From Emiliania huxleyi CCMP1516 (lineage: Eukaryota): a stretch of 64,000 nucleotides of DNA. Below, in pieces: positions 1 to 64,000 of the stretch. Each line of letters opens with the position of its first letter. Positions within the stretch are counted from its first letter, which is position 1. A program made the position numbers and the translations under genes. Location of the stretch: contig NW_005202427.1 in assembly GCF_000372725.1 (NCBI RefSeq), positions 496,001-560,000 on the forward strand, written 5' to 3'. The notes under the pieces were generated by a model. It worked only from the letters and a program-made list of their open reading frames with translations. It did not search any database and was not told the origin of the DNA.

Positions 1-242
1 CGCAGCTTGCTCTCGGGGACGCCAGCCACGTTCGAGGCGAGGAGAGGGAGGAGGAGGAGAGGGGAGGAGGAGGAGAGGAGGGAGGAGGAGGAGAGGGAGG
101 GAGGGGGAGAGGGAGGGAGGAGGAGAGGGAGGAGGGGGAGAGGGAGGAGGAGAGGGGTCGCGAGAAGAGGAGGGAGGAGGGGGAGAGGGAGGAGGAGGAG
201 AGGGGTCGAGAAGAGAAGGGAGGACAGCCATCCTCATCCCAG

Positions 243-1230
243 CCCCCCCCCCCCTTCCCCCCCCCTCGAGGCGCGCGTGCTCTGCCTCTCTGCCGTCCTC
301 TCCTCCCTCCTCCTCCTTGGGGTGCTGCCGCTTCTCATCTTCCACCTCTGGGGCGAGAGATATAGCCGAGATATAGCCGAGATATAGCCGAGAGATCGCA
401 CCTCTGGGGCGAACCCTTCAAGAGAGAGAGAGAGAGAGAGAGTTAGCCATACCAAACAACTTTAACACTCACACGCGTCATTTGGGGCCTGGAGCCCTGT
501 TCACGCGCGAGAGAGACGTGCAGCCCATGCAGGGTTCCCAGGTGAGAGCGAATGGCGCGGTTCACCCCTCGCACAACAGATAGCCTTCAGCGTGACGGCG
601 AGGGAGTCGATGCCCCAGGAACCCTTTGGGAGCCTTCCTGGAATGTTCCTGTAGGCGCCCCCTTCAACGTCACGACGATGGAGTCGATGCGCTTCAAGTG
701 AGACACCCCCCCCCCCCCCCCTTCCCCCCCCCTCGAGGCGCGCGTGCTCTGCCTCTCTGCCGTCCTCTCCTCCCTCCTCCTCCTCGGGGTGCTGCCGCTT
801 CTCATCTTCCACCTCTGGGGCGCGCCCTTCAAGAGAGAGAGAGCTTCTCATAGCTTCTCATAGCTTCTCATCTTCCACCAGAGAGAGAGCTTCTCATAGC
901 TTCTCATAGCTTCTCATCTTCCACCTCTGGGGCGCACCCTTCAAGAGAGAGAGAGAGAGAGTGGTAGCCATACCAAACAACTCGAACACTCACACGTCAT
1001 TTGGGGCCTGGAGCCCTGTTCACGCGCGCGCGAGACGTGTAGACAGGGTTGCCAGGTGAGAGCGAATGGCGCGGTTCACGCCTCGCACAACAGATAGCTT
1101 CAGCGTGACGGCGAGGGAGTCGATGCGCCAGGAGCCTTCTTGGAGCCTTCCTGGAATGTTCCTGTAGGCGCCGCCTTCAACGTCACGACGATGGAGTCGA
1201 TGCGCTTCAAGTGAGACCCCCCCCCCCCCT
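243..1230. repeat. Imperfect tandem duplication of a ~460-520 bp unit with GA/C-rich low-complexity parts
   Basis: CTCGAGGCGCGCGTGCTCTGCCTCTCTGCCGTCC occurs at ~265 and ~732; ACCAAACAAC...CATTTGGGGCCTGGAGCCCTGTTCACGCGCG...CTTCAAGTGAGAC occurs at ~450-705 and ~972-1217. Confidence 0.85.
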
Positions 1231-1619
1231 CCCACTGCATGTGCGTGTGCGTGTGCGTGTGCGTGTGCGTGTGCGTGTGCATGTGCATGTGCATGTGCAT
1301 GTGCGTGTGCGTGTCTCTCAGCTCTCTCTCGGCTCTCTCAGCTCTCTCTCGGCTCTCTCGGCGCCTTAAGCGACGCAAACCACTCCCACACCCCGCCCCG
1401 TCCCACTCCCTCACCCCCTGACTCAGTCAATGCCTTAGCGCAAGAGCACTTTGTGCGTAGCTCCGCGAGCAACTGTAGAGCACTGTCGGCCACCGACTGT
1501 GATGAGTGGGTGAGCCTGTGAGTGAGCCCCCATAGCACAGAGTGGTGTAGGCCATTCTCGGTCGAGTAAGAACTGATGTGGAAGCGAGCAGCCTGCTGCT
1601 ACGAGCTGCCTCATTCAAC

Positions 1620-1719
1620 NNNNNNNNNNNNNNNNNNNNNNNNNNNNNNNNNNNNNNNNNNNNNNNNNNNNNNNNNNNNNNNNNNNNNNNNNNNNNNNNN
1701 NNNNNNNNNNNNNNNNNNN
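1620..1719. other. Assembly gap (100 N)
   Basis: Run of N. Confidence 1.
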
Positions 1720-1735
1720 GGGGGGGGGGGGGGGG

Positions 1736-1935
1736 CATGAGTGACTCGCAACCCACAGACGCCAGAGCGCGCTCGCTCCGCTCTCCGCGCCCGGCCGTCT
1801 CGCTCCACCCTCAGCGCGAATTATATTTATTGAGAGTGGCCCCTTATGCTTATGCCAAGCCCAAGGGTAGGGTACTGTAAGAGCGGCCGCACACTGCTCG
1901 GTAGACGGTACCCCCCCCCCCCTGCACATCTAAAG
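1736..1935 (+). repeat. Dispersed ~200 bp repeat, copy 1
   Basis: CATGAGTGACTCGCAACCC...CTCAGCGCGAATTATATTT...GGTACTGTAAGAGCGG...CTGCACATCTAAAG recurs at 15013-15202. Confidence 0.85.
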
Positions 1936-2028
1936 TTTAATCAGTTTTATGTATATAAGTAGAGGAACGAGTCGAGAGGACAGGGAGGGACGTGTCGCAC
2001 GATTTTTTGTTTTTTTTTCTGTTCCAAG

Positions 2029-3948
2029 ATGGCCGCCCAGCGCCTGGAGTGCCCCGTCTGCCTGGAGGTGCAGGACGGGCGGCAGCACCAGTGCCGGGAG
2101 GGCCACGTCTTCTGCGCCTCCTGTGACTCCAGCCTGCGAGCCCCGCGCCTCTGCCCCGAGTGCCGCATGGCTCTCGGACCGCTGAGCCAGGCAATCCGAA
2201 ACAGAAGCCACGAGGAGCGGATCGCGGCGCTGCCGGCGGCGTGTTCGCACTGCGGGCTGGCGACGACGCGCGGCGAAGTCGCCGCCCACGAGCAAGGCTG
2301 CCCGCAGCGGCCGCGCACGTGTCCCGCGGCGGAGGCTGGCTGTGCGTGGTCGGGGCTGCTGGCAGACAAGGCGGCGCACGAGGCGACGTGCCCCTTCGCC
2401 GTGTGCCAGCGCATGATGGCGCCGCTGCGAGCCCAAGTGGCGGCGCAAGGTGCTGAGAACGAGCGGCTGCAAGCCCAGTTGGCGCCGCTGCAAGCCCAGT
2501 TGGCGCCGCTGCAAGCCCAGGTGGCGCCGCTGCAGGCCCAGGTGGCGCCGCTGCAGACCGAGGTGGCGGAACTGCGGGCGGAGAACTCCCTGCTGCGGTC
2601 GCGCGTGGCGGCGCTGGAGGCTGGCGAGGGCGGCGAGGAGGGAGGGCGGCGGGTGCGGCAGCGCGTTGGCGCCGCGCCGCATGACGCGCCTCCGAGCAAT
2701 GCGGAGGTGCGGGCGATGGACGTTGCGGCGGCGGCGGCGGTGCTGCGGGCGCACGTGTCGGTCAGCCGCGTTGCTGTTGCGGCGTGCGAGCGCTTGGCGG
2801 AACTGTGCATGGATGAACAGAACGATCATCTGGCGGCGGAGGCGGGCGCGATCGAGGCGGTTGCGGCGGCGATGCAGGCTTACCCGCAGGAGGCGGAGGT
2901 GCAGAGGCATGGCTGCACGACGCTGCGCATCGTGTGCTTCGGCAACGACGCCGCAGGGCTCGCACGCAAGCAGCGCGCAGCAGGCGCGGGCGCGATCGAG
3001 GCGGTGGCGGCGGCGATGCATGCTCACTTGCAGGTGGCGGGCGTGCAGGAGCATGGCTGCACGACGCTGACCAACGTGTGCTCCGGCGACGACGCCGCAG
3101 GGCGCGCACGCATGCAGCGCGTAGCCGACGCGGGCGCGATCGAGGCGGTGGCGGCGGCGATGCAGGCTCACTTGCAGGTGGCGGGCGTGCAGGAGCATGG
3201 CTGCGGGGCGCTGGGCATCGTTTGCTGCGGCACCGACGCCGCAGGGCTCGCACGCAAGCAGCGCGCAGCAGGCGCGGGCGCGATCGAGGCGGTTGCGGCG
3301 GCGATGCAGGCTCACCCGCAGGTGGCGAGGGTGCAACAGCAAGGCTGTTTGGCGCTGTGCATCGTTTGCTGCGGCACCGACGCCGCAGGGCTCGCACGCA
3401 GCCAGCGCGTAGCCGACGCGGGCGCGATCGAGGCAATAGTGGCTGCGATGCAGGCTCACTCGCTGGTGGCGGGCATGCAGGAGCAAGGCTGCGCGGCGCT
3501 GGCCAACGTGTGCTCTGGCACCGACGCCGCAGGGCGCGCACGCAAGCAGCGCGCAGCAGGCGCGGGCGCGATCGAGGCGGTTGCGGCGGCGCTGCAGGCT
3601 CACCCGCAGGTGGCGAGGGTGCAAGAGCAAGGCTGTTTGGCGCTGCGCATCGTGTGCTGCGGCACCGACGCCGCAGGGCTCGCACGCAGCCAGCGCGTAG
3701 CCGACGCGGGCGCGATCGAGGCAATAGTGGCGGCGATGCAGGCTCACTTGCTGGTGGCGGGCTTGCAGGAGCAAGGCTGCGCGGCGCTGGCCAACGTGTG
3801 CTCTGGCACCGACGCCGCAGGGCGCGCACGCAAGCAGCGCGCAGCAGGCGCGGGCGCGATCGAGGCGGTGGCGGCGGCGATGCAGGCGCACCCGCAGGTG
3901 GCGAGCGTGCAGGCGCAAGGACAGCGCTTGCGCGATCTGCTTGCCTGA
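2029..3948 (+). CDS. RING finger + Sina/TRAF-type zinc finger + coiled coil + armadillo-like repeat protein (putative E3 ligase), single exon
   Basis: 639 aa ORF. RING: CPVC...CREGHVFCASC...CPEC. Zinc fingers: CSHC...HEQGC and CPAAEAGC...HEATC. LQAQLAP heptads come from 21-bp repeats. About 8 tandem 48-aa (144 bp) ARM-like repeats (AGAIEAVAAAMQAHPQVAGVQEQGC.AL..VC). Confidence 0.88.
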   Translation: MAAQRLECPVCLEVQDGRQHQCREGHVFCASCDSSLRAPRLCPECRMALGPLSQAIRNRSHEERIAALPAACSHCGLATTRGEVAAHEQGCPQRPRTCPAAEAGCAWSGLLADKAAHEATCPFAVCQRMMAPLRAQVAAQGAENERLQAQLAPLQAQLAPLQAQVAPLQAQVAPLQTEVAELRAENSLLRSRVAALEAGEGGEEGGRRVRQRVGAAPHDAPPSNAEVRAMDVAAAAAVLRAHVSVSRVAVAACERLAELCMDEQNDHLAAEAGAIEAVAAAMQAYPQEAEVQRHGCTTLRIVCFGNDAAGLARKQRAAGAGAIEAVAAAMHAHLQVAGVQEHGCTTLTNVCSGDDAAGRARMQRVADAGAIEAVAAAMQAHLQVAGVQEHGCGALGIVCCGTDAAGLARKQRAAGAGAIEAVAAAMQAHPQVARVQQQGCLALCIVCCGTDAAGLARSQRVADAGAIEAIVAAMQAHSLVAGMQEQGCAALANVCSGTDAAGRARKQRAAGAGAIEAVAAALQAHPQVARVQEQGCLALRIVCCGTDAAGLARSQRVADAGAIEAIVAAMQAHLLVAGLQEQGCAALANVCSGTDAAGRARKQRAAGAGAIEAVAAAMQAHPQVASVQAQGQRLRDLLA

Positions 3949-4254
3949 GAGGTTGAGAGGCTGTGGCCCTCTCTCAAAGCCGTTGTAGTTGAGAGAGCGG
4001 CGAGGCTTGAAGGAGCGATCTAGCCGTTTCTCGCTCTCGTGTCCTCCACTCAGGTGATGTGTCCTCGTGTATTCACGTCGTAATGGGTTGAGCTCCCGAA
4101 AGTTGGCGATGATCTTGCATGTCTGCGCAAGCTATTGCATGGCAGCGATGCCGAGCGGTCTCGTGATTGGGTCGTTCGACTCGCCGTGCTTCGGTAGTCA
4201 AGGCACGAGGCTCGAGGGGGTGTGTGGCCTAAGGGCTCTGCTCGCAAGCTAGGA

Positions 4255-4320
4255 GTGTGGTGCTAGCCGTCGCCCACCCTAACCCTTGGGCGTCTGCTTC
4301 TTCCTATCTCTCTCTTCGCA
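4255..4320 (-). repeat. ~65 bp core shared with the 3' end of the non-LTR retroelement family
   Basis: GTGCTAGCCGTCGCCCACCC...TTGGGCGTCTGCTTCTTCCTATCTCTCTCTTCGC matches 5215-5266 and the reverse complement of 45794-45846. Confidence 0.75.
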
Positions 4321-5126
4321 ATATACCCCCCCACACCGCCGCTGGGGACGACACGCTGTGCGGAATCGGATCGAGCCCATGCACCGGGCAAAGGACCTTA
4401 GGACGCTGCAGAAGCGGTTGGAGAGGCAGCCGGCGTCTGCCGTCCCAAAACGAGTCCCAGCGCTGGTTGGATATGCGCGTCGGCTCGCCCGAGGACTGCT
4501 CTGTCGCGACCCTCCCGTCGTGCCGCAGCCTCCGACGAGCTCTGCAACCGAGGAGAGTGAGGGTGCGCCTCCCCTCACTGCTGGCCTGGCTGCGCACCGC
4601 CCCACAAAGCACCCCCTCGAGCATCTCTACAAGTACAAGTGCAAGGGCGACCTTCTCCAACCAAGTCGTCAACGCGCCCGGCGGCTCCGGCAAGACTTTA
4701 GCCTTGGCCACCCTCCTTGCGGAGCAGGAGGATATCCGCTCTCGGTCGGCAACGATCGTGGCAGCTAGTCGAGGGACTCGGTAGTTGTGACCCCCCTGAG
4801 TGAGGACAGGAGAGAGAGAGCTTTTGTGGTTGGTGTATACGCAATAACGGGACAGGGTAGTCGTTCTCTCTAGCTCCCCTTTCTAGCTCTTAGCATGAGC
4901 TGCGCCCTGTGTCCGACCCCTTTTGCGCAGCAACACCTTAACTTTTAGGCCCTCCAAATTCGGGTCGGAGCGTAGCGGAGTGGGCCCCGAGTTTGAAAAA
5001 GGCGACGGACGCTTGCGTCCTATCCTCCAACAACGCCTCCCCGGCGCAGAGGGGCCCCCGGAGGGATGCTCAACCGCTCCACGCCACGCCGCTTGCGGCG
5101 GTCCTATACCTCGAGAACCTCGAGAA

Positions 5127-6024
5127 AAGAAAGAAAGAAAACGGACCACCCAGGGGAGGGATGGGAGGACGGCACGCCGCCACCACACAGGGATTTTAAG
5201 GAGAGGGGTGTGATGCGCTAGCCGTCGCCCACCCTTGGGCGTCCGCCTCTTCCTATCTCTCTTCGCAGTCTCTCTCCGATTCTCGCTGCAACCTTCATGC
5301 CACCTCGCGGTCGTCCCACTCTCGTCGTTCTTTCCCTTGTCACTTCTTCCTCTGTCGCGTCGCTCTCCTCTGCCTCGTTCTGCGACGACGCCGCCGCCTG
5401 CCGGTCCCTTGTTCTCGCGGCTTCTTGCGCCTTTCGGCGCAGCTCCGCCCTCCTCGCTGCATATCCTGGCCCCTCGAGTCTATCGAGCTCTCCTCGCGCA
5501 AGGACGAGTCTTCTGACGCCCACTGCGATCATTTGCCGCCCAGTCATATCGTTGCTCAGGTCCACTCTCTCTTCGGACACTTGTGCCTTCACGGATGATG
5601 CCGGCGCTGGGGTCCCCTTCGGGTGCATCGTGACGGCTGACAACGGGATTTCCACTGGTTCGTCCTCCTCGGAGTCATCTTCCCCGGCTTCCTTCCGCTC
5701 GGCTCTACGTTCGGTACGTTCGGCGTGGCTCACCCTCCATGCCGTGAACAGGCGCTTTATCCACTCTATATTCTTCTCTCGTTCCTCTGCCCGTGCCTTG
5801 GTCTTGTCGTTGTTTCGCACCCATGTCTGTGTATGGCAATCGAGGCTGCCTTCCCCACTACCTGTAGTTCACTCGTCACCTCCCCCGCGAGCTCCCCTCT
5901 CTTTCTTTCGGGTATGGGGTCCGTGAGTGCGGGCAGCGTGCAGGCAATCACGGGCGCTATTTTGTCGTACTCCTCTTCGGCGAGCGCTCCGAATCTAGAC
6001 CCTATTGCCTTTAAGGAGGCTGCC
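5127..6024 (-). mobile_element. 5'-truncated non-LTR retrotransposon (LINE-like 3' end) with (TTTC)n tail and 15-bp TSD
   Basis: Exact direct repeat CGAGAACCTCGAGAA at 5112-5126 and 6025-6039. The minus strand carries a frameshifted ORF remnant (AASLKAIG...SIAIHRH / RNNDKTKARA...RPRVGDG*), a ~90 bp 3' UTR and a TTTCTTTCTTT tail. The same 3' end recurs elsewhere in the window. No RT domain is visible. Confidence 0.8.
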
Positions 6025-6304
6025 CGAGAACCTCGAGAACCAGCTCCGCTGAGAAGGCCGTTATTTCTCGCGGGACACCACGACCGCGACGACGCCACGA
6101 CCGACCGACCCCCCCACCTCAAAATTCTTTTCAGCCTCAAAATTCTTTTCCTGTGCCAGTGCGCGCCAGTCCCGTGCCTCGTGTCGTACCAATGCGATAG
6201 AATTCTTTTCCTGGCGTGATACCCCCGTATCGAACGCCGTTTGCACGCCGCGACTACGCCCTTACCACGACGAGGCGGCCTCGCCGCTGGCTTTTGTGTT
6301 ATAT

Positions 6305-9300
6305 ATGCGCCATTTCTTCGTCCTCGTAATCGCCGGGCTCGCCAACGGGATCGAGCCCTCATCGCGGGTCTCTCTCGCCGGCTCCGCATCCGGTTCGGAC
6401 GTGGTTCAGCAAGTCAACACCAGCGGCAGAGTCAGCAGTGGAGGCGGCGGCGGCGGCAGCGGCCGGCAGGCGGCCCGGCGGTCGCTTGAGGGCGCCAGCA
6501 CGAGCGGCACGATCATTGGGTGCACCAACCCGGTCCAGGTGCAGGGCGGGTGCGCCGCCTCGCTCGGCCTCCTCAAGGGCGACGGCCAGGAGGCCGGCTA
6601 CCTGCTCATCACGCCGCACACCTCCACCGACGTCTGGCTGGCCGACGCCTCCAGCGGCGACATCGTGCACAGCTGGAGCACGCCGTACGGCACCGGCCAC
6701 GCCGTCTACCTCGCGCCCGGCGGCGACATCGTGCGCCTCGAGAACAACTACTCTGCTGCCTACGACATCGGCATCGCCGGCGGCGCGTCGCATATCTCTG
6801 CGTACGACGCGGCGGGCGAGCTCCTCTTCACCACGGGCGTCAACCAGGCGACGCACCGCCTCCACCACCAGTTCGAGCTCTCGACCTTCGACGCGCGCGC
6901 CAAGACGGGCACCCTCTTCGCCCTCGCTGCGTACAAGCTCAGCTGCGAGGAGGCCAGAGGGCTCGGCCGCACCAGTTGCGAGGAGGAGGACGGCCTGTAC
7001 GTCGAGGCGGTGCTCGAGATCGACACGGAGGGCGACGTGGTGTGGGAGTGGTACATGAGCAACCACGTGTGCGACGGCTGCGACAACCTGACCAAGGTGC
7101 CGATCAACTCGGGCTCGGGGAAGCAGCAGGCCGACTGGGTGCACGCCAACTCGCTCGTGTACGACGCGGAGAAGGACGTGCTGCTCATGGGCGGCGCCTA
7201 CACCAACGAGGTGCCCGTCTCCCCCTCGAGTCATTCTCCCACAGACCGCCCTCGCCCCCCCCACCACCACCACCAGCCCCTCGAATCCTCCTGCCCCACC
7301 CGACCCCGCCTCTCCCGCCTCAGCAGCAGTACTCTCCCACCTTCAGGTGTACGTCATCAATCACACCTCGCCGAGCGAGACGCCGCTGATGGGCGACGGC
7401 GCGCCGGCCTCGCTCCTCTACCGCTTCGGCGCGGGCCGCTTCGGCGAGCAGCACGACGTGCGCGTGCTGCCGTGCGAGGACGGCCTCTGCTTCACGGTCT
7501 TCAACAACGGGCGGTACGAGAAGAATGGCTGTACGTTCGACGGGAACGGAGTGCAGTCGACGGAGTGCAGCAGCGAGGTGCTGCTCACGACGCTGCCCCT
7601 CGCGGTCCTCGACCCCAGCCAGGCGACGCCCCCCGCGACCGAGGTGGTGGTGCAGACGCTCTTCAACGCGAGCACGCTGCCGGACGGCCTGCTGGGCGAC
7701 GGCTCCGGCAAGTTCCTGCGGCTCACCGACGGCAGCGACGTGCGGGAGCTGGACCCCTTCTTCAGCCTCATCCTGGCGAGCGCGCAGCTGGTCGGGGAGC
7801 CCTTCACGAATGGGTCGTACCTCTCGGTGATGGTTGGCACGACCGGGACTCTGTTCGAGGCGTATTGGAACGCGTCTGGCCTCGGCGCCTACTCGGACGT
7901 GCGCCTCGTGTGGCAGGTGCCGGGGGAGAACCCGCTCGGCTCGGGCAAGCCGGGCCCGGGCAAGGCGCCGAGCGTCCTCAACTGCACGCTCCCCGGCCTC
8001 CAATTCCTGTCGGGCACGCCGAACGCGGGCTGGACGACGAGGGCGTTCAACGCGCAGCGGTACTCGCCCGACATCGTCGGCTGCCAGCCGCCTGTGTCGC
8101 CGCCGCCGTCGCGGCCCCCCTCCGCGTCGCCCTCGCCGACTCCGCCGTCGTCGCCCTCGCCGCCTTCTCCGCCGCCTGCCCCACCCGCTGCCCCACCCGC
8201 TGAACCCCCGCAATCACCGCCAGCCTCCGCCTCGCCCTCGCCACCACCGCCCTCTGCCTCGCCCTTGCCACCGCCGCCGCCATCCGCCCCCTCGTCTCCG
8301 CCGGCGCCGCCGTCGCCGCGGCCGCCGCCCCACCTGGTCTTTGTGCTGACGGACGACGTCGGCTTCAACGACTTTCACGACAGCTCCGACATTGGGGAGG
8401 CCTGGAACAACACGAGGGCGCTGCTCTCCGAGGCGATCCAGATCAACAGCACCTACACGGAGACCATCTCGATTCCTTCGCGCCGCTCCTTCCTCACGGG
8501 CCGCCAGGCGCGGCTGGTGACCCCCGGGAGGGAGGGGCAGGACTGGTCGAAGAACGAGACGACGATCGCGCACAAGCTGTTGGCGCAGGGGTACGTGACA
8601 TACGCGATCGGCAAGTGGTTCGCTGGCTACACGAGCTGGACGATCGCGCCAACCGGCCGCGGTTTTGCGCGCTTCTTCGGGCAGTACGAGAACATTTACA
8701 GCTACAATTCGCCGTGCACCAAACCCGCCAAGAACGACGACAAGCCGCGCTGGGACACCTTCTACTCGGAGGCGATGCCGTTTGAGACGCGCGACGCGAG
8801 CTTCGAGGCGCCGTTCTTGCGGTACGGGCTAGAGGCGATCGGGCCCGACGGCAACGGGCGGTACAAGACGGAGCTCTACGACGACAAGGCGACCGCGTTC
8901 ATCGAGCAGCACAAGCTGTACCACCCCGACAAGCCACTCTTCCTCTATTATGCACCCGTCCCGATTCGTGGCGCGGGCGGCGACAAGAGCGACCACCCGG
9001 ACGAGTACATGGACGCGCCGGCCTGCGCAGGGCTGGACAATGAGCGGCGCCGGAAAGCCTGCGCGGCCGCCGTCGCCCTCGACGAGTCGGTTGGCCACGT
9101 CGCATCGGCGCTCAACACCGGCGCGTACGCGAACGACGACCACGTCGTGGCGATGACCGCCGACAACGGCGCCGGCACGTGGAGGGTCTCGTCCGGCGGC
9201 AGCAACGCCCCCCTGCGCGGGAACAAGTACGAGGTCTTTGAGGGCGGCGTGCGCCTCAAGGCGCTCGTCTGGGGCCGGCATCCAGGCCTGGCAAGCAGCC

Positions 9301-12131
9301 CGCTGCTGGGGCAGACGTATACGGGCGGACGAGTGCAGCTCATCGACTGGCACGCGACCTTCGCCGCGCTCGGCGGGCACGTCGACATCAGCACGTCTGA
9401 GGAGGTGGTGAATGCCGGCCTCGACGTGTGGGCCGCGATCACGAACAACTCTGCGTCGCCGAGGACCGAGATGATTGTCGCTAAAGACTTCTACACCCGG
9501 CAAGCCGGCGTCGCCTTCTGGCAAGGGCCGTGGAAGCTGATGGTCGGCGTCGCGTACGGGCCCGACCCCAACTTGAATTGCGACGGGGGTGCTTACGGGC
9601 CGGCATGTGAGGTTCCTGGCGACAGCGTACTACAGCATTTGGGCCATTCGTTTCCAGTACGCTCGGGTGATAACGACGCCTATCTGCAGGTGCAGAGCTA
9701 CGATGTGTACGTCGGCCCAACGTGTAATTGCTTGGAGGGCTTCTTTCCGAAAGGTCCATTCGGTTCGGGCTACTCCCTCTACAACATCGACAACGACCCG
9801 GAAGAACAGGACAACCGGACGTCCGACTTCCCCGAGCTGGTGGCGAACCTCTCCAGCCGGCTCGACGTGCTCTGGGACTCGGGCGTCCGTTCGGCTCCCG
9901 ACCCAAACGACGATTGCGACGCCAGCCAAGCGGGAGTGGGGGTCACCGGTCGGCGGCTGGAGGAGACGTGCCCCGACTACCCTCAAGGCGTGGACACCTG
10001 CACCCTCCAGCTGCTCGGGGGAAGCTGCTCGGGGGACCCGCTCCTGCCGACCCGCTGCGTGCAAGAGGCCGGCTGGTGCACCTCCCCCGTCTGCGAGTCC
10101 GCCCCGAACGTGACGGTGTGGCCGTCGCTGCCGCCGCCGCCGCTTTCGCCGCCGTCGGACCCCCCCTCGCCGCCGCCGCCGTCCGCCCCGCCCTCGCCGC
10201 CGCCGCCGTCCGCCTCGCCCTCGCCGCCGCCGCTTTCACCGCCGTCGGTATCGCCGTCGCCTCCACCCCCGTCAGCCCCACCGCCCTCGCCGCCGCCTCC
10301 TTCCACCTCGCCCTCTCCGCCACCTCCCTCGCTTTCGCCCTCGCCGCCGCCACCGCCTCCGAGCGCATCACCGTCACCACCGCCGCCGAGCGCATCACCG
10401 TCACCACCGCCGCCGAGCGCATCACCGTCACCACCGCCGCCGAGCGCATCACCGTCACCGCCGCCGCCATCGCCGCCGCCACCGCCCGCGCCTCCGTCGC
10501 CGCCACCAGCAGCGCAGCTGCTCGACCTTCGCACGGCCACCACGTACCAGGACTCGAGCCTTTTCGACAAGCAGGCGCCCGTGAGCGACCTGTCATACGC
10601 CGACAGCACGACGGGACGGCCGTGGGCCGAGTGCGGCCAATACACAAGCCAATGGTGGGGCGTCGACCTCGGGAGCGAGGTGTATGTGCGCTACGTGCGG
10701 CTGCAGAACCGCAACGACTGCTGCGCGGAGCGGCTGACGGACGTCGACATCTATCTCGGCTCGACGGCGGAGACGTACACGGGCAACGCGCTGGTGAAGT
10801 CAGACGTGAGCGTGTCATCGAACGTCATGTTGGAGGTGGAGATCAACGCGTTGGGGCGCTACATCTACCTCAACCGGCCGTCTGCGGCGGGGCTGACGGT
10901 GTGCAAGTTCTACGTCTTCGCTTCGCCCGCGCCGCCGCCGTCACCATCACCGCCTCCCCCGCCGCCGTCGCCACCATCGCCGCCGTCGCCGCCGCCGCCT
11001 GACGTGCAGCTGCTCGACCTCAGCGCCGCCACCACGTACCAGGACTCGAGCTTGTTCGACAAGCAGGCGCCCGTGAGCGACCTGTCATACGCCGACAGCA
11101 CGACGGGACGGCCGTGGGCCGAGTGCGGCCACTACACAAGCCAATGGTGGGGCGTCGACCTCGGGAGCGAGGTGTATGTGCGCTACGTGCGGCTGCAGAA
11201 CCGCAACGACTGCTGCGCGGAGCGGCTGACGGACGTCGACATCTATCTCGGCTCGACGGCGGAGACGTACACGGGCAACGCGCTGGTGAAGTCGGACGTG
11301 AGCGTGTTGTCGAACGTGATGTTGGAGGTGGAGATCAACGCGTTGGGGCGCTACATCTACCTCAACCGGCCGTCTGCGGCGGGGCTGACGGTGTGCAAGT
11401 TCTACGTCTTCGCCTCAGCCGCACCGCCTGGGCCGCCGTCGCCGCCGCCACCGCCGCCTGCACCGTCACCGTCGCCGCCGTCGCCGCCGCCGCCTGAGGT
11501 GCAGCTGCTCGACCTCAGCGCCGCCACCACTTACCAGGACTCGAGCATCTACGACAAGCAGGCGCCCGTGAGCGACCTGTCATACGCCGACAGCACGACG
11601 GGACGGCCGTGGGCCGAGTGCGGCCACTACACACCCCAATGGTGGGGCGTCGACCTCGGGAGCGAGGTGTATGTGCGCTACGTGCGGCTGCAGAACCGCA
11701 ACGACTGCTGCCCACAGCGTCTGACCGGCATTGACATCTATCTCGGCACGACGGCAGAGACGTACACGGGCAACGCGCTGGTGAAGTCGGACGTGAGCGT
11801 GTCATCGAACGTGATGTTGGAGGTGGAGATCAACGCGTTGGGGCGCTACATCTACCTCAACCGGCCGTCTGCGGCGGGGCTGACGGTGTGCAAGTTCTAC
11901 GTCTTCGCAGGAAATCGCAATGGTCCACCTCCTTCCGCGTCGCCGTCGCCACCGCCGCCATCCACCCCGGGAGCTTCCTGCAAGGCGGGGCTCTGCACTG
12001 TCAACATCTTCGAGACGTGCTTCTACGACCCGGGCTGCGCGGCCGGGGGGCTGGGTTGCAACGCGGGCGGCAAGACACTCTGCCGCTTTTGCGAGTTTGG
12101 GCCCTACAAGGCGATCGAGTGCGCGCCCTGA
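6305..12131 (+). CDS. Secreted multidomain protein: arylsulfotransferase (ASST)-like, Pro-rich linker, sulfatase-like, Pro-rich linker, 3x F-type lectin (F5/8C/FTP), Cys-rich tail. Two exons (6305-7210, 7347-12131)
   Basis: Signal-like MRHFFVLVIAGLANG. ASST motifs HHQF, VVWEW, DWVHANSLVYD...NE|VYVINH and QHD are joined across a phase-0 GT-AG intron (7211-7346). Sulfatase motifs: LVFVLTDDVG, SIPSRRSFLTGR, ADNG, LRGNK..FEGGVR. Three near-identical domains contain WWGVDLG...NRNDCC.(E/Q)RL. Confidence 0.9.
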
Positions 12132-12719
12132 TCGGGAGCGTCCTGCCGCTGCCTGACTGAGAGTTGCACGCAGTCCGTCCTCAGCTCGCTGGCGGGGCCG
12201 CACGCCTGCGGGGAGCGTGTCGTCTGGCTGGAGAGGGCGCTCGATCTGCATGGTAGTGTACATGTAGTGTACAGAGCTGAACTCGTCGTGAGACGTGGAC
12301 GATGTGGAATGTGAGTAGCGTTGACGCCTGTGGCGCAGAAATGATTTTTGTGATTTTCGTTCATTCGTATTGGCTTGACTTGACTTGACTCGCTGCGAGA
12401 CGGGGCAGGCGCGGGGGCGCTCTCGTCCCGGCATAACTCAAGGTATCCGGATACTCTACAATCCGCGAGCTAGATCTCCAGCTACCTGGTACGCGGCGGG
12501 CGGCAGGCGGCATGCGCATGGGCAAGGGCCGGGTACATGTACCCTCTCACGAGACACAGGCCCTAACCGCACCGGGGAAGGGGCGCTTGGGAGCGGGGGC
12601 GGGGGCGGGGGCGGGGGCGGGGGCGGGGGGGCGGCGGGCTACGAGGGTAGGGGTTGGGATGCTGCCGCGTGCGCGCGCGCACCACACCACACAGGTGGAG
12701 GGAAAGACGGCGAGGAGGG

Positions 12720-12762
<43 letters not shown>

Positions 12763-13055
12763 GCGGCAGCGCGCGCGCGGCGCGCGCGACGGAGGGGCGG
12801 AGCAGCGACGGCGGGCGCGGTCGCTGCTCCGTCTGTGCCAGAGACGCGCGCTCTGCCGCTCCACACAGTAGGGGCGGCCCATACTGGTCGGCATCCCGGC
12901 AAGGCCGTGGAGACGAGGCGCGCGATCTATGTGCCATGTCGGTCTGTCGCGGGCAGGAGTGTGCGCAATGTGCCAAATGATGAGCCCCTGCACGTCGTTC
13001 CCACCATGCACACCATGCTGTTTTACGTAGGTAGAGTCTAATTTGTCTATAGAGA

Positions 13056-14065
13056 TCATTGGTTGGAGGTTGCTGTGTCGAGTACCCACGAGTTGTCGAC
13101 GTTCTCTTGCACACTACTAGCCGAAGCGAAGAGGACGGGCAAGCCCTTGGCCGCGAAGATGAGCGTCGGCTCGTGAAGCACGAATCTCTGAAAGGCGGAG
13201 AGGGCCCACGCGATGCCGAAATCCCCCCTGGCGAGTTGCTCCGCCAAAGTGATGTTCGAGAGGCGGGCGTACTCGGCCGCGCCCTCCGCCCAACTCATGC
13301 CCTCCGCGTCGACGTTCGAAAAGTCGCCAGGCTCGAATAGCTCACACCCATAGGCCGCAAAGGTGAAGCTCATCGCGATCAAGGCGAGCAGGTTCGAGCC
13401 CCAGCCAAAGGTGATCAGCCGCATTGCCTTCCAGTCCCTCCTCTGCCACGAGTGGAAGGGGCTCGCCTATGGCCGAGACATAGACGATGCGTACCTCCCA
13501 GACCTCGCCGAGATCCACGCGCTCAGTCTATGTTTGCGGAGCCTTGAGCACAACATCGTTGAGCGACTGGTACGAGAAGTTTCGCTGCTCGGGCTCGAGC
13601 TTCTCCAGTCGGGCGCGGCTCTGCGCCGCCGCGACAGCAGCCCACGCCTTGAGGCTGACGCTGGCCTCTGACGCCCCCACCCCCGCCTCAGCCTCCTCCA
13701 CGCTCGGCGCCACTTTGCACGAGGCGCGGCAGAAGCACTTGCCGAGCCACACCGGCCAGCAGAAGAAGGCTTTGACGCACCAGAGGCCGACCCGCACAAA
13801 GGTGGCCGGGTGATAGAGCCACGCAAAGGTAACCTATGGAACGTGGCCCGTGTTGAGGCCAGGGCGTGGGCAGGCACCTTCCCAGGTAGAGTCAGGCGTG
13901 ACCATCGTGGGCACGACGATGAGGGCGCAGACGGTACCCGAAATCACCACGCCGACGATGTTGATGACGAGAGCGCCGTTCGACGCTTGATAGGTGAGGC
14001 AGAGCATCACGAGCTCGAAGGCCAGCGAGTTGACGAGAATCATCGTCGTTTGCGCGCGCCTGCGT
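13056..14065 (-). pseudogene. 3' part of an intron-containing multi-pass membrane protein (PKD/REJ-like C-terminal TM region); 5' part not found
   Basis: Hydrophobic exons RAQTTMILVNSLAFELVMLC..., ...FSYQSLNDVVLK|ASPFHSWQRRDWKAMRLITFGW (probable GC-AG intron ~13467-13543) and ...AWALSAFQRFVLHEPTLIF. Upstream sequence runs into low-quality bases and a gap. The family call is tentative. Confidence 0.45.
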
Positions 14066-14729
14066 GCGAGGTGGATCGGGGTGTGCATCCCGGGTTAGGA
14101 TTGGATGAAAAGCGCCGTTCTTGCGTGCGTGTAGCTGCTGCCGCGCGTGTCGAAGAAGCACAGCCTATTGGACGCGCCACGCCACGTGTCGCTCGCTCGC
14201 CCGGAGGAGGCTCCGCGGCGGAGGGTCCGCCCACTAAGCCGTAACCGGCACTATAGGGTCTAATCAATAGAGGGCCTGGGGCCGAGCGCACCATACCCCC
14301 CCACCCCTGTCGAGGGCTGGCCTTGGGCGGCGTCGTCCGACTCTGGAGACCTCGAGGCGGGCAAAACTCACGTGCGCAGTGGCCAGTGCAGCTCGGGTGC
14401 GGATACGGGTGCGGGGGGGGGGGGGGGGGGGCACAAATTTTCCCCCCTCCCCCAGGGGGGGGGAACCCCCGCGAGGGTTTGGCACATGCCCAATGGCAAG
14501 GGGGGGGGCGGCGGCCCCATTGGGGGGGGGGGGGGGGGGCTATTTTTTTTTTACCCCCAAAACCAAAAGGGTTTCCCGTTTCCCCCCTCCCCGCCGGGGG
14601 GTTTTTTTCCCCCCCCAGGGGGAATAAATTTTTTTGTAAAATGGGCCCCCCAAACCCCAAACCCCAGATTTGGGTTCTTTAAAAAGGGGGGCCCCAAATT
14701 TTGGGGCCCCCCCCCCCTCCATATAAAAA

Positions 14730-14829
14730 NNNNNNNNNNNNNNNNNNNNNNNNNNNNNNNNNNNNNNNNNNNNNNNNNNNNNNNNNNNNNNNNNNNNNNN
14801 NNNNNNNNNNNNNNNNNNNNNNNNNNNNN
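14730..14829. other. Assembly gap (100 N)
   Basis: Run of N. Confidence 1.
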
Positions 14830-15012
14830 AAGAGGCGGAGGTGCAACTGCTCCTCGCAGAGAAGAGGCCCCCCCCCGTAAGGCCACCAGACCAGCAGAAG
14901 CACGGCTGCGGTGGCCAACCCAACGACAGCATGCACTGCAGCTGTCACCTCTGTTCATCGACGACGCGTCTCCCGTCGCCGCAGAGCTTTCTTCGCTGGG
15001 CGGGTGCGGGGG

Positions 15013-15202
15013 CATGAGTGACTCGCAACCCAGACGCCAGAGCGCTCTCCGCTCTCCCCTCTCCGCGCCCGGCCGTCTCGCTCCACCCTCAGCGCGAATT
15101 ATATTTTTGTTGAGATTGGCCCCTTAATGCCAAATGCCAATGATTGGGTACTGTAAGAGCGGGGCCGCACACTGCTCGGTACCCCCCCCTGCACATCTAA
15201 AG
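15013..15202 (+). repeat. Dispersed ~200 bp repeat, copy 2
   Basis: Highly similar to 1736-1935. Confidence 0.85.
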
Positions 15203-15698
15203 CCATGCTCGGGACCCCCCCCTCAGCAGCAGACCGCTCTGCTGCTGGGGGGGTGCTGGCCGATCTCCACGTATCTCTCTCGTGTCTCTCGCGCTCGGAG
15301 CGAGGCGCGTGTGAGCTCGAGGAGTCGTGCTGGCCGGGCGCCGCCCATACCCCAACACACGCGGTGTGAGAAAACACGCGCCGACATATGACCCGCGCGA
15401 CCGACATCGTGGTCATCTAACATGGTCATGGAAAATTCCGCCCGCCGCGTGACGCGTTGAGGCGTGAGCTGCGTTGGGGTGTTGGGAAAAAGAGAGAGAA
15501 AAGGGACCCCGGACGCATCGAATCAAACACGACGCCACCCCAAGCGCGCGCGAGTGTACCACGGCATGGAACGGTGTGCACTCTCTCGCACACACACACG
15601 ACACAGAACAACGAGACTCCGGTGGTCACGGGGTAGGAAAAAGGAAGCGTCCGCCCCACTCAATGGCGCATCCATGTGGCGGCGACTCAACGGCGGAC

Positions 15699-16466
15699 TC
15701 AAAACAGCAGCAGGCACAGGATGACAAAGGAGCCGAGCAAGAGGAGCAGCCGCGAGAGGAAGGCCTGCTGCACCTGCTCCGGCGAGAGCTGCTCGCCGCC
15801 CGGCTCGTCGCCGACCGCAGACGCGTTGAACTGGAAGCCGAGCACGGTGGGCAAGAAGCCGAGGCCGGGCGCGCCCGCGCCTGCTTGCGCGCCCGCCGCC
15901 GCGAGCGGCGGTTGCGCCGCCTCCGAGCCGCGGGGCTGGCCAGACTGCCGACCGGACGAGCCGGACGAGGCAGGCCGCTGGCCGGGCGGCCTCGGAGGCA
16001 GCGCCTCCTTTGGCGGCGCTCGCTGGCGCGGGTCGACGCGCGAGCGCTGCCCGCGGCCGTACACCGGTATCATGCGGTCGGACGAGATCTCGGCCTTGCA
16101 GATCGGGCAGAAGGCGCCGTCCGACTCTCTGCGCAGCTCGAGCCACTTGTAGATGCACGGCCAGCAGTACAAGTGCCCGCACATCGTGATGACGGGCTCG
16201 GTCGCGGTGTCGAGGCAGATGTTGCAATCGAAGAGGTCGCTCGAGGACGGCTTGCCGCCAGAAGGCGCTCTCGCATGGCGCGTGAGCAGGATTGGGAGAG
16301 CGGAGGCCGGCGCCGGCGACGCGAGCAGCGCCGCCGATAGTGCGCCGTCGTCCCTGCTGCTGCTGCCGCCGCCCCCGCCGCCGCCGCCGCCGCCGCCGAC
16401 GTCCCCACTGCTGGGCGTGCCGCCGACGCCGCCGCCCCCGTCGCGCGCCGCTGAGCCTCCGCTCAT
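15699..16466 (-). CDS. RNF185: RNF5/RNF185 (RMA1-like) tail-anchored RING E3 ubiquitin ligase
   Basis: FDCNICLD...[19 protein letters not shown]...CPICKA...[16 protein letters not shown], and a C-terminal TM segment [22 protein letters not shown]. Confidence 0.9.
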
Positions 16467-16740
16467 ATCCGCTTGGGTTCTGCGCCGGCCACAGAGGCCC
16501 GCCCACTCTTAGGATTTTATTATCTCGTTGTTTCTCTTCTCCTTGCTAATTGTCAGTTTCTTTATTTATTTATCCCCCCCCCTGCCGACTCCGTGATCTT
16601 TGACGGGAGCTCTCAGAAATAAAAAGAAAAATAGCTCGCGCACACAGACACTGCACGACAAGGGCGGAGCACCTGTGGTCAAGACAAAAACTTCACCCGG
16701 CGCTTGAGCCCTTCGCTCATCCCGGCGACGAGAGTGGGCC

Positions 16741-17900
16741 ATGTCGTGGGCGCGCGAGCGCTGCTGCGACGGCAAGTCCTATTGCTACTACTGCCCGATG
16801 TGCTGCACAGCCCTCGGGGCGCCCGACGGCGTCACCGTCCCGTGTCTGCAGCTGCCTCTGCGTGTCTCCGTGCTGCTCCGGGATGGACGGCAGCGCTCGA
16901 CGGCTGTTCACGCAAAGGTTCTCGCGCCCGACTGCTGCGAGCTGTACGACTGCTTCAGCCACGAGAGCTGCGCGGCCGTCCCCTCCTTCGACCCCGCGAC
17001 GACCGTCGTGGCCTTCCCGTCCGAGGGCGCGACCACCTTTGCGGACCTCGACGGTCTGGCGGCGGTGGACCACCTAGTGCTCTTGTGCTCGCCGTGGCAG
17101 CAGGCGCACAAGCTCGCCGCGCTGCCGCAGGTGCGCGGGCTGCGCCACGTCCGACTCGCGCAGACCGGCTGCACCTCCGGCTTTTGGCGCGTGCCGCCGC
17201 ACGACGGCAGCAGCGCCGGCACCCACCTCGCCTCGATTGAGGCGCTCACGCGGCTCCTGCACGAGTTCACGCTGGCGCGACGCGGAGTCGAGGGCGGCGG
17301 CGAGAAGAGCGGCGGCGGCGGCGGCGGCGGGCACGGCGGCGGGGTCAGCGAGGGTGGCAGCGGTGGCGAGGATGGCACGGGTGGTGGTGGTGGTCAGGGC
17401 GAGGGCGGCGGCGAGGAGGGCGGCGGCGGCAGCGAGGGCGGCGGCGGCGAGGGCGTTGGCGGCGAGGGCGTTGGCGGCGAGGGCGGCGGCGGCGAGGGCG
17501 GCGGCGGCGAGGGCGGCGGCGGCGAGGGCGGCGGCGGGGGCGGCGGGGGCGGCGAGGGCGGCGAGGGTGAGTGCGGGAGACGAGGGCGGCGCAAGCTGGC
17601 TTGCTGAGGTCCGCGCGCCTGAGAGTAGGCGAGGGTCTCTCCTCCGGGCTCGACCAGCTGCTCTTCTTCTTCCGGGCGATCCAGAGCCGCGTCGTACAGC
17701 ACCGCGGCGGCCACAACAGCCGGTGCGGCCCCAGCGGCCCGCTGACTGACGAGGGCCGCGAGGCGTTCCGTGCGGCCAAGAGCCAGCGGGTAGGCGAGGG
17801 TCGAAGGCGCTCCAATCTCTTGCGCCAGCGGTATGGGTCGGAGCTGCCAGCGGAGAGCGGGGAGGCGGAGCCAGGGGCGGAGCGGGAGGATCAGTCCTAG
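16741..17900 (+). CDS. DTWD1: DTW-domain protein (tRNA-uridine aminocarboxypropyltransferase, DTWD1-like); intron 17567-17628
   Basis: R..C..K...YYCP.C, LPLRV, STAVHAKVLAP, FPSEGA, W.QA, FWR, LASIEAL and, after a phase-1 GT-AG intron, LDQLLFFF. Contains a Gly/Glu low-complexity insert. Confidence 0.8.
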
Positions 17901-18579
17901 AGAGGCGAGCCGGGTGCGGTCTCTCTCGAAATGCATCGTGCTGCGGCGAGTCGATGGTGCCGCCAAGGCGGCGGCGAGGTGGGGCGCGCCGTCTGTGGGG
18001 CGGCGGCGAGGAGCGGCGAGGCCGAGGCGCGCGCCGGGCGCTACGTTTTGGGCCGGCGACAGCGGCTGTTTGCTGAACCGTTGGAGAGCGACCGGTTGGC
18101 GCGCGACGCTGGCGACGGCCTCGAGATTCGCGCCACGCGCCCCAAGGAGGGCATCAACGCCGAGGCACACGACGCCGCACTGTCTGTTCTCGCTTGACTG
18201 TGGCGGCCGCGGGTTCTGCCGGCGCCACACTTTGGCGGTTTGCTCCTTTGCTGCGGCCGCTGCCTCCCGGCGCCGACGGACTGGGAGCTGTGGAGATGGG
18301 CTGCGCAGCCGCCGGCGGAGGAGGGTATGTGTGGGTGTGTGTGTGTGTGGGTGAGGGGGGGTGCGGCCCGTCTTCGGCCTTGCCGCCCCTATGCCTTGCT
18401 GCCGCTCTCCCTCCCGGCCGGCGCTTGCTCGAGCCCGCCGCTGACGGCCGAGGCGCGCGCGCGGCAGCTGCGCCGCTCGGCGGTGCGAGTCATCGCGAGG
18501 ACCTACTCGGAGGGGCCGAGCCGGAGGGGGAGGATCACCCCGCGATCACCCGAGATGACCCGAGATCAGGCTGCGCGAG

Positions 18580-19046
18580 ATGGGCGTCGAGCCGGAGGAG
18601 GTTGCGGTGCCCGCGGAGGGCGGCGTGGGGCGACGGGCGAGGCGGGCGAGGGCGGCGCGACGGCGAGGCGGCGGCGTGGGGCGACGGCGAGGAGGAGGGC
18701 GTGCCGCACGTGAACGAGGGCGTGCAGCTGCAGATCTGAGATCACTCCGCACTTGCACGAGCAACACCACCTCGTCTCGCGCCACTCGATCACCGGCCAG
18801 CTGCTCACGCACGACTACCAGACGGTGGAGGAGCTGCCGCCCGAGCTGGGCCTCAACGTCGTCTCCCAAAAGTGGGGCATCTCGGCCGAGGCGGCCGCCG
18901 CGCTCAAGGCCGAGCGCGAGGCCAAGGAGGCGGCGCGGCGGGCGGAGGCTGCTCGGCAGCCCGCCTTCAAGAACCCCCTCTGCCCCAGCCCGTCCTCGCG
19001 CGGCGCCAGGCGGGCCGACAGCGCCGCCGAGTGGCCGACGCCGTGA
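18580..19046 (+). CDS. Hypothetical protein (3' exons; structure uncertain)
   Basis: Codon-biased final exon QHHLVSRHSITGQLLTHDYQTVEELPPELGLNVVSQKWG...WPTP*, preceded by intron-like CCGAGAT repeats. No family recognised. Confidence 0.35.
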
Positions 19047-19138
19047 CGGGGAGTTCTCTCCCAAGCTCCTCTCCCGCCCGCGCGGGGCTGTCAAGGGCTG
19101 CGCGCTGAGCGTTGCACGTCCCCCCCTCCCCCCCGCGT

Positions 19139-19255
<117 letters not shown>

Positions 19256-19592
19256 AAAGGCAGGGTGCGGGCGCGCGATTTCTTTTTTCAGAAACGGAGA
19301 GAGAGAGAGAGGAGAGATATTTTTAGCAATACCAAACTTTGTTGTGTTGTTTTGCAGAAACGGTTGATGGATGATGAAGGAAACAAATCACAAAACTATC
19401 TAACACGGACGGTTCAACGGGTCCCATGAGCACGAAAAGAGAGCACAAACAAACAAAAAGAGGGAACCCCGACGCAGAAGAAGAAAAACTCCTGGAGGCA
19501 GGGCAACCCAGAGAGGGTGTCCGAGTGACGGTGCTAGCTCAACTCCCCAAGAAGAAGACAAGAAGCGTCAAGATAAAAGAAACTCTGGCGTA

Positions 19593-22500
19593 ATGTCTTC
19601 ACGTAAACGCACAACCTCTTCACATAAACGCACCTGTGTCTTCACAGCAAGTAGCGACCCACAAATGCTGATGCCACCGCGTGGTTTGCCCCAGCCGCAG
19701 TTCATGTTCTGCACCTTCACGAGCATCCTCGCCGCGGCGACCACGCGCCAGAGCGTCTCAAGCCCAACAGTCCGCTTCGGCGGCCATCCTCCTCCCGGAT
19801 CTTGCATGCAAGCCGGCGGCGGGTGGCGAGCGAACGACGGAGTCGCGGACACTTGTCGAGTCCCAACCAAGGATTCTGTCAAGACCGAGGCCCCGCCGGA
19901 TGCGGCGTCCGCCCCTCTCACGACCCTTGAGGCGTCCATCGGCCTCCTTGCCCCGCTCGGCCCGCCAACGACCAAGCCGGCGGGCGGCGGGCGAGCGGCA
20001 GCGCCCCGGCACCTCCTCTTCCTCCAGAGCGACTGGGCCGTCGATGCGCGTCTGAAGGCCGCGCTGGGGGAGTTTGCGTGTCCTGCAGAGCTCCGCTCCA
20101 CCCGGATCTCCGACTCGAACGCGGTCGAGTCCGATCGCTTCTCCGTCTCAAGCGGCTACGCCGACCGGCAGCGCGCCTGCGCCTCCTTTGCCCGCGCCAA
20201 CTCCTCGCTGCTCGAGGACGAGCTGAATCGGGCGGATCAGGTATTGGCGACCCGCACTGCACTCCCCACGCCGCTGCATGGGCTGCCAAACACCGTCACC
20301 CCTCTGGCTATGCCCACCCGCGCGCTGCCCTGTCTGCCCACCCGCGCGCCGCCCTGTCTGCCTGTTTGCCCTGTCTGCCCTGCATGAACACTCGCTCCTT
20401 TGGCCGCTCCAGGTGCGCACCCGCCACCCCGCCACGGCGGGAGGTCACCTTGCGCTCGAGTCCGAGGAGCCACCAGGCTGCTTGGCCGCCTCTGGCAAGG
20501 CCCAGGCGTCGCTGCCCATCCCGGCCCAGTCTGGGTACACTCTCATCGCGGGCGCCGTCCGGATCGAACCGGACTCCGCCAGCCCTTCTCTTTTCTCTGG
20601 TCTCACGGTCGCTGCCGGGCAGCTGGTCGAGACGAGCCTCGTGCGGGCAGGAGCCTTTGTGCTACTCAGCAAATTCACTTCGCTCAAACCAGCCGCCGTG
20701 GCCACCGCCGCGCTGTGCTTCGGGAGGGCGGCCGCGTCTCCCACGGATCCACAAGGCGAGGTGCTGCTGCAGCCGTGTGGCTGCGAGGAGGATGGCGTAT
20801 TGTTCTGTACTTTTGACGCCGGCTTTTGCGAGCCTTGTATCAACCATGCCAACCGAGCCTCCTGCTACGACGATGGTCTCCCTGACACTGGTGCCCATGA
20901 TTGCGCTAAGCGCTGCTTTGATCTGCCGCCCGCACCGCCACCAACGCCGCCGTCGCCGCCGTCGCCGCCTTCACCGCCTCCTTTACCGCCGCTGCCGCCG
21001 CTGCCGCCGCTCTCCCCCGGCTTCGATGTCGCCGCGGCGAGCGAGGACAAGCTCCGCTCCCTGATCACGGAGGCTGCTGCCAACATCTCAATCTACCTGC
21101 CGCCCGGTGCGCACTTCAAGCTGTTCAGCCAGATCAGCTGCACCTCCACCATCAAGGTGACCGTCGCCAGCAGCGGCGAGGGCTCGACGCTCGACGGCCA
21201 GGGAGAGACCAGGCTCTTTTACCTCTCGGGCGGCTGCAGCCTCACCCTGCGGGGGCTGAACCTCGTCAACGGGAGAGGGGCGGCTGGGTGCGCCTGGGTC
21301 GATGATGAGTGTAAGAAGGAGGGGGAGGAGTACGAGGAGTACGAGGGCGAGGAGTACGAGTACGAGTACGAGTACGAGGGGGAGGAGGAGGAGTACGAGG
21401 GGGAGGAGGAGGAGTACGAGGGGGAGGAGTACGGCGGCGTTGTGCACGCGAACAACGCAGGCGACATCGAGATCATCGACTCGACTATGACAGGGTGCTC
21501 GGCTGAGGTGCGCCGCGTAGCCTAGCAGCCCCGCCCATGGCAGCGGTGTGAGAGAGATCCGGATTCTGCAGTTTAGAGACGAGTCCCACCATCCGCTGCC
21601 CTCTGTCCTCGCAACCGCAGTCTGGCGGCGTCGTCTTCGCGTATGAGAGCGGTGCGGTCTCGATCATCGGCTCGACCGTGACGAGCTGCTCTGCTAATGA
21701 GGTGCGCCGCGTAGAGCTAGCCGCCACCCCTGCAGCGCCGCACGGCAGCGGGGCGAGATATAGAGAGGGCCACGGCTGCCTCACCCCGGTCTCTCCTCGC
21801 AACCGCAGTACGGCGGCGTCGTCTACGCGGGTGGCAGCGGTGCGGTCTCGATAAGCGGCTCGACCGTGTCGGGCTGCTCTGCTGGCTATGTGCGCCGCGT
21901 AGAGCTAGCCGCCTCCAGCAGCGGCGCACGGCAGCGGGGCGAGATATAGAGAGGGCCACGGCTGCCTCACCCCGCTCTCTCCTCGCAACCGCAGAACGGC
22001 GGCGTCGTCTTGGCGGTTGAGAGCGGTGCGGTCTCGATAAACGGCTCCACCATGACGAGCTGCTCTGCTGAAGATGTGCGCAGCGTAGAGCTAGCCACAC
22101 CCCTGCAGCGCCGCACGGCAGCGGGGCGAGATATGGAGAGGGCCACGGCTGCCTCACCCCGCTCTCTCCTCGCAACCGCAGGACGGCGGCGTCGTCTACG
22201 CGGGTGGCAGCGGTGCGGTCTCGATAATCGGCTCGACCGTGTCGGGCTGCTCTGCTGGCTATGTGCGCCGCGTAGAGCTAGCCACACCCCTGCAGCGCCG
22301 CACGGCAGCGGGGCGAGAGATAGAGATGGCCACGGCTGCCTCACCCCGGTCTCTCCTCGCAACCGCAGGAGGAGGGCGGCGTCGTCGCCGCGGAGGACAG
22401 CGGTGCGGTCTCGATAATCGGCTCCACCGTGTCGGGCTGCTCTGCTAGAGTGCGCCGCGTAGAGCTAGCCACACCCCTGCAGCGCCGCACGGCAGCGGGG

Positions 22501-25500
22501 CGAGAGATAGAGATGGCCACGGCTGCCTCACCCCGCTCCCTCCTCGCAACCGCAGTACGGTGGAGCTATAGCCACGTTTAATCGCGTCCTGATCGTGACC
22601 GACTCCACCGTCGCCGGCTGCAATGCCACGCGAGGCGGAGCCGTGTACGTGGGGTCGGGCTCAGCCAGCCTAGCCCGCTCCGCCATCTCCAACTGCATCG
22701 CCTCAGAGGCTGGCGGCGGCCTCTACTCGGCGGGCGGGCGCACCTCCCTGAGCGACGGCACCCTCATCAGCGGCTGCACCGCCCCGGAGGGTCAGGGGAG
22801 CTCCATCTTCCTGCTCGCTGGCGAGGTCTCCTACGCCCTCCCCGCCCCCGCCGGCCGCTGGCTGCCAAACGCGCGCTGCGAGGTGTACCGGGAGGCGTGC
22901 TCATACGATCCGTACCCGTACACCGAGAGGGCTAAGCAAGCAGCTTGCCTTGAGCACCGCGACGATTGCGCGGGCAGGCAAGACCCGACCCCACCCGAGT
23001 GGTATTGCCAGGCCCCAACCTTCGTGCAGCCGTGCAACTGGAACAACGAGACCGGCGACCACTCCCTCCTTGGCGAGAACCTCTACCAGCTGCCGCTTCT
23101 CCCCGTCGAGCTGGACTTTCCCTTCGCCTGCGCCGCCGGCCTCCTCGGATCGGCCGACCCCGAGTACCAGTCGAGCAGCAGCTGCGCCGGCCGCTGCCCC
23201 GCACGCTCCCAATGCCCCACAGAGGCGACCTATGAGCCCCCGCCCTGCGATACTGGCCACTACTGCCCGGAGGGGACGAGCGTGCCCCTTCCCTGCCCCG
23301 CCGGGTCGTACTCGACCGCCACCAACCTCTCCGACGCGAGCGAGTGCACGGCCTGCCCCGCCGGCAGCGCCTGCTCAACGGGCAGCGTCGATCCGACGCC
23401 GTGCTCGCCTGGCACCTTCGCCGCGAAAGAGGGCCAGCCTAACTGCACGCCGTGCCCTCCCGGCACGTCGTCGGATCAAGGCAGCGACGCGTGCGACGCG
23501 TGCGAGGCTGGCCGCTACGCCGCCAACGCTGGCCAGGGCCTGTGCGTCCCGTGTCCTCACCCCCTCAGCTCGGTCAGTGGCAGCGTCACCTGCTCGTTTT
23601 GCATGGACGGCTACTACTTGCGTAACACCTCGGCCGACGCGGACGACATCTTCACCTCTCCGACCGAGTACTGCAAGCCTTGCGCGCCAAACGCTGTCTG
23701 CCCGGACAACACTACCCTTTCATCCCTCGTCCTCCCGCGCGGCTTCTGGCGCGCCAGCCCCTCCTCCGCCGTGCTGACAGAGTGCCGCCTCTTTGGCGGC
23801 AATGACAACGCCGGCAAGACGCGATGCGCCGGCAGCGAGTCGAGAGGCGCCTCTCGCCGCCGGAGGATGGCGGAGGCGGGCTCGGAGTACTGCGCTTCGG
23901 ACTTCAAAGGCCCCGAGTGCCAGCTCTGCGCCGCGGAGAATCACTACCTCGTCGACGGCGACGAGTGCAAAGAGTGCGCAGCGCGCGGCGCCGCTGCGGG
24001 TCGCATCATCGGCCTCGTCCTCGGCCTCTGCGTCGCGTGCGGCTTGGCGGCGTGGGCCTACCACATGCCGCGGCGGAAGGAGCCCTACATCGGCTGTATC
24101 CTCCGCTTTGCAGACCGCGTCGTCAAGTACTACGTCGTGGGCGGAATGACAGCCAAGGTCAAGATCCTGTTTGGCTTCTACCAGATCAGCACCGTCTTGT
24201 CCTCCACCTACTCGGCGCGGTTGCCGCGAGAGTACACGCGCTGGACGGACAAGCTGGCCAGCGCCGTCTCCATCGACTGGTCAGGCCTTCTCCTGCCGGA
24301 GCAGTGCCTTGGCTACGGCCTGAGGCTCCTCGTCATTGCTCTCTCCCCCGTCGCCCTCATCGCGCTGCTAATGGCAGCGGGAATAAGTCAGCGGCTCCTG
24401 CACCGCTGGCGTGCTGCCCCGGCGCCGCGCGAGAGATCGTGGTACGCGGAGGCGGCCCTCGGCCTCCTGGACCTCACGCCGGCCGGCCTCGTGCTAGTCT
24501 TCTGCTTCGTGCCCTCCATCAGCGCCTCCATCTTCCGCGCGTGGTCGTGTCAGGCGCCTCCAGCTGATGACTGCCATTGCTCACAACCCCACCTCTCAGT
24601 CCTCGCAATGTTCTGCTGATAGGCCTACACCGTCTCCCCGCCCGACGAGTCGCCGCGGCAGGTCTCCTACATGCGGCAGGACGCGAGCGTCGAGTGTGGC
24701 ACCGGCGAGCACGAGTCCATCACCGATCTCGCCACCGGCTTCATCGTCCTCTGGCCCGCCGGCTCGCTGGTCCTCTTCACGTCGCTCCTCGCCGCTTGCT
24801 ACAAGCCGCTGCAGGCCAAGACGCCGAATGCTCTGACGCGGGCCACCGCCTTCCTCCACCGGGAGTACGAGAAGACCTGGTACTGGTGGGAGGCGGTCGA
24901 GCTGGCGCGCAAGCTCGTGCTCACGGGCTTTGTGCTGCTGATAACGGAGGAGCGCGCCTTTGTTCGCCTTGTGGTGGCGACCCTCATCTGCTCCTGCTAC
25001 GCCGTCGCACTCGCCGTCGTGCGGCCGTACAAGCGGGTCGAGGACAACGTGCTCGCCGTCGCCACCAGTCTCGTGCTCCTCCTTCTCTTCCTCGGCACCA
25101 ACTGGAGCACCATCTTCCTCGGCATCAAAGAACGCTCCGGGGTCGATGATGCCAACGCAGTCCTTGGCTTCCGCAGCCTCAATGGGGTAGTCAACTCGAT
25201 GATCGTCCTCGTCGCAGTCGTGCTCGCCTTCTTCCTCGTGGGCGCCATCGTTGCCGCCCGCCGCGTCGCCAAGATCCCCACGATCCGACTCGTCTCGACC
25301 AAGCAGCCCCCAGAGCTGAACATCGTGCTCGGCCTCACGTGGCACCTCTTCAACAGCCACATCTGGTGAGTCACAGCTATGGAGGGAGAAGAGGAACAGG
25401 AACGCTATAGAGTCACCACACACCTCCGAATAGGTCGACCGGTCAGGACGCCGTCGCCGTCATCAAGGGTGAGCTCCAGCAGCTGCTGCCGGGCATCAAG

Positions 25501-26859
25501 ATCTTCCTCGACGCACGCAGATGCTCAGCACCGCGTCGGAGCTACACACACACATCCACTCTGACGCACCGCGGTGTGCGCGCAGGTAGATGATCTCAAA
25601 GACATTGGGGCGCTGGAGGAGTACATCCAGCGCTCGCAAGTCATCCTCTTCTTCCTCTCGAAGGGCTACTTCCGCTCCAAGGCGCGCCTGTCCCTCCCAC
25701 CCCGACTCCAGACCGCACTCTGGCCTTACCTCCCGCCTCTCCCGCGCCACAGAACTGCCTCCGCGAGATCCGCTCGTCGCTCGAGAAGGACAAGCCGCTG
25801 GTCCTCGTCCAAGAAGCGGACCCTGACAAGGGCGGCGGGACGCTGCAGGCGCTGCGCGCAGAGTGCCCCGAGGAGCTGCAGCCGGCCATCTTTGACAACG
25901 ACTGGCCGCTCACGATCTGGTATCGCATCGATGAGTTTCAGCTCATCTCGCTCAAGATCATCGCCGAGGCGCCGCCGGCCACAGCCAGCCGCTACGCAGT
26001 CCTCTCTGTCTCCCGACCGACCCCACTTGAACCACAGGCGCTGCTCCTCTGCTCGCCCAACTATCTGAACCAGACCTCCCTCCCGCTCTGCGTGTCGGGC
26101 GAGCCCGAGAGCCAGTCGCTCGCCTTTTCCAAACGGGTCACGGTCTGGGCCTCGCCGGCCAACGCGGGCGCACTGGACTTGGCCAACGAGATCGCCGCCG
26201 CCTTCACCGGCCTCACGATCTCCACCACCGACGATCGGCCGGCCACCGCGACCCACATGCTGCTCTACCTCAACGAGGACAGCTTCGTCAGCGACGAGCG
26301 GCTGGCCGAGCAGGTCAAGCAGGCGCGCCAGGACAGGCTGAAGATCGTCACGGCGCACGAGAACGACCCCGCGCTCGGCGGCTGCCAGTTCTCCAAGTTT
26401 TTTGAAACCACGCCGCAGGAGCGATAGTCTCGGCTTTCCCGAGCCTCCCCCCCCCCCCACACACACACACAACCCTCTCCTTCCAACGCCGCAGGAGCTC
26501 ATCGCCGGCGGACTCTACAAGGACCTGGCAAAGTCGTGCTTCCCCGGGCGCCACCGCAAGGCGCGCTCTGTTTCCCACAGCTCGCTTTGCACGCATCGAG
26601 CCTCGCGACGAAGGCCTCTCCCTCTCCTCAGGTGTCGCTCGTGCTTCTGGCAAAGAGCCTCGGCGCGACCGCCGCTCGGTCGCGGGCGGACCTCCTCGTT
26701 TCGGGCAGCATCGCCGAGGGCAGCACCAGCCTCGCGAGGCGCGGCTTTGACGGCCTCAGCCGGGTGTTCGCCAAGATGAGCAGCCGCAGCTCTGCGGAGG
26801 CGCGCGACGTCTCTGGAGGCGAGGCGTCGTCATCGGCGTCGGTGCAGCAACAGGTATGA
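19593..26859 (+). CDS. Large receptor-like protein: Pro-rich stalk, GGxV beta-helix (polymorphic-membrane-protein-like) repeats, Cys-rich EGF/ephrin-receptor-like repeats, multi-TM region, cytoplasmic TIR domain and a second TIR-like region; about 15 exons
   Basis: Exons read in frame: 19593-20240, 20413-21507, 21621-21701, 21809-21889, 21995-22075, 22182-22262, 22369-22449, 22556-24553, 24623-25365, 25434-25512, 25586-25681, 25753-25968, 26038-26418, 26495-26560, 26632-26859. TIR: HLFNSHIW|STGQD...IFLD|VDDL...ILFFLSKGYFRSK|NCLREI. TM region: KILFGFYQI, FLHREY...WWEAVELARKL. The start codon is uncertain. Confidence 0.85.
21508..22555 (+). repeat. Tandem array of ~187 bp intron+exon units (6 introns, 5 exons of 81 bp)
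   Basis: Each intron begins GTGCGC(C/A)GCGTAG and ends CCTCGCAACCGCAG. Each exon encodes xGGVVxAxxSGAVSIxGSTxxxCSAxx. Confidence 0.95.
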
Positions 26860-27348
26860 TCGATTTGGATGATCCCGCGTAGTACGAGCGCGGTCAATAT
26901 ACCACACATAACTCTCATAACACATAAGTGAGACGCAGACGGTTTTGATGTGTGTAGAGCCGTATCCATGTATATGATGAGCGAAGGAGTCAAACGAGTC
27001 GGCGGTCACATGCAAACGATATTGGATATACAACAGGGGTCCCATGCCCCCACGGTGTACAAAACACACATGCAAGATGCCACTCGCTTGCTTTTTTTTC
27101 GCTCCAGTCCTGCGGATCTTCTAGTAGACCGGAGGGCTACGAAGCCGTTCACACTCCAAGGGGCTGGCAAGATGCATCTCAGGGCCCGCGCGCGTACACA
27201 CAACACAGGGCTGATTTTTGTGTGTGTTGTCTGTTGACATTTATGAGGAAGTTCCACCATTTTTGTACGGAATTACGGCGATTGTGGAGGGAAGCGCGGA
27301 GCGGCGGCTCATATCGGGGGAGGGGCGTAGTACGCGCATGAGATCCGT

Positions 27349-29830
<2,482 letters not shown>

Positions 29831-29977
29831 GCCAGACGAGAAGCCGCGACGACCCGGCAGCACGTGTGCTCGTTCTTCTCCTTCGAGCGAGCGAGGGCGG
29901 CCAAAGAAAACTCCATAGTTAAAATTCTTTTTCCCCACGCGGCAGCTCGGATTAGCCATCGACATAGCCATCTGGTG

Positions 29978-30452
29978 ATGCGTTTCGTCGTCACTCTCTC
30001 CCTCGCCACGCTGGCCAGCGCCTTCACGCTGTCTCCCGCTCTGCCGCGCTCCTGCGCCTCCGCGCGGCCGCTCGGCGCGCCTCCGGCCGCTGCACTCCAG
30101 CCTTCGCGCAGCCCGGCGCCGGCGATGGGCCTCTTTGGTCTGGGGTGGCCCGAGCTGGGAGTGATAGGGGTCGCCGGGCTCTTCCTCTTCGGGCCTGAGC
30201 GCCTAGCCGGGCTCGCAAAGGATCTCGGCAAGCAGTCCGCAGGTCTCAAGGAGGTTGCCGAGTCGTTCCAGGAAGGGTGCGCGTATAGCGGCCCGCCAAG
30301 GGGGAGGTGGGGTAGCGCCCGTGCTCACGCTTCACCGCCACCGGCACAGGATGGCGGAGGCGGAGGCGATGCCCAACCTCAAGTCGGCGGAAGCGGACGA
30401 CCCTCCTCGACTTGAGAAGGTGGCAGAGGAGGAGAAGCAGGACGCGAGATGA
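29978..30452 (+). CDS. tatA: Plastid twin-arginine translocase TatA/Tha4 with bipartite targeting leader; intron 30277-30349
   Basis: Signal peptide ending ASA-F, then MGLFGLGWPELGVIGVAGLFLFGPERL...LGK...LKE...FQEG|MAEAE. Confidence 0.9.
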
Positions 30453-30860
30453 AGGGCGTGGCAGCGTCCCGGCCGTCCGTCATACTTTTGCGGGCCAGTG
30501 TGATCGTGTGGCCTCGACGGCCCAGAGCTAGCATGGCATGCCGCCAGAAGGGGTAGAGAAGCGCGCTGGCAGTCTTGTGTGGGCTGTGGCCTGCGCGCGC
30601 CCAAGCGCGGCTAGTGGAGGCTGGAGCGTGAGCTGTCTCAGTCTAAGACAAGTCTCAGTCTAAGAAGGTTGTCGTGGCCGCCACACGCCACAACAGTCAA
30701 CTGACAACTCGACGTTGTGGTGTATAATACCTCGCGTGAGCCCGTGGTGAAGTCTGAAAAGACGCTCTGACGGCGCTAGTGATATATAGTCCCACGGTCC
30801 CCCGTCGCGCGTCGCCGTCGAATGGACGACCCCCGGCTACGGCTCTAGTCGCCGACCACG

Positions 30861-31090
30861 CACCCACAAAGAACCCCCTGCACAAAGATCGCACGGGCGG
30901 GGCGGACCTGTTCCTTTTTCCCAATCTCACAGTAGAGGTGTCCGTTTTATTTATTTATTTGAGCCCACGTGACGTGCGTGCAACACCCACAAAGAACCTT
31001 GCACAAAGACGACCGGGACCGCAGGGCGGGGACCTGTTCCTTTTTACCCATCTCCTAGTAGAGGTGCCCGTTTTATTTCTTTATTTATTT
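30861..31090 (+). repeat. Two tandem ~100 bp copies ending in (TTTA)n
   Basis: CACCCACAAAGAACC...GGACCTGTTCCTTTTT...AGTAGAGGTG.CCGTTTTATTT at 30861-30960 and 30984-31090. Confidence 0.8.
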
Positions 31091-31205
31091 GCGTGCGCGA
31101 CCGGGCGACCGCGAGCGCGGCCGCGCTCTCACGAGCCACAAAGCTCCCTCCCAATCCACAGTACACCGGGGGTAGACCGTCGGTCTCTCAACGACAGACT
31201 GGGTC

Positions 31206-34200
31206 TCACTCAATCTCAAACATCGCAGGGCGGGGCGGCGACGGCGACGCGGCCGGCAGAAGCCACCGCACGCCGGGGTGAGCTTTGGCGTGCTCGACCC
31301 ACTCCGCCGGACTCTTCCCCACCGCGGGGCACTCCCTCGCGTGGGCTCCCATTAGCGCGCGTGGCAATCGCAGCGAGCAGCCGTACCTGCAGAGCTCTCC
31401 GGCGCTCGGGCAGACGGAAACGTGGCGCGAGAGCGCCTCCCGCTTGACGAGCAGACCGCACGCGTCGCAAGGCAGCTGCTTCATCGGGCAGACCTCTTCG
31501 TGCGCGCCCGACGCGACCTCACCCGCCGTCGTTGGCAACCCGCACCCGCGCTCGCACTGCACGGGCCTCCTCTCGCAGATTGCGTGATGCTCCTTGTGCT
31601 TGGCGATGACAAGCACCTCGCCGCAGCCGTGCTTGCAGGGCCGGAGCCTCTGCGGACAGGTCGTGGCGTGCGATGCCGCCCGGTCGCGGCTCGCGAAGAA
31701 GGTGCAGCCCGCGTTGCAGCAGCCGACGTGGTAGCGCTTGCAGACACTCGCGTGGCGCGAGAGCAAGCCTGTGTCCGTCCACGGCAAATGGGCGCCGTCG
31801 GGATCGGCAGCGAGAGCGGCGCCGGCGTCGAAACAAGCGAGCGCGAGATCGGCCGCCTGAGGAGGACCGCTAGTCGTGAATCGCTAGTTGTCGCGGAACC
31901 TCTCGGTTAGCAAGCCGCGGGCCCAGAGCAGCAGCAAGCGCGTGCGGCGGCCGCCGTAATCGAGGCTGATCTGCTCGCTCGTCGCAGCCGGCGGCGGCAA
32001 GCTAAACGCAGACGGGCAAAGCTCGTGGCACTCGCGCAGCTGCGCCGCGTCGGCACCCACTGGGACGAGTATTCCTCGCACGTCTGAGCGCTGCCGGAGT
32101 AGGCTCCCCAAGAGCCGCAAGAGCGGCCGCACCTCTCGGTCGCCACCTCGCACAAAGCAGAGCGCGAGCAAGCGCGGCTCGCCCTGCAACACCGCTCCGA
32201 CGCGCACAGACTCCTCAGGAGCGGCGCCGGGCGTTGCGAGTAGCCCCTGCGAGCCTAGGAGCCGCTCGACGCGCCGCTGGGCCGCTGTCGCGTCAAACGC
32301 CGCCACCGGCCGGGGCGGCGCCTGCCCACACGGCTTGCACACCGCAGAGGGCCTCGCGGGCGTCTCCTCTCGGCCGGCTGCCTCGCCCGCCTCGCCCGCC
32401 TCGCGCTGCCGGAAGCGCAAATCCCTGACCGTGACCCTTTGGCCACACCTACAGGCACAGACACAACCCTCGGTGGAGGGGGCTCGCTCACGTCAGGCGC
32501 ACGAGGGAAGAAGCGGGAACCCATACGGGCATGGCTGGGTTCGGAGCGGGCACGACGCGTCGTGCGCCGACAGCAGCCCCATCGCCACGATGGCTCCACA
32601 CGCCCGGGGACACGCCACCCTCCGTTGTTGGCACGACGACTCGTGCTCTGCAAGCAGGTGGTGCGGAACCTCCTCGCGGCAGTGCGAGCAGCGCGCCACG
32701 CCGCAGGGGCAGCGGAGCCGGTGCAGCTCGCGCTGTGGAGCGGCGAGGGCGAGCACCGCTCGCGGCCGCCGCACGGGAATCTCCTCGCCATAGGTCTTGG
32801 ACCGGCCGTCGTGGTCCACCTCCTGCCGCGTCACGGTCGCAGCGCTCAACGAAGCGGCTCGAACGACCACCTCCCTGCCCTCGGCGTCGGTGAGCGCGCC
32901 ACACCTCGTGCACCGTGGAGCCGTGTACGTGGGGCAAAACGTGCAGTGCCTTTGGCGCTCGTTGCGCGCAACCAAAGCTCCGCAGCCGTGCTCGCAAGGG
33001 AGCGGCTGAAACATGCACACGTCCGCGAAGTGCCTGCTCAGCATCGATCGCGCCCCGCGCCAGCCGCAGCCGCCGCCGTCTCCGTCGCCAGCTCGGTGGG
33101 GGCATGGCACCTCCCTCTCGTCCCTCTCCACAAATCGCCATGCTGATAGGACGGCTCGCATCAAGCACTCGCGGCTGTGTGACTGCAAAAGCGCGCGGGG
33201 CACCGCCTCTCCACAGCGACGGCAGGTTTGTAGAGCCGCTGGACACTCGGAAGAACCCGCGTGCCGTGACATCAGGAAGCGCGGCTGGACGCCACCGCAG
33301 CGTTGGCACGCAATGGGCAGAGCGGCGCAGACCGTGTCATGAATCGCCTGACCTGGCCACTCCCCCCGCGTCACTGAGATGCCGCAGTTGCGCTGGCAGG
33401 TGGCGGGTGCATGCGGGCAGGTCTGGACGTGCGACGCGAGGTCCGCCCTGGGAAAGGTAGAGTCGCAGAAGCTGCAGACCGCGGTTGCCGCCGGGCACAT
33501 GTAATCGCGGTGGAACTCCAAGTCGCCGCGGGCAATCAACCTGCCGCATCCCAAGTTGCCGCACGGGAGCAACTTACGCGGGCAGTTGGCGTTGTGGGCC
33601 TTGCTCTCCCGCCGAAGCACCACGGCGCCGCAGTCCTCGCACTCGTAGTTGAAGTACGGGCAAGCGTCTTCGTGCGCCTTCAGGTCTGCGGCACTGGTGC
33701 TCGTGAACGTGCACCCGGCGTTGGGACAGCGCATGGCGCGCGGCTGATTCTCGGCGTAGCGCACAGCTCGGGCATCGCAAAAGACGCCCGTGTGGAAGCG
33801 GCACCCGCCGCGCGCGGCAGAGCGGCGCAAGTCTGACACGGCTACCACGTCAAAGCACTGCGTGCAGAGGATGTGCTGCGTGTCTCCGCAGGTCTGACAC
33901 TCTCGATCCCCCGGCACCTTGGCCGCACCGCACACTGGACACTCTTGATCGAGAGGCAGCTGGAGGCTGTGGCGGCCGCTGGTGCATCCAGTCGTCGCGT
34001 CGTGGGCCTGAGACAGCCCAGCTTGCGCCCGCGAGGCCCCTTGCGCCCGCCGCGCCTCCGCCTCGAGTCTGCGCTGATCGCGCCACAGGCTCGGGCTCAC
34101 GTTTCGGAAGCGGCTACCCTCCACGCCAGTCTCGCCACAGCACGACCAGATCAACCCGCCGAATTGCGTGCGTTGTAGCTCCCCTGGGTGGTGACTGCAC

Positions 34201-34706
34201 TTGTCGACGTCCCAACGCCCACGTGGGATCCATCCGGCGCATTGCTCACAGTGTAGCAGTTCCCACGACTCTCTGCCAGTGCTGTGGTCTGCCAAGACGC
34301 AGCCCGGCGCGGCGCGGTCGATGCTCTTGCAGCACGTCCACATGCCGAGCACGATGTCGGCACCCAAGACAGTGCCGCCTTCGTCCTCGACATCCACGCG
34401 GCCAGCGTTGTCGCGCGCCCATCGCCGAAATGTTTGGACCTTTGCCGCCGGCTCATCGGCCGCATTGCGCCAGCCCTGCTGGTCAGCTGGAAGGGCGGTC
34501 TCAAAGCCGCTCCCGACGAGCAGCGGCGCGCCGCGAACCGACTTGGCAAAGCCGGGCGGCGAGGGCGAGGAGGGAGGGAAGCCAGAGGGCGAGGCGGTAT
34601 CGATCGGCGGTGCGCAAGCCTCGAGGCGAAAGGGTGCAGAGCCTCTCCGGCGCGCCATTCTGCACGACGATTCGAGCTTGTAACCGTCATCGGCACGTGC
34701 GCCCAC
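31206..34706 (-). CDS. Multi zinc-finger protein: BTK/CHORD-like Cys-His motifs, many TRAF-type zinc fingers, degenerate thioredoxin-like insert; at least 2 introns; start uncertain
   Basis: WTCC...PGC, CSHHPG...WSCCG...GC..GRH and repeated C..C...(L)..H...CP units. Introns lie at ~32451-32520 and ~31870-31950. The segment ending ADPDGAHLPW resembles the nucleoredoxin C-terminal motif. Confidence 0.7.
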
Positions 34707-35543
34707 GACATCCCCGCAAGGCGCGCGATACCTCCTGCATCGTAGTTATGGTCCACTTTAGAGCTGTGAACGTGAAGAGAGTGGTACCAGCACTGTGGGT
34801 CGTTGCGGCACGCAAGGGGGGCCTCCCGGACGCATGATCCTAGCCCAATACATCCCACGGAGCACATCTCGACTTTTGACAGAATTAAATCCACTGCCCG
34901 GGCACGGTACTAATGGTCGTAGTTTTGGTCCCGGTGCCCTTCACGGCACCACACCGCCGCTTGACAGCCCGAGATTAGCCTAGCAGTGAGTGGGCATCGC
35001 CTGCCGGTCGGCTGGGCACGAGCCAAGCACTTGGGTGGCCGTCGACCGAGTCCGGGCGGCGCCTGAGGTTTCGGGTTTCGTGGGTCATAGTGTGGAAGCG
35101 ACGAAACCGAAGCGGGTTGGCCCCGGGGTGGTTTCACTGCGTCCGGCCGGGCCCGGCGTTTGAGGGTTTGTCGGCTCCACCTACAGAAGAGCAGTCTCAC
35201 TGGGTCGACGATACTGACTCGGTAGTAACGCGGAGCGGTGCTGTGCATAGTGGGCGCAAAGGCGGGGACCTGCTGAGCCTGACTCCCTTCTTCTCTCTAG
35301 GTCTATACTCGGTACACCGCCCACCTAGCGGCGGGAACGTACATATACACACACATACGGCGCGCTCTGCTAATGGCCCCCTTCATGCCCTTCCACCATC
35401 CTCTATTCTACGCTCTGCTCTCTCTACTCTAACTCTCAGCGAGAGTCACAACATCTCTCCCTCTCACCGCGACGCTACACCGAGTCAGAGCCACGCCCAG
35501 ACTTGCGCCCCAGACACCCGCAACGACGTTGGCGGGCCGCCGC

Positions 35544-38500
35544 TCACGGTCGTCTCGCGATCGCCCTCGCCGCCGCCTCGCCACTCCGCACCGCGCCGTC
35601 CATGTAGCCGTTGCCGGTGCCGGGGTAGTAGTCCGAGCCCGCCACGAAGAGGCCAGCCGCCTTCTCCTGCCGCACAAACGCCTCCCAGAAGCCGGGCTGG
35701 CTCTGCACGCCGGGCGGGAAGAAGCCTGTGTAGGCGCCGCGCGCAAACGGCTGGGCCGGCCAGTCGAGGACGAGGTGCGAGGTGTAGGATCGCGCGCGGG
35801 CGTCCTGCAGCGAGGCCTCGAGGAAGCTCACCACCTCCTCGAGGGCGGCGGTGCGGTTGGCGTTGCCGAAGAAACGCAGGTTGGTCCTCCCCTCGAGCCA
35901 GCACATGAGTGCGGCCGAGCCGGTCGTCGCGTCGCGAGACGAGTGGTCCATGCACGCCGAGAGGCCGCTCGTGGCCATCACGTTCCCGCTCTTGCCGGCG
36001 GCTCGCCACCACGCCTCCCGGTAGAAGAAGAAGAGCTTGGCGCTCTCTCCAAGGGGCATCCGCTGCAGCAGCTGCGCGTCGTTGGCGCTCAGGCTGGGCA
36101 AGCGGATGCCGAGCAGCGCGGCCGGGCTGCCCGTCAGGACCACGTGCTTCGCGCGGATCACCTGGCCGTCCGCGGTCGCCACGTCGTAGCTGACCGGCGC
36201 GGCGGGGCCAGACCGACGGGTCACCGCGCTCACCACGGCGCCGAGCTTGAGGCGCGCGCCGAGCCGCCTCGCGGCCTCGAGGAGCGGCGCCTGCGAGCCG
36301 CGCGCGAGCCGGTACTCGTCGTCGTCCCCGCCGCTCCAGCAGCCCTTGAGGCTCTTGGCGGTCGACAGAAAGGAGACCTGCGACGGCTCCTGCGCCACCA
36401 TCCCGCGGTTCATCGCACGGAGCACGTCGCGCCCCTCCTCGTGCGTCACGTGCGCCCGGATCCACCCTTCAAAGGTGATGCCGTCGGCATCGCGCCACAC
36501 GCCGTCGGCGCTCTCGCACGTGAGATTCCTCACCGCCGCCGCCATCGTCGCGCCCACCGCCTCGAGCTCCTCAAACACGGGCAGCCCCTTGAGCTTCGCT
36601 CGGAGCTCGCCCGGGCCGCGGTAGCGGATCGCGCCGCCGCTCCGCGTGTGCAGCACGCTCTCGCCGCTCTCGCCTCTCGAGTCGTCGACGCCCCAGTACC
36701 ACCACGGGTGCAAGTCTGCCGGCTCGGCGACGGCGGGGCGCAGCCTTGCGCGCGGGCGCCGTCGGTGCCGCGTGCCGCCCGCGCGCGACGTGTTGTACGT
36801 CTCGACGCCCATCGAAGCGGCGAAGGAGATGAGCGCCGTGTGCGACGGCGAGACGAACGTGCCGCCAACCTCGACGACGCCGTCCGCAGCCACGTCGAAG
36901 GCCCCGTCCGAAGGAAGGTAGTTGCGCGTGCGCCCTCCGACGTGCGCCGCCGCCTCGAGCACGAGGACACCCTTCCCAGCGGAGACCAGCGCGTGCGCGG
37001 CCGCCAGGCCAGCGTAGCCTGCGCCCACAACCACCGCATCGTAAGCCTCCGCCGGCGGGGCTCCGCCTGCGCCTTGCTCCTGTAGGGTGGCGGCGCGCCC
37101 CTCCTTCGGCCCGGCGATGCCCCACCCGGCGAGAGCGGACACCATCTGAGCAGCGATCGCAGCCTCCTTGTCCTCTGGCACGCCAGCGCCGCAGTGGCCG
37201 CTGTATTCAGAGCATCGCGTGAACGCAAGGTCGATCCCTCTGACTGAGTGTGTGACTTGGGGGCCCGGGGGCTGTGCTTTTGCGTGAATACAAGGGCTAC
37301 GAATACAGTAGACACGGTTGCCATGCGGCTGTGAATACAGCTCAAGCCGGTCGGAATACACACATCTTCCCCATCTGGGCACCAGCCAGCCGTCGCACGT
37401 GAGCAGCATGAAGGGCTGGTCGAGGCTCAGCGGCCAAACGTCGCGCCGCACGAGCTCCGCAGAACTCGCCATCTTCCACGGGTCATCTGAGTAGTCGACC
37501 TCGAAGATGCGGCTCTCGCCCGCCAGAGACCCGCCGCCGAACTTGGCGTTGAACTGCTCGACGGTGGCGGGCGTGACCAGGGGAGCGCCGGCGCCGAAGA
37601 TGTAGGCGCACTGCTCGATGAGGCGCGCGGCGGTGAGCTGCCGCGGGCGTGTCGAGAGGCCCTGCTGCGGCGCCGTCTGCAGGTAGCCGAGGTGCGCGCA
37701 CTTCATCCAGTACCACGAGCGCGCGCTCTGCGCCACCGGCCCCTCTGTCGCGGTGGCCATGCAGCTCGAGTTGTAGAAGCAGCTGCTGAAGTACTCGTTG
37801 CCCCACGCGTGCCGCGTGTAGTTTGCGAAGAGCGCTGCCAGAGCGAGGTCGTCGTGAGGAGCCTCGCCGGCAGCCGAGGGGGAGGCGGAGGAGGGGGAGG
37901 AGTAGCCCGGCTGGAGCGCCTCGCACAAGATGCTCTTCCTTCCGTACTGCACCGCGGAGGAAGATGAGTCGCCGAGAGCGTAGGCGAAATCGACCATGCC
38001 GGTGGGCGAGCCTTCGTAATGCGCCGCACCAAAGAGGCGCATGAGCTTGCCCGGCGACGAGTGCAGCAGCGAGGTGAGCGCGGCGCCGACCCGCGCCTGC
38101 GCCTGCGCGCAGCGGCTGTCGGGCGAGGAGAGCGCGACGAGGTTGCTCACGTCGTACCGAGCAAAGTCGTACACGGCGGTGACGGGCGGGCTCTGCGCGA
38201 TGGCCGCGTCGACCAGCTTTGGATAGGTGCGCCTCATCCAGGCGGACGACGCGCCGGCGTACGAGCCGCCTTGCACGACCACCGCGGTGGCGGCGGGGAA
38301 GAGCTGGCTGCGCGCGTGCCGGATGAGCGCGGCGACGTCGGCCAAGTTTTGCTCGACCGAGAGGTACTTTGTGAAGGCGCGCGTCGATGAGTCTCCGAGC
38401 GGGACCGAGTCGCCAAAGTAGCGGTGCTGGCTGCACACTGACGCAGCGCGCAGCGCCTGCGCGAGCTCACCACTAGGGCAGCCGCGAGTGGCGCCTTCGG

Positions 38501-38756
38501 AAGGCATCGTCACAAGCAGCACACCTCCAGCCGTGAATTGCGTTGCGTTGACGTAGTACTTGAGCCGCCAGGACGGGCCTTTCACTGCAAAGTGGTCAAG
38601 CGGCACGTCGAGGTAGAGCGGCTTTGAAGTCGGGAGCGACGCGCTGAGTTCGAAGCTGGCAGCGATCGACCCGTGCCGCAGATGCTCTGGCAAGTGCACG
38701 CCGAGTGCTCCAATCCTCGAGAGGCTGATGGCATGCAGCAGCGGCAGCGGGCTCAT
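35544..38756 (-). CDS. S28 serine carboxypeptidase (PRCP/TSSP-like) fused to a flavin-containing amine oxidase; in-frame GC-AG intron 37201-37386
   Basis: S28 motifs LDHF, HRYFGDS, LSVEQNLAD, GGSYAG, DPW and spliced CDGC|GHC. Amine oxidase motifs YDAVVVGAGYAGLAAA, VLEA...GGRT, W....FARGAY and GYMDGAVRSGEAAA. No stop between the domains. Confidence 0.85.
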   Translation of the reverse strand: MSPLPLLHAISLSRIGALGVHLPEHLRHGSIAASFELSASLPTSKPLYLDVPLDHFAVKGPSWRLKYYVNATQFTAGGVLLVTMPSEGATRGCPSGELAQALRAASVCSQHRYFGDSVPLGDSSTRAFTKYLSVEQNLADVAALIRHARSQLFPAATAVVVQGGSYAGASSAWMRRTYPKLVDAAIAQSPPVTAVYDFARYDVSNLVALSSPDSRCAQAQARVGAALTSLLHSSPGKLMRLFGAAHYEGSPTGMVDFAYALGDSSSSAVQYGRKSILCEALQPGYSSPSSASPSAAGEAPHDDLALAALFANYTRHAWGNEYFSSCFYNSSCMATATEGPVAQSARSWYWMKCAHLGYLQTAPQQGLSTRPRQLTAARLIEQCAYIFGAGAPLVTPATVEQFNAKFGGGSLAGESRIFEVDYSDDPWKMASSAELVRRDVWPLSLDQPFMLLTCDGWLVPRWGRCVYSDRLELYSQPHGNRVYCIRSPCIHAKAQPPGPQVTHSVRGIDLAFTRCSEYSGHCGAGVPEDKEAAIAAQMVSALAGWGIAGPKEGRAATLQEQGAGGAPPAEAYDAVVVGAGYAGLAAAHALVSAGKGVLVLEAAAHVGGRTRNYLPSDGAFDVAADGVVEVGGTFVSPSHTALISFAASMGVETYNTSRAGGTRHRRRPRARLRPAVAEPADLHPWWYWGVDDSRGESGESVLHTRSGGAIRYRGPGELRAKLKGLPVFEELEAVGATMAAAVRNLTCESADGVWRDADGITFEGWIRAHVTHEEGRDVLRAMNRGMVAQEPSQVSFLSTAKSLKGCWSGGDDDEYRLARGSQAPLLEAARRLGARLKLGAVVSAVTRRSGPAAPVSYDVATADGQVIRAKHVVLTGSPAALLGIRLPSLSANDAQLLQRMPLGESAKLFFFYREAWWRAAGKSGNVMATSGLSACMDHSSRDATTGSAALMCWLEGRTNLRFFGNANRTAALEEVVSFLEASLQDARARSYTSHLVLDWPAQPFARGAYTGFFPPGVQSQPGFWEAFVRQEKAAGLFVAGSDYYPGTGNGYMDGAVRSGEAAARAIARRP

Positions 38757-38938
38757 TCGTTGTTGCAGTGCGCGCGGCGCCTTGAGCTCGACGGGGAAAT
38801 TCTTTTTAGTGCGGAGTGCATTGCCGTTCTTAACGGAGTCGCTTAGGCGGCTCCGGTGGTGAGCCTGTGTGTGTGCCAGTCCGCGCCAGTCTGCGCCCTT
38901 GTCGTGCCAGTGTGCTGTGAGAGAGGCTTGTATCTTAA

Positions 38939-41142
38939 GGTGGCAGTCCGGGTTCTGTGAAGAGGGTCGCTCGTCGAATGCGAGCCAGTTCGCTCGCGAC
39001 GCCGACGCCGACGCCGCCGCCGGAACGACCGCGGCGGCCGGTCGAGCGGCCGCCCCGGCCAGCGGCCGTATCGAGCCTGCCCGTCGCGAAGGTGCGGACC
39101 TCACGCGCCCCACCGGCCGCCCGCGCCGCCGCGCCCACGTCGCTCTCTCGAAGCCCAGCGCCACGCCGCTACGACTCCCATCGCGACGACTCCCGTGCTC
39201 GCTCGTGGCGCAGGCGATCGACTCCTGACACCCATCGAGCGGATGGGCGCGTTCCCGCCGCGATCCGGTACTCTCGAACGACTTTTGAGGGCAAAAGGTG
39301 CCGCCCGAGCCCATTCCCGCCGCCCGCCGCCCGAGATCAGCTGCCACCGGCCAGCGCGCGCGCGGAGACCTGCCGCGAGCGCCTCCGTGGCCCTAGCTGG
39401 GGTGATTAGCAAGCGCCTCGGCACTTTAGATTCGCCCCTCGGGCTTTTCCGCGCGCGTGATCAGTCTCGCGTTCTCTCCTTTTTCAGGCGCCTGTTTTCG
39501 GCCTCTGAAGAGCAACCGTCGAGGCGTCGATGCTCGCCTCCACGCCCGCGCCAGACCTCCGCGATTGGGGCGCCTTGTCGACGGGATCAATTGTGATTCC
39601 GGGCGTATTTTTCTGGTATCTTACTCGCACGTCGGCGACTCTTAGTCGCTTCTCCGTGCTAGGAGGCCTCTGTTTTGTGTCCGTGAGGACTAGATCGAAA
39701 CTAACATTTCGGCATATGCGAGTAAAGTATCAGAAAAATGCGCGTTCGTTCACAATTCATGTGTATATGAACGGTGCCGACGGGTTTGGCGAGCAGCGAA
39801 GCCGTCCAGGCGCAGCAACGCGACGGTTTCGGAGGTCGACGGCTCCGAAAGAGCCTCCCGTTCGAGGCCGGCGCGGTCACGGTACCGTGGAGGCCACAGA
39901 CGTCGCCGGAGCGGCACTCCCGGGGCGCCACTCCCTCACCCGGTCAGGGGGGGCCAACCACAGCCCGCCTCACCGTCCGTGGAGCTTCCGTGGTCCGCCG
40001 CTTCGGCTTCGATTTTCGACCCTCCCGAGGCTGCTAGAGCAGCCCCGCGGAGCCTCCCGGATGCACCGGCACACCGTCGTCCAGAACGCCGGCGCACGCG
40101 CTGCCCAGTGACCGGGCGGGTCGGCCCCGACTAGGAGCGGGCCCAGCCGGGCGGAGAAGACTATCCCACTCGCGGTGCGTCGCACCGGCCGGTCCGGTTT
40201 TCGTCTCGAGCGGGTCGTGAGACGGCCGCGAGAGCGAGCACCGCGGTCACAGTGCCGTGGAGGCCACAGACGTCGCCGGAGCGGCACTCCCGGGGCGCCA
40301 CTCCCTCACCCGGTCAGGGGGGGCCAACCACAGCCCGCCTCACCGTCCGTGGAGCTTCCGTGGTCCACCGCTTCGGCTTCGATTTTCGACCCTCCCGAGG
40401 CTGCTAGAGCAGCCCCGCGGAGCCTCCCGGATGCATCGGCACACCGTCGTCCAGGATGACGGCGCATGCGCTGCCCAGTGACTGGGCGGGTCGGCCCCGA
40501 CTAGGGGCGGGCCCAGCCGCGCGGAGAAGGTCAGCGAGCTCGAAACACGTCGCCGCGGCCGGCCGTTTCGCAAGCCTGAGCGGGTCGCCAGACACCCGCG
40601 AGAGCCAGCAGCTAGAGCGCCGTCGTAGCCGCAGATCGAGTCGAGGAGCTTAATGTCCACGGTAGCAGTTGTGGAGAGCGGTGGCGCGGTGCGTGTAGAG
40701 GCGTCGACTGAGGGCTCCCTTTCGAAACGCGACGGGTACGGCATGACAACTGCCAGTACAGTTTTACGCCGGCCAGCGTGAGAGCACAACAGGGAGCCGG
40801 CGACCCGTACGCTTTGCGCGTGGCGACTGGTGGCTGTCTGGAGCTCGTGTGAGCTGGGCCGACGCGTGGCCGAGCCGAGAGGACCAGCGAGCGACCACCT
40901 TGGCGATGAAGCTTGGCGGCCGGCGCCTCGTCGCCAGACGTCACAGCGGCGTGGACGCAGGAGTGTGCGGCGACGAGTACCGGCAAATCCGGCCCGGCGT
41001 GGCCGGCAGCTGCCTAGCGCTGGCCTGTGACCGGCGCTGCGGTGGCGGAGAAGGCGTCTCTCCGCCGTGGCGGCGGTCGGCAGGTGCGAGCGTGATGCCA
41101 TCGTGTGGGACGACACCCGTCTGCAAAACCCGGACTGCCACC
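38939..41142. mobile_element. Non-autonomous DNA transposon with 16-bp perfect TIRs and TTAA TSD (Kolobok-like termini)
   Basis: TTAA|GGTGGCAGTCCGGGTT at 38935-38954 and AACCCGGACTGCCACC|TTAA at 41127-41146. No transposase ORF recognised. Confidence 0.8.
39872..40529. repeat. Internal direct repeat (~290 bp x2, period 370) inside the TTAA element
   Basis: CCGTGGAGGCCACAGACGTCGCCGGAGC...GCGGAGAAG at ~39885-40159 and ~40255-40529, nearly identical. Confidence 0.92.
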
Positions 41143-42159
41143 TTAAGAATTCTTTTTAGTGGGCAGAGAGCTGGCAGAACGCGAGCGAGACGTGGGGTGT
41201 TTGGGTCCGTGTCGTGTCGAGTCGACCTACGCGCCCGCTCGGCGAGCCTCGACGCGGCGCAGGAAGCCGTGACGGCTGGTGCTGCACACCGCCATCGCAG
41301 CGTGTTGAAAAGGCGCTCTTGTCGCCACCGCGGTGGTGGTCGAGCGCGTCGCGCACACGATAAAACTTGCGTACGTGATGGTGGTGAGCTCGGTCGAAGG
41401 TGGTGGGCCGAAAACGCGAGTAGGTACGGCCGCGCGGGGCCACGGCGAGCTTTGCGCGGAAATCGCAAGCTTCGCACAAATCGCACAAATCGCAAAACAT
41501 AAAAATCTCTCTCAAATCGCAAAGATGACCGCCCAAGTCCCAACACCACCCGGGGACCACCACCACCCGTGTCCCAAAGTGAGAATTCCGATTGTACCTG
41601 TCAATAGATCGCGAGCAACAAAGCAGTTGCCCCTCGAGCCATGTTCGCGTTTTACCGCCACAAGATCGAATGGGGCGGTGAGAGTACACGCTGAAAATGA
41701 TGTAGGTTGTAGGGGCTTGGCGTTAGCCAGTGTGGTGGGGGGCTGCAACAGCGCCGACGCGGGTACGAGTAATTCTTCCATGTGGAAAGCTTTATAGTAG
41801 AGAGAGAAAAAAATCTCCTTTGAGTCGGTTGACGAATTTGCCGACAAATGAGCGACGCGACTAGCCCTGCACGGGCGACTACTGAGGCGAGTCTGTATGC
41901 GGCCTCTACAGCTCAGGCACCGAGCACTTTTGCACAGCCGCCTGGGAGAGCGGCGGTGAGGGCGTCAGTCGTGAGGGCGGCCGCGGCGCGGGAGGCGGGC
42001 GAGGGCGAGAGGCGGCCAGGGGTGGAGAGAGAAGAAGGCTGAGAGGAGAGAGAAGGCAGGGAGGAGAGAGGCGGCCGGGGCAGAGGCGGGAGGGAGGAGA
42101 GACCGGGCGGCGAGCCGCGCACCTCGAACCGCGTGCAGCTCGGGCGTCCAAATGAAGCG

Positions 42160-42499
42160 CGACCCTCAATATAACACAATTCAGAAATTCATTTTTTTTT
42201 GGAGAAATATGATTTTTTGTTTTTTGAAGGAGGGTCCGGGTCGCAACCCTCAATGTAACACAAGAATTCAGAAATTCAGTTTTTTGGGGGGAAATTGTTG
42301 GAATATTTTTTTTGTAGGGTCTGGTCGCAGGGCCAATATAAACACAAGAATTCAGAAATTCAGTTTTTTTTGGAAAAAATGAAATATAATTTTTTGGGGT
42401 CCCTGGGCAGGGTCCCAGCCCGAGGGGCCAAGATTTTCTGAAGAATTTCTCCCAAAAAAACTGAATTTCTGAATTTTGCTTATATTGGTACCTGCGACC
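42160..42499. mobile_element. AT-rich foldback/MITE-like structure: three direct copies and one inverted copy of a ~46 bp motif
   Basis: CAATATAA.ACAAGAATTCAGAAATTCAGTTTTTT at ~42167, ~42251 and ~42334. The inverted copy AAAAAAACTGAATTTCTGAATTTTGCTTATATTGGTACCTGCGACC (42454-42499) pairs with GGTCGCAGGGCCAATATAAAC... at 42323. Confidence 0.65.
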
Positions 42500-42848
42500 C
42501 ATGGGCCTCGGGGCGGGCGAGCCTCAGTGCCAGTGCCTCGAGGCCTCGGGGCCGGCGAGCCTCAGGGTGTGGCGCGGCTAGCGCGTCCGCTCTCGACGAC
42601 ACGGACATCGCGAGAGCATTTGAATTCACACATGACTTTTTTCAGCGCAGCCGCGCCGCCGTCTGCGCGCTTGGCGGCCTCGAGCTGCCTGCTCGCCTGT
42701 GGCCTCTCGTCGGCGCCTTTGCGCTCGGCGGAGCCACCACCGCCGCCGCCTCTGCCGCCGCCGGGTCGTACCAGCACCGAGGATACTCCTCCTTTCCGTC
42801 TTCCGCCGCTCACTGCGAATCGTCCGCTCAGTGCTCGGCGCGGCGTGC

Positions 42849-43290
42849 ATGGCCCTGCTGCGTCGCAGGCTTCCGGGCTGCGAGGCTGCCGACGAGGGCG
42901 AGTGCGATCTCACCGCATCTCGCTCGCGGTGGGCGGAGGCGTGGGCCATCCTCCGCGCGGGCCTGCGGGAGGTCGGCCGAACCACGGCAGAGGGCGTCGA
43001 GGCCTTCAAGATGGAGCGTTCCCTCTACTCCGCGGTCCTCGGACGGTCAGCACACTCTCCCGCCATTTTCATTGCCGCCACTCGTCTCGCCGCATTATTG
43101 CAGGACACATCCCTGACACGTCCCCGACACCTCCCTGACACGTCCCTGACACGTCCCAGGCCCGCCCTCGTGGCGCTGCAGTACGTGCTCGATCGTGTCA
43201 CGCCGCTGCGCCTCGAGGCGGTGCTGCGCGAGGCGCTGGTCGGCGTGCTCTCCTCTGTGAGCGCGCCGCCCGAGCCCGGCCCAGACCAGG
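42849..43290 (+). CDS. Hypothetical protein fragment
   Basis: Codon-biased segments either side of an intron-like region with CCCTGACACGT repeats (43044-43159). No family recognised. Confidence 0.3.
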
Positions 43291-43620
43291 AGGCTTGCAT
43301 AGAGACACTCGTCTCACGAAGCTGTCTTGCACACACGTACTGTCTCGCAACAGTGTTGCCCTGCCTTAGCTCACTCACGTACATACATACACGTGGCAGC
43401 GCTCGGCGGCAGTACTGGTTTGATATAGCACGGAGTCCTCTCGCTCCAGTGCAGTACGGAGTTTGTCGTATCGCGTTTCACAGTGATGCCCCAAAGTCTG
43501 AGACAGCAATACGAGCACATGGGCTACTCTAGTTTTCCAATTCACTCTCACACTCTGACATGCTAATATTTGTGTGCACAAATCGCCCGTCGTCACCGCC
43601 TTTCACCACCAGGTCCCCCA

Positions 43621-45100
43621 ATGTTTGTGCATGTCATGACGTCCTCCGCCGTGCCCGGCCGTGCCCGGGCCCCCAGCCTAGACAGCGGCTGCCCGGCCGC
43701 CCTGCCTAGCGCGTGGGCGGTGCTGGGTATGGTTGAGCCGTCGGCGAGCCTCGCCTGCCCGCCCTCCATGCCGTCGCTGCCACCGCCGTCGCCTCCTCCA
43801 CTGCCTTTACCGTCACCGCCGCCGCCGCCACCGCCGCCACCGCCGCCATTCTTACCGTCGCCGCCGCCTTCGCTCTCGCCTTCCCCGTCGCCACCGCCGC
43901 CAGTCCCGTTGCACCCTCCGCTGCAAACAACTCCGCCATGCTTTGGTTGCCTCCACCCGCACACCGCCGGCGGCTTGCCCGAATTCCCGAACGATTGGGC
44001 CATCGGGCTGCTCCTCGCATTGTGCCTTGAGCCGCTGCTGCGTGGGCAGATCAAGAAGAAGAGGGTGGAGGGCCGCAGCCACGCAGCGATCTCTGTACCC
44101 TTCCTCTCCGGCACGCGTGCTCTCCGAGTTGGCATTGTGATCCTCTTCTGCCTGCAGGACGTATGCGGCACCCCACCGGCACCGCTCCAGCCCGTCATTG
44201 TCAGCGGCCCGTGCTCGCTCACCGACGGCGGCTCGTGCGCCGCGTCGCCAAACTACCCGAACAGCTACGGCATCAACGAGGCGTGCACCATCAGCGGCGT
44301 GCCGCCGGTCGAGCTGGAGACGGTCGCCTTTGATGTGGACGCTTGGTCCTACTACGACTACGACTACAACGGTGACCCCATGGATGACTGCCCCTCCGAC
44401 TATCTCACCGTCAACGGCAAGAAGTACTGCGGCACCTCGGGGCCCCCGAGTGGCGCGGTGGCGGAGGACGGCGTGATCGAGTGGCGATCGGATGGCAGCG
44501 TAGTCGGGCCGGGCTGGAAGGCGCGCCCCTGGTCCCTCTCGCTCCCTTCTTTCTCCTCTCTGATGCCCTCCTCCCTCTCTGCCGTCAGATCTGCTGGGCG
44601 ACCCGCCCGCCTTCACCGCCATCAGCGCCGCCTCCACCGCCTCCACCGCCTCCACCGCCAACACCGCCGTCGCTGCCGCCGCTCTCCCCCGGCTTCGACC
44701 ACGGACACGCCGGAGCGGGCAACCCACATGCTGCTCTACCTGACCCAGAACACTTGGTCGGATGAGAGGCTGGCCGAGCAGGTCACGGCGGCCCGCGCAG
44801 CAGGTCTGCCGATTGTCATGGCTCACGAGAACGACCCAAGCCTTGGTGGTTGCGCTTTTGCACGCCAATTTGAGACCACGCCGCAGGAGCTCATCGCAGG
44901 CGGCCTCTACCAAGACCTCGCCGTCGCGTGCTTTGCGGGGATTCACCGCGAGGCAGCCGAGACGTAGCTGAGAGTTTAGCTGGTACCTACCCTTTGTGAG
45001 GCCGCCGGTTCGGACTAGGTGTCGCGCTGTCTACTGGCAAAGGCGCTCGGTGCTAGGCCAGGCAGGGAGCAGGAGGCGTCCCTCCGCCGCAGCAGCCTTT
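43621..45100 (+). pseudogene. Internally deleted, frameshifted paralog of the TIR receptor, with a CUB-like ectodomain
   Basis: CUB-like SPNYPNSY...C...FDV...DYLTVNGKKYCGTSGP...WRSDGS...GWK|ICW, then a Pro stalk ending PPLSPGFD (as in 19593-26859). This joins out of frame to THMLLYL...DERLAEQV...AHENDPSLGGC.F...FETTPQELIAGGLYQDLA. Confidence 0.75.
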
Positions 45101-45646
45101 TTGCACGCTTCTCCCGCACAATTCCGCCGGCTGTACAACCTATCGAGGTGGAGGCGGAGTCCTCGGCTTATCACATTTGACCATTGTGAGTATTTGGTGT
45201 GTGTCAGTGTGTGCGTGTGGGTGGGGGGGGGGGGGGGTTGCTCCAACACTCCTTCTCTGCCAGGGAGGTGCACGTGTGTTTGCTGAGTAGTCGCACCCCT
45301 GCCTGGCGGCGAGCAGAGGTTATGACCTACTCTCATGTTTTCGAAACATGCAGATTGTAAAATTCTTTTCCCTCGCCACTGGCGTCGGGTCCACGCGTAC
45401 TCTCTACTTACGAACGGACACATCGCATCCTCAACCTAAAGTCCTGGCGGAGGCTACATATTTGTTGCCATATTGGTGAAAGAGCTCCCCACCCTCCATC
45501 TTCCACTCGAACGCTACCCGGTCTCCTTCCTCCCGGGACCCCGCCCTCCACCCCATTGACCGCGGCGCGGCTTTGTCGCGGCGCTCGCCGTCTACCTCCG
45601 CCTTGTCCGCTGTCGAGAAAAGAGTTTTGTTCCGCTGTCGTGTATT

Positions 45647-45705
45647 GAAAGAAAGAAAGAAAAGCTAAAGGAGGGGTGGGAGGACGGCACGCCGCCACCG
45701 CACAG
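45647..45705 (-). mobile_element. Short diverged 3'-end fragment of the non-LTR family
   Basis: GAAAGAAAGAAAG...GGGAGGACGGCACGCCGCCACC.CACAG matches 5127-5190. Confidence 0.6.
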
Positions 45706-45793
45706 TACCACAGAGCTGCCAACAATATACCTACAAACAGAGTGACAGAGATTTCAAAGAAAGAAAGAATCTTAACACCAACCCAAAACACAA

Positions 45794-45934
45794 GCGAAGA
45801 GAGATAGGAAGAGGCAGACTCCCTAGGGTGGGCGACGGCTAGCGCACCACACACCTCTCCTTAAAATCCCTGTGTGGTGGCGGCGTGCCGTCCTCCCATC
45901 CCTCCCTTGGGTTGTCTGTTTTCTTTCTTTCTTT
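45794..45934 (+). mobile_element. 3'-end copy of the non-LTR family with (TTTC)n tail
   Basis: Reverse-complement match to 5127-5266. Confidence 0.8.
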
Positions 45935-46300
45935 ACAAGGGAAGGATGGGAGTTCCCCGTCTTTGTAGCCTGGCGTTTGTGCCCCGTTTGTGCCGCGTCC
46001 CGTGCCCCCGAGTTCATTTACACAGGGATTTAATCGTTGCATACATGTTGTACACACATCCCTGATATGCAGGATTTCACATGTGCATGAACATGTGACA
46101 TGCGCATGCACATGACATGCACATGCACATGACATGTGCATGTGCATTGTGCGTCCGTCTTTGTGGCCTGGCGTTTGTGCCAAGAACAAGTAAAAATCTC
46201 TCTCTCTCTTTGTGCCCCGTTTGTGCCGCGTCCCGTGCCCAAGAGTTCATTTTGTAAAGAAAGAGATAGCTAGCCCCCATGATGTGTTCACGACAACGTC

Positions 46301-46396
46301 TAGCGCATCACACTCCTCTCCTTAAAATCCCTGTGTGGTGGCGGCGTGCCGTTCTCCCATCCCTCCCTTGGGTTGGTCCGCGTTCTTTCTTTCTTT
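46301..46396 (+). mobile_element. Extremely 5'-truncated non-LTR insertion with 14-bp TSD
   Basis: TTCACGACAACGTC at 46287-46300 and 46397-46410 flanks TAGCGCATCACACTCCTCTCCTTAAAATCCCTGTG...TTCTTTCTTTCTTT. Confidence 0.85.
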
Positions 46397-46483
46397 TTCA
46401 CGACAACGTCCGTGGAAGCACTGGGCGAGCGAGCACTTGCTTGGACTGCAGTCTGCGCCTCGCATCTTCAAACGACTGGCTGT

Positions 46484-47110
46484 ATGGCGCAGGCTCCGCC
46501 CAAGCCTGGTATCGCGCCCGTCGAGCTGGCCATCTCGTGTGTCTTTAGCGTGTTCTTTACCACGAACGCGCTTCTCGACCTCTCAGCCGACTTGTGGGCG
46601 CTGGACGCTCCGCGGGCGCGGCTTGCCTTTCTGCGGGACTGGTATGTCTTTCGGCAGTGGTCGCCCATCGTCAGCCCGCTCTTCCTCGCGCTGACGCTGC
46701 TGCTGCCATTCGCCGTCTTCACGCTCTGCAAGGGAGCGCTGGAGAGCATCTGCGGCTGGCGCAGCGCCTCTCGCCTCCGCCACACGGTCGACATTTTGGA
46801 GGCCGTCATCCTGGTGGGAGTCATTCTTCCCATCGGGATCCCGGCCGCCGTCTCGGCGCAGGAGGCTCTGATTGCCGCGTGCAAGGGCTCTGTCACCGGG
46901 GGCGTGAGTGGCGGCGGGCCCCTCGGCTTCTTTAGCGCAGACACGACCGCCACACTCCGCCCCGGGGACATGTCGGCGTGCAAGGCGAGCGCCGCAGAGC
47001 TGCCGTCGCCGCACCTGCTGATGGTCGCGCTCAACCTGCTCATGTGGGCGTGCGACGTCTTGCGGTACAGCTGCGGCGGTGCGCCGGCCGGCGAGGAGAA
47101 GAGGGACTAG
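46484..47110 (+). CDS. Hypothetical membrane protein (~4 TM), single exon
   Basis: 208 aa from ATG 46484, with four hydrophobic segments and typical GC3 codon bias. Confidence 0.6.
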   Translation: MAQAPPKPGIAPVELAISCVFSVFFTTNALLDLSADLWALDAPRARLAFLRDWYVFRQWSPIVSPLFLALTLLLPFAVFTLCKGALESICGWRSASRLRHTVDILEAVILVGVILPIGIPAAVSAQEALIAACKGSVTGGVSGGGPLGFFSADTTATLRPGDMSACKASAAELPSPHLLMVALNLLMWACDVLRYSCGGAPAGEEKRD

Positions 47111-47512
47111 AGCAGGGCGGTTGTATATTACGGCCACGCGCAGCGTCGCAGATGCACGGGAGAGAGAGAGCGCGCGCGGACCCACACCACACATGCCCGG
47201 GTCTCTTTTATGCTAATTTTGTACTGTGCCGTACGAAAGTCTGTGCAGCTTGTGAGGGACACGATCCCGGCAAGCCTGTTCATGATTACAATAGTATTCA
47301 AGTAGAGCCGTATTGTACTCATAATACACGTGCATCGTGAGTACTCAACTCATGAGTACCACCGCAGTTGAGTATTCATACTCATGAGTACGTCTGGCGC
47401 ATGCGTGAGTACTTGTACTCAAGTCCATGAATACTACTGGCCAGTCGGTCACGTCCCAAAACGCGCTCCCTGAGACTCGACCGACCGCTGGCTCTGCTCC
47501 AGCGCTTCGCAT

Positions 47513-47988
47513 ATGCCACCAAAGAGGAAGAAGGCCCAGCCTCGACTAGAAGTGCAAAAATACAAGCTGCTTCGGCAGCCGATGAATCTTATCGGCACGC
47601 AGGTCAAGTTCCTCGGGTCGTTCTGGGAAGGGCGCATGACGGCCGAAGAGAAAGCTACGGAGTACCTGTGCACGGTGCTTGACTGGAGTACCTGTGCTCG
47701 GTGCTTGACTTTCAGATCGCTCACCGCATGCAGCCTGGCGCCCCGCCGATGCTGGCAGACCCCAACCTCAACCCGGCCCACCTCGCTGTGCTGGTCAGGA
47801 TTGGCTTCAACAAGAAGGCCTTCGAGCCGGCAGTGGCAGCGATCAAGGAGAAGTACTACGAGCTGTTCCGAGGCAAAGGGGGCGAGCACAAGGAGGGCTC
47901 CTCGGGCGCGGCCGGTGCGGCATCTTCATCGGCGGCCGGGGCGGCCGGGGCGGCTTCGTCGTCGGATGCCGCCGACGTGGCATCGTGA
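47513..47988 (+). pseudogene. Internally deleted transposase-like remnant, frameshifted by a 26-bp tandem duplication
   Basis: Begins with NLS-like MPPKRKK. Removing one copy of GGAGTACCTGTGC.CGGTGCTTGACT (47659-47710) joins it to LDFQ...LADPNLNPAHLAVLVRIGFNKK, reminiscent of a hAT C-terminus (tentative). Confidence 0.5.
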
Positions 47989-48140
47989 ATATCTAGCCGC
48001 GGTGCCCTGTGTTGTCTGTGGCTCCGTTTGTGTGTTTTAATTTTGGTCATTATTCTCTTCACAGCGCACGCGAAACGATAGCCCGGTCATGAACAACGAC
48101 AAATCCTCTATCGAGCCACGCCACTAGCACTACTGGCTGC

Positions 48141-48613
48141 CTAATCCTCAATGCCCTCTTCAAACTCAGCAATCGCAGCCTTCACAGCCTCATCTTCCGC
48201 CTTTCGGTACTTCTTCACTGCGCCGTTCAGCTGCGCCTTGCCGCAGTTCTCGTACAGCTCCTCAAGCTCAACCCAGCGTGTATCGGCAAAGCCTGCGTCA
48301 TGCTGGTCCTCTTTGAACGTGCCGCGCGTGAGGTAGCAAATGGTGTTGTCGGCAGCAGCCAGCCTGTTGCGCCGCTTCTTTCCGATCAGTTGATCGGGGT
48401 CGCAAAAGCGCATGCCGAGCACCGCCTCAATCTTGTAGCAGAATGTCGGCACGACCGCGTCTCCGCACCGCCACCTGCCAGCCGCGCCTGGCGCTGCGCC
48501 GCAGCCGCTCTCTGGCACTTGTAGCGGCAGCACATGGTGCGGTGCGCGTACTTGAGCAGGCGGTGCGCGCCGCAGTTGGCGCAGGGACCCTGGGAGTAGG
48601 GCGTGCGCGGCAT
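48141..48613 (-). pseudogene. Cys-rich N-terminus + chromodomain-like cargo/accessory gene in the hAT element (one frameshift)
   Basis: MPRTPYSQGPCANC...CCRYKC, a frameshift at ~48465, then YKIEAVLGMR...YLTRGTF...DTRWVELEEL. Confidence 0.45.
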
Positions 48614-49562
48614 GTGGACGCGCGCTCGGGTATTTCTCGGGTATACCTGGACTTTTGCAGGTATACCCGGGTTTTACCTGCAAGTTGCTCACGCACTTGT
48701 ATTTGAATACATTATTCATATTCATGAGTACAGGCAGACGTGAGTATTCATATTCATGGATACCAGGCGTCATGACTACTCATACTCAACAATACAAGCT
48801 GCCAAAGGATGAGTTGAGTTACTCATTGTAATCTTGAATAGGCTTGGATCCCGGCGTGAACACACGACTAACTGACGCGGATCCGCTCCTGACAGTGGCA
48901 TGCACCGCGCTGCGGCGCGTGCCACTGTCTTTGTTTGAAGTTAAAAGTCGAATCAGAGCGCCGTCGGCGCTGTCCCTCGTTTTCCTCCCACGGACCGCCC
49001 GTCCGGCACCGCTCCGGGACGCACGCCGGCGAAGCACCATCAAGCTGCTGTACGGCCCCGGCATCGCCTCCCCTGGCTTAGCTAGACTAAGAGATATTGT
49101 GTATATGGTTGGTCTCTACAATATACTCACTGGCACTGAACCTCCCAGAGCTCGTCCCGGTCCGCCACGGTCATCCTCGGCCTCCGGAGGGCCCCCGGCC
49201 GCGGCGCGGTGCGGCGGCGTCACAAATCCGACGGCAGAGCACCGGGACGCGGTCGGGCGATCTGAGGTCCAACTAGGCGTATGCATTGCCCATCCAGGGC
49301 TATCACCTCGACCTATCAACAGGCGCCTGCGGCGCCGTGCTCAGGAGCTGCTGTTCACAGCTGCACAGACTTTAGTACGGCACAGTACACATGTCTCTCT
49401 CTCGGGGGGGCGGGCGGCGGGGGGGGGGGCGGCGGGGGGGGTCTTCCGCCACCGACCCTCCCCGAGCTTCGTCACGAGGCACGACACGCTGCGCGGCCGC
49501 ACGGCCCCGGCCGCTCGCTTCTCGACGATGCACTGTGGACACATATGGTCATGGAGCGCGCC

Positions 49563-49938
49563 CAGTGCTCACAAACTTTACCGGTTATGAGACCGGTAAT
49601 TTGGTGATATTTTGATTAGTTTTGGAGTGGCATGGTATAGTGGTATGCGAAAGTGGTATGCATGCGGGGTTTTCATTAGTTGTAGCGGCTGTCGGTGTGG
49701 TCCCGGGGGCGAAACCATGCAAAAGTGCGGGTATTACCCGGGTATACCCGGGTTTTTCCAGGTATACCCGCAAAATACCGGAGGTATCTTGCCGATTTTG
49801 CCGATTTTGCCACCAAGAAGGCACTCCGACTCGCTTTGATTTCCGTGAGGCAACTGGTATCCCGTACCACTTTTTGATTAGTGCAGGCCTTGGGTTTGAT
49901 TAGCCAAAAACTCCCATACCGGTAAAGTTTGAGCACTG
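49563..49938. mobile_element. hAT-type MITE (376 bp) with 8-bp TSD
   Basis: AGCGCGCC|CAGTGCTCACAAACTTTACCGGT ... ACCGGTAAAGTTTGAGCACTG|AGCGCGCC, with the TSD at 49555-49562 and 49939-49946. Confidence 0.88.
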
Positions 49939-50142
49939 AGCGCGCCGCCCTCTGGGGGGGGGGCGGGGGCCCTACAGGCTCGACACAGGTGCGAACTGGC
50001 GCGTGCTAGTACTATCACGAAAGAAAGAAAACAAAACGCCGGGGAGGGATACTGGGCGAGGAAGTTTTGTCGCTTCAGTTCTTTTCGCACAACACTACCT
50101 GTACCTGTGTTAGTGCCAGTGCGCGCCAGTCCCGTGCCCAGT

Positions 50143-50192
50143 AAAAGAAAGAAAACAGACAACCCAAGGGAGGGATGGGAGGACGGCACGCC
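50143..50192 (-). mobile_element. 3'-terminal fragment of the non-LTR family
   Basis: AAAAGAAAGAAAACAGACAACCCAAGGGGAGGGATGGGAGGACGGCACGCC matches the reverse complement of 45883-45930. Confidence 0.75.
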
Positions 50193-51587
50193 TTTATGTA
50201 TGTATGTAGAAAGATGAACAACAGTCAGGCTCGGACTGGACACCAACGCGGTATGGGTGGACGCCCGACAGATGATGACGACACGCACGAACGCCTAAAT
50301 AAATAAATAAAACAGACATCCCAAGCTAGGGCTGGGTCGAGGACAGACACGTCCCCACCTTTGCAGGATTTTGCAAAAGCGAGGGGGGAGGGCGCATCGC
50401 GGCGCGGAGAGGGCTGGGCACGGGCACAGGGGATCTCTCTCGCATAGGATACGCACTCGGCGGCACGAGGGCAAGGCTGGGCGTCCTATTTGTGCTCCCT
50501 CCGTTTCCCTCGCTCTCGGGCACTATTCATCTGACCACTCATCAGAGGGGCTTCTAGGCGATCGGCCGCGCTCCGGGGCAGGGCTGGGTAGGATGGGCTC
50601 GGGCCACTCGCCCGTGCGGGTGTATCCCCGCATGAGCCGGATGGAGGCCTCGACTGTCCCTCGCGGCAGGCTCTCGAGCAGCTCGAGCAGCTCTCCCGCC
50701 GCCACCGCCGCGTCGTACTGCTCCTTCAGGCCGAGCGCGCCGCAGACCCTGCGGACCGCCTCCTGCTGCACCTCGTCCGGTAGTCGGCGGAGGACGCCCG
50801 CTTGGCGGGCGGCGAGTCCGGTGAGGGAGAGCGCGACTGGCGCGAGGGCCCGCCGCCGCGCGCCGACAGCGCGTTCTTGTCGACGAGCCGGGGTCCAGCA
50901 TTGGCGCGGCCGCTGGCACTGCGGCCCTTGCCGCGCTGCTGCTGCCCGCGCTTCCTTCCCGGATTAGGGACAGTGAAAGTGCAGCCGCGCACTCCGCCGC
51001 CGCTGGGCGATGGCGGCACGCGCGCGGCGGCGGCCGGGCCCGCAGGCGCGGCGGGCTGGCCTCCCGCGGTGGCACCCTGCGGGTGCAATGCGGCTGCGGC
51101 GGCGTACGTCATGCTGGTCGCCGGCTCCGCAGCTGGTGGCTCGGCGGCAGGGGCTGGCGGCGCCGCAGGGCTCGCGCTCGCAGGCGGCTCCGTGGCCTGC
51201 GCCTGCCGCTCATGGCGGACCGCGCGCTCGAGCTGTGAGTGCGGGTGGAGCTGCACAATGACGTCGCCGCTCTGCGTCGCGGTGAAGGAGACCGAGTACG
51301 GCGCGTCGCCGTCGTTCTTCTTCTCCGCGTAGACGAGCGCGTAGTCGCACACCTGTCGTTGGTGGTCAGTGAATATGCTCTCCGTGCAGCGCTCGGCGGC
51401 GCCGACGCGAGCAAATTTAATATACGTAGGGTGAACAAAGAACTTGTGAAAAAAAAATTTTGCCACGTCCGCCGCGAACGTCAGTTCTTTCGCACACACC
51501 GGCACGGTGTGACAGGCGCCCAGGCGCACTGAAACACCTCGGGAGCCGCCAAGAGCGGCCAGCCTTCGCACCTATCGGACCTCCGCC

Positions 51588-53860
51588 ATGGCCCTCACCT
51601 GCGGCCGAGCCCTCCTCGCGCTGCTCGCCGTCTACGTGGCGATCCTCTCGCACACGCTGCTCGAGCTCTTCTACCCGTCGCCGTGCCGCGGTGCCGCCTG
51701 TCTGCAGCCGCTGCTGCGCAGCGGCGCCGCCGTCGACCTGCAGGCGCACATCGACGGGCGGCTCGTCTGGAGCGCAGCCGGTGTGAGCAGCGGCGCAGGC
51801 CTCGAGGACGTTGCGTTTGCTGTCCCGGTCCCGGCCGAGGTGCGGCTGGGCAGTCGAGAGGAGCTGCATCTCGACTTCTCCATCGCGCTCGCAGGTCAGC
51901 AGCAGCCCATCGCGCACGCCCGGGCGCTCCTCTGCGCGCGCCGCCAGCCGCGACGCCGCAGCACCGCCCGCATGCTGCTCGCCGAGCCAGCCGTCTCCTC
52001 CTCCACGCCTGGCTCCGCCACTTCCGACTCTGCCGCCGCCGCCGTCCCCGCCGCCTCCGCTTCCAGCGAGCAGAGCGGCGTCGCCGTTTCCAGCGAGCAG
52101 AGCGCCGCCTCCGCTTCCAGCGAGCAGAGCGGCGTCGCCGTCTCCAGCGAGCAGAGCGGCGTCGCCGTCTCCAGCGAGCAGAGCGGCGTCGCCGTCTCCA
52201 GCGAGCAGAGCGGCGTCGCCGTCTCCAGCGAGCAGAGCGGCGTCGCGCCGCCGAACGAGCGGGGCGAGGTGCCGCACTACCTCTATGCGGCGGCGAGCCT
52301 CGAGCTGCGGCTGGTTGCCGACGAGACGCCGCACGCCGGGCCGGTGCTGCCGAGCGACGGGGCCGTGGTCGCGAACGGCGTGGACTGGTCTCGGCGCGTG
52401 TACGCGCCTCGGCTCTACGTCGACGAGCTCGGCCTGCTGGGCAAGCACGCGCTGCCTCTCTCGAGCGACGTGGGCAAGGAGCCTCCTCGGCTGCGGCTGC
52501 GGCTGCTGCCCATCTCCCTCGGTCGGTACCGCGCCACGCGCCAGCTGCACACGGCGCTTGGCGCGCTGCAGGCGGCCAGCGGGATGGAGGCAGTTTGACG
52601 CGCTGCGCGAGCTGTGCCTTCCCCGACCCTTCCCTGACCCTGGCTCTGAACCTTCCTGTAGGCCGAGTTCGACGAGCTACGCGAGCTGCTCTCCGAGAAG
52701 CGCCTCTACCGCTTCGCGCTGATGCAGCTGATCGGGCTGCTCCACGTCGTCTTTGACGCGCTCGCCTTCCGGAACGACGTCGGCTTCTGGAAGGGGCGGG
52801 AGGACCTGAGGGGCCTGTCCTCGCGCGGCGTCATCTTCAACGCGGGCTCCACGCTCGTCATCTTCCTCTACCTGCTCGACGGCGACGGCGTCAACTCGAT
52901 CGTCCTCGCTACCTACGCCTTCTCCACCGCCCTCGAGCTTTGGAAGCTGACCAAGGTGGTTGCGATGCGGCGGCGGGCGCGCGGCGCGGCCGCCGGCGCC
53001 GGCGGCGAGGGCGCGCGCGCCGAGGCGGCGACGGAGCGGTTCGACGAGGTTGCGACGCGGCACTTGACGTGGGGACTCGCGCCGCTGGTCGTCGGCTGGG
53101 CGCTGTACGCGCTGCTCCACTACCCGCACGCGTCGTGGCGCGCCGCTTCCCCGCCGTCCTCCCGCCAGCCCCGCCTCCGAGGGGGCGAGTCACCCACCCT
53201 TGGATTCTGCACCCTCTTGTCAGGTACAGCTGGCTGCTCGGCTCGCTGGCCGACGCGATCTACCTCTTCGGCTTCATCGCGATGACGCCACAGCTCTTCA
53301 TCAACTACAAGGCGCCGAGAGGAGCCGAGAGGGCCCGAGATGGCCCGAGATCTCCCGAGATCCCCAGATCTTCTTCAGCCGCAAGGCGGTTCGCTGCTCA
53401 ACCCCCCCCCGCCCTATCCAGGCCTCGGTCCCTCCCAGGGCATCCCCCTTCCCCGTGCCCCCGCCTGCGCCAGACCAGCCCCCTCGCTTCTGCCGTCGCC
53501 GAGGAAGTACACACGCCGTTTCGAGGCAGAGCTCCCCCGCCCCCCCTCGCGCCAGATGAAGAGCGTCGCCCACCTGCCGTGGCGCGTCCTCGCGTACAAG
53601 GCCTTCAACACCTTCATCGACGACGCCTTCGCGCTGATGGTCGCGATGCCGACCGCCCACCGCGTCGCCTGCCTGCGGGACGACCTCGTCTTCCTCGTCC
53701 TCCTCTACCAGCGCCGCCTCTACCCCGTGGACCGGAAGCGCGCCAATGAGTTCGGCATCGCGTACGAGCGGGACGAGGCGGACGTCGCTCCCGCGCAAGG
53801 GGAGGGCAGCGCGGGAGATGGGGCCGAGGAGGGGCCTGCTAGAGGGGTGGAAGCGGAGGG
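51588..53860 (+). CDS. CLPTM1L: CLPTM1/CLPTM1L-like membrane protein (lipid scramblase family); 3' end runs into the F-box/RCC1 ORF
   Basis: FDALAFRNDVGFWK, GLSSR, FGFIAMTPQLFINYK|MKSVAHLPWR...YKAFNTFIDD, HRVACLRDD, YQRRLYPVD..RANEFG. GC-AG introns at ~52590-52661, ~53138-53223 and ~53312-53555. 27-bp SSEQSGVAV repeats at 52062-52245. Confidence 0.88.
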
Positions 53861-53872
53861 CCTGCTAGAGGG

Positions 53873-55228
53873 GTGGAAGCGGAGGGCGAGGTACCCACCC
53901 GCCTCCTCGACCTCCCCACGGAGCTCCTCGTGCGCGTCGTCTCTCGCTGCGACCCCGCCGACATCGCTCGCGTTGCGGCCGTCTCGCACATCTTCCACGC
54001 CTCGCTTGCGAAGGAGGGCATCCGTTTGCGCCTGCAAGAGGCCGGCTACGAGCCACCGGCGCAGCCGGAGGGCGAGAGCTGTGCCATGCGGTGGCTGTGT
54101 CTCGCTGCCTTGCTGCGCGAGTCCAACCCGCCGGCGAGGGCGGCGGCAGGCCAACGGCACAGCCTCTTCATCGACGGCGAGGGGCGGCTCTCGTCGTGCG
54201 GCGCAGATCCGGATCAAGAGGGGCGGCTCGGCCACGGCGAGGGCGTGACGCGGCTCAACACGCCGACGCGCCTCTCGTCGACGCTGGGCGGCGAGCGCGC
54301 CGTGAGCGTGGCGGCTGGAGAGAGCCACAGCATCGCTCTCACCGCCGACGGCAGCGCCTGGAGCTGGGGCCGGGGAGGCGGTGGCCGGTTGGGCCACGGC
54401 GACGAGCAGAGCCAGCTGCTGCCGAAGAAGGTCGAGGCCTTGGCTGATCAGCGCGTCGTCGCGGTCTCGGCGGGACTCGCGCACAGCTTCGCCATCACCG
54501 CCGATGGCGCTGTCTGGAGCTGGGGCAGTGGAGCTTATGGTGGCCGGCTGGGCCACGGCGACGAGCAGGACCAGCTGCTGCCGAAGAAGGTCGAGGCTTT
54601 GGCAGGCCAGCGCGTCGTCGCTGTGTCGGCTGGAGTCGGCCACAGCCTCGCCATCACCGCCGATGGCGCCATCTGGAGCTGGGGCTATGGAGGCTACGGC
54701 CGGCTAGGCCACGGCGACGAGCAGGACCAGCTGCTGCCGGAGAAGGTCGAGGCCTTGGCTGGCCAGCGCGTCGTCGCTGTGTCGGCTGGAGGCGGCCACA
54801 GCCTCGCCATCACCGCCGATGGCGCCATCTGGAGCTGGGGCTCTGGACCCTTTGGCAAGCTGGGCCATGGCGACACGCAGAACCAGCTGCAACCGAAGAA
54901 GGTCGAGGCCTTGGCTGGTCAGCGCGTCGTCGCTGTCTTGGCGGGATTCGCGCACAGCCTCGCCATCACCGCCGATGGCGCTGTCTGGAGCTGGGGCAGT
55001 GGTTTGCGAGGCAAGTTGGGCCACGGCGACGAGCAGAGCCAGCTGCTGCCGAAGAAGGTCGAGGCCTTTGCTGACCAGCGCGTCGTCGCTGTGTCGGCAG
55101 GGGAAGACCACGGCCTCGCCATCACCACCGATGGCGCTATCCTCGCATGGGGCAGGGGCGATACCGGCTGCCTAGGACACGGAGCTGACCTGTCGAACCA
55201 GCTGCTGCCCAAAAAGGTCGAGCGATAG
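53873..55228 (+). CDS. F-box + RCC1-repeat protein (no ATG of its own upstream of the F-box)
   Basis: LLDLPTELLVRVVSRC (F-box), then about 7 RCC1 repeats VSAG..HSLAITADGA.WSWG.G..GRLGHGD....L.PKKVE. Confidence 0.82.
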   Translation: MEAEGEVPTRLLDLPTELLVRVVSRCDPADIARVAAVSHIFHASLAKEGIRLRLQEAGYEPPAQPEGESCAMRWLCLAALLRESNPPARAAAGQRHSLFIDGEGRLSSCGADPDQEGRLGHGEGVTRLNTPTRLSSTLGGERAVSVAAGESHSIALTADGSAWSWGRGGGGRLGHGDEQSQLLPKKVEALADQRVVAVSAGLAHSFAITADGAVWSWGSGAYGGRLGHGDEQDQLLPKKVEALAGQRVVAVSAGVGHSLAITADGAIWSWGYGGYGRLGHGDEQDQLLPEKVEALAGQRVVAVSAGGGHSLAITADGAIWSWGSGPFGKLGHGDTQNQLQPKKVEALAGQRVVAVLAGFAHSLAITADGAVWSWGSGLRGKLGHGDEQSQLLPKKVEAFADQRVVAVSAGEDHGLAITTDGAILAWGRGDTGCLGHGADLSNQLLPKKVER

Positions 55229-56610
55229 CCGATAGAGTCCCAGACGGAACCGAGATGAGCCGAGATTAGCAAAAGAGTTTTGAGTAAAAATGTTACCAAC
55301 CAACTTCAACTTTTTGAGCCGATCACCGGGCATGAGCGCGGAAGCGCCTGTGCTTCGAGAGAGATTGTTGTTTGGCTGGTTCCAATTCAGACAAACTCTG
55401 ACACGTGAGTCGTGACCCGCACATCTGCCCTCTACTTAACCGTACTTGATCGGGAAGTCGGTGCTAGGGGAGACTAGTGTGGAGCCGGGGCCCCCCGTTT
55501 CCGCACTGCGGCGCGGCGCACGGTGCCTCCGGGGGCCCCCGCCTCCCCCACGCCCCAGAGGCGCCGCCGCCACCCCGCGCTTTAATCGTACGGCTTTAAT
55601 CGTTTCGACACCGCGCTCATGCGTGGTCGTGGCCGCTCGAGCCTCTGTCTCTCGAGCGTCGAGGGCCTCCCACGCCACGAGCGCGCGCAAGTGGCGACGG
55701 AGCGGCGCGAGCGAGGCCGAGAGCCCGAGGCCGACGGAATTTTAGTACGTAGGTTCGAAAAGCATTTTACAACCTTCTGAGAAATCCTTCCTTGTTAGTA
55801 AAAGATTTTTTTGACTGTTCGGTGCTATTTTTTCGCGCGACCCTGGCCAGGGTTCCAACGTTTGAGCACTTGAGCACTTGATAGGGTCGATTCCGCATGG
55901 TACGGGACCCCTGCACCCCTCCGATCGTCTCGCCCACCCTCACTGGTGTGTTCATTGGGGGGGGTCATAACAAACACGGTACAGGATCGAGGTGCACAAC
56001 CCCGGGCCCGAAATCGCTCCGATCACACACACTCGCGCCCCTTCTCTGCGCCAGAATTCCGCCCGGGCAAATTCCTTTTATTGCGAAGTCGGAAAGTTCT
56101 TTTTTAGGACAGTGGGCCTATCCCCCCCCGCCTGCTGGCAGACCTGCTTGGGGGTATGGTATAGTCTTGGGCGGTCAGGACCATACCCCCACACCCCTTT
56201 GGGCCCGCACCATGTGTGTGTGAGTGAGTGAGTATTCTTGATACGAAACCACGACGACACACACCAGTCGACTCGCATCGGTTGCCTCCATGAATGGCGG
56301 AGCTAATCTCGCGTCCACACACACAGATAGCGCACCATACCAGGTAGGTACTTGTTAGGTAGGAACCGACCGCGCCCGCCGCGCGAACGGACTCATCATC
56401 ACCTCCCTTCAACATACAGTAACCTCTAACAAACCGCCGCGCATAACTGACTCCTCATCACCTCCCTACCAACATACAGAGGGAGAAAGGTGAACAACAG
56501 CCGCCCGGGGGGGGCAAGGCTCGGACTGAACCGGCTGCCGTCCTGGACAAAAGTTGGAACCCTGGCGGCGACGACGCGGTCGTTGCGAGCATTCGCGGCT
56601 GGCACTGACC

Positions 56611-59593
56611 ATGAGCCTCGGCTCCGACAGCGTCGCCACAGCCACCAGCGTCGCGGCTGGGGTCGGTCCGAGCAACGAGCACGAGAAGGCGCTCGACTTT
56701 GCAAACTATTTCGTCTCCTACGGGTACATCTACCACCAGAAGGCGACCGCCTCCTCTCCTCTTCCCGCACCGCCACCTCTCCTCTCCCCGCAGCGGCTCA
56801 CTTGCACCGCGCTGCATCTCGACCGCCGCATCTCTCCTCGTTCCGCAGGATATGCTCCAGGACCGGCTCCGGATGGAGGCGAGACGCAGAGCCGCCTCGC
56901 TCGCGCACTCGACACCGTGGCGCGCCATCAGCCCCGCCTCCTGCTCTCCCCAGGGCTACCGCACCGCCATCCTCAACAACCGCGCCTGCTTCGAGGGCAA
57001 GGCGGTGCTCGACGTCGGAGCTGGCTCGGGCATCCTCGCCATCTGGGCAGCTAAGGCGGGCGCGCGCGTCGTGTATGCTGTCGAGGCGACGTCGATGGCC
57101 AAGCACGCACGCCGGCTCGCAGCGGCAAACGGTGTCGGCGACGTGGTCGTGGTGCTCGAGGGGTACATGGAGCAGGTGACGCTGCCGGAGCAGGTGGGCG
57201 CGAGCAGAGGGCAGAGAGGGAGGAGAGGGAGGAGCAGAGAGAGAAGAGAGCAGAGAGCAGAGAGGGAGGGAGAGAGGGAGGGAGGGAGGGGAGGGAGAAG
57301 GAGCCTAGCCTCACCTCTTGGCCGCAGGTAGACGTGATTGTCTCCGAGTGGATGGGCTACTTCTTGCTGCGCGAATCCATGCTAGACCCCGTCATTGCAG
57401 GCGCGATCTCCCCGTCTCTCCCCATCTCTCCCCATCTCTCCCCACCTCTCCCCGTCTCTCCCCACCTCTCCCCATATCTCCCCATCCCTCCCCACCTCTC
57501 CCCACCTCTCCCCACCTCTCCCCACCTCTCCCCACCTCTCCCCATCCCTCCCCACCTCTCCCCACCTCTCCCCACCTCTCCCCACCTCTCCCCACCTCTC
57601 CGAGGCAATACTCGCTGTCCTCACAGCCCGAGACAAGTGGCTCAAGCCGGGCGGCGCGCTCTTCCCGTCGAGCGCGTCCATCTACCTGGCGCCGCTCTGC
57701 AGCAGCCTGTACGCGCCAAAGCTGCGCGAGTTCGAGCGAGAGGTGTCGGGGTGGTCCCACTTCAAGGACTTCATGGGGCGGGAGAACGGCGTCGACATCA
57801 GCGTGCTCGACGCCGAGTGGCAGCAGGAGCAACCGCCGACACCCCCTCCTGGACACTTCCTAGACCCGTCCTAGACACTGCTTAGACCCTTCCTCGACCC
57901 TTTCCTGTGGCCACGACACGCCCACGACACGCCCACGACATGTCCACGACACGGCTACGATATGTCCACGACACGCCCACGACGCGGCGCCCGCGCCGCA
58001 CAGGAGCAGCCGACTACCTGCTCCACCGCCTCCCCCTATCTCCCCCTACCTCCCCCTATCTCCCCCTACCTCCCCCTATCTCCCCCTATCTCCCCCTATC
58101 TCCCCCTATCTCCCCCTATCTCCCGCACAGGAGCAGCGCGACTACCTGCTCCACTCTTGCCTCTGGCAGCTCATCGACCCGGCCGAGGCGGGAGATAGGG
58201 GGAGATAGGGGGAGATGGGGGGGGATGGGGGGAGATAGGGGAGATGGGGGGGGGGTGGGGAGAGATGGGGGGAGATGTGGGGAGATAGGGGGAGATATGG
58301 AGATATGGCAGCTCATCGACCCGGCCGACCCCCCCCCCCCCGCGCGCGCGCGACAGCGCCACACGCGTCCTCGACACGCCCTTCTCCGCAGGTGGTCGGC
58401 GAGGCGGCGAGGCTGCTCCACTTCGAGACGGCGACGGTCACGCAGGCGGACGTGGCGACCGTCACCCACCTCTCCCCACCTCTCACCCACCTCTCCCCAC
58501 CTCTCACCCACCTCTCCCCATCTCTCCCCACCTCTCCCCACCTCTCCCCACCTCTCCCCACCCCTCCCCACCTCTCCCCACCCCTCCCCACCTCTCCCCA
58601 CCCCTCCCCACCTCTCCCCACCTCTCCCCACCTCTCCCCACCTCTCCCCACCTCTCCCCACCTCTCCCCACCTCTCCCCACCTCTCCCCACATCTCCCCA
58701 CATCTCCCCATATCTCCAGGCGGACGTGGCGACCGTCACTCGCCCCTTCGAGCTGACTCTCTCGAGCGACTCCGAGGTCGGGCTTCGGCTCGTGGTCCAT
58801 ATCTCCCCACATCTCCCCACATCTCCCCCCATCTCCCCAAGGTGTCGGGCTTTGGCTCGTGGTTCGACACCGCCTTCGAGGGCTCGCCCTCCTCGCCCGC
58901 CTCCTCGCCCGTCGTCCTCTCGACGGAGCCGCCCCTCGAGACACATTGGGGCCAGCAGGCGCTTCCTAGACACCCCCTAGACACCTCCCAGACACTTCCT
59001 AGACACTTCCTAGACACCCCCTAGACACCCCCTAGACACCTCCTAGACACCCCCTGACACCCCCTAGACACTTCCTAGACACCTCCTAGACACCCCCTAG
59101 ACACCCCCTAGACACCTCTTAGACACCTCTTAGACACCTCCAGACACACTCCCTAGACCACCCTAGACACCATATCTCCCCATATCTCCCCATATCTCCC
59201 CCGCCGCAGGTCCTCCTCCTCCACCCGCCGCAGCTCGCCGCCGCCGGCGACCTGCTGCGCGGCGACTTCACGCTCGAGAGTGCCCGAGGTTACCCGAGAT
59301 GACCCGAGATTAGGCGACCTGCTGCGCGGCGACTTCACGCTCGAGAGTGCCCGAGGTTACCCGAGATGACCCGAGAGTAGGCGACCTGCTGCACGGCGAC
59401 TTCACGCTCGGCAGACAGCGCGAGAACCACCGGCTGCTCGCGCTCCGGATCCGGCTGCGCCACACGCGCCCCGCGACGGGCGAGGGTGTGTCCCCAGAGC
59501 GGCTCTATTCACAGCTCCACTATTCACACCCTCCTGCTGTGAACAGGCGAGGAGGTGTACCCAGAGCGGGTGATCCACTACAGGGTCGACTGA
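56611..59593 (+). CDS. PRMT10: Protein arginine N-methyltransferase, PRMT10-like, many introns
   Basis: DFANYF.SY.YIYHQK|DMLQDRLRME|GY...VLDVGAGSGILAIWAAKAGA, VDVIVSEWMGYFLLRESM, RDKWLKPGG, GFGSWFD, THWGQQ, GDFTL.R..ENHRL; ends HYRVD* at 59593. Confidence 0.88.
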
Positions 59594-59802
59594 CGCGATC
59601 GCGGAGAGCAGAGGCGGACTGCGGCTCGCAGGCCGGCCCTTTGGCCCTTCGATGCTCCGCGCGGGGCGGCGACTCCCACGCGCGGTGCGCGCGGCCGCGC
59701 GGCGCGGCGCGCTGGGCGCAGGCTGGGCGCGTTGCGCGGTCGGTGCATCGGTGCACAGCGACACAGTGCCCCTCTCTCGGTCTTGCTCTCAGCTCAAATG
59801 CC

Positions 59803-59918
<116 letters not shown>

Positions 59919-60965
59919 TCGTGTGCGTCGCCGCGCTCACTGACACCGCGGGCCGGGTTCTCTGACGCGGTTCTCCGTTACCGTTTGCCCATTCCACATT
60001 ATTGCGTGGCGGCTCCGCGGAGCTCCTTTGCGCTTTGGCTCGGCGCGGGCGCGGGGGCGCGAATAAAAGAATATATTGAACAGCCCAGCGGGATATGTTC
60101 TGAACGGCTGATCGTTGCCAGCTGGCCAGCGGGCACCTCGCACCTCTTTGACCCATCCCTTTCGCTTTCCAGTCGAGTGGAGTCGAGCGGTCCGTCCACC
60201 TGACGGCCACGCTCCTTGCAGACTAGGTCCAGCCCAGGGTGAGGCAGATCTGACGTTTATCTGAAAGTATAGAGATGAGAGTGAGGTAGAACCGGACCCG
60301 GTCAAAGTCGGCGGTTATCGGAGGGGGGGGGTATGACGAAAAACGGCGGGCGCATTTGGGCACATGACTGGGAGAACTCTGTGGTGGACCCGCTGGGCGA
60401 AAGGAGCTCGCAGACCGTTGCAGCCTCACGATGTCATTTTGGAGAGCGGAGCGAGTGCGAGCGGCGAGCTGACACGAGCGCGCTCGCTGATGCGGCGAGG
60501 GGGCAGAGGCAGATGCCCGAGCTGCCGCCGTACGTGCCAGAATTTGACCTCGCGTTCATGTCTCAGATGCTGGGCGTTGGAGCCGTCCGGTCGGAGCTGC
60601 CAGAAGACCCAGCCACTGGCGACGACGAGACGATCATGCAGGAGGCCGCCGTCGACATTGCCCTCCAGCTTTTGACGGATGCGGGATGGCGAGAAGGACG
60701 CACGATGCTCGGGCTGTTGTTGCACTGTTAAATGATAGTTATAGTACCCCCTCGCAGTGGGATTGTGGGCATGATTTTTCGTCCGAGAGAGAGCAGAGTA
60801 GAGGCCCCAAGAGACCCGTCACATGGCCGCCCCGAATCATGCCCACAATCCCACCTCTCGGCTTCGACACGAGGGGAGACGAATTGCATAAAAGGGTCCC
60901 CCCTTGAAACGAGCGCCACCCTCCCGCCTCGATTGGACCAGTTGGTCTCCAAGGTTGGTCTCACC

Positions 60966-63458
60966 ATGGCGGAAAAGCCCAAGGCACCCACGGTCCCGAA
61001 GCCAACGCCCGAGTTCCTGGAGAAAGCGAAGAAGGCGCAGGCGAAGGTGGCATACGAAGGCGGCTGGGCACTCGGCCTCGAAGGCGGTGGCTTTGCCCCT
61101 TGGCCGGCGTCCGAGGGCTTCTTTCGCGGGCTCGAATCGATCAAGGTCGGACAAGGCGATCTCGTACGGCACCACGTCGATTCGATCGGTGAGGCCGGGC
61201 TATGCGCATACTGCTGCCCGTGCTGCATTCCGCGAGTCTGCTTTGCTTTCCCCCGTGCGCTGTGCGGCCCGCTCAACAACGTTCTCGCGGACGTCTTTAC
61301 CTGCGCTTCAGGAGTGATTGCGCTCCAAGTGATGGGCGTCGACGCAAACAAGCGGACGGCGCTGGACAAGGACTCAATCAAAGCCGCCAAGGACGAGAGC
61401 TTCTGCTGCGCCTGCTTGTGCGACCGCGACTTCGTCACCGTCAAGGACGGGTCGCCACCACCCTACATCAACTTCCGCTTCGTCGCGCCGGGCAGCAGCG
61501 GCAGCCGCGCTGCGGCGACGTACAAAGAGCTCGCGACGAACCTTGACAAGACTGTCCGCGACGAGGCAGGGTACGTGCTCGAGCCCGACGGCGAGGTTGT
61601 GCTCACGCCCGCACTACCGCAGTGCGTGACCGAGAAGCGAAAGCAGGAAGAGTACGCCGGGGTCACGTCGATGCTGTTCACGGCGACCCCCGATCGCGTG
61701 GAGACCAAGTACTTCGCTGGGCCTGTCCCCGCTCAGGGGTGCTGCGGCTGGCTGTGGGGCTGGCCGGCCCTGCCATTCCCGTCGACTGATGGGGATGAGG
61801 TCTCCGTGCCCTCGGTCAGGTCCGTCGTCCCCATTGCCCTCGCCACCGCCTCCCAGCCCGCCGCCGCCCTCGCCGCCGCCGCCCAGCCCGCCCTCCCCAA
61901 AGCACGCCCCCGCCCTCCCCACACCGCCACCAGGTTCAACTGCGGCGCCTTCCTCCTCAAGGATGCGGTGGCAGCTGGGACCAACGCTCTGGCGGGGTCA
62001 TCAGGCGAGATCGCCGCCTCCATCTTGGGATGCCCTCCCTTCAGCTGGCTTCCGCCGAAGGTTCAGGAGTGGATGACGAAGAATCTGGAGTACTCGGCCG
62101 ACGTGCCTCTTTATGGCTGGCCCGACGGCAACATGTCAAAGGCGCCCACCAAGCTGCTATTCGACGATTCGGGGTGCGCGCATTCCCCGCTCCTTCATTC
62201 GCCCTCTGTTCTCGCCACAACCGACCCACCGTTTGCGGCGCGTACAGATATTTGCAGTCGAGCAAGATTGCTCCGGCGGTCGCTCGCGGAGTGACCAAGG
62301 TGGTCAACATGACTATCCAGTCCTCCCCTGTGGACAATGTCGCCCTTTGCATGGGCTTCCCCGTCGGGCTTCCCCCTGGGCTTCCGTCAAGCGCCTACCT
62401 GTCGATGTCGGCGATCTTTGACGCCGGAGACGTCTCGCAATCCTGCTACCTCGACGAGTTTTGCAACGTGCCGGACAAGGAGACGGGCAAGTGCGACAAG
62501 AACTACCCACCAAAGTATCCCATACTAAACGGGCCGTACGGCTCGTGGGGCAAGCGCCCGGAGTACAAAGATGTTCGAGTCGACGACCCGGATGACAAAG
62601 GTCCATCTAGATGACAAAGCCACCCCCGCCGCCCCTTCCCCGCCGCCGCCGCATGAAAAGATATTCGAGTCGACCCTGCGGGAAACGCAGCCCCCCCCCC
62701 CCCCACCTACAGACAAGTTGGACAAGTTGGTCAAGTTGCCACCCAAGTTCGCCGCGGCCATCGTGGAGGCCACGGCCCAGTTCTTCGCCTACGACGGCGT
62801 CATCAAGGGCTCCGAGATCAAGATGCCTGACTCAAAACTGTCCATCTTCAAGAGGCAGGGCCCCGAGATCATCGTGTTCAACGATCTCGAAACGATCGAA
62901 AACAGGTACCACGGCGTCGAGCCTACCTCGTCGACAGGGAAGAAAGTCAACTTCCTCGTCTACTCGTATCCCAGCAAAGACTCAGCGAAGAATGCTATGC
63001 CGACGCAGTGGGCCCCTTTGGTCAGCGACGACTCCGGCAAGCCACCCGACCCAACAACCAACCTCGGCAAGTGGGGCTATGACGGCGACGGCAAGACGCA
63101 GGGCTACCTCCTCGAGGAAAAGCTCCCCGGCGACGAGCTGCCCCGGCCGACAATCCCACCGGTATGGATGACGGCGACGGACGACCCGAACTTGCCCTTT
63201 GGGCATTACAGCGGCGTGCTCAACCCCGCCTTCGCCAACTTTCCGAACTACTATCCGCTCGGGATTTTCCCTATTGAGGGCAGGTACCCGCCTGACGTCG
63301 CCAACCTGGCCGCCGACCTCGCGTGCGAACGACTTCTCGCACTCAAAGCCCACAATGTTCATGTTGTGACCCTTTCCCCTCTGCTGCACAGGTGCTGGTC
63401 TGTGCGCGCCGCGGCAAAGACGGTGGTTGAGTTTGCCGGGCACGAGCTCGCTGATTAG
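60966..63458 (+). CDS. cPLA2/lysophospholipase/patatin-like hydrolase (tentative); introns 61820-61933, 62174-62247, 62601-62712, ~63323-63391
   Basis: Gly-rich LEGGGF, nucleophile-like GSSGS, and spliced LFDDSG|YLQSSKIAPAVARGVTKVV (DxG plus RGV motif). Splice phases are mutually consistent. Confidence 0.6.
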
Positions 63459-64000
63459 TTGGCGCCCGGAAGTCGCACTAGACTGTGCTGGCCGACCGCC
63501 CCACGCCTCTCGCCGCGTCCGATTGCCCGACCAAGAGCGCTACACATCTGCTCACACATCTGCTCGCTCGCGCGTTACGCCCGATTGTCGCTCGGCGCGC
63601 GACAAGCACATGCACATGTGCATGTGTGGTGTGGTTATCCATCGCGTCCGAGTCCCCGTCGTTCATGTTGATATAGATTGTCATTGAGATTGGTCCTAAA
63701 CGACTCCTGGGTTGGCTGGCCCCGAGAGCTGCGTCTCGAGCTCCCGTGTGCCGTTGCCAGACGACCCCGAGCGTCGGCGCCCAAATAAGGCCCATCGCGC
63801 CGATTGCCGGGGAAGTCGATTCCAGTGAGTCTCAAAAAGGCCCATCGACGAGGTTGGGGTCGTTGCCCGGTAGGAGGGTGGCGGCCGTAGCTGCCCCGGG
63901 CTGGGTGGGATGCAAGGCCAGCTCGCAGCTGCTCTGCAGTATGTCACGGCTCGTGCCGTATGTCACGGGCTCATGTGGCTGTCGCGTGGCGATTAGGTCC

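What the first reader, a model, noticed from the sequence alone, without database searches (positions are those of the whole stretch)
21508..22555. TIR-domain receptor with a cassette of interchangeable 81-bp exons between near-identical introns: candidate diversifying immune receptor in an alga
Seen: five exons of exactly 81 bp (27 aa), all phase 0. They encode SGGVVFAYESGAVSIIGSTVTSCSANE, YGGVVYAGGSGAVSISGSTVSGCSAGY, NGGVVLAVESGAVSINGSTMTSCSAED, DGGVVYAGGSGAVSIIGSTVSGCSAGY and EEGGVVAAEDSGAVSIIGSTVSGCSAR. The separating introns (105-113 bp) are mostly nearly identical and look as conserved as the exons or more so. Exon differences cluster at fixed positions: the first residue, the residues after GGVV, and the last two. 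Known: one-repeat-per-exon arrays with homogeneous introns underlie exon shuffling in Ectocarpus ROCO/LRR genes, and GGxV repeats form beta-helix rungs. Inference: each exon is one rung that can be skipped, duplicated or swapped via the identical introns without frameshift, generating variable ligand surfaces coupled to a TIR output.
Basis: partly seen in the sequence, partly recalled or inferred. Interest (0 to 1): 0.88.

Follow-up and report, generated by a model that had tools for sequence, protein, structure and literature searches.

The report
Shuffled beta-helix exons in algal receptors
In a marine alga, likely a coccolithophore, a family of predicted surface receptors builds its sensing domain from small exons, each predicted to form one coil, separated by copies of one intron shared across many genes, and the fast-changing residues likely line a binding groove, so the alga likely reshuffles these coils to recognise changing targets such as viruses.

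Summary
In detail: five 81-nt phase-0 exons lie between six related introns. Five introns are 93-98% identical and the first is 69-72%. The gene models as a beta-helix / Cys-rich stalk / multi-pass membrane / TIR receptor, likely of Emiliania/Gephyrocapsa. The same intron-plus-exon unit occurs in 17 other distinct loci; complete arrays hold 1 to 8 exons. Introns are as alike between genes as within them (0.82 vs 0.82). In 30 of 31 cases they are 81-95% identical to the window's, against 50-72% for ordinary introns of two of these genes. A model of an intron-free relative gives one helix turn per repeat. Best reading: heritable duplication and exchange of rungs plus diversifying selection on a binding groove. 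Exon skipping, strain polymorphism, somatic change, ligand and immune role are not shown. Rungs also duplicate without introns. Relatives with the same TIR type respond to virus in published data, not all upward. Verdict: a new variant of brown-algal-style exon-shuffled receptors.

The parts
20414..21507 (+). Exon (5' end not resolved): N-terminal region, Pro-rich linker, beta-helix cap, Glu/Tyr-rich insertion, first (cap-type) rung
   Evidence: Open frame 20227-21507; cap matches 11 paralog loci and residues of P0149 modelled as cap helix plus strands. Start codon and upstream exons not determined.
21276..21429 (+). In-frame Glu/Tyr-rich insertion of about 51 codons just before the first rung; absent from paralogs
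   Evidence: translation; an RNA contig skips 21275-21433; paralogs have a linker of a few residues here.
21508..21620 (+). Family intron 1 (diverged copy)
21621..21701 (+). Rung exon 1 (81 nt, phase 0)
21702..21808 (+). Family intron 2
21809..21889 (+). Rung exon 2
   Evidence: an RNA contig joint leaves at 21889, the predicted donor
21890..21994 (+). Family intron 3; groups with introns of 7 other loci rather than with its neighbours
   Evidence: support 91/92, not starred
21995..22075 (+). Rung exon 3
22076..22181 (+). Family intron 4
22182..22262 (+). Rung exon 4 (98% identical to exon 2)
22263..22368 (+). Family intron 5
22369..22449 (+). Rung exon 5
22450..22555 (+). Family intron 6
22556..24553 (+). 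Large exon: three terminal rungs, Cys-rich stalk (PF07699), first membrane helices
   Evidence: PF07699 E 4e-8, above cut-off; hydropathy
24623..25365 (+). Exon: remaining membrane helices and start of the TIR domain; preceded by a 69-nt GC-AG intron
   Evidence: weak PF06011 hit, E 0.047
25434..25968 (+). TIR domain in three exons (25434-25512, 25586-25681, 25753-25968); putative catalytic Glu in the NCLRE motif
   Evidence: BLASTP of the model's C-terminal part to PF13676-bearing relatives, E 1e-72 to 4e-50 for four of them; joints across the GC-AG introns in RNA contigs
26038..26859 (+). Second, degenerate TIR-like domain and tail in three exons (26038-26418, 26495-26560, 26632-26859 with stop)
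   Evidence: Conserved in relatives; TIR likeness judged by eye only; joint 26558-26630 in RNA contigs

Best explanation
This array encodes the variable part of a predicted cell-surface receptor: each exon is predicted to form one turn of a beta-helix, the same intron separates such exons in many paralogs, and the turns are likely duplicated, lost and exchanged by homologous recombination within and between genes, while selection likely diversifies a groove that likely binds non-self ligands and would signal through the TIR domain. Shown: exon and intron anatomy, sharing of the intron by 17 other loci, variable repeat number, conserved phase, excess amino-acid change at seven codons. Predicted from a relative: one turn per repeat. 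Inferred: the variable codons (6, 8, 9 on PB1/T1; 26, 27, 1 in T3) face the concave groove. Inferred: the intron supplies about 106 nt of homology exactly between the hypervariable codons 27 and 1, so crossovers reassort whole turns without frameshift. Inferred: change is heritable (evolutionary or clonal) rather than programmed. Inferred, weakest: the ligand is a glycan or protein of a virus or microbe, and the TIR acts as an NAD-consuming signal enzyme.
For: Family: 20 loci from one exact 25-nt intron-exon pattern, 17 distinct, none an allele of the window. Phase: 37 of 38 script-called exons are phase 0 at both ends, with boundaries searched in any phase; the exception is a mis-call in a cap exon. 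Complete arrays hold 1, 1, 2, 3, 4, 5, 5 and 8 exons. Homogenisation: 48 introns, identity 0.816 within and 0.817 between loci, permutation p 0.53. 30 of 31 full-length paralog introns are 81-95% identical to the window's, while 4 of 4 comparable ordinary introns are 50-72% and downstream four-fold sites 39-76% in 11 loci (random 41%). Patchwork: window exons split 1+3 versus 2+4 while the adjoining introns split 4+5 or 1+2; L017 has a fused double rung and a displaced cap-type piece. Selection: pN/pS 1.97, locus bootstrap 1.59-2.64; omega 4.7, 2dL 27.9; other outward positions 0.93; inward 0.44. Fold: P0149 pLDDT above 90 over residues 21-260, four strands per 27 residues; VIA Z 25.6, rmsd 3.3, 269 aligned to RbtA, and Z 20-23 to polysaccharide lyases and tailspikes. 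Function lead: Table S9 of PMC12489294 lists TIR genes of this type that rise in infection or resistance.
Against: A PHI-type test on 36 introns finds no recombination signal (p 0.39, 0.83), and the intron tree is mostly unresolved (1 of 33 branches starred). Intron ends are more conserved (0.93-0.94) than the middle (0.80), so splice-signal selection explains part of the similarity. The cap exon is also fairly homogeneous (four-fold identity 0.71-0.90), so the exchanged unit may be the whole module. Only four ordinary introns from two loci could be compared. Rungs duplicate without introns in P0124 and P0131. Recombination inflates tree-based omega. The one published transcript with the same cap by eye (cogent9830_i1) is significantly down in recovered cells and not significantly up in infection. 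No allele of this locus was compared.
Confidence: 0.58

Rival explanations
1. Same exon exchange and selection, but the receptors serve non-immune recognition: mate or self recognition, prey or partner sensing, or sensing of the cell's own polysaccharide coat.
For: Closest folds bind or cut polysaccharides. The cap-bearing transcript cogent9830_i1 is not virus-induced. The membrane module belongs to a very large family (943 clusters at E<=1e-10), which suggests varied roles.
Against: TIR domain with the putative catalytic Glu; three transcripts with this TIR type rise in infection or resistance; strong diversifying selection fits conflict.
Confidence: 0.17
2. A single recent burst of tandem and gene duplication spread one intron-bearing beta-helix module; introns look alike because they are young and constrained for splicing, with no continuing exchange.
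For: No PHI signal and star-like intron tree; conserved intron ends; many copies are decaying toward about 70 nt; cap also similar.
Against: Even a single burst needs the module to be grafted onto genes whose C-terminal parts are 33-45% identical to the window protein. Exon and intron splits disagree inside the window array. Intron middles (0.80) stay above neutral sites downstream.
Confidence: 0.13
3. Diversity is made mainly at the RNA level by combinatorial skipping of rung exons, as in Dscam or as proposed for brown algal ROCO genes.
For: All exons are symmetric phase 0. RNA contigs show joints between non-adjacent rung positions. One paralog exon carries a stop that skipping would bypass.
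Against: The joints carry letters that differ from the window, so they come from other copies and do not show skipping. Exon skipping was rare in E. huxleyi: 8 cases in an inspection of 535 introns (PMC4028052, passage). Near-identical splice sites offer little basis for regulated choice (inference).
Confidence: 0.07
4. The intron is a mobile element (introner-like) that inserted repeatedly at rung junctions; the array is a by-product.
For: Near-identical introns in many genes, longer than the gene's other introns (105-113 vs 68-76 nt); intron-free relatives exist.
Against: No copy elsewhere in the 64-kb window. In the fetched loci the clear copies sit only at rung boundaries. No unusual fold: z between -2.05 and 0.19 for the six copies. 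My metagenome pattern required the rung exon, so copies in unrelated genes could not be seen.
Confidence: 0.04
5. The array or the intron sharing is an assembly artefact.
For: Metagenome contigs can be chimeric at repeats; no reads of the source genome were examined.
Against: Copies differ from each other. Two pairs of loci recur at 99.7-99.96% in separate assemblies. An annotated E. huxleyi protein also holds two such rungs (P0148).
Confidence: 0.01

Closest known systems
Brown algal ROCO (LRR) and NB-ARC-TPR candidate immune receptors with exon shuffling (PMC3341825, PMC11378527)
   Same: One structural repeat per exon in symmetric phase, variable repeat number among paralogs, intra- and intergenic rearrangement, positive selection on one face.
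   Different: Beta-helix instead of LRR/TPR; predicted extracellular sensor on a multi-pass membrane protein with TIR output instead of ROC-COR or NB-ARC; unicellular haptophyte; one short near-identical intron shared across paralogs, which the passages read do not describe; no inverted exons seen.
TIR-domain genes of Gephyrocapsa huxleyi that respond to EhV infection (PMC12489294)
   Same: By eye, four of the Table S9 rows I saw carry the same TIR type or flanking modules; cogent2074_i1 matches the window TIR at 49 of 82 positions.
   Different: The main text has 0 occurrences of 'beta-helix' or 'exon' and treats cogent2074_i1 as cytoplasmic. None of these rows is this gene.
Right-handed parallel beta-helix proteins (RbtA, PL6 alginate lyases, GH28, phage tailspikes)
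   Same: Same fold for the intron-free relative P0149 (VIA Z 20-25.6); groove formed by PB1 with T1 and T3 loops (PMC8952511, passages).
   Different: Only 6-16% identity; no conserved catalytic residues in the groove, which is instead hypervariable.
Toll-like receptors and lamprey variable lymphocyte receptors (recalled; VLRs also as described in PMC3341825)
   Same: Repeat-built ectodomain coupled to TIR (TLR); repeat cassettes exchanged via short homologies (VLR).
   Different: No LRR, several membrane helices; no evidence of programmed somatic assembly.

Membership tests
Brown algal ROCO / NB-ARC-TPR exon-shuffled receptors | One repeat per exon, symmetric phase | tested here: met
Brown algal ROCO / NB-ARC-TPR exon-shuffled receptors | Variable repeat number and rearrangement among paralogs | tested here: met
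   Complete arrays with 1-8 exons; fused and displaced rungs
Brown algal ROCO / NB-ARC-TPR exon-shuffled receptors | Positive selection on a subset of repeat positions | tested here: met
   the face itself is inferred from secondary structure and fold geometry
Brown algal ROCO / NB-ARC-TPR exon-shuffled receptors | LRR plus ROC-COR, or NB-ARC plus TPR domains | tested here: not met
   No such Pfam family in the exons or relatives; not a member, works like it
Brown algal ROCO / NB-ARC-TPR exon-shuffled receptors | Inactive or inverted repeat exons as reservoir | tested here: inconclusive
   No minus-strand copy in the window; one stop-bearing exon (L020) and one out-of-frame piece (L017); no genome held
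Brown algal ROCO / NB-ARC-TPR exon-shuffled receptors | Alternative splicing of repeat exons | tested here: inconclusive
   RNA contig joints cannot be assigned to this gene; raw-read runs did not hold it
Right-handed parallel beta-helix | Coil of three or four parallel strands per turn with cap | tested here: met
   For the relative P0149: (PF13229 E 1.5e-4, below cut-off). The window's spliced protein itself was not folded.
TIR_2 (PF13676) domains | Profile match | tested here: inconclusive
   Relatives hit PF13676 at E 6.8e-6 to 0.065, all just below or under the cut-off; the window's single TIR exons give no hit; spliced model matches these relatives strongly
TIR_2 (PF13676) domains | Catalytic glutamate in the alpha-C helix | tested here: met
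   Glu of the NCLRE motif aligned in 6 of 7 rows, Asp in one; its identity as the catalytic residue rests on recalled TIR motifs
TIR_2 (PF13676) domains | NAD hydrolysis or signal production | not testable with these tools
   Needs an assay
Toll-like receptors | LRR ectodomain and single membrane helix (recalled) | tested here: not met
   Seven hydropathy peaks above 1.7; no LRR hit
Introner elements | Near-identical introns at many unrelated gene positions (recalled) | tested here: inconclusive
   None outside the array in the window; collection search required rung context; no genome
G-protein-coupled receptors | Seven-helix GPCR family match | tested here: inconclusive
   No GPCR membrane-domain family; weak PF06011 TRP hits only; membrane part not folded separately

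The most novel reading that the evidence does not exclude
The shared intron is a dedicated recombination hub: during clonal growth, rung exons are swapped among dozens of receptor genes fast enough to give cell-to-cell variation in a beta-helix binding groove, so a bloom carries a repertoire of TIR-coupled virus sensors on which viral lysis selects. This would be an anticipatory, VLR-like receptor system in a single-celled alga, on a scaffold not known for this use.
Probability: 0.12. Interest if true: 0.96.

Novelty: new variant of a known kind. Interest (0 to 1): 0.8.

Why it matters
How bloom-forming algae recognise their giant viruses is open. PMC12489294 reports TIR genes responding to infection but names no variable recognition domain. 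This family supplies a concrete candidate: a modular groove with measurable diversifying selection, a likely route for reassorting it, and a TIR output. It also extends one-repeat-per-exon receptor diversification from brown algae to a second algal lineage and a third repeat scaffold. Because the introns are short and the host-virus pair is culturable, the long-standing question of somatic versus heritable shuffling in algae becomes testable by amplicon long reads. Such genes are poorly served by current annotation: the one named E. huxleyi model found lacks large parts (P0148).

Tried and rejected
No whole genome is held, so family size and intron distribution per genome are unknown. Strain-level comparison of this locus was not obtained; allelic variation of the array stays open. 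The two raw-read RNA runs (X14, X15) matched essentially only the low-complexity Glu-rich stretch. Intron motif searches of viral contigs and prokaryote genomes gave 0 hits. Intron folding is not unusual. PHI-type test negative. The first IQ-TREE fixed-omega runs were faulty and were redone. The Glu/Tyr stretch was considered as an intron and rejected by eye: no phase-compatible acceptor and no pyrimidine tract. Nine of ten members of the cluster of an intron-free relative (P0047; one fragment left out) show no change in rung number and few substitutions in the helix (output partly cut), so hypervariability is not general in the wider family. Earlier scan findings: none by sequence, words or place. 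Literature searches that found no description of this array; the library lacks most subscription papers. Papers seen: PMC12489294 abstract, passages, sections 17 and 20, rows of supplement 1 with cells cut; PMC3341825 passages and section 27; PMC11378527, PMC8952511, PMC4028052 and bioRxiv 10.64898/2026.10.11.758280 passages only; the rest as search listings. Unseen supplement cells may hold rung sequences.
Full report
Observation. The array is as described. Six GT-AG introns and five 81-nt exons lie at 21508-22555, all phase 0 and in frame with the flanking exons. Introns 2-6 are 93-98% identical, intron 1 is 69-72%, and exons average 83%. The acceptor motif occurs six times exactly and only here; 0.51 matches are expected by chance.

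The gene. Joining 14 exons by coordinates gives one open frame of 1768 codons from 20414 to a stop at 26859; the 5' end is unresolved. Order: N-terminal region, Pro-rich linker, cap, an acidic Glu/Tyr insertion, nine rungs (one in the cap exon, five in the array, three in the next exon), a Cys-rich stalk (PF07699, E 4e-8), seven clear hydropathy peaks, a TIR domain and a second TIR-like domain (judged by eye). The seven other introns are 68-76 nt with five GC, one GT and one GA donor. GC and GA donors are typical of E. huxleyi (PMC4028052, passages). The nearest named relative is EMIHUDRAFT_220686 at 72% over 37% of the query, so the organism is inferred to be Emiliania/Gephyrocapsa. The model's C-terminal part matches relatives bearing PF13676 and keeps the putative catalytic Glu.

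Expression. Two marine metatranscriptome assemblies cover 29 and 28 of 30 bins, include pieces with 0-1 differences from this gene, and show joints across four of the downstream introns and at rung boundaries (15 joints shown, 27 not shown). The rung joints carry letters unlike the window's, so they come from other copies. They fit the predicted splice points but do not show skipping, and an intron-free junction in DNA cannot be excluded. Two raw-read runs held nothing relevant.

The family. An exact intron-exon pattern found 20 metagenome loci, 17 distinct after removing three duplicates. Flank identities of 66-87% show paralogs, not alleles. 37 of 38 script-called exons are phase 0 at both ends, with lengths from 78 to 165 nt; the exception is a mis-call, and one L017 donor was corrected by eye. 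Eight complete arrays including the window hold 1, 1, 2, 3, 4, 5, 5 and 8 exons. Upstream domains differ among paralogs, and two classes of downstream exon follow the array. L017 has a fused double rung and an out-of-frame cap-type piece; L020 has a stop in one exon.

Are the introns too alike? Among 48 introns, identity is 0.816 within and 0.817 between loci (p 0.53). Of 31 full-length paralog introns, 30 are 81-95% identical to the window's. The four ordinary introns that could be compared are 50-72%, and four-fold sites of the downstream exon are 39-76% in 11 loci against a random 41%. Loci whose C-terminal parts are only 33-45% identical in protein still carry introns mostly 81-92% identical. 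Inside the window, exons group 1+3 and 2+4 while adjoining introns group 4+5 or 1+2, and intron 3 groups with eight introns of seven other loci (91/92). Against: the PHI-type test is negative, the tree is poorly resolved, intron ends (0.93-0.94) exceed the middle (0.80), and the cap is also homogeneous (0.71-0.90). Exchange is therefore inferred from relative divergence and patchwork, not from a recombination statistic.

Selection. pN is 0.56 and pS 0.29, ratio 1.97 with locus bootstrap 1.59-2.64; the other 20 codons have pN 0.15. Codon models give omega 4.7 (2dL 27.9), 7.5 for inner codons 6, 8, 9 and 5.6 for edge codons; other outward positions give 0.93 and inward ones 0.44. Recombination can inflate these; the pairwise ratio does not use a tree.

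Structure. The intron-free relative P0149 was folded with a 24-row alignment. Residues 21-260 have pLDDT above 90 and each 27-residue repeat forms one turn with strands at positions 5-8, 12-16, 19-21 and 24-25. Best matches are RbtA (Z 25.6) and polysaccharide lyases, glycosidases and tailspikes. In this fold PB1 with T1 and T3 forms the binding groove (PMC8952511). The exon boundary falls in T3.

Limits on the intron's role. P0125, P0142 and P0149 have contiguous rungs, and P0124 and P0131 show near-identical rung duplications without introns. The introns therefore likely promote, but are not needed for, repeat turnover. An intron-free relative shows a stable helix across nine close members.

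Function. In PMC12489294 Table S9, cogent2074_i1, one of two core resistance TIR genes, matches the window TIR at 49 of 82 positions by eye; it is up 8.7 log2 in recovered cells. cogent2584_i1 and 373cFLNC_128518286, with the same membrane-TIR layout by eye, fall in the infection-induced cluster. cogent9830_i1, which has the same cap by eye, is down 3.0 log2 in recovered cells and not significantly up earlier. None is this gene. Among the 150 best relatives of the membrane exon, 76 hit a TIR profile built from my model and five relatives, and 12 of 50 long ones have both rung motifs and TIR. An immune role is likely but untested.

Comparison and verdict. It works like the brown algal ROCO and NB-ARC-TPR arrays (PMC3341825, PMC11378527) but is not a member: different scaffold, topology and output, plus a short intron shared across paralogs that those passages do not describe. 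Eight literature searches found no description of it. Verdict: real, a new variant of a known kind, interest 0.8. Strain variation, skipping, somatic change and ligand remain open.

Noticed in passing
window 43600-45100 (+): A broken member of the same family: CUB-like domain and Pro-rich linker jump directly, with a frameshift, into the second TIR-like domain; cap, rungs, stalk, membrane part and first TIR are missing. Deletion derivative or misassembly.
   Followed up: partly
window 21276-21429: Locus-specific Glu/Tyr-rich in-frame insertion built from short repeats, at the loop position that is hypervariable in the rungs.
   Followed up: partly
PMC12489294 Table S9, cogent2074_i1: This core resistance TIR transcript begins just upstream of the TIR and aligns to residues 391-878 of its top model hit, so it may be a 5'-truncated membrane receptor rather than a cytoplasmic protein.
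   Followed up: partly
window 19404-20387 (+): Open frame upstream of the modelled gene, partly covered by RNA contigs; may hold the true start.
   Followed up: no
window 7092-12131 (+): Long frame with a sulfatase-like region and three 492-bp tandem modules separated by Pro-rich linkers; labels by eye.
   Followed up: no
window 2842-3920 (+) and 54308-55222 (+): Coding tandem arrays of 144 bp (armadillo-like, after a RING-like start) and 156 bp (RCC1-like); labels by eye.
   Followed up: no
window 29171-29400: Interstitial telomere-like hexamer repeats inside an ankyrin-like gene region.
   Followed up: no
window 39872-40610: Two 370-bp tandem copies, 89% alike, not obviously coding.
   Followed up: no
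L006, L012, L014, L016, L017, L019: Decayed family introns shrink to 67-81 nt, near the size of the gene's ordinary introns.
   Followed up: partly
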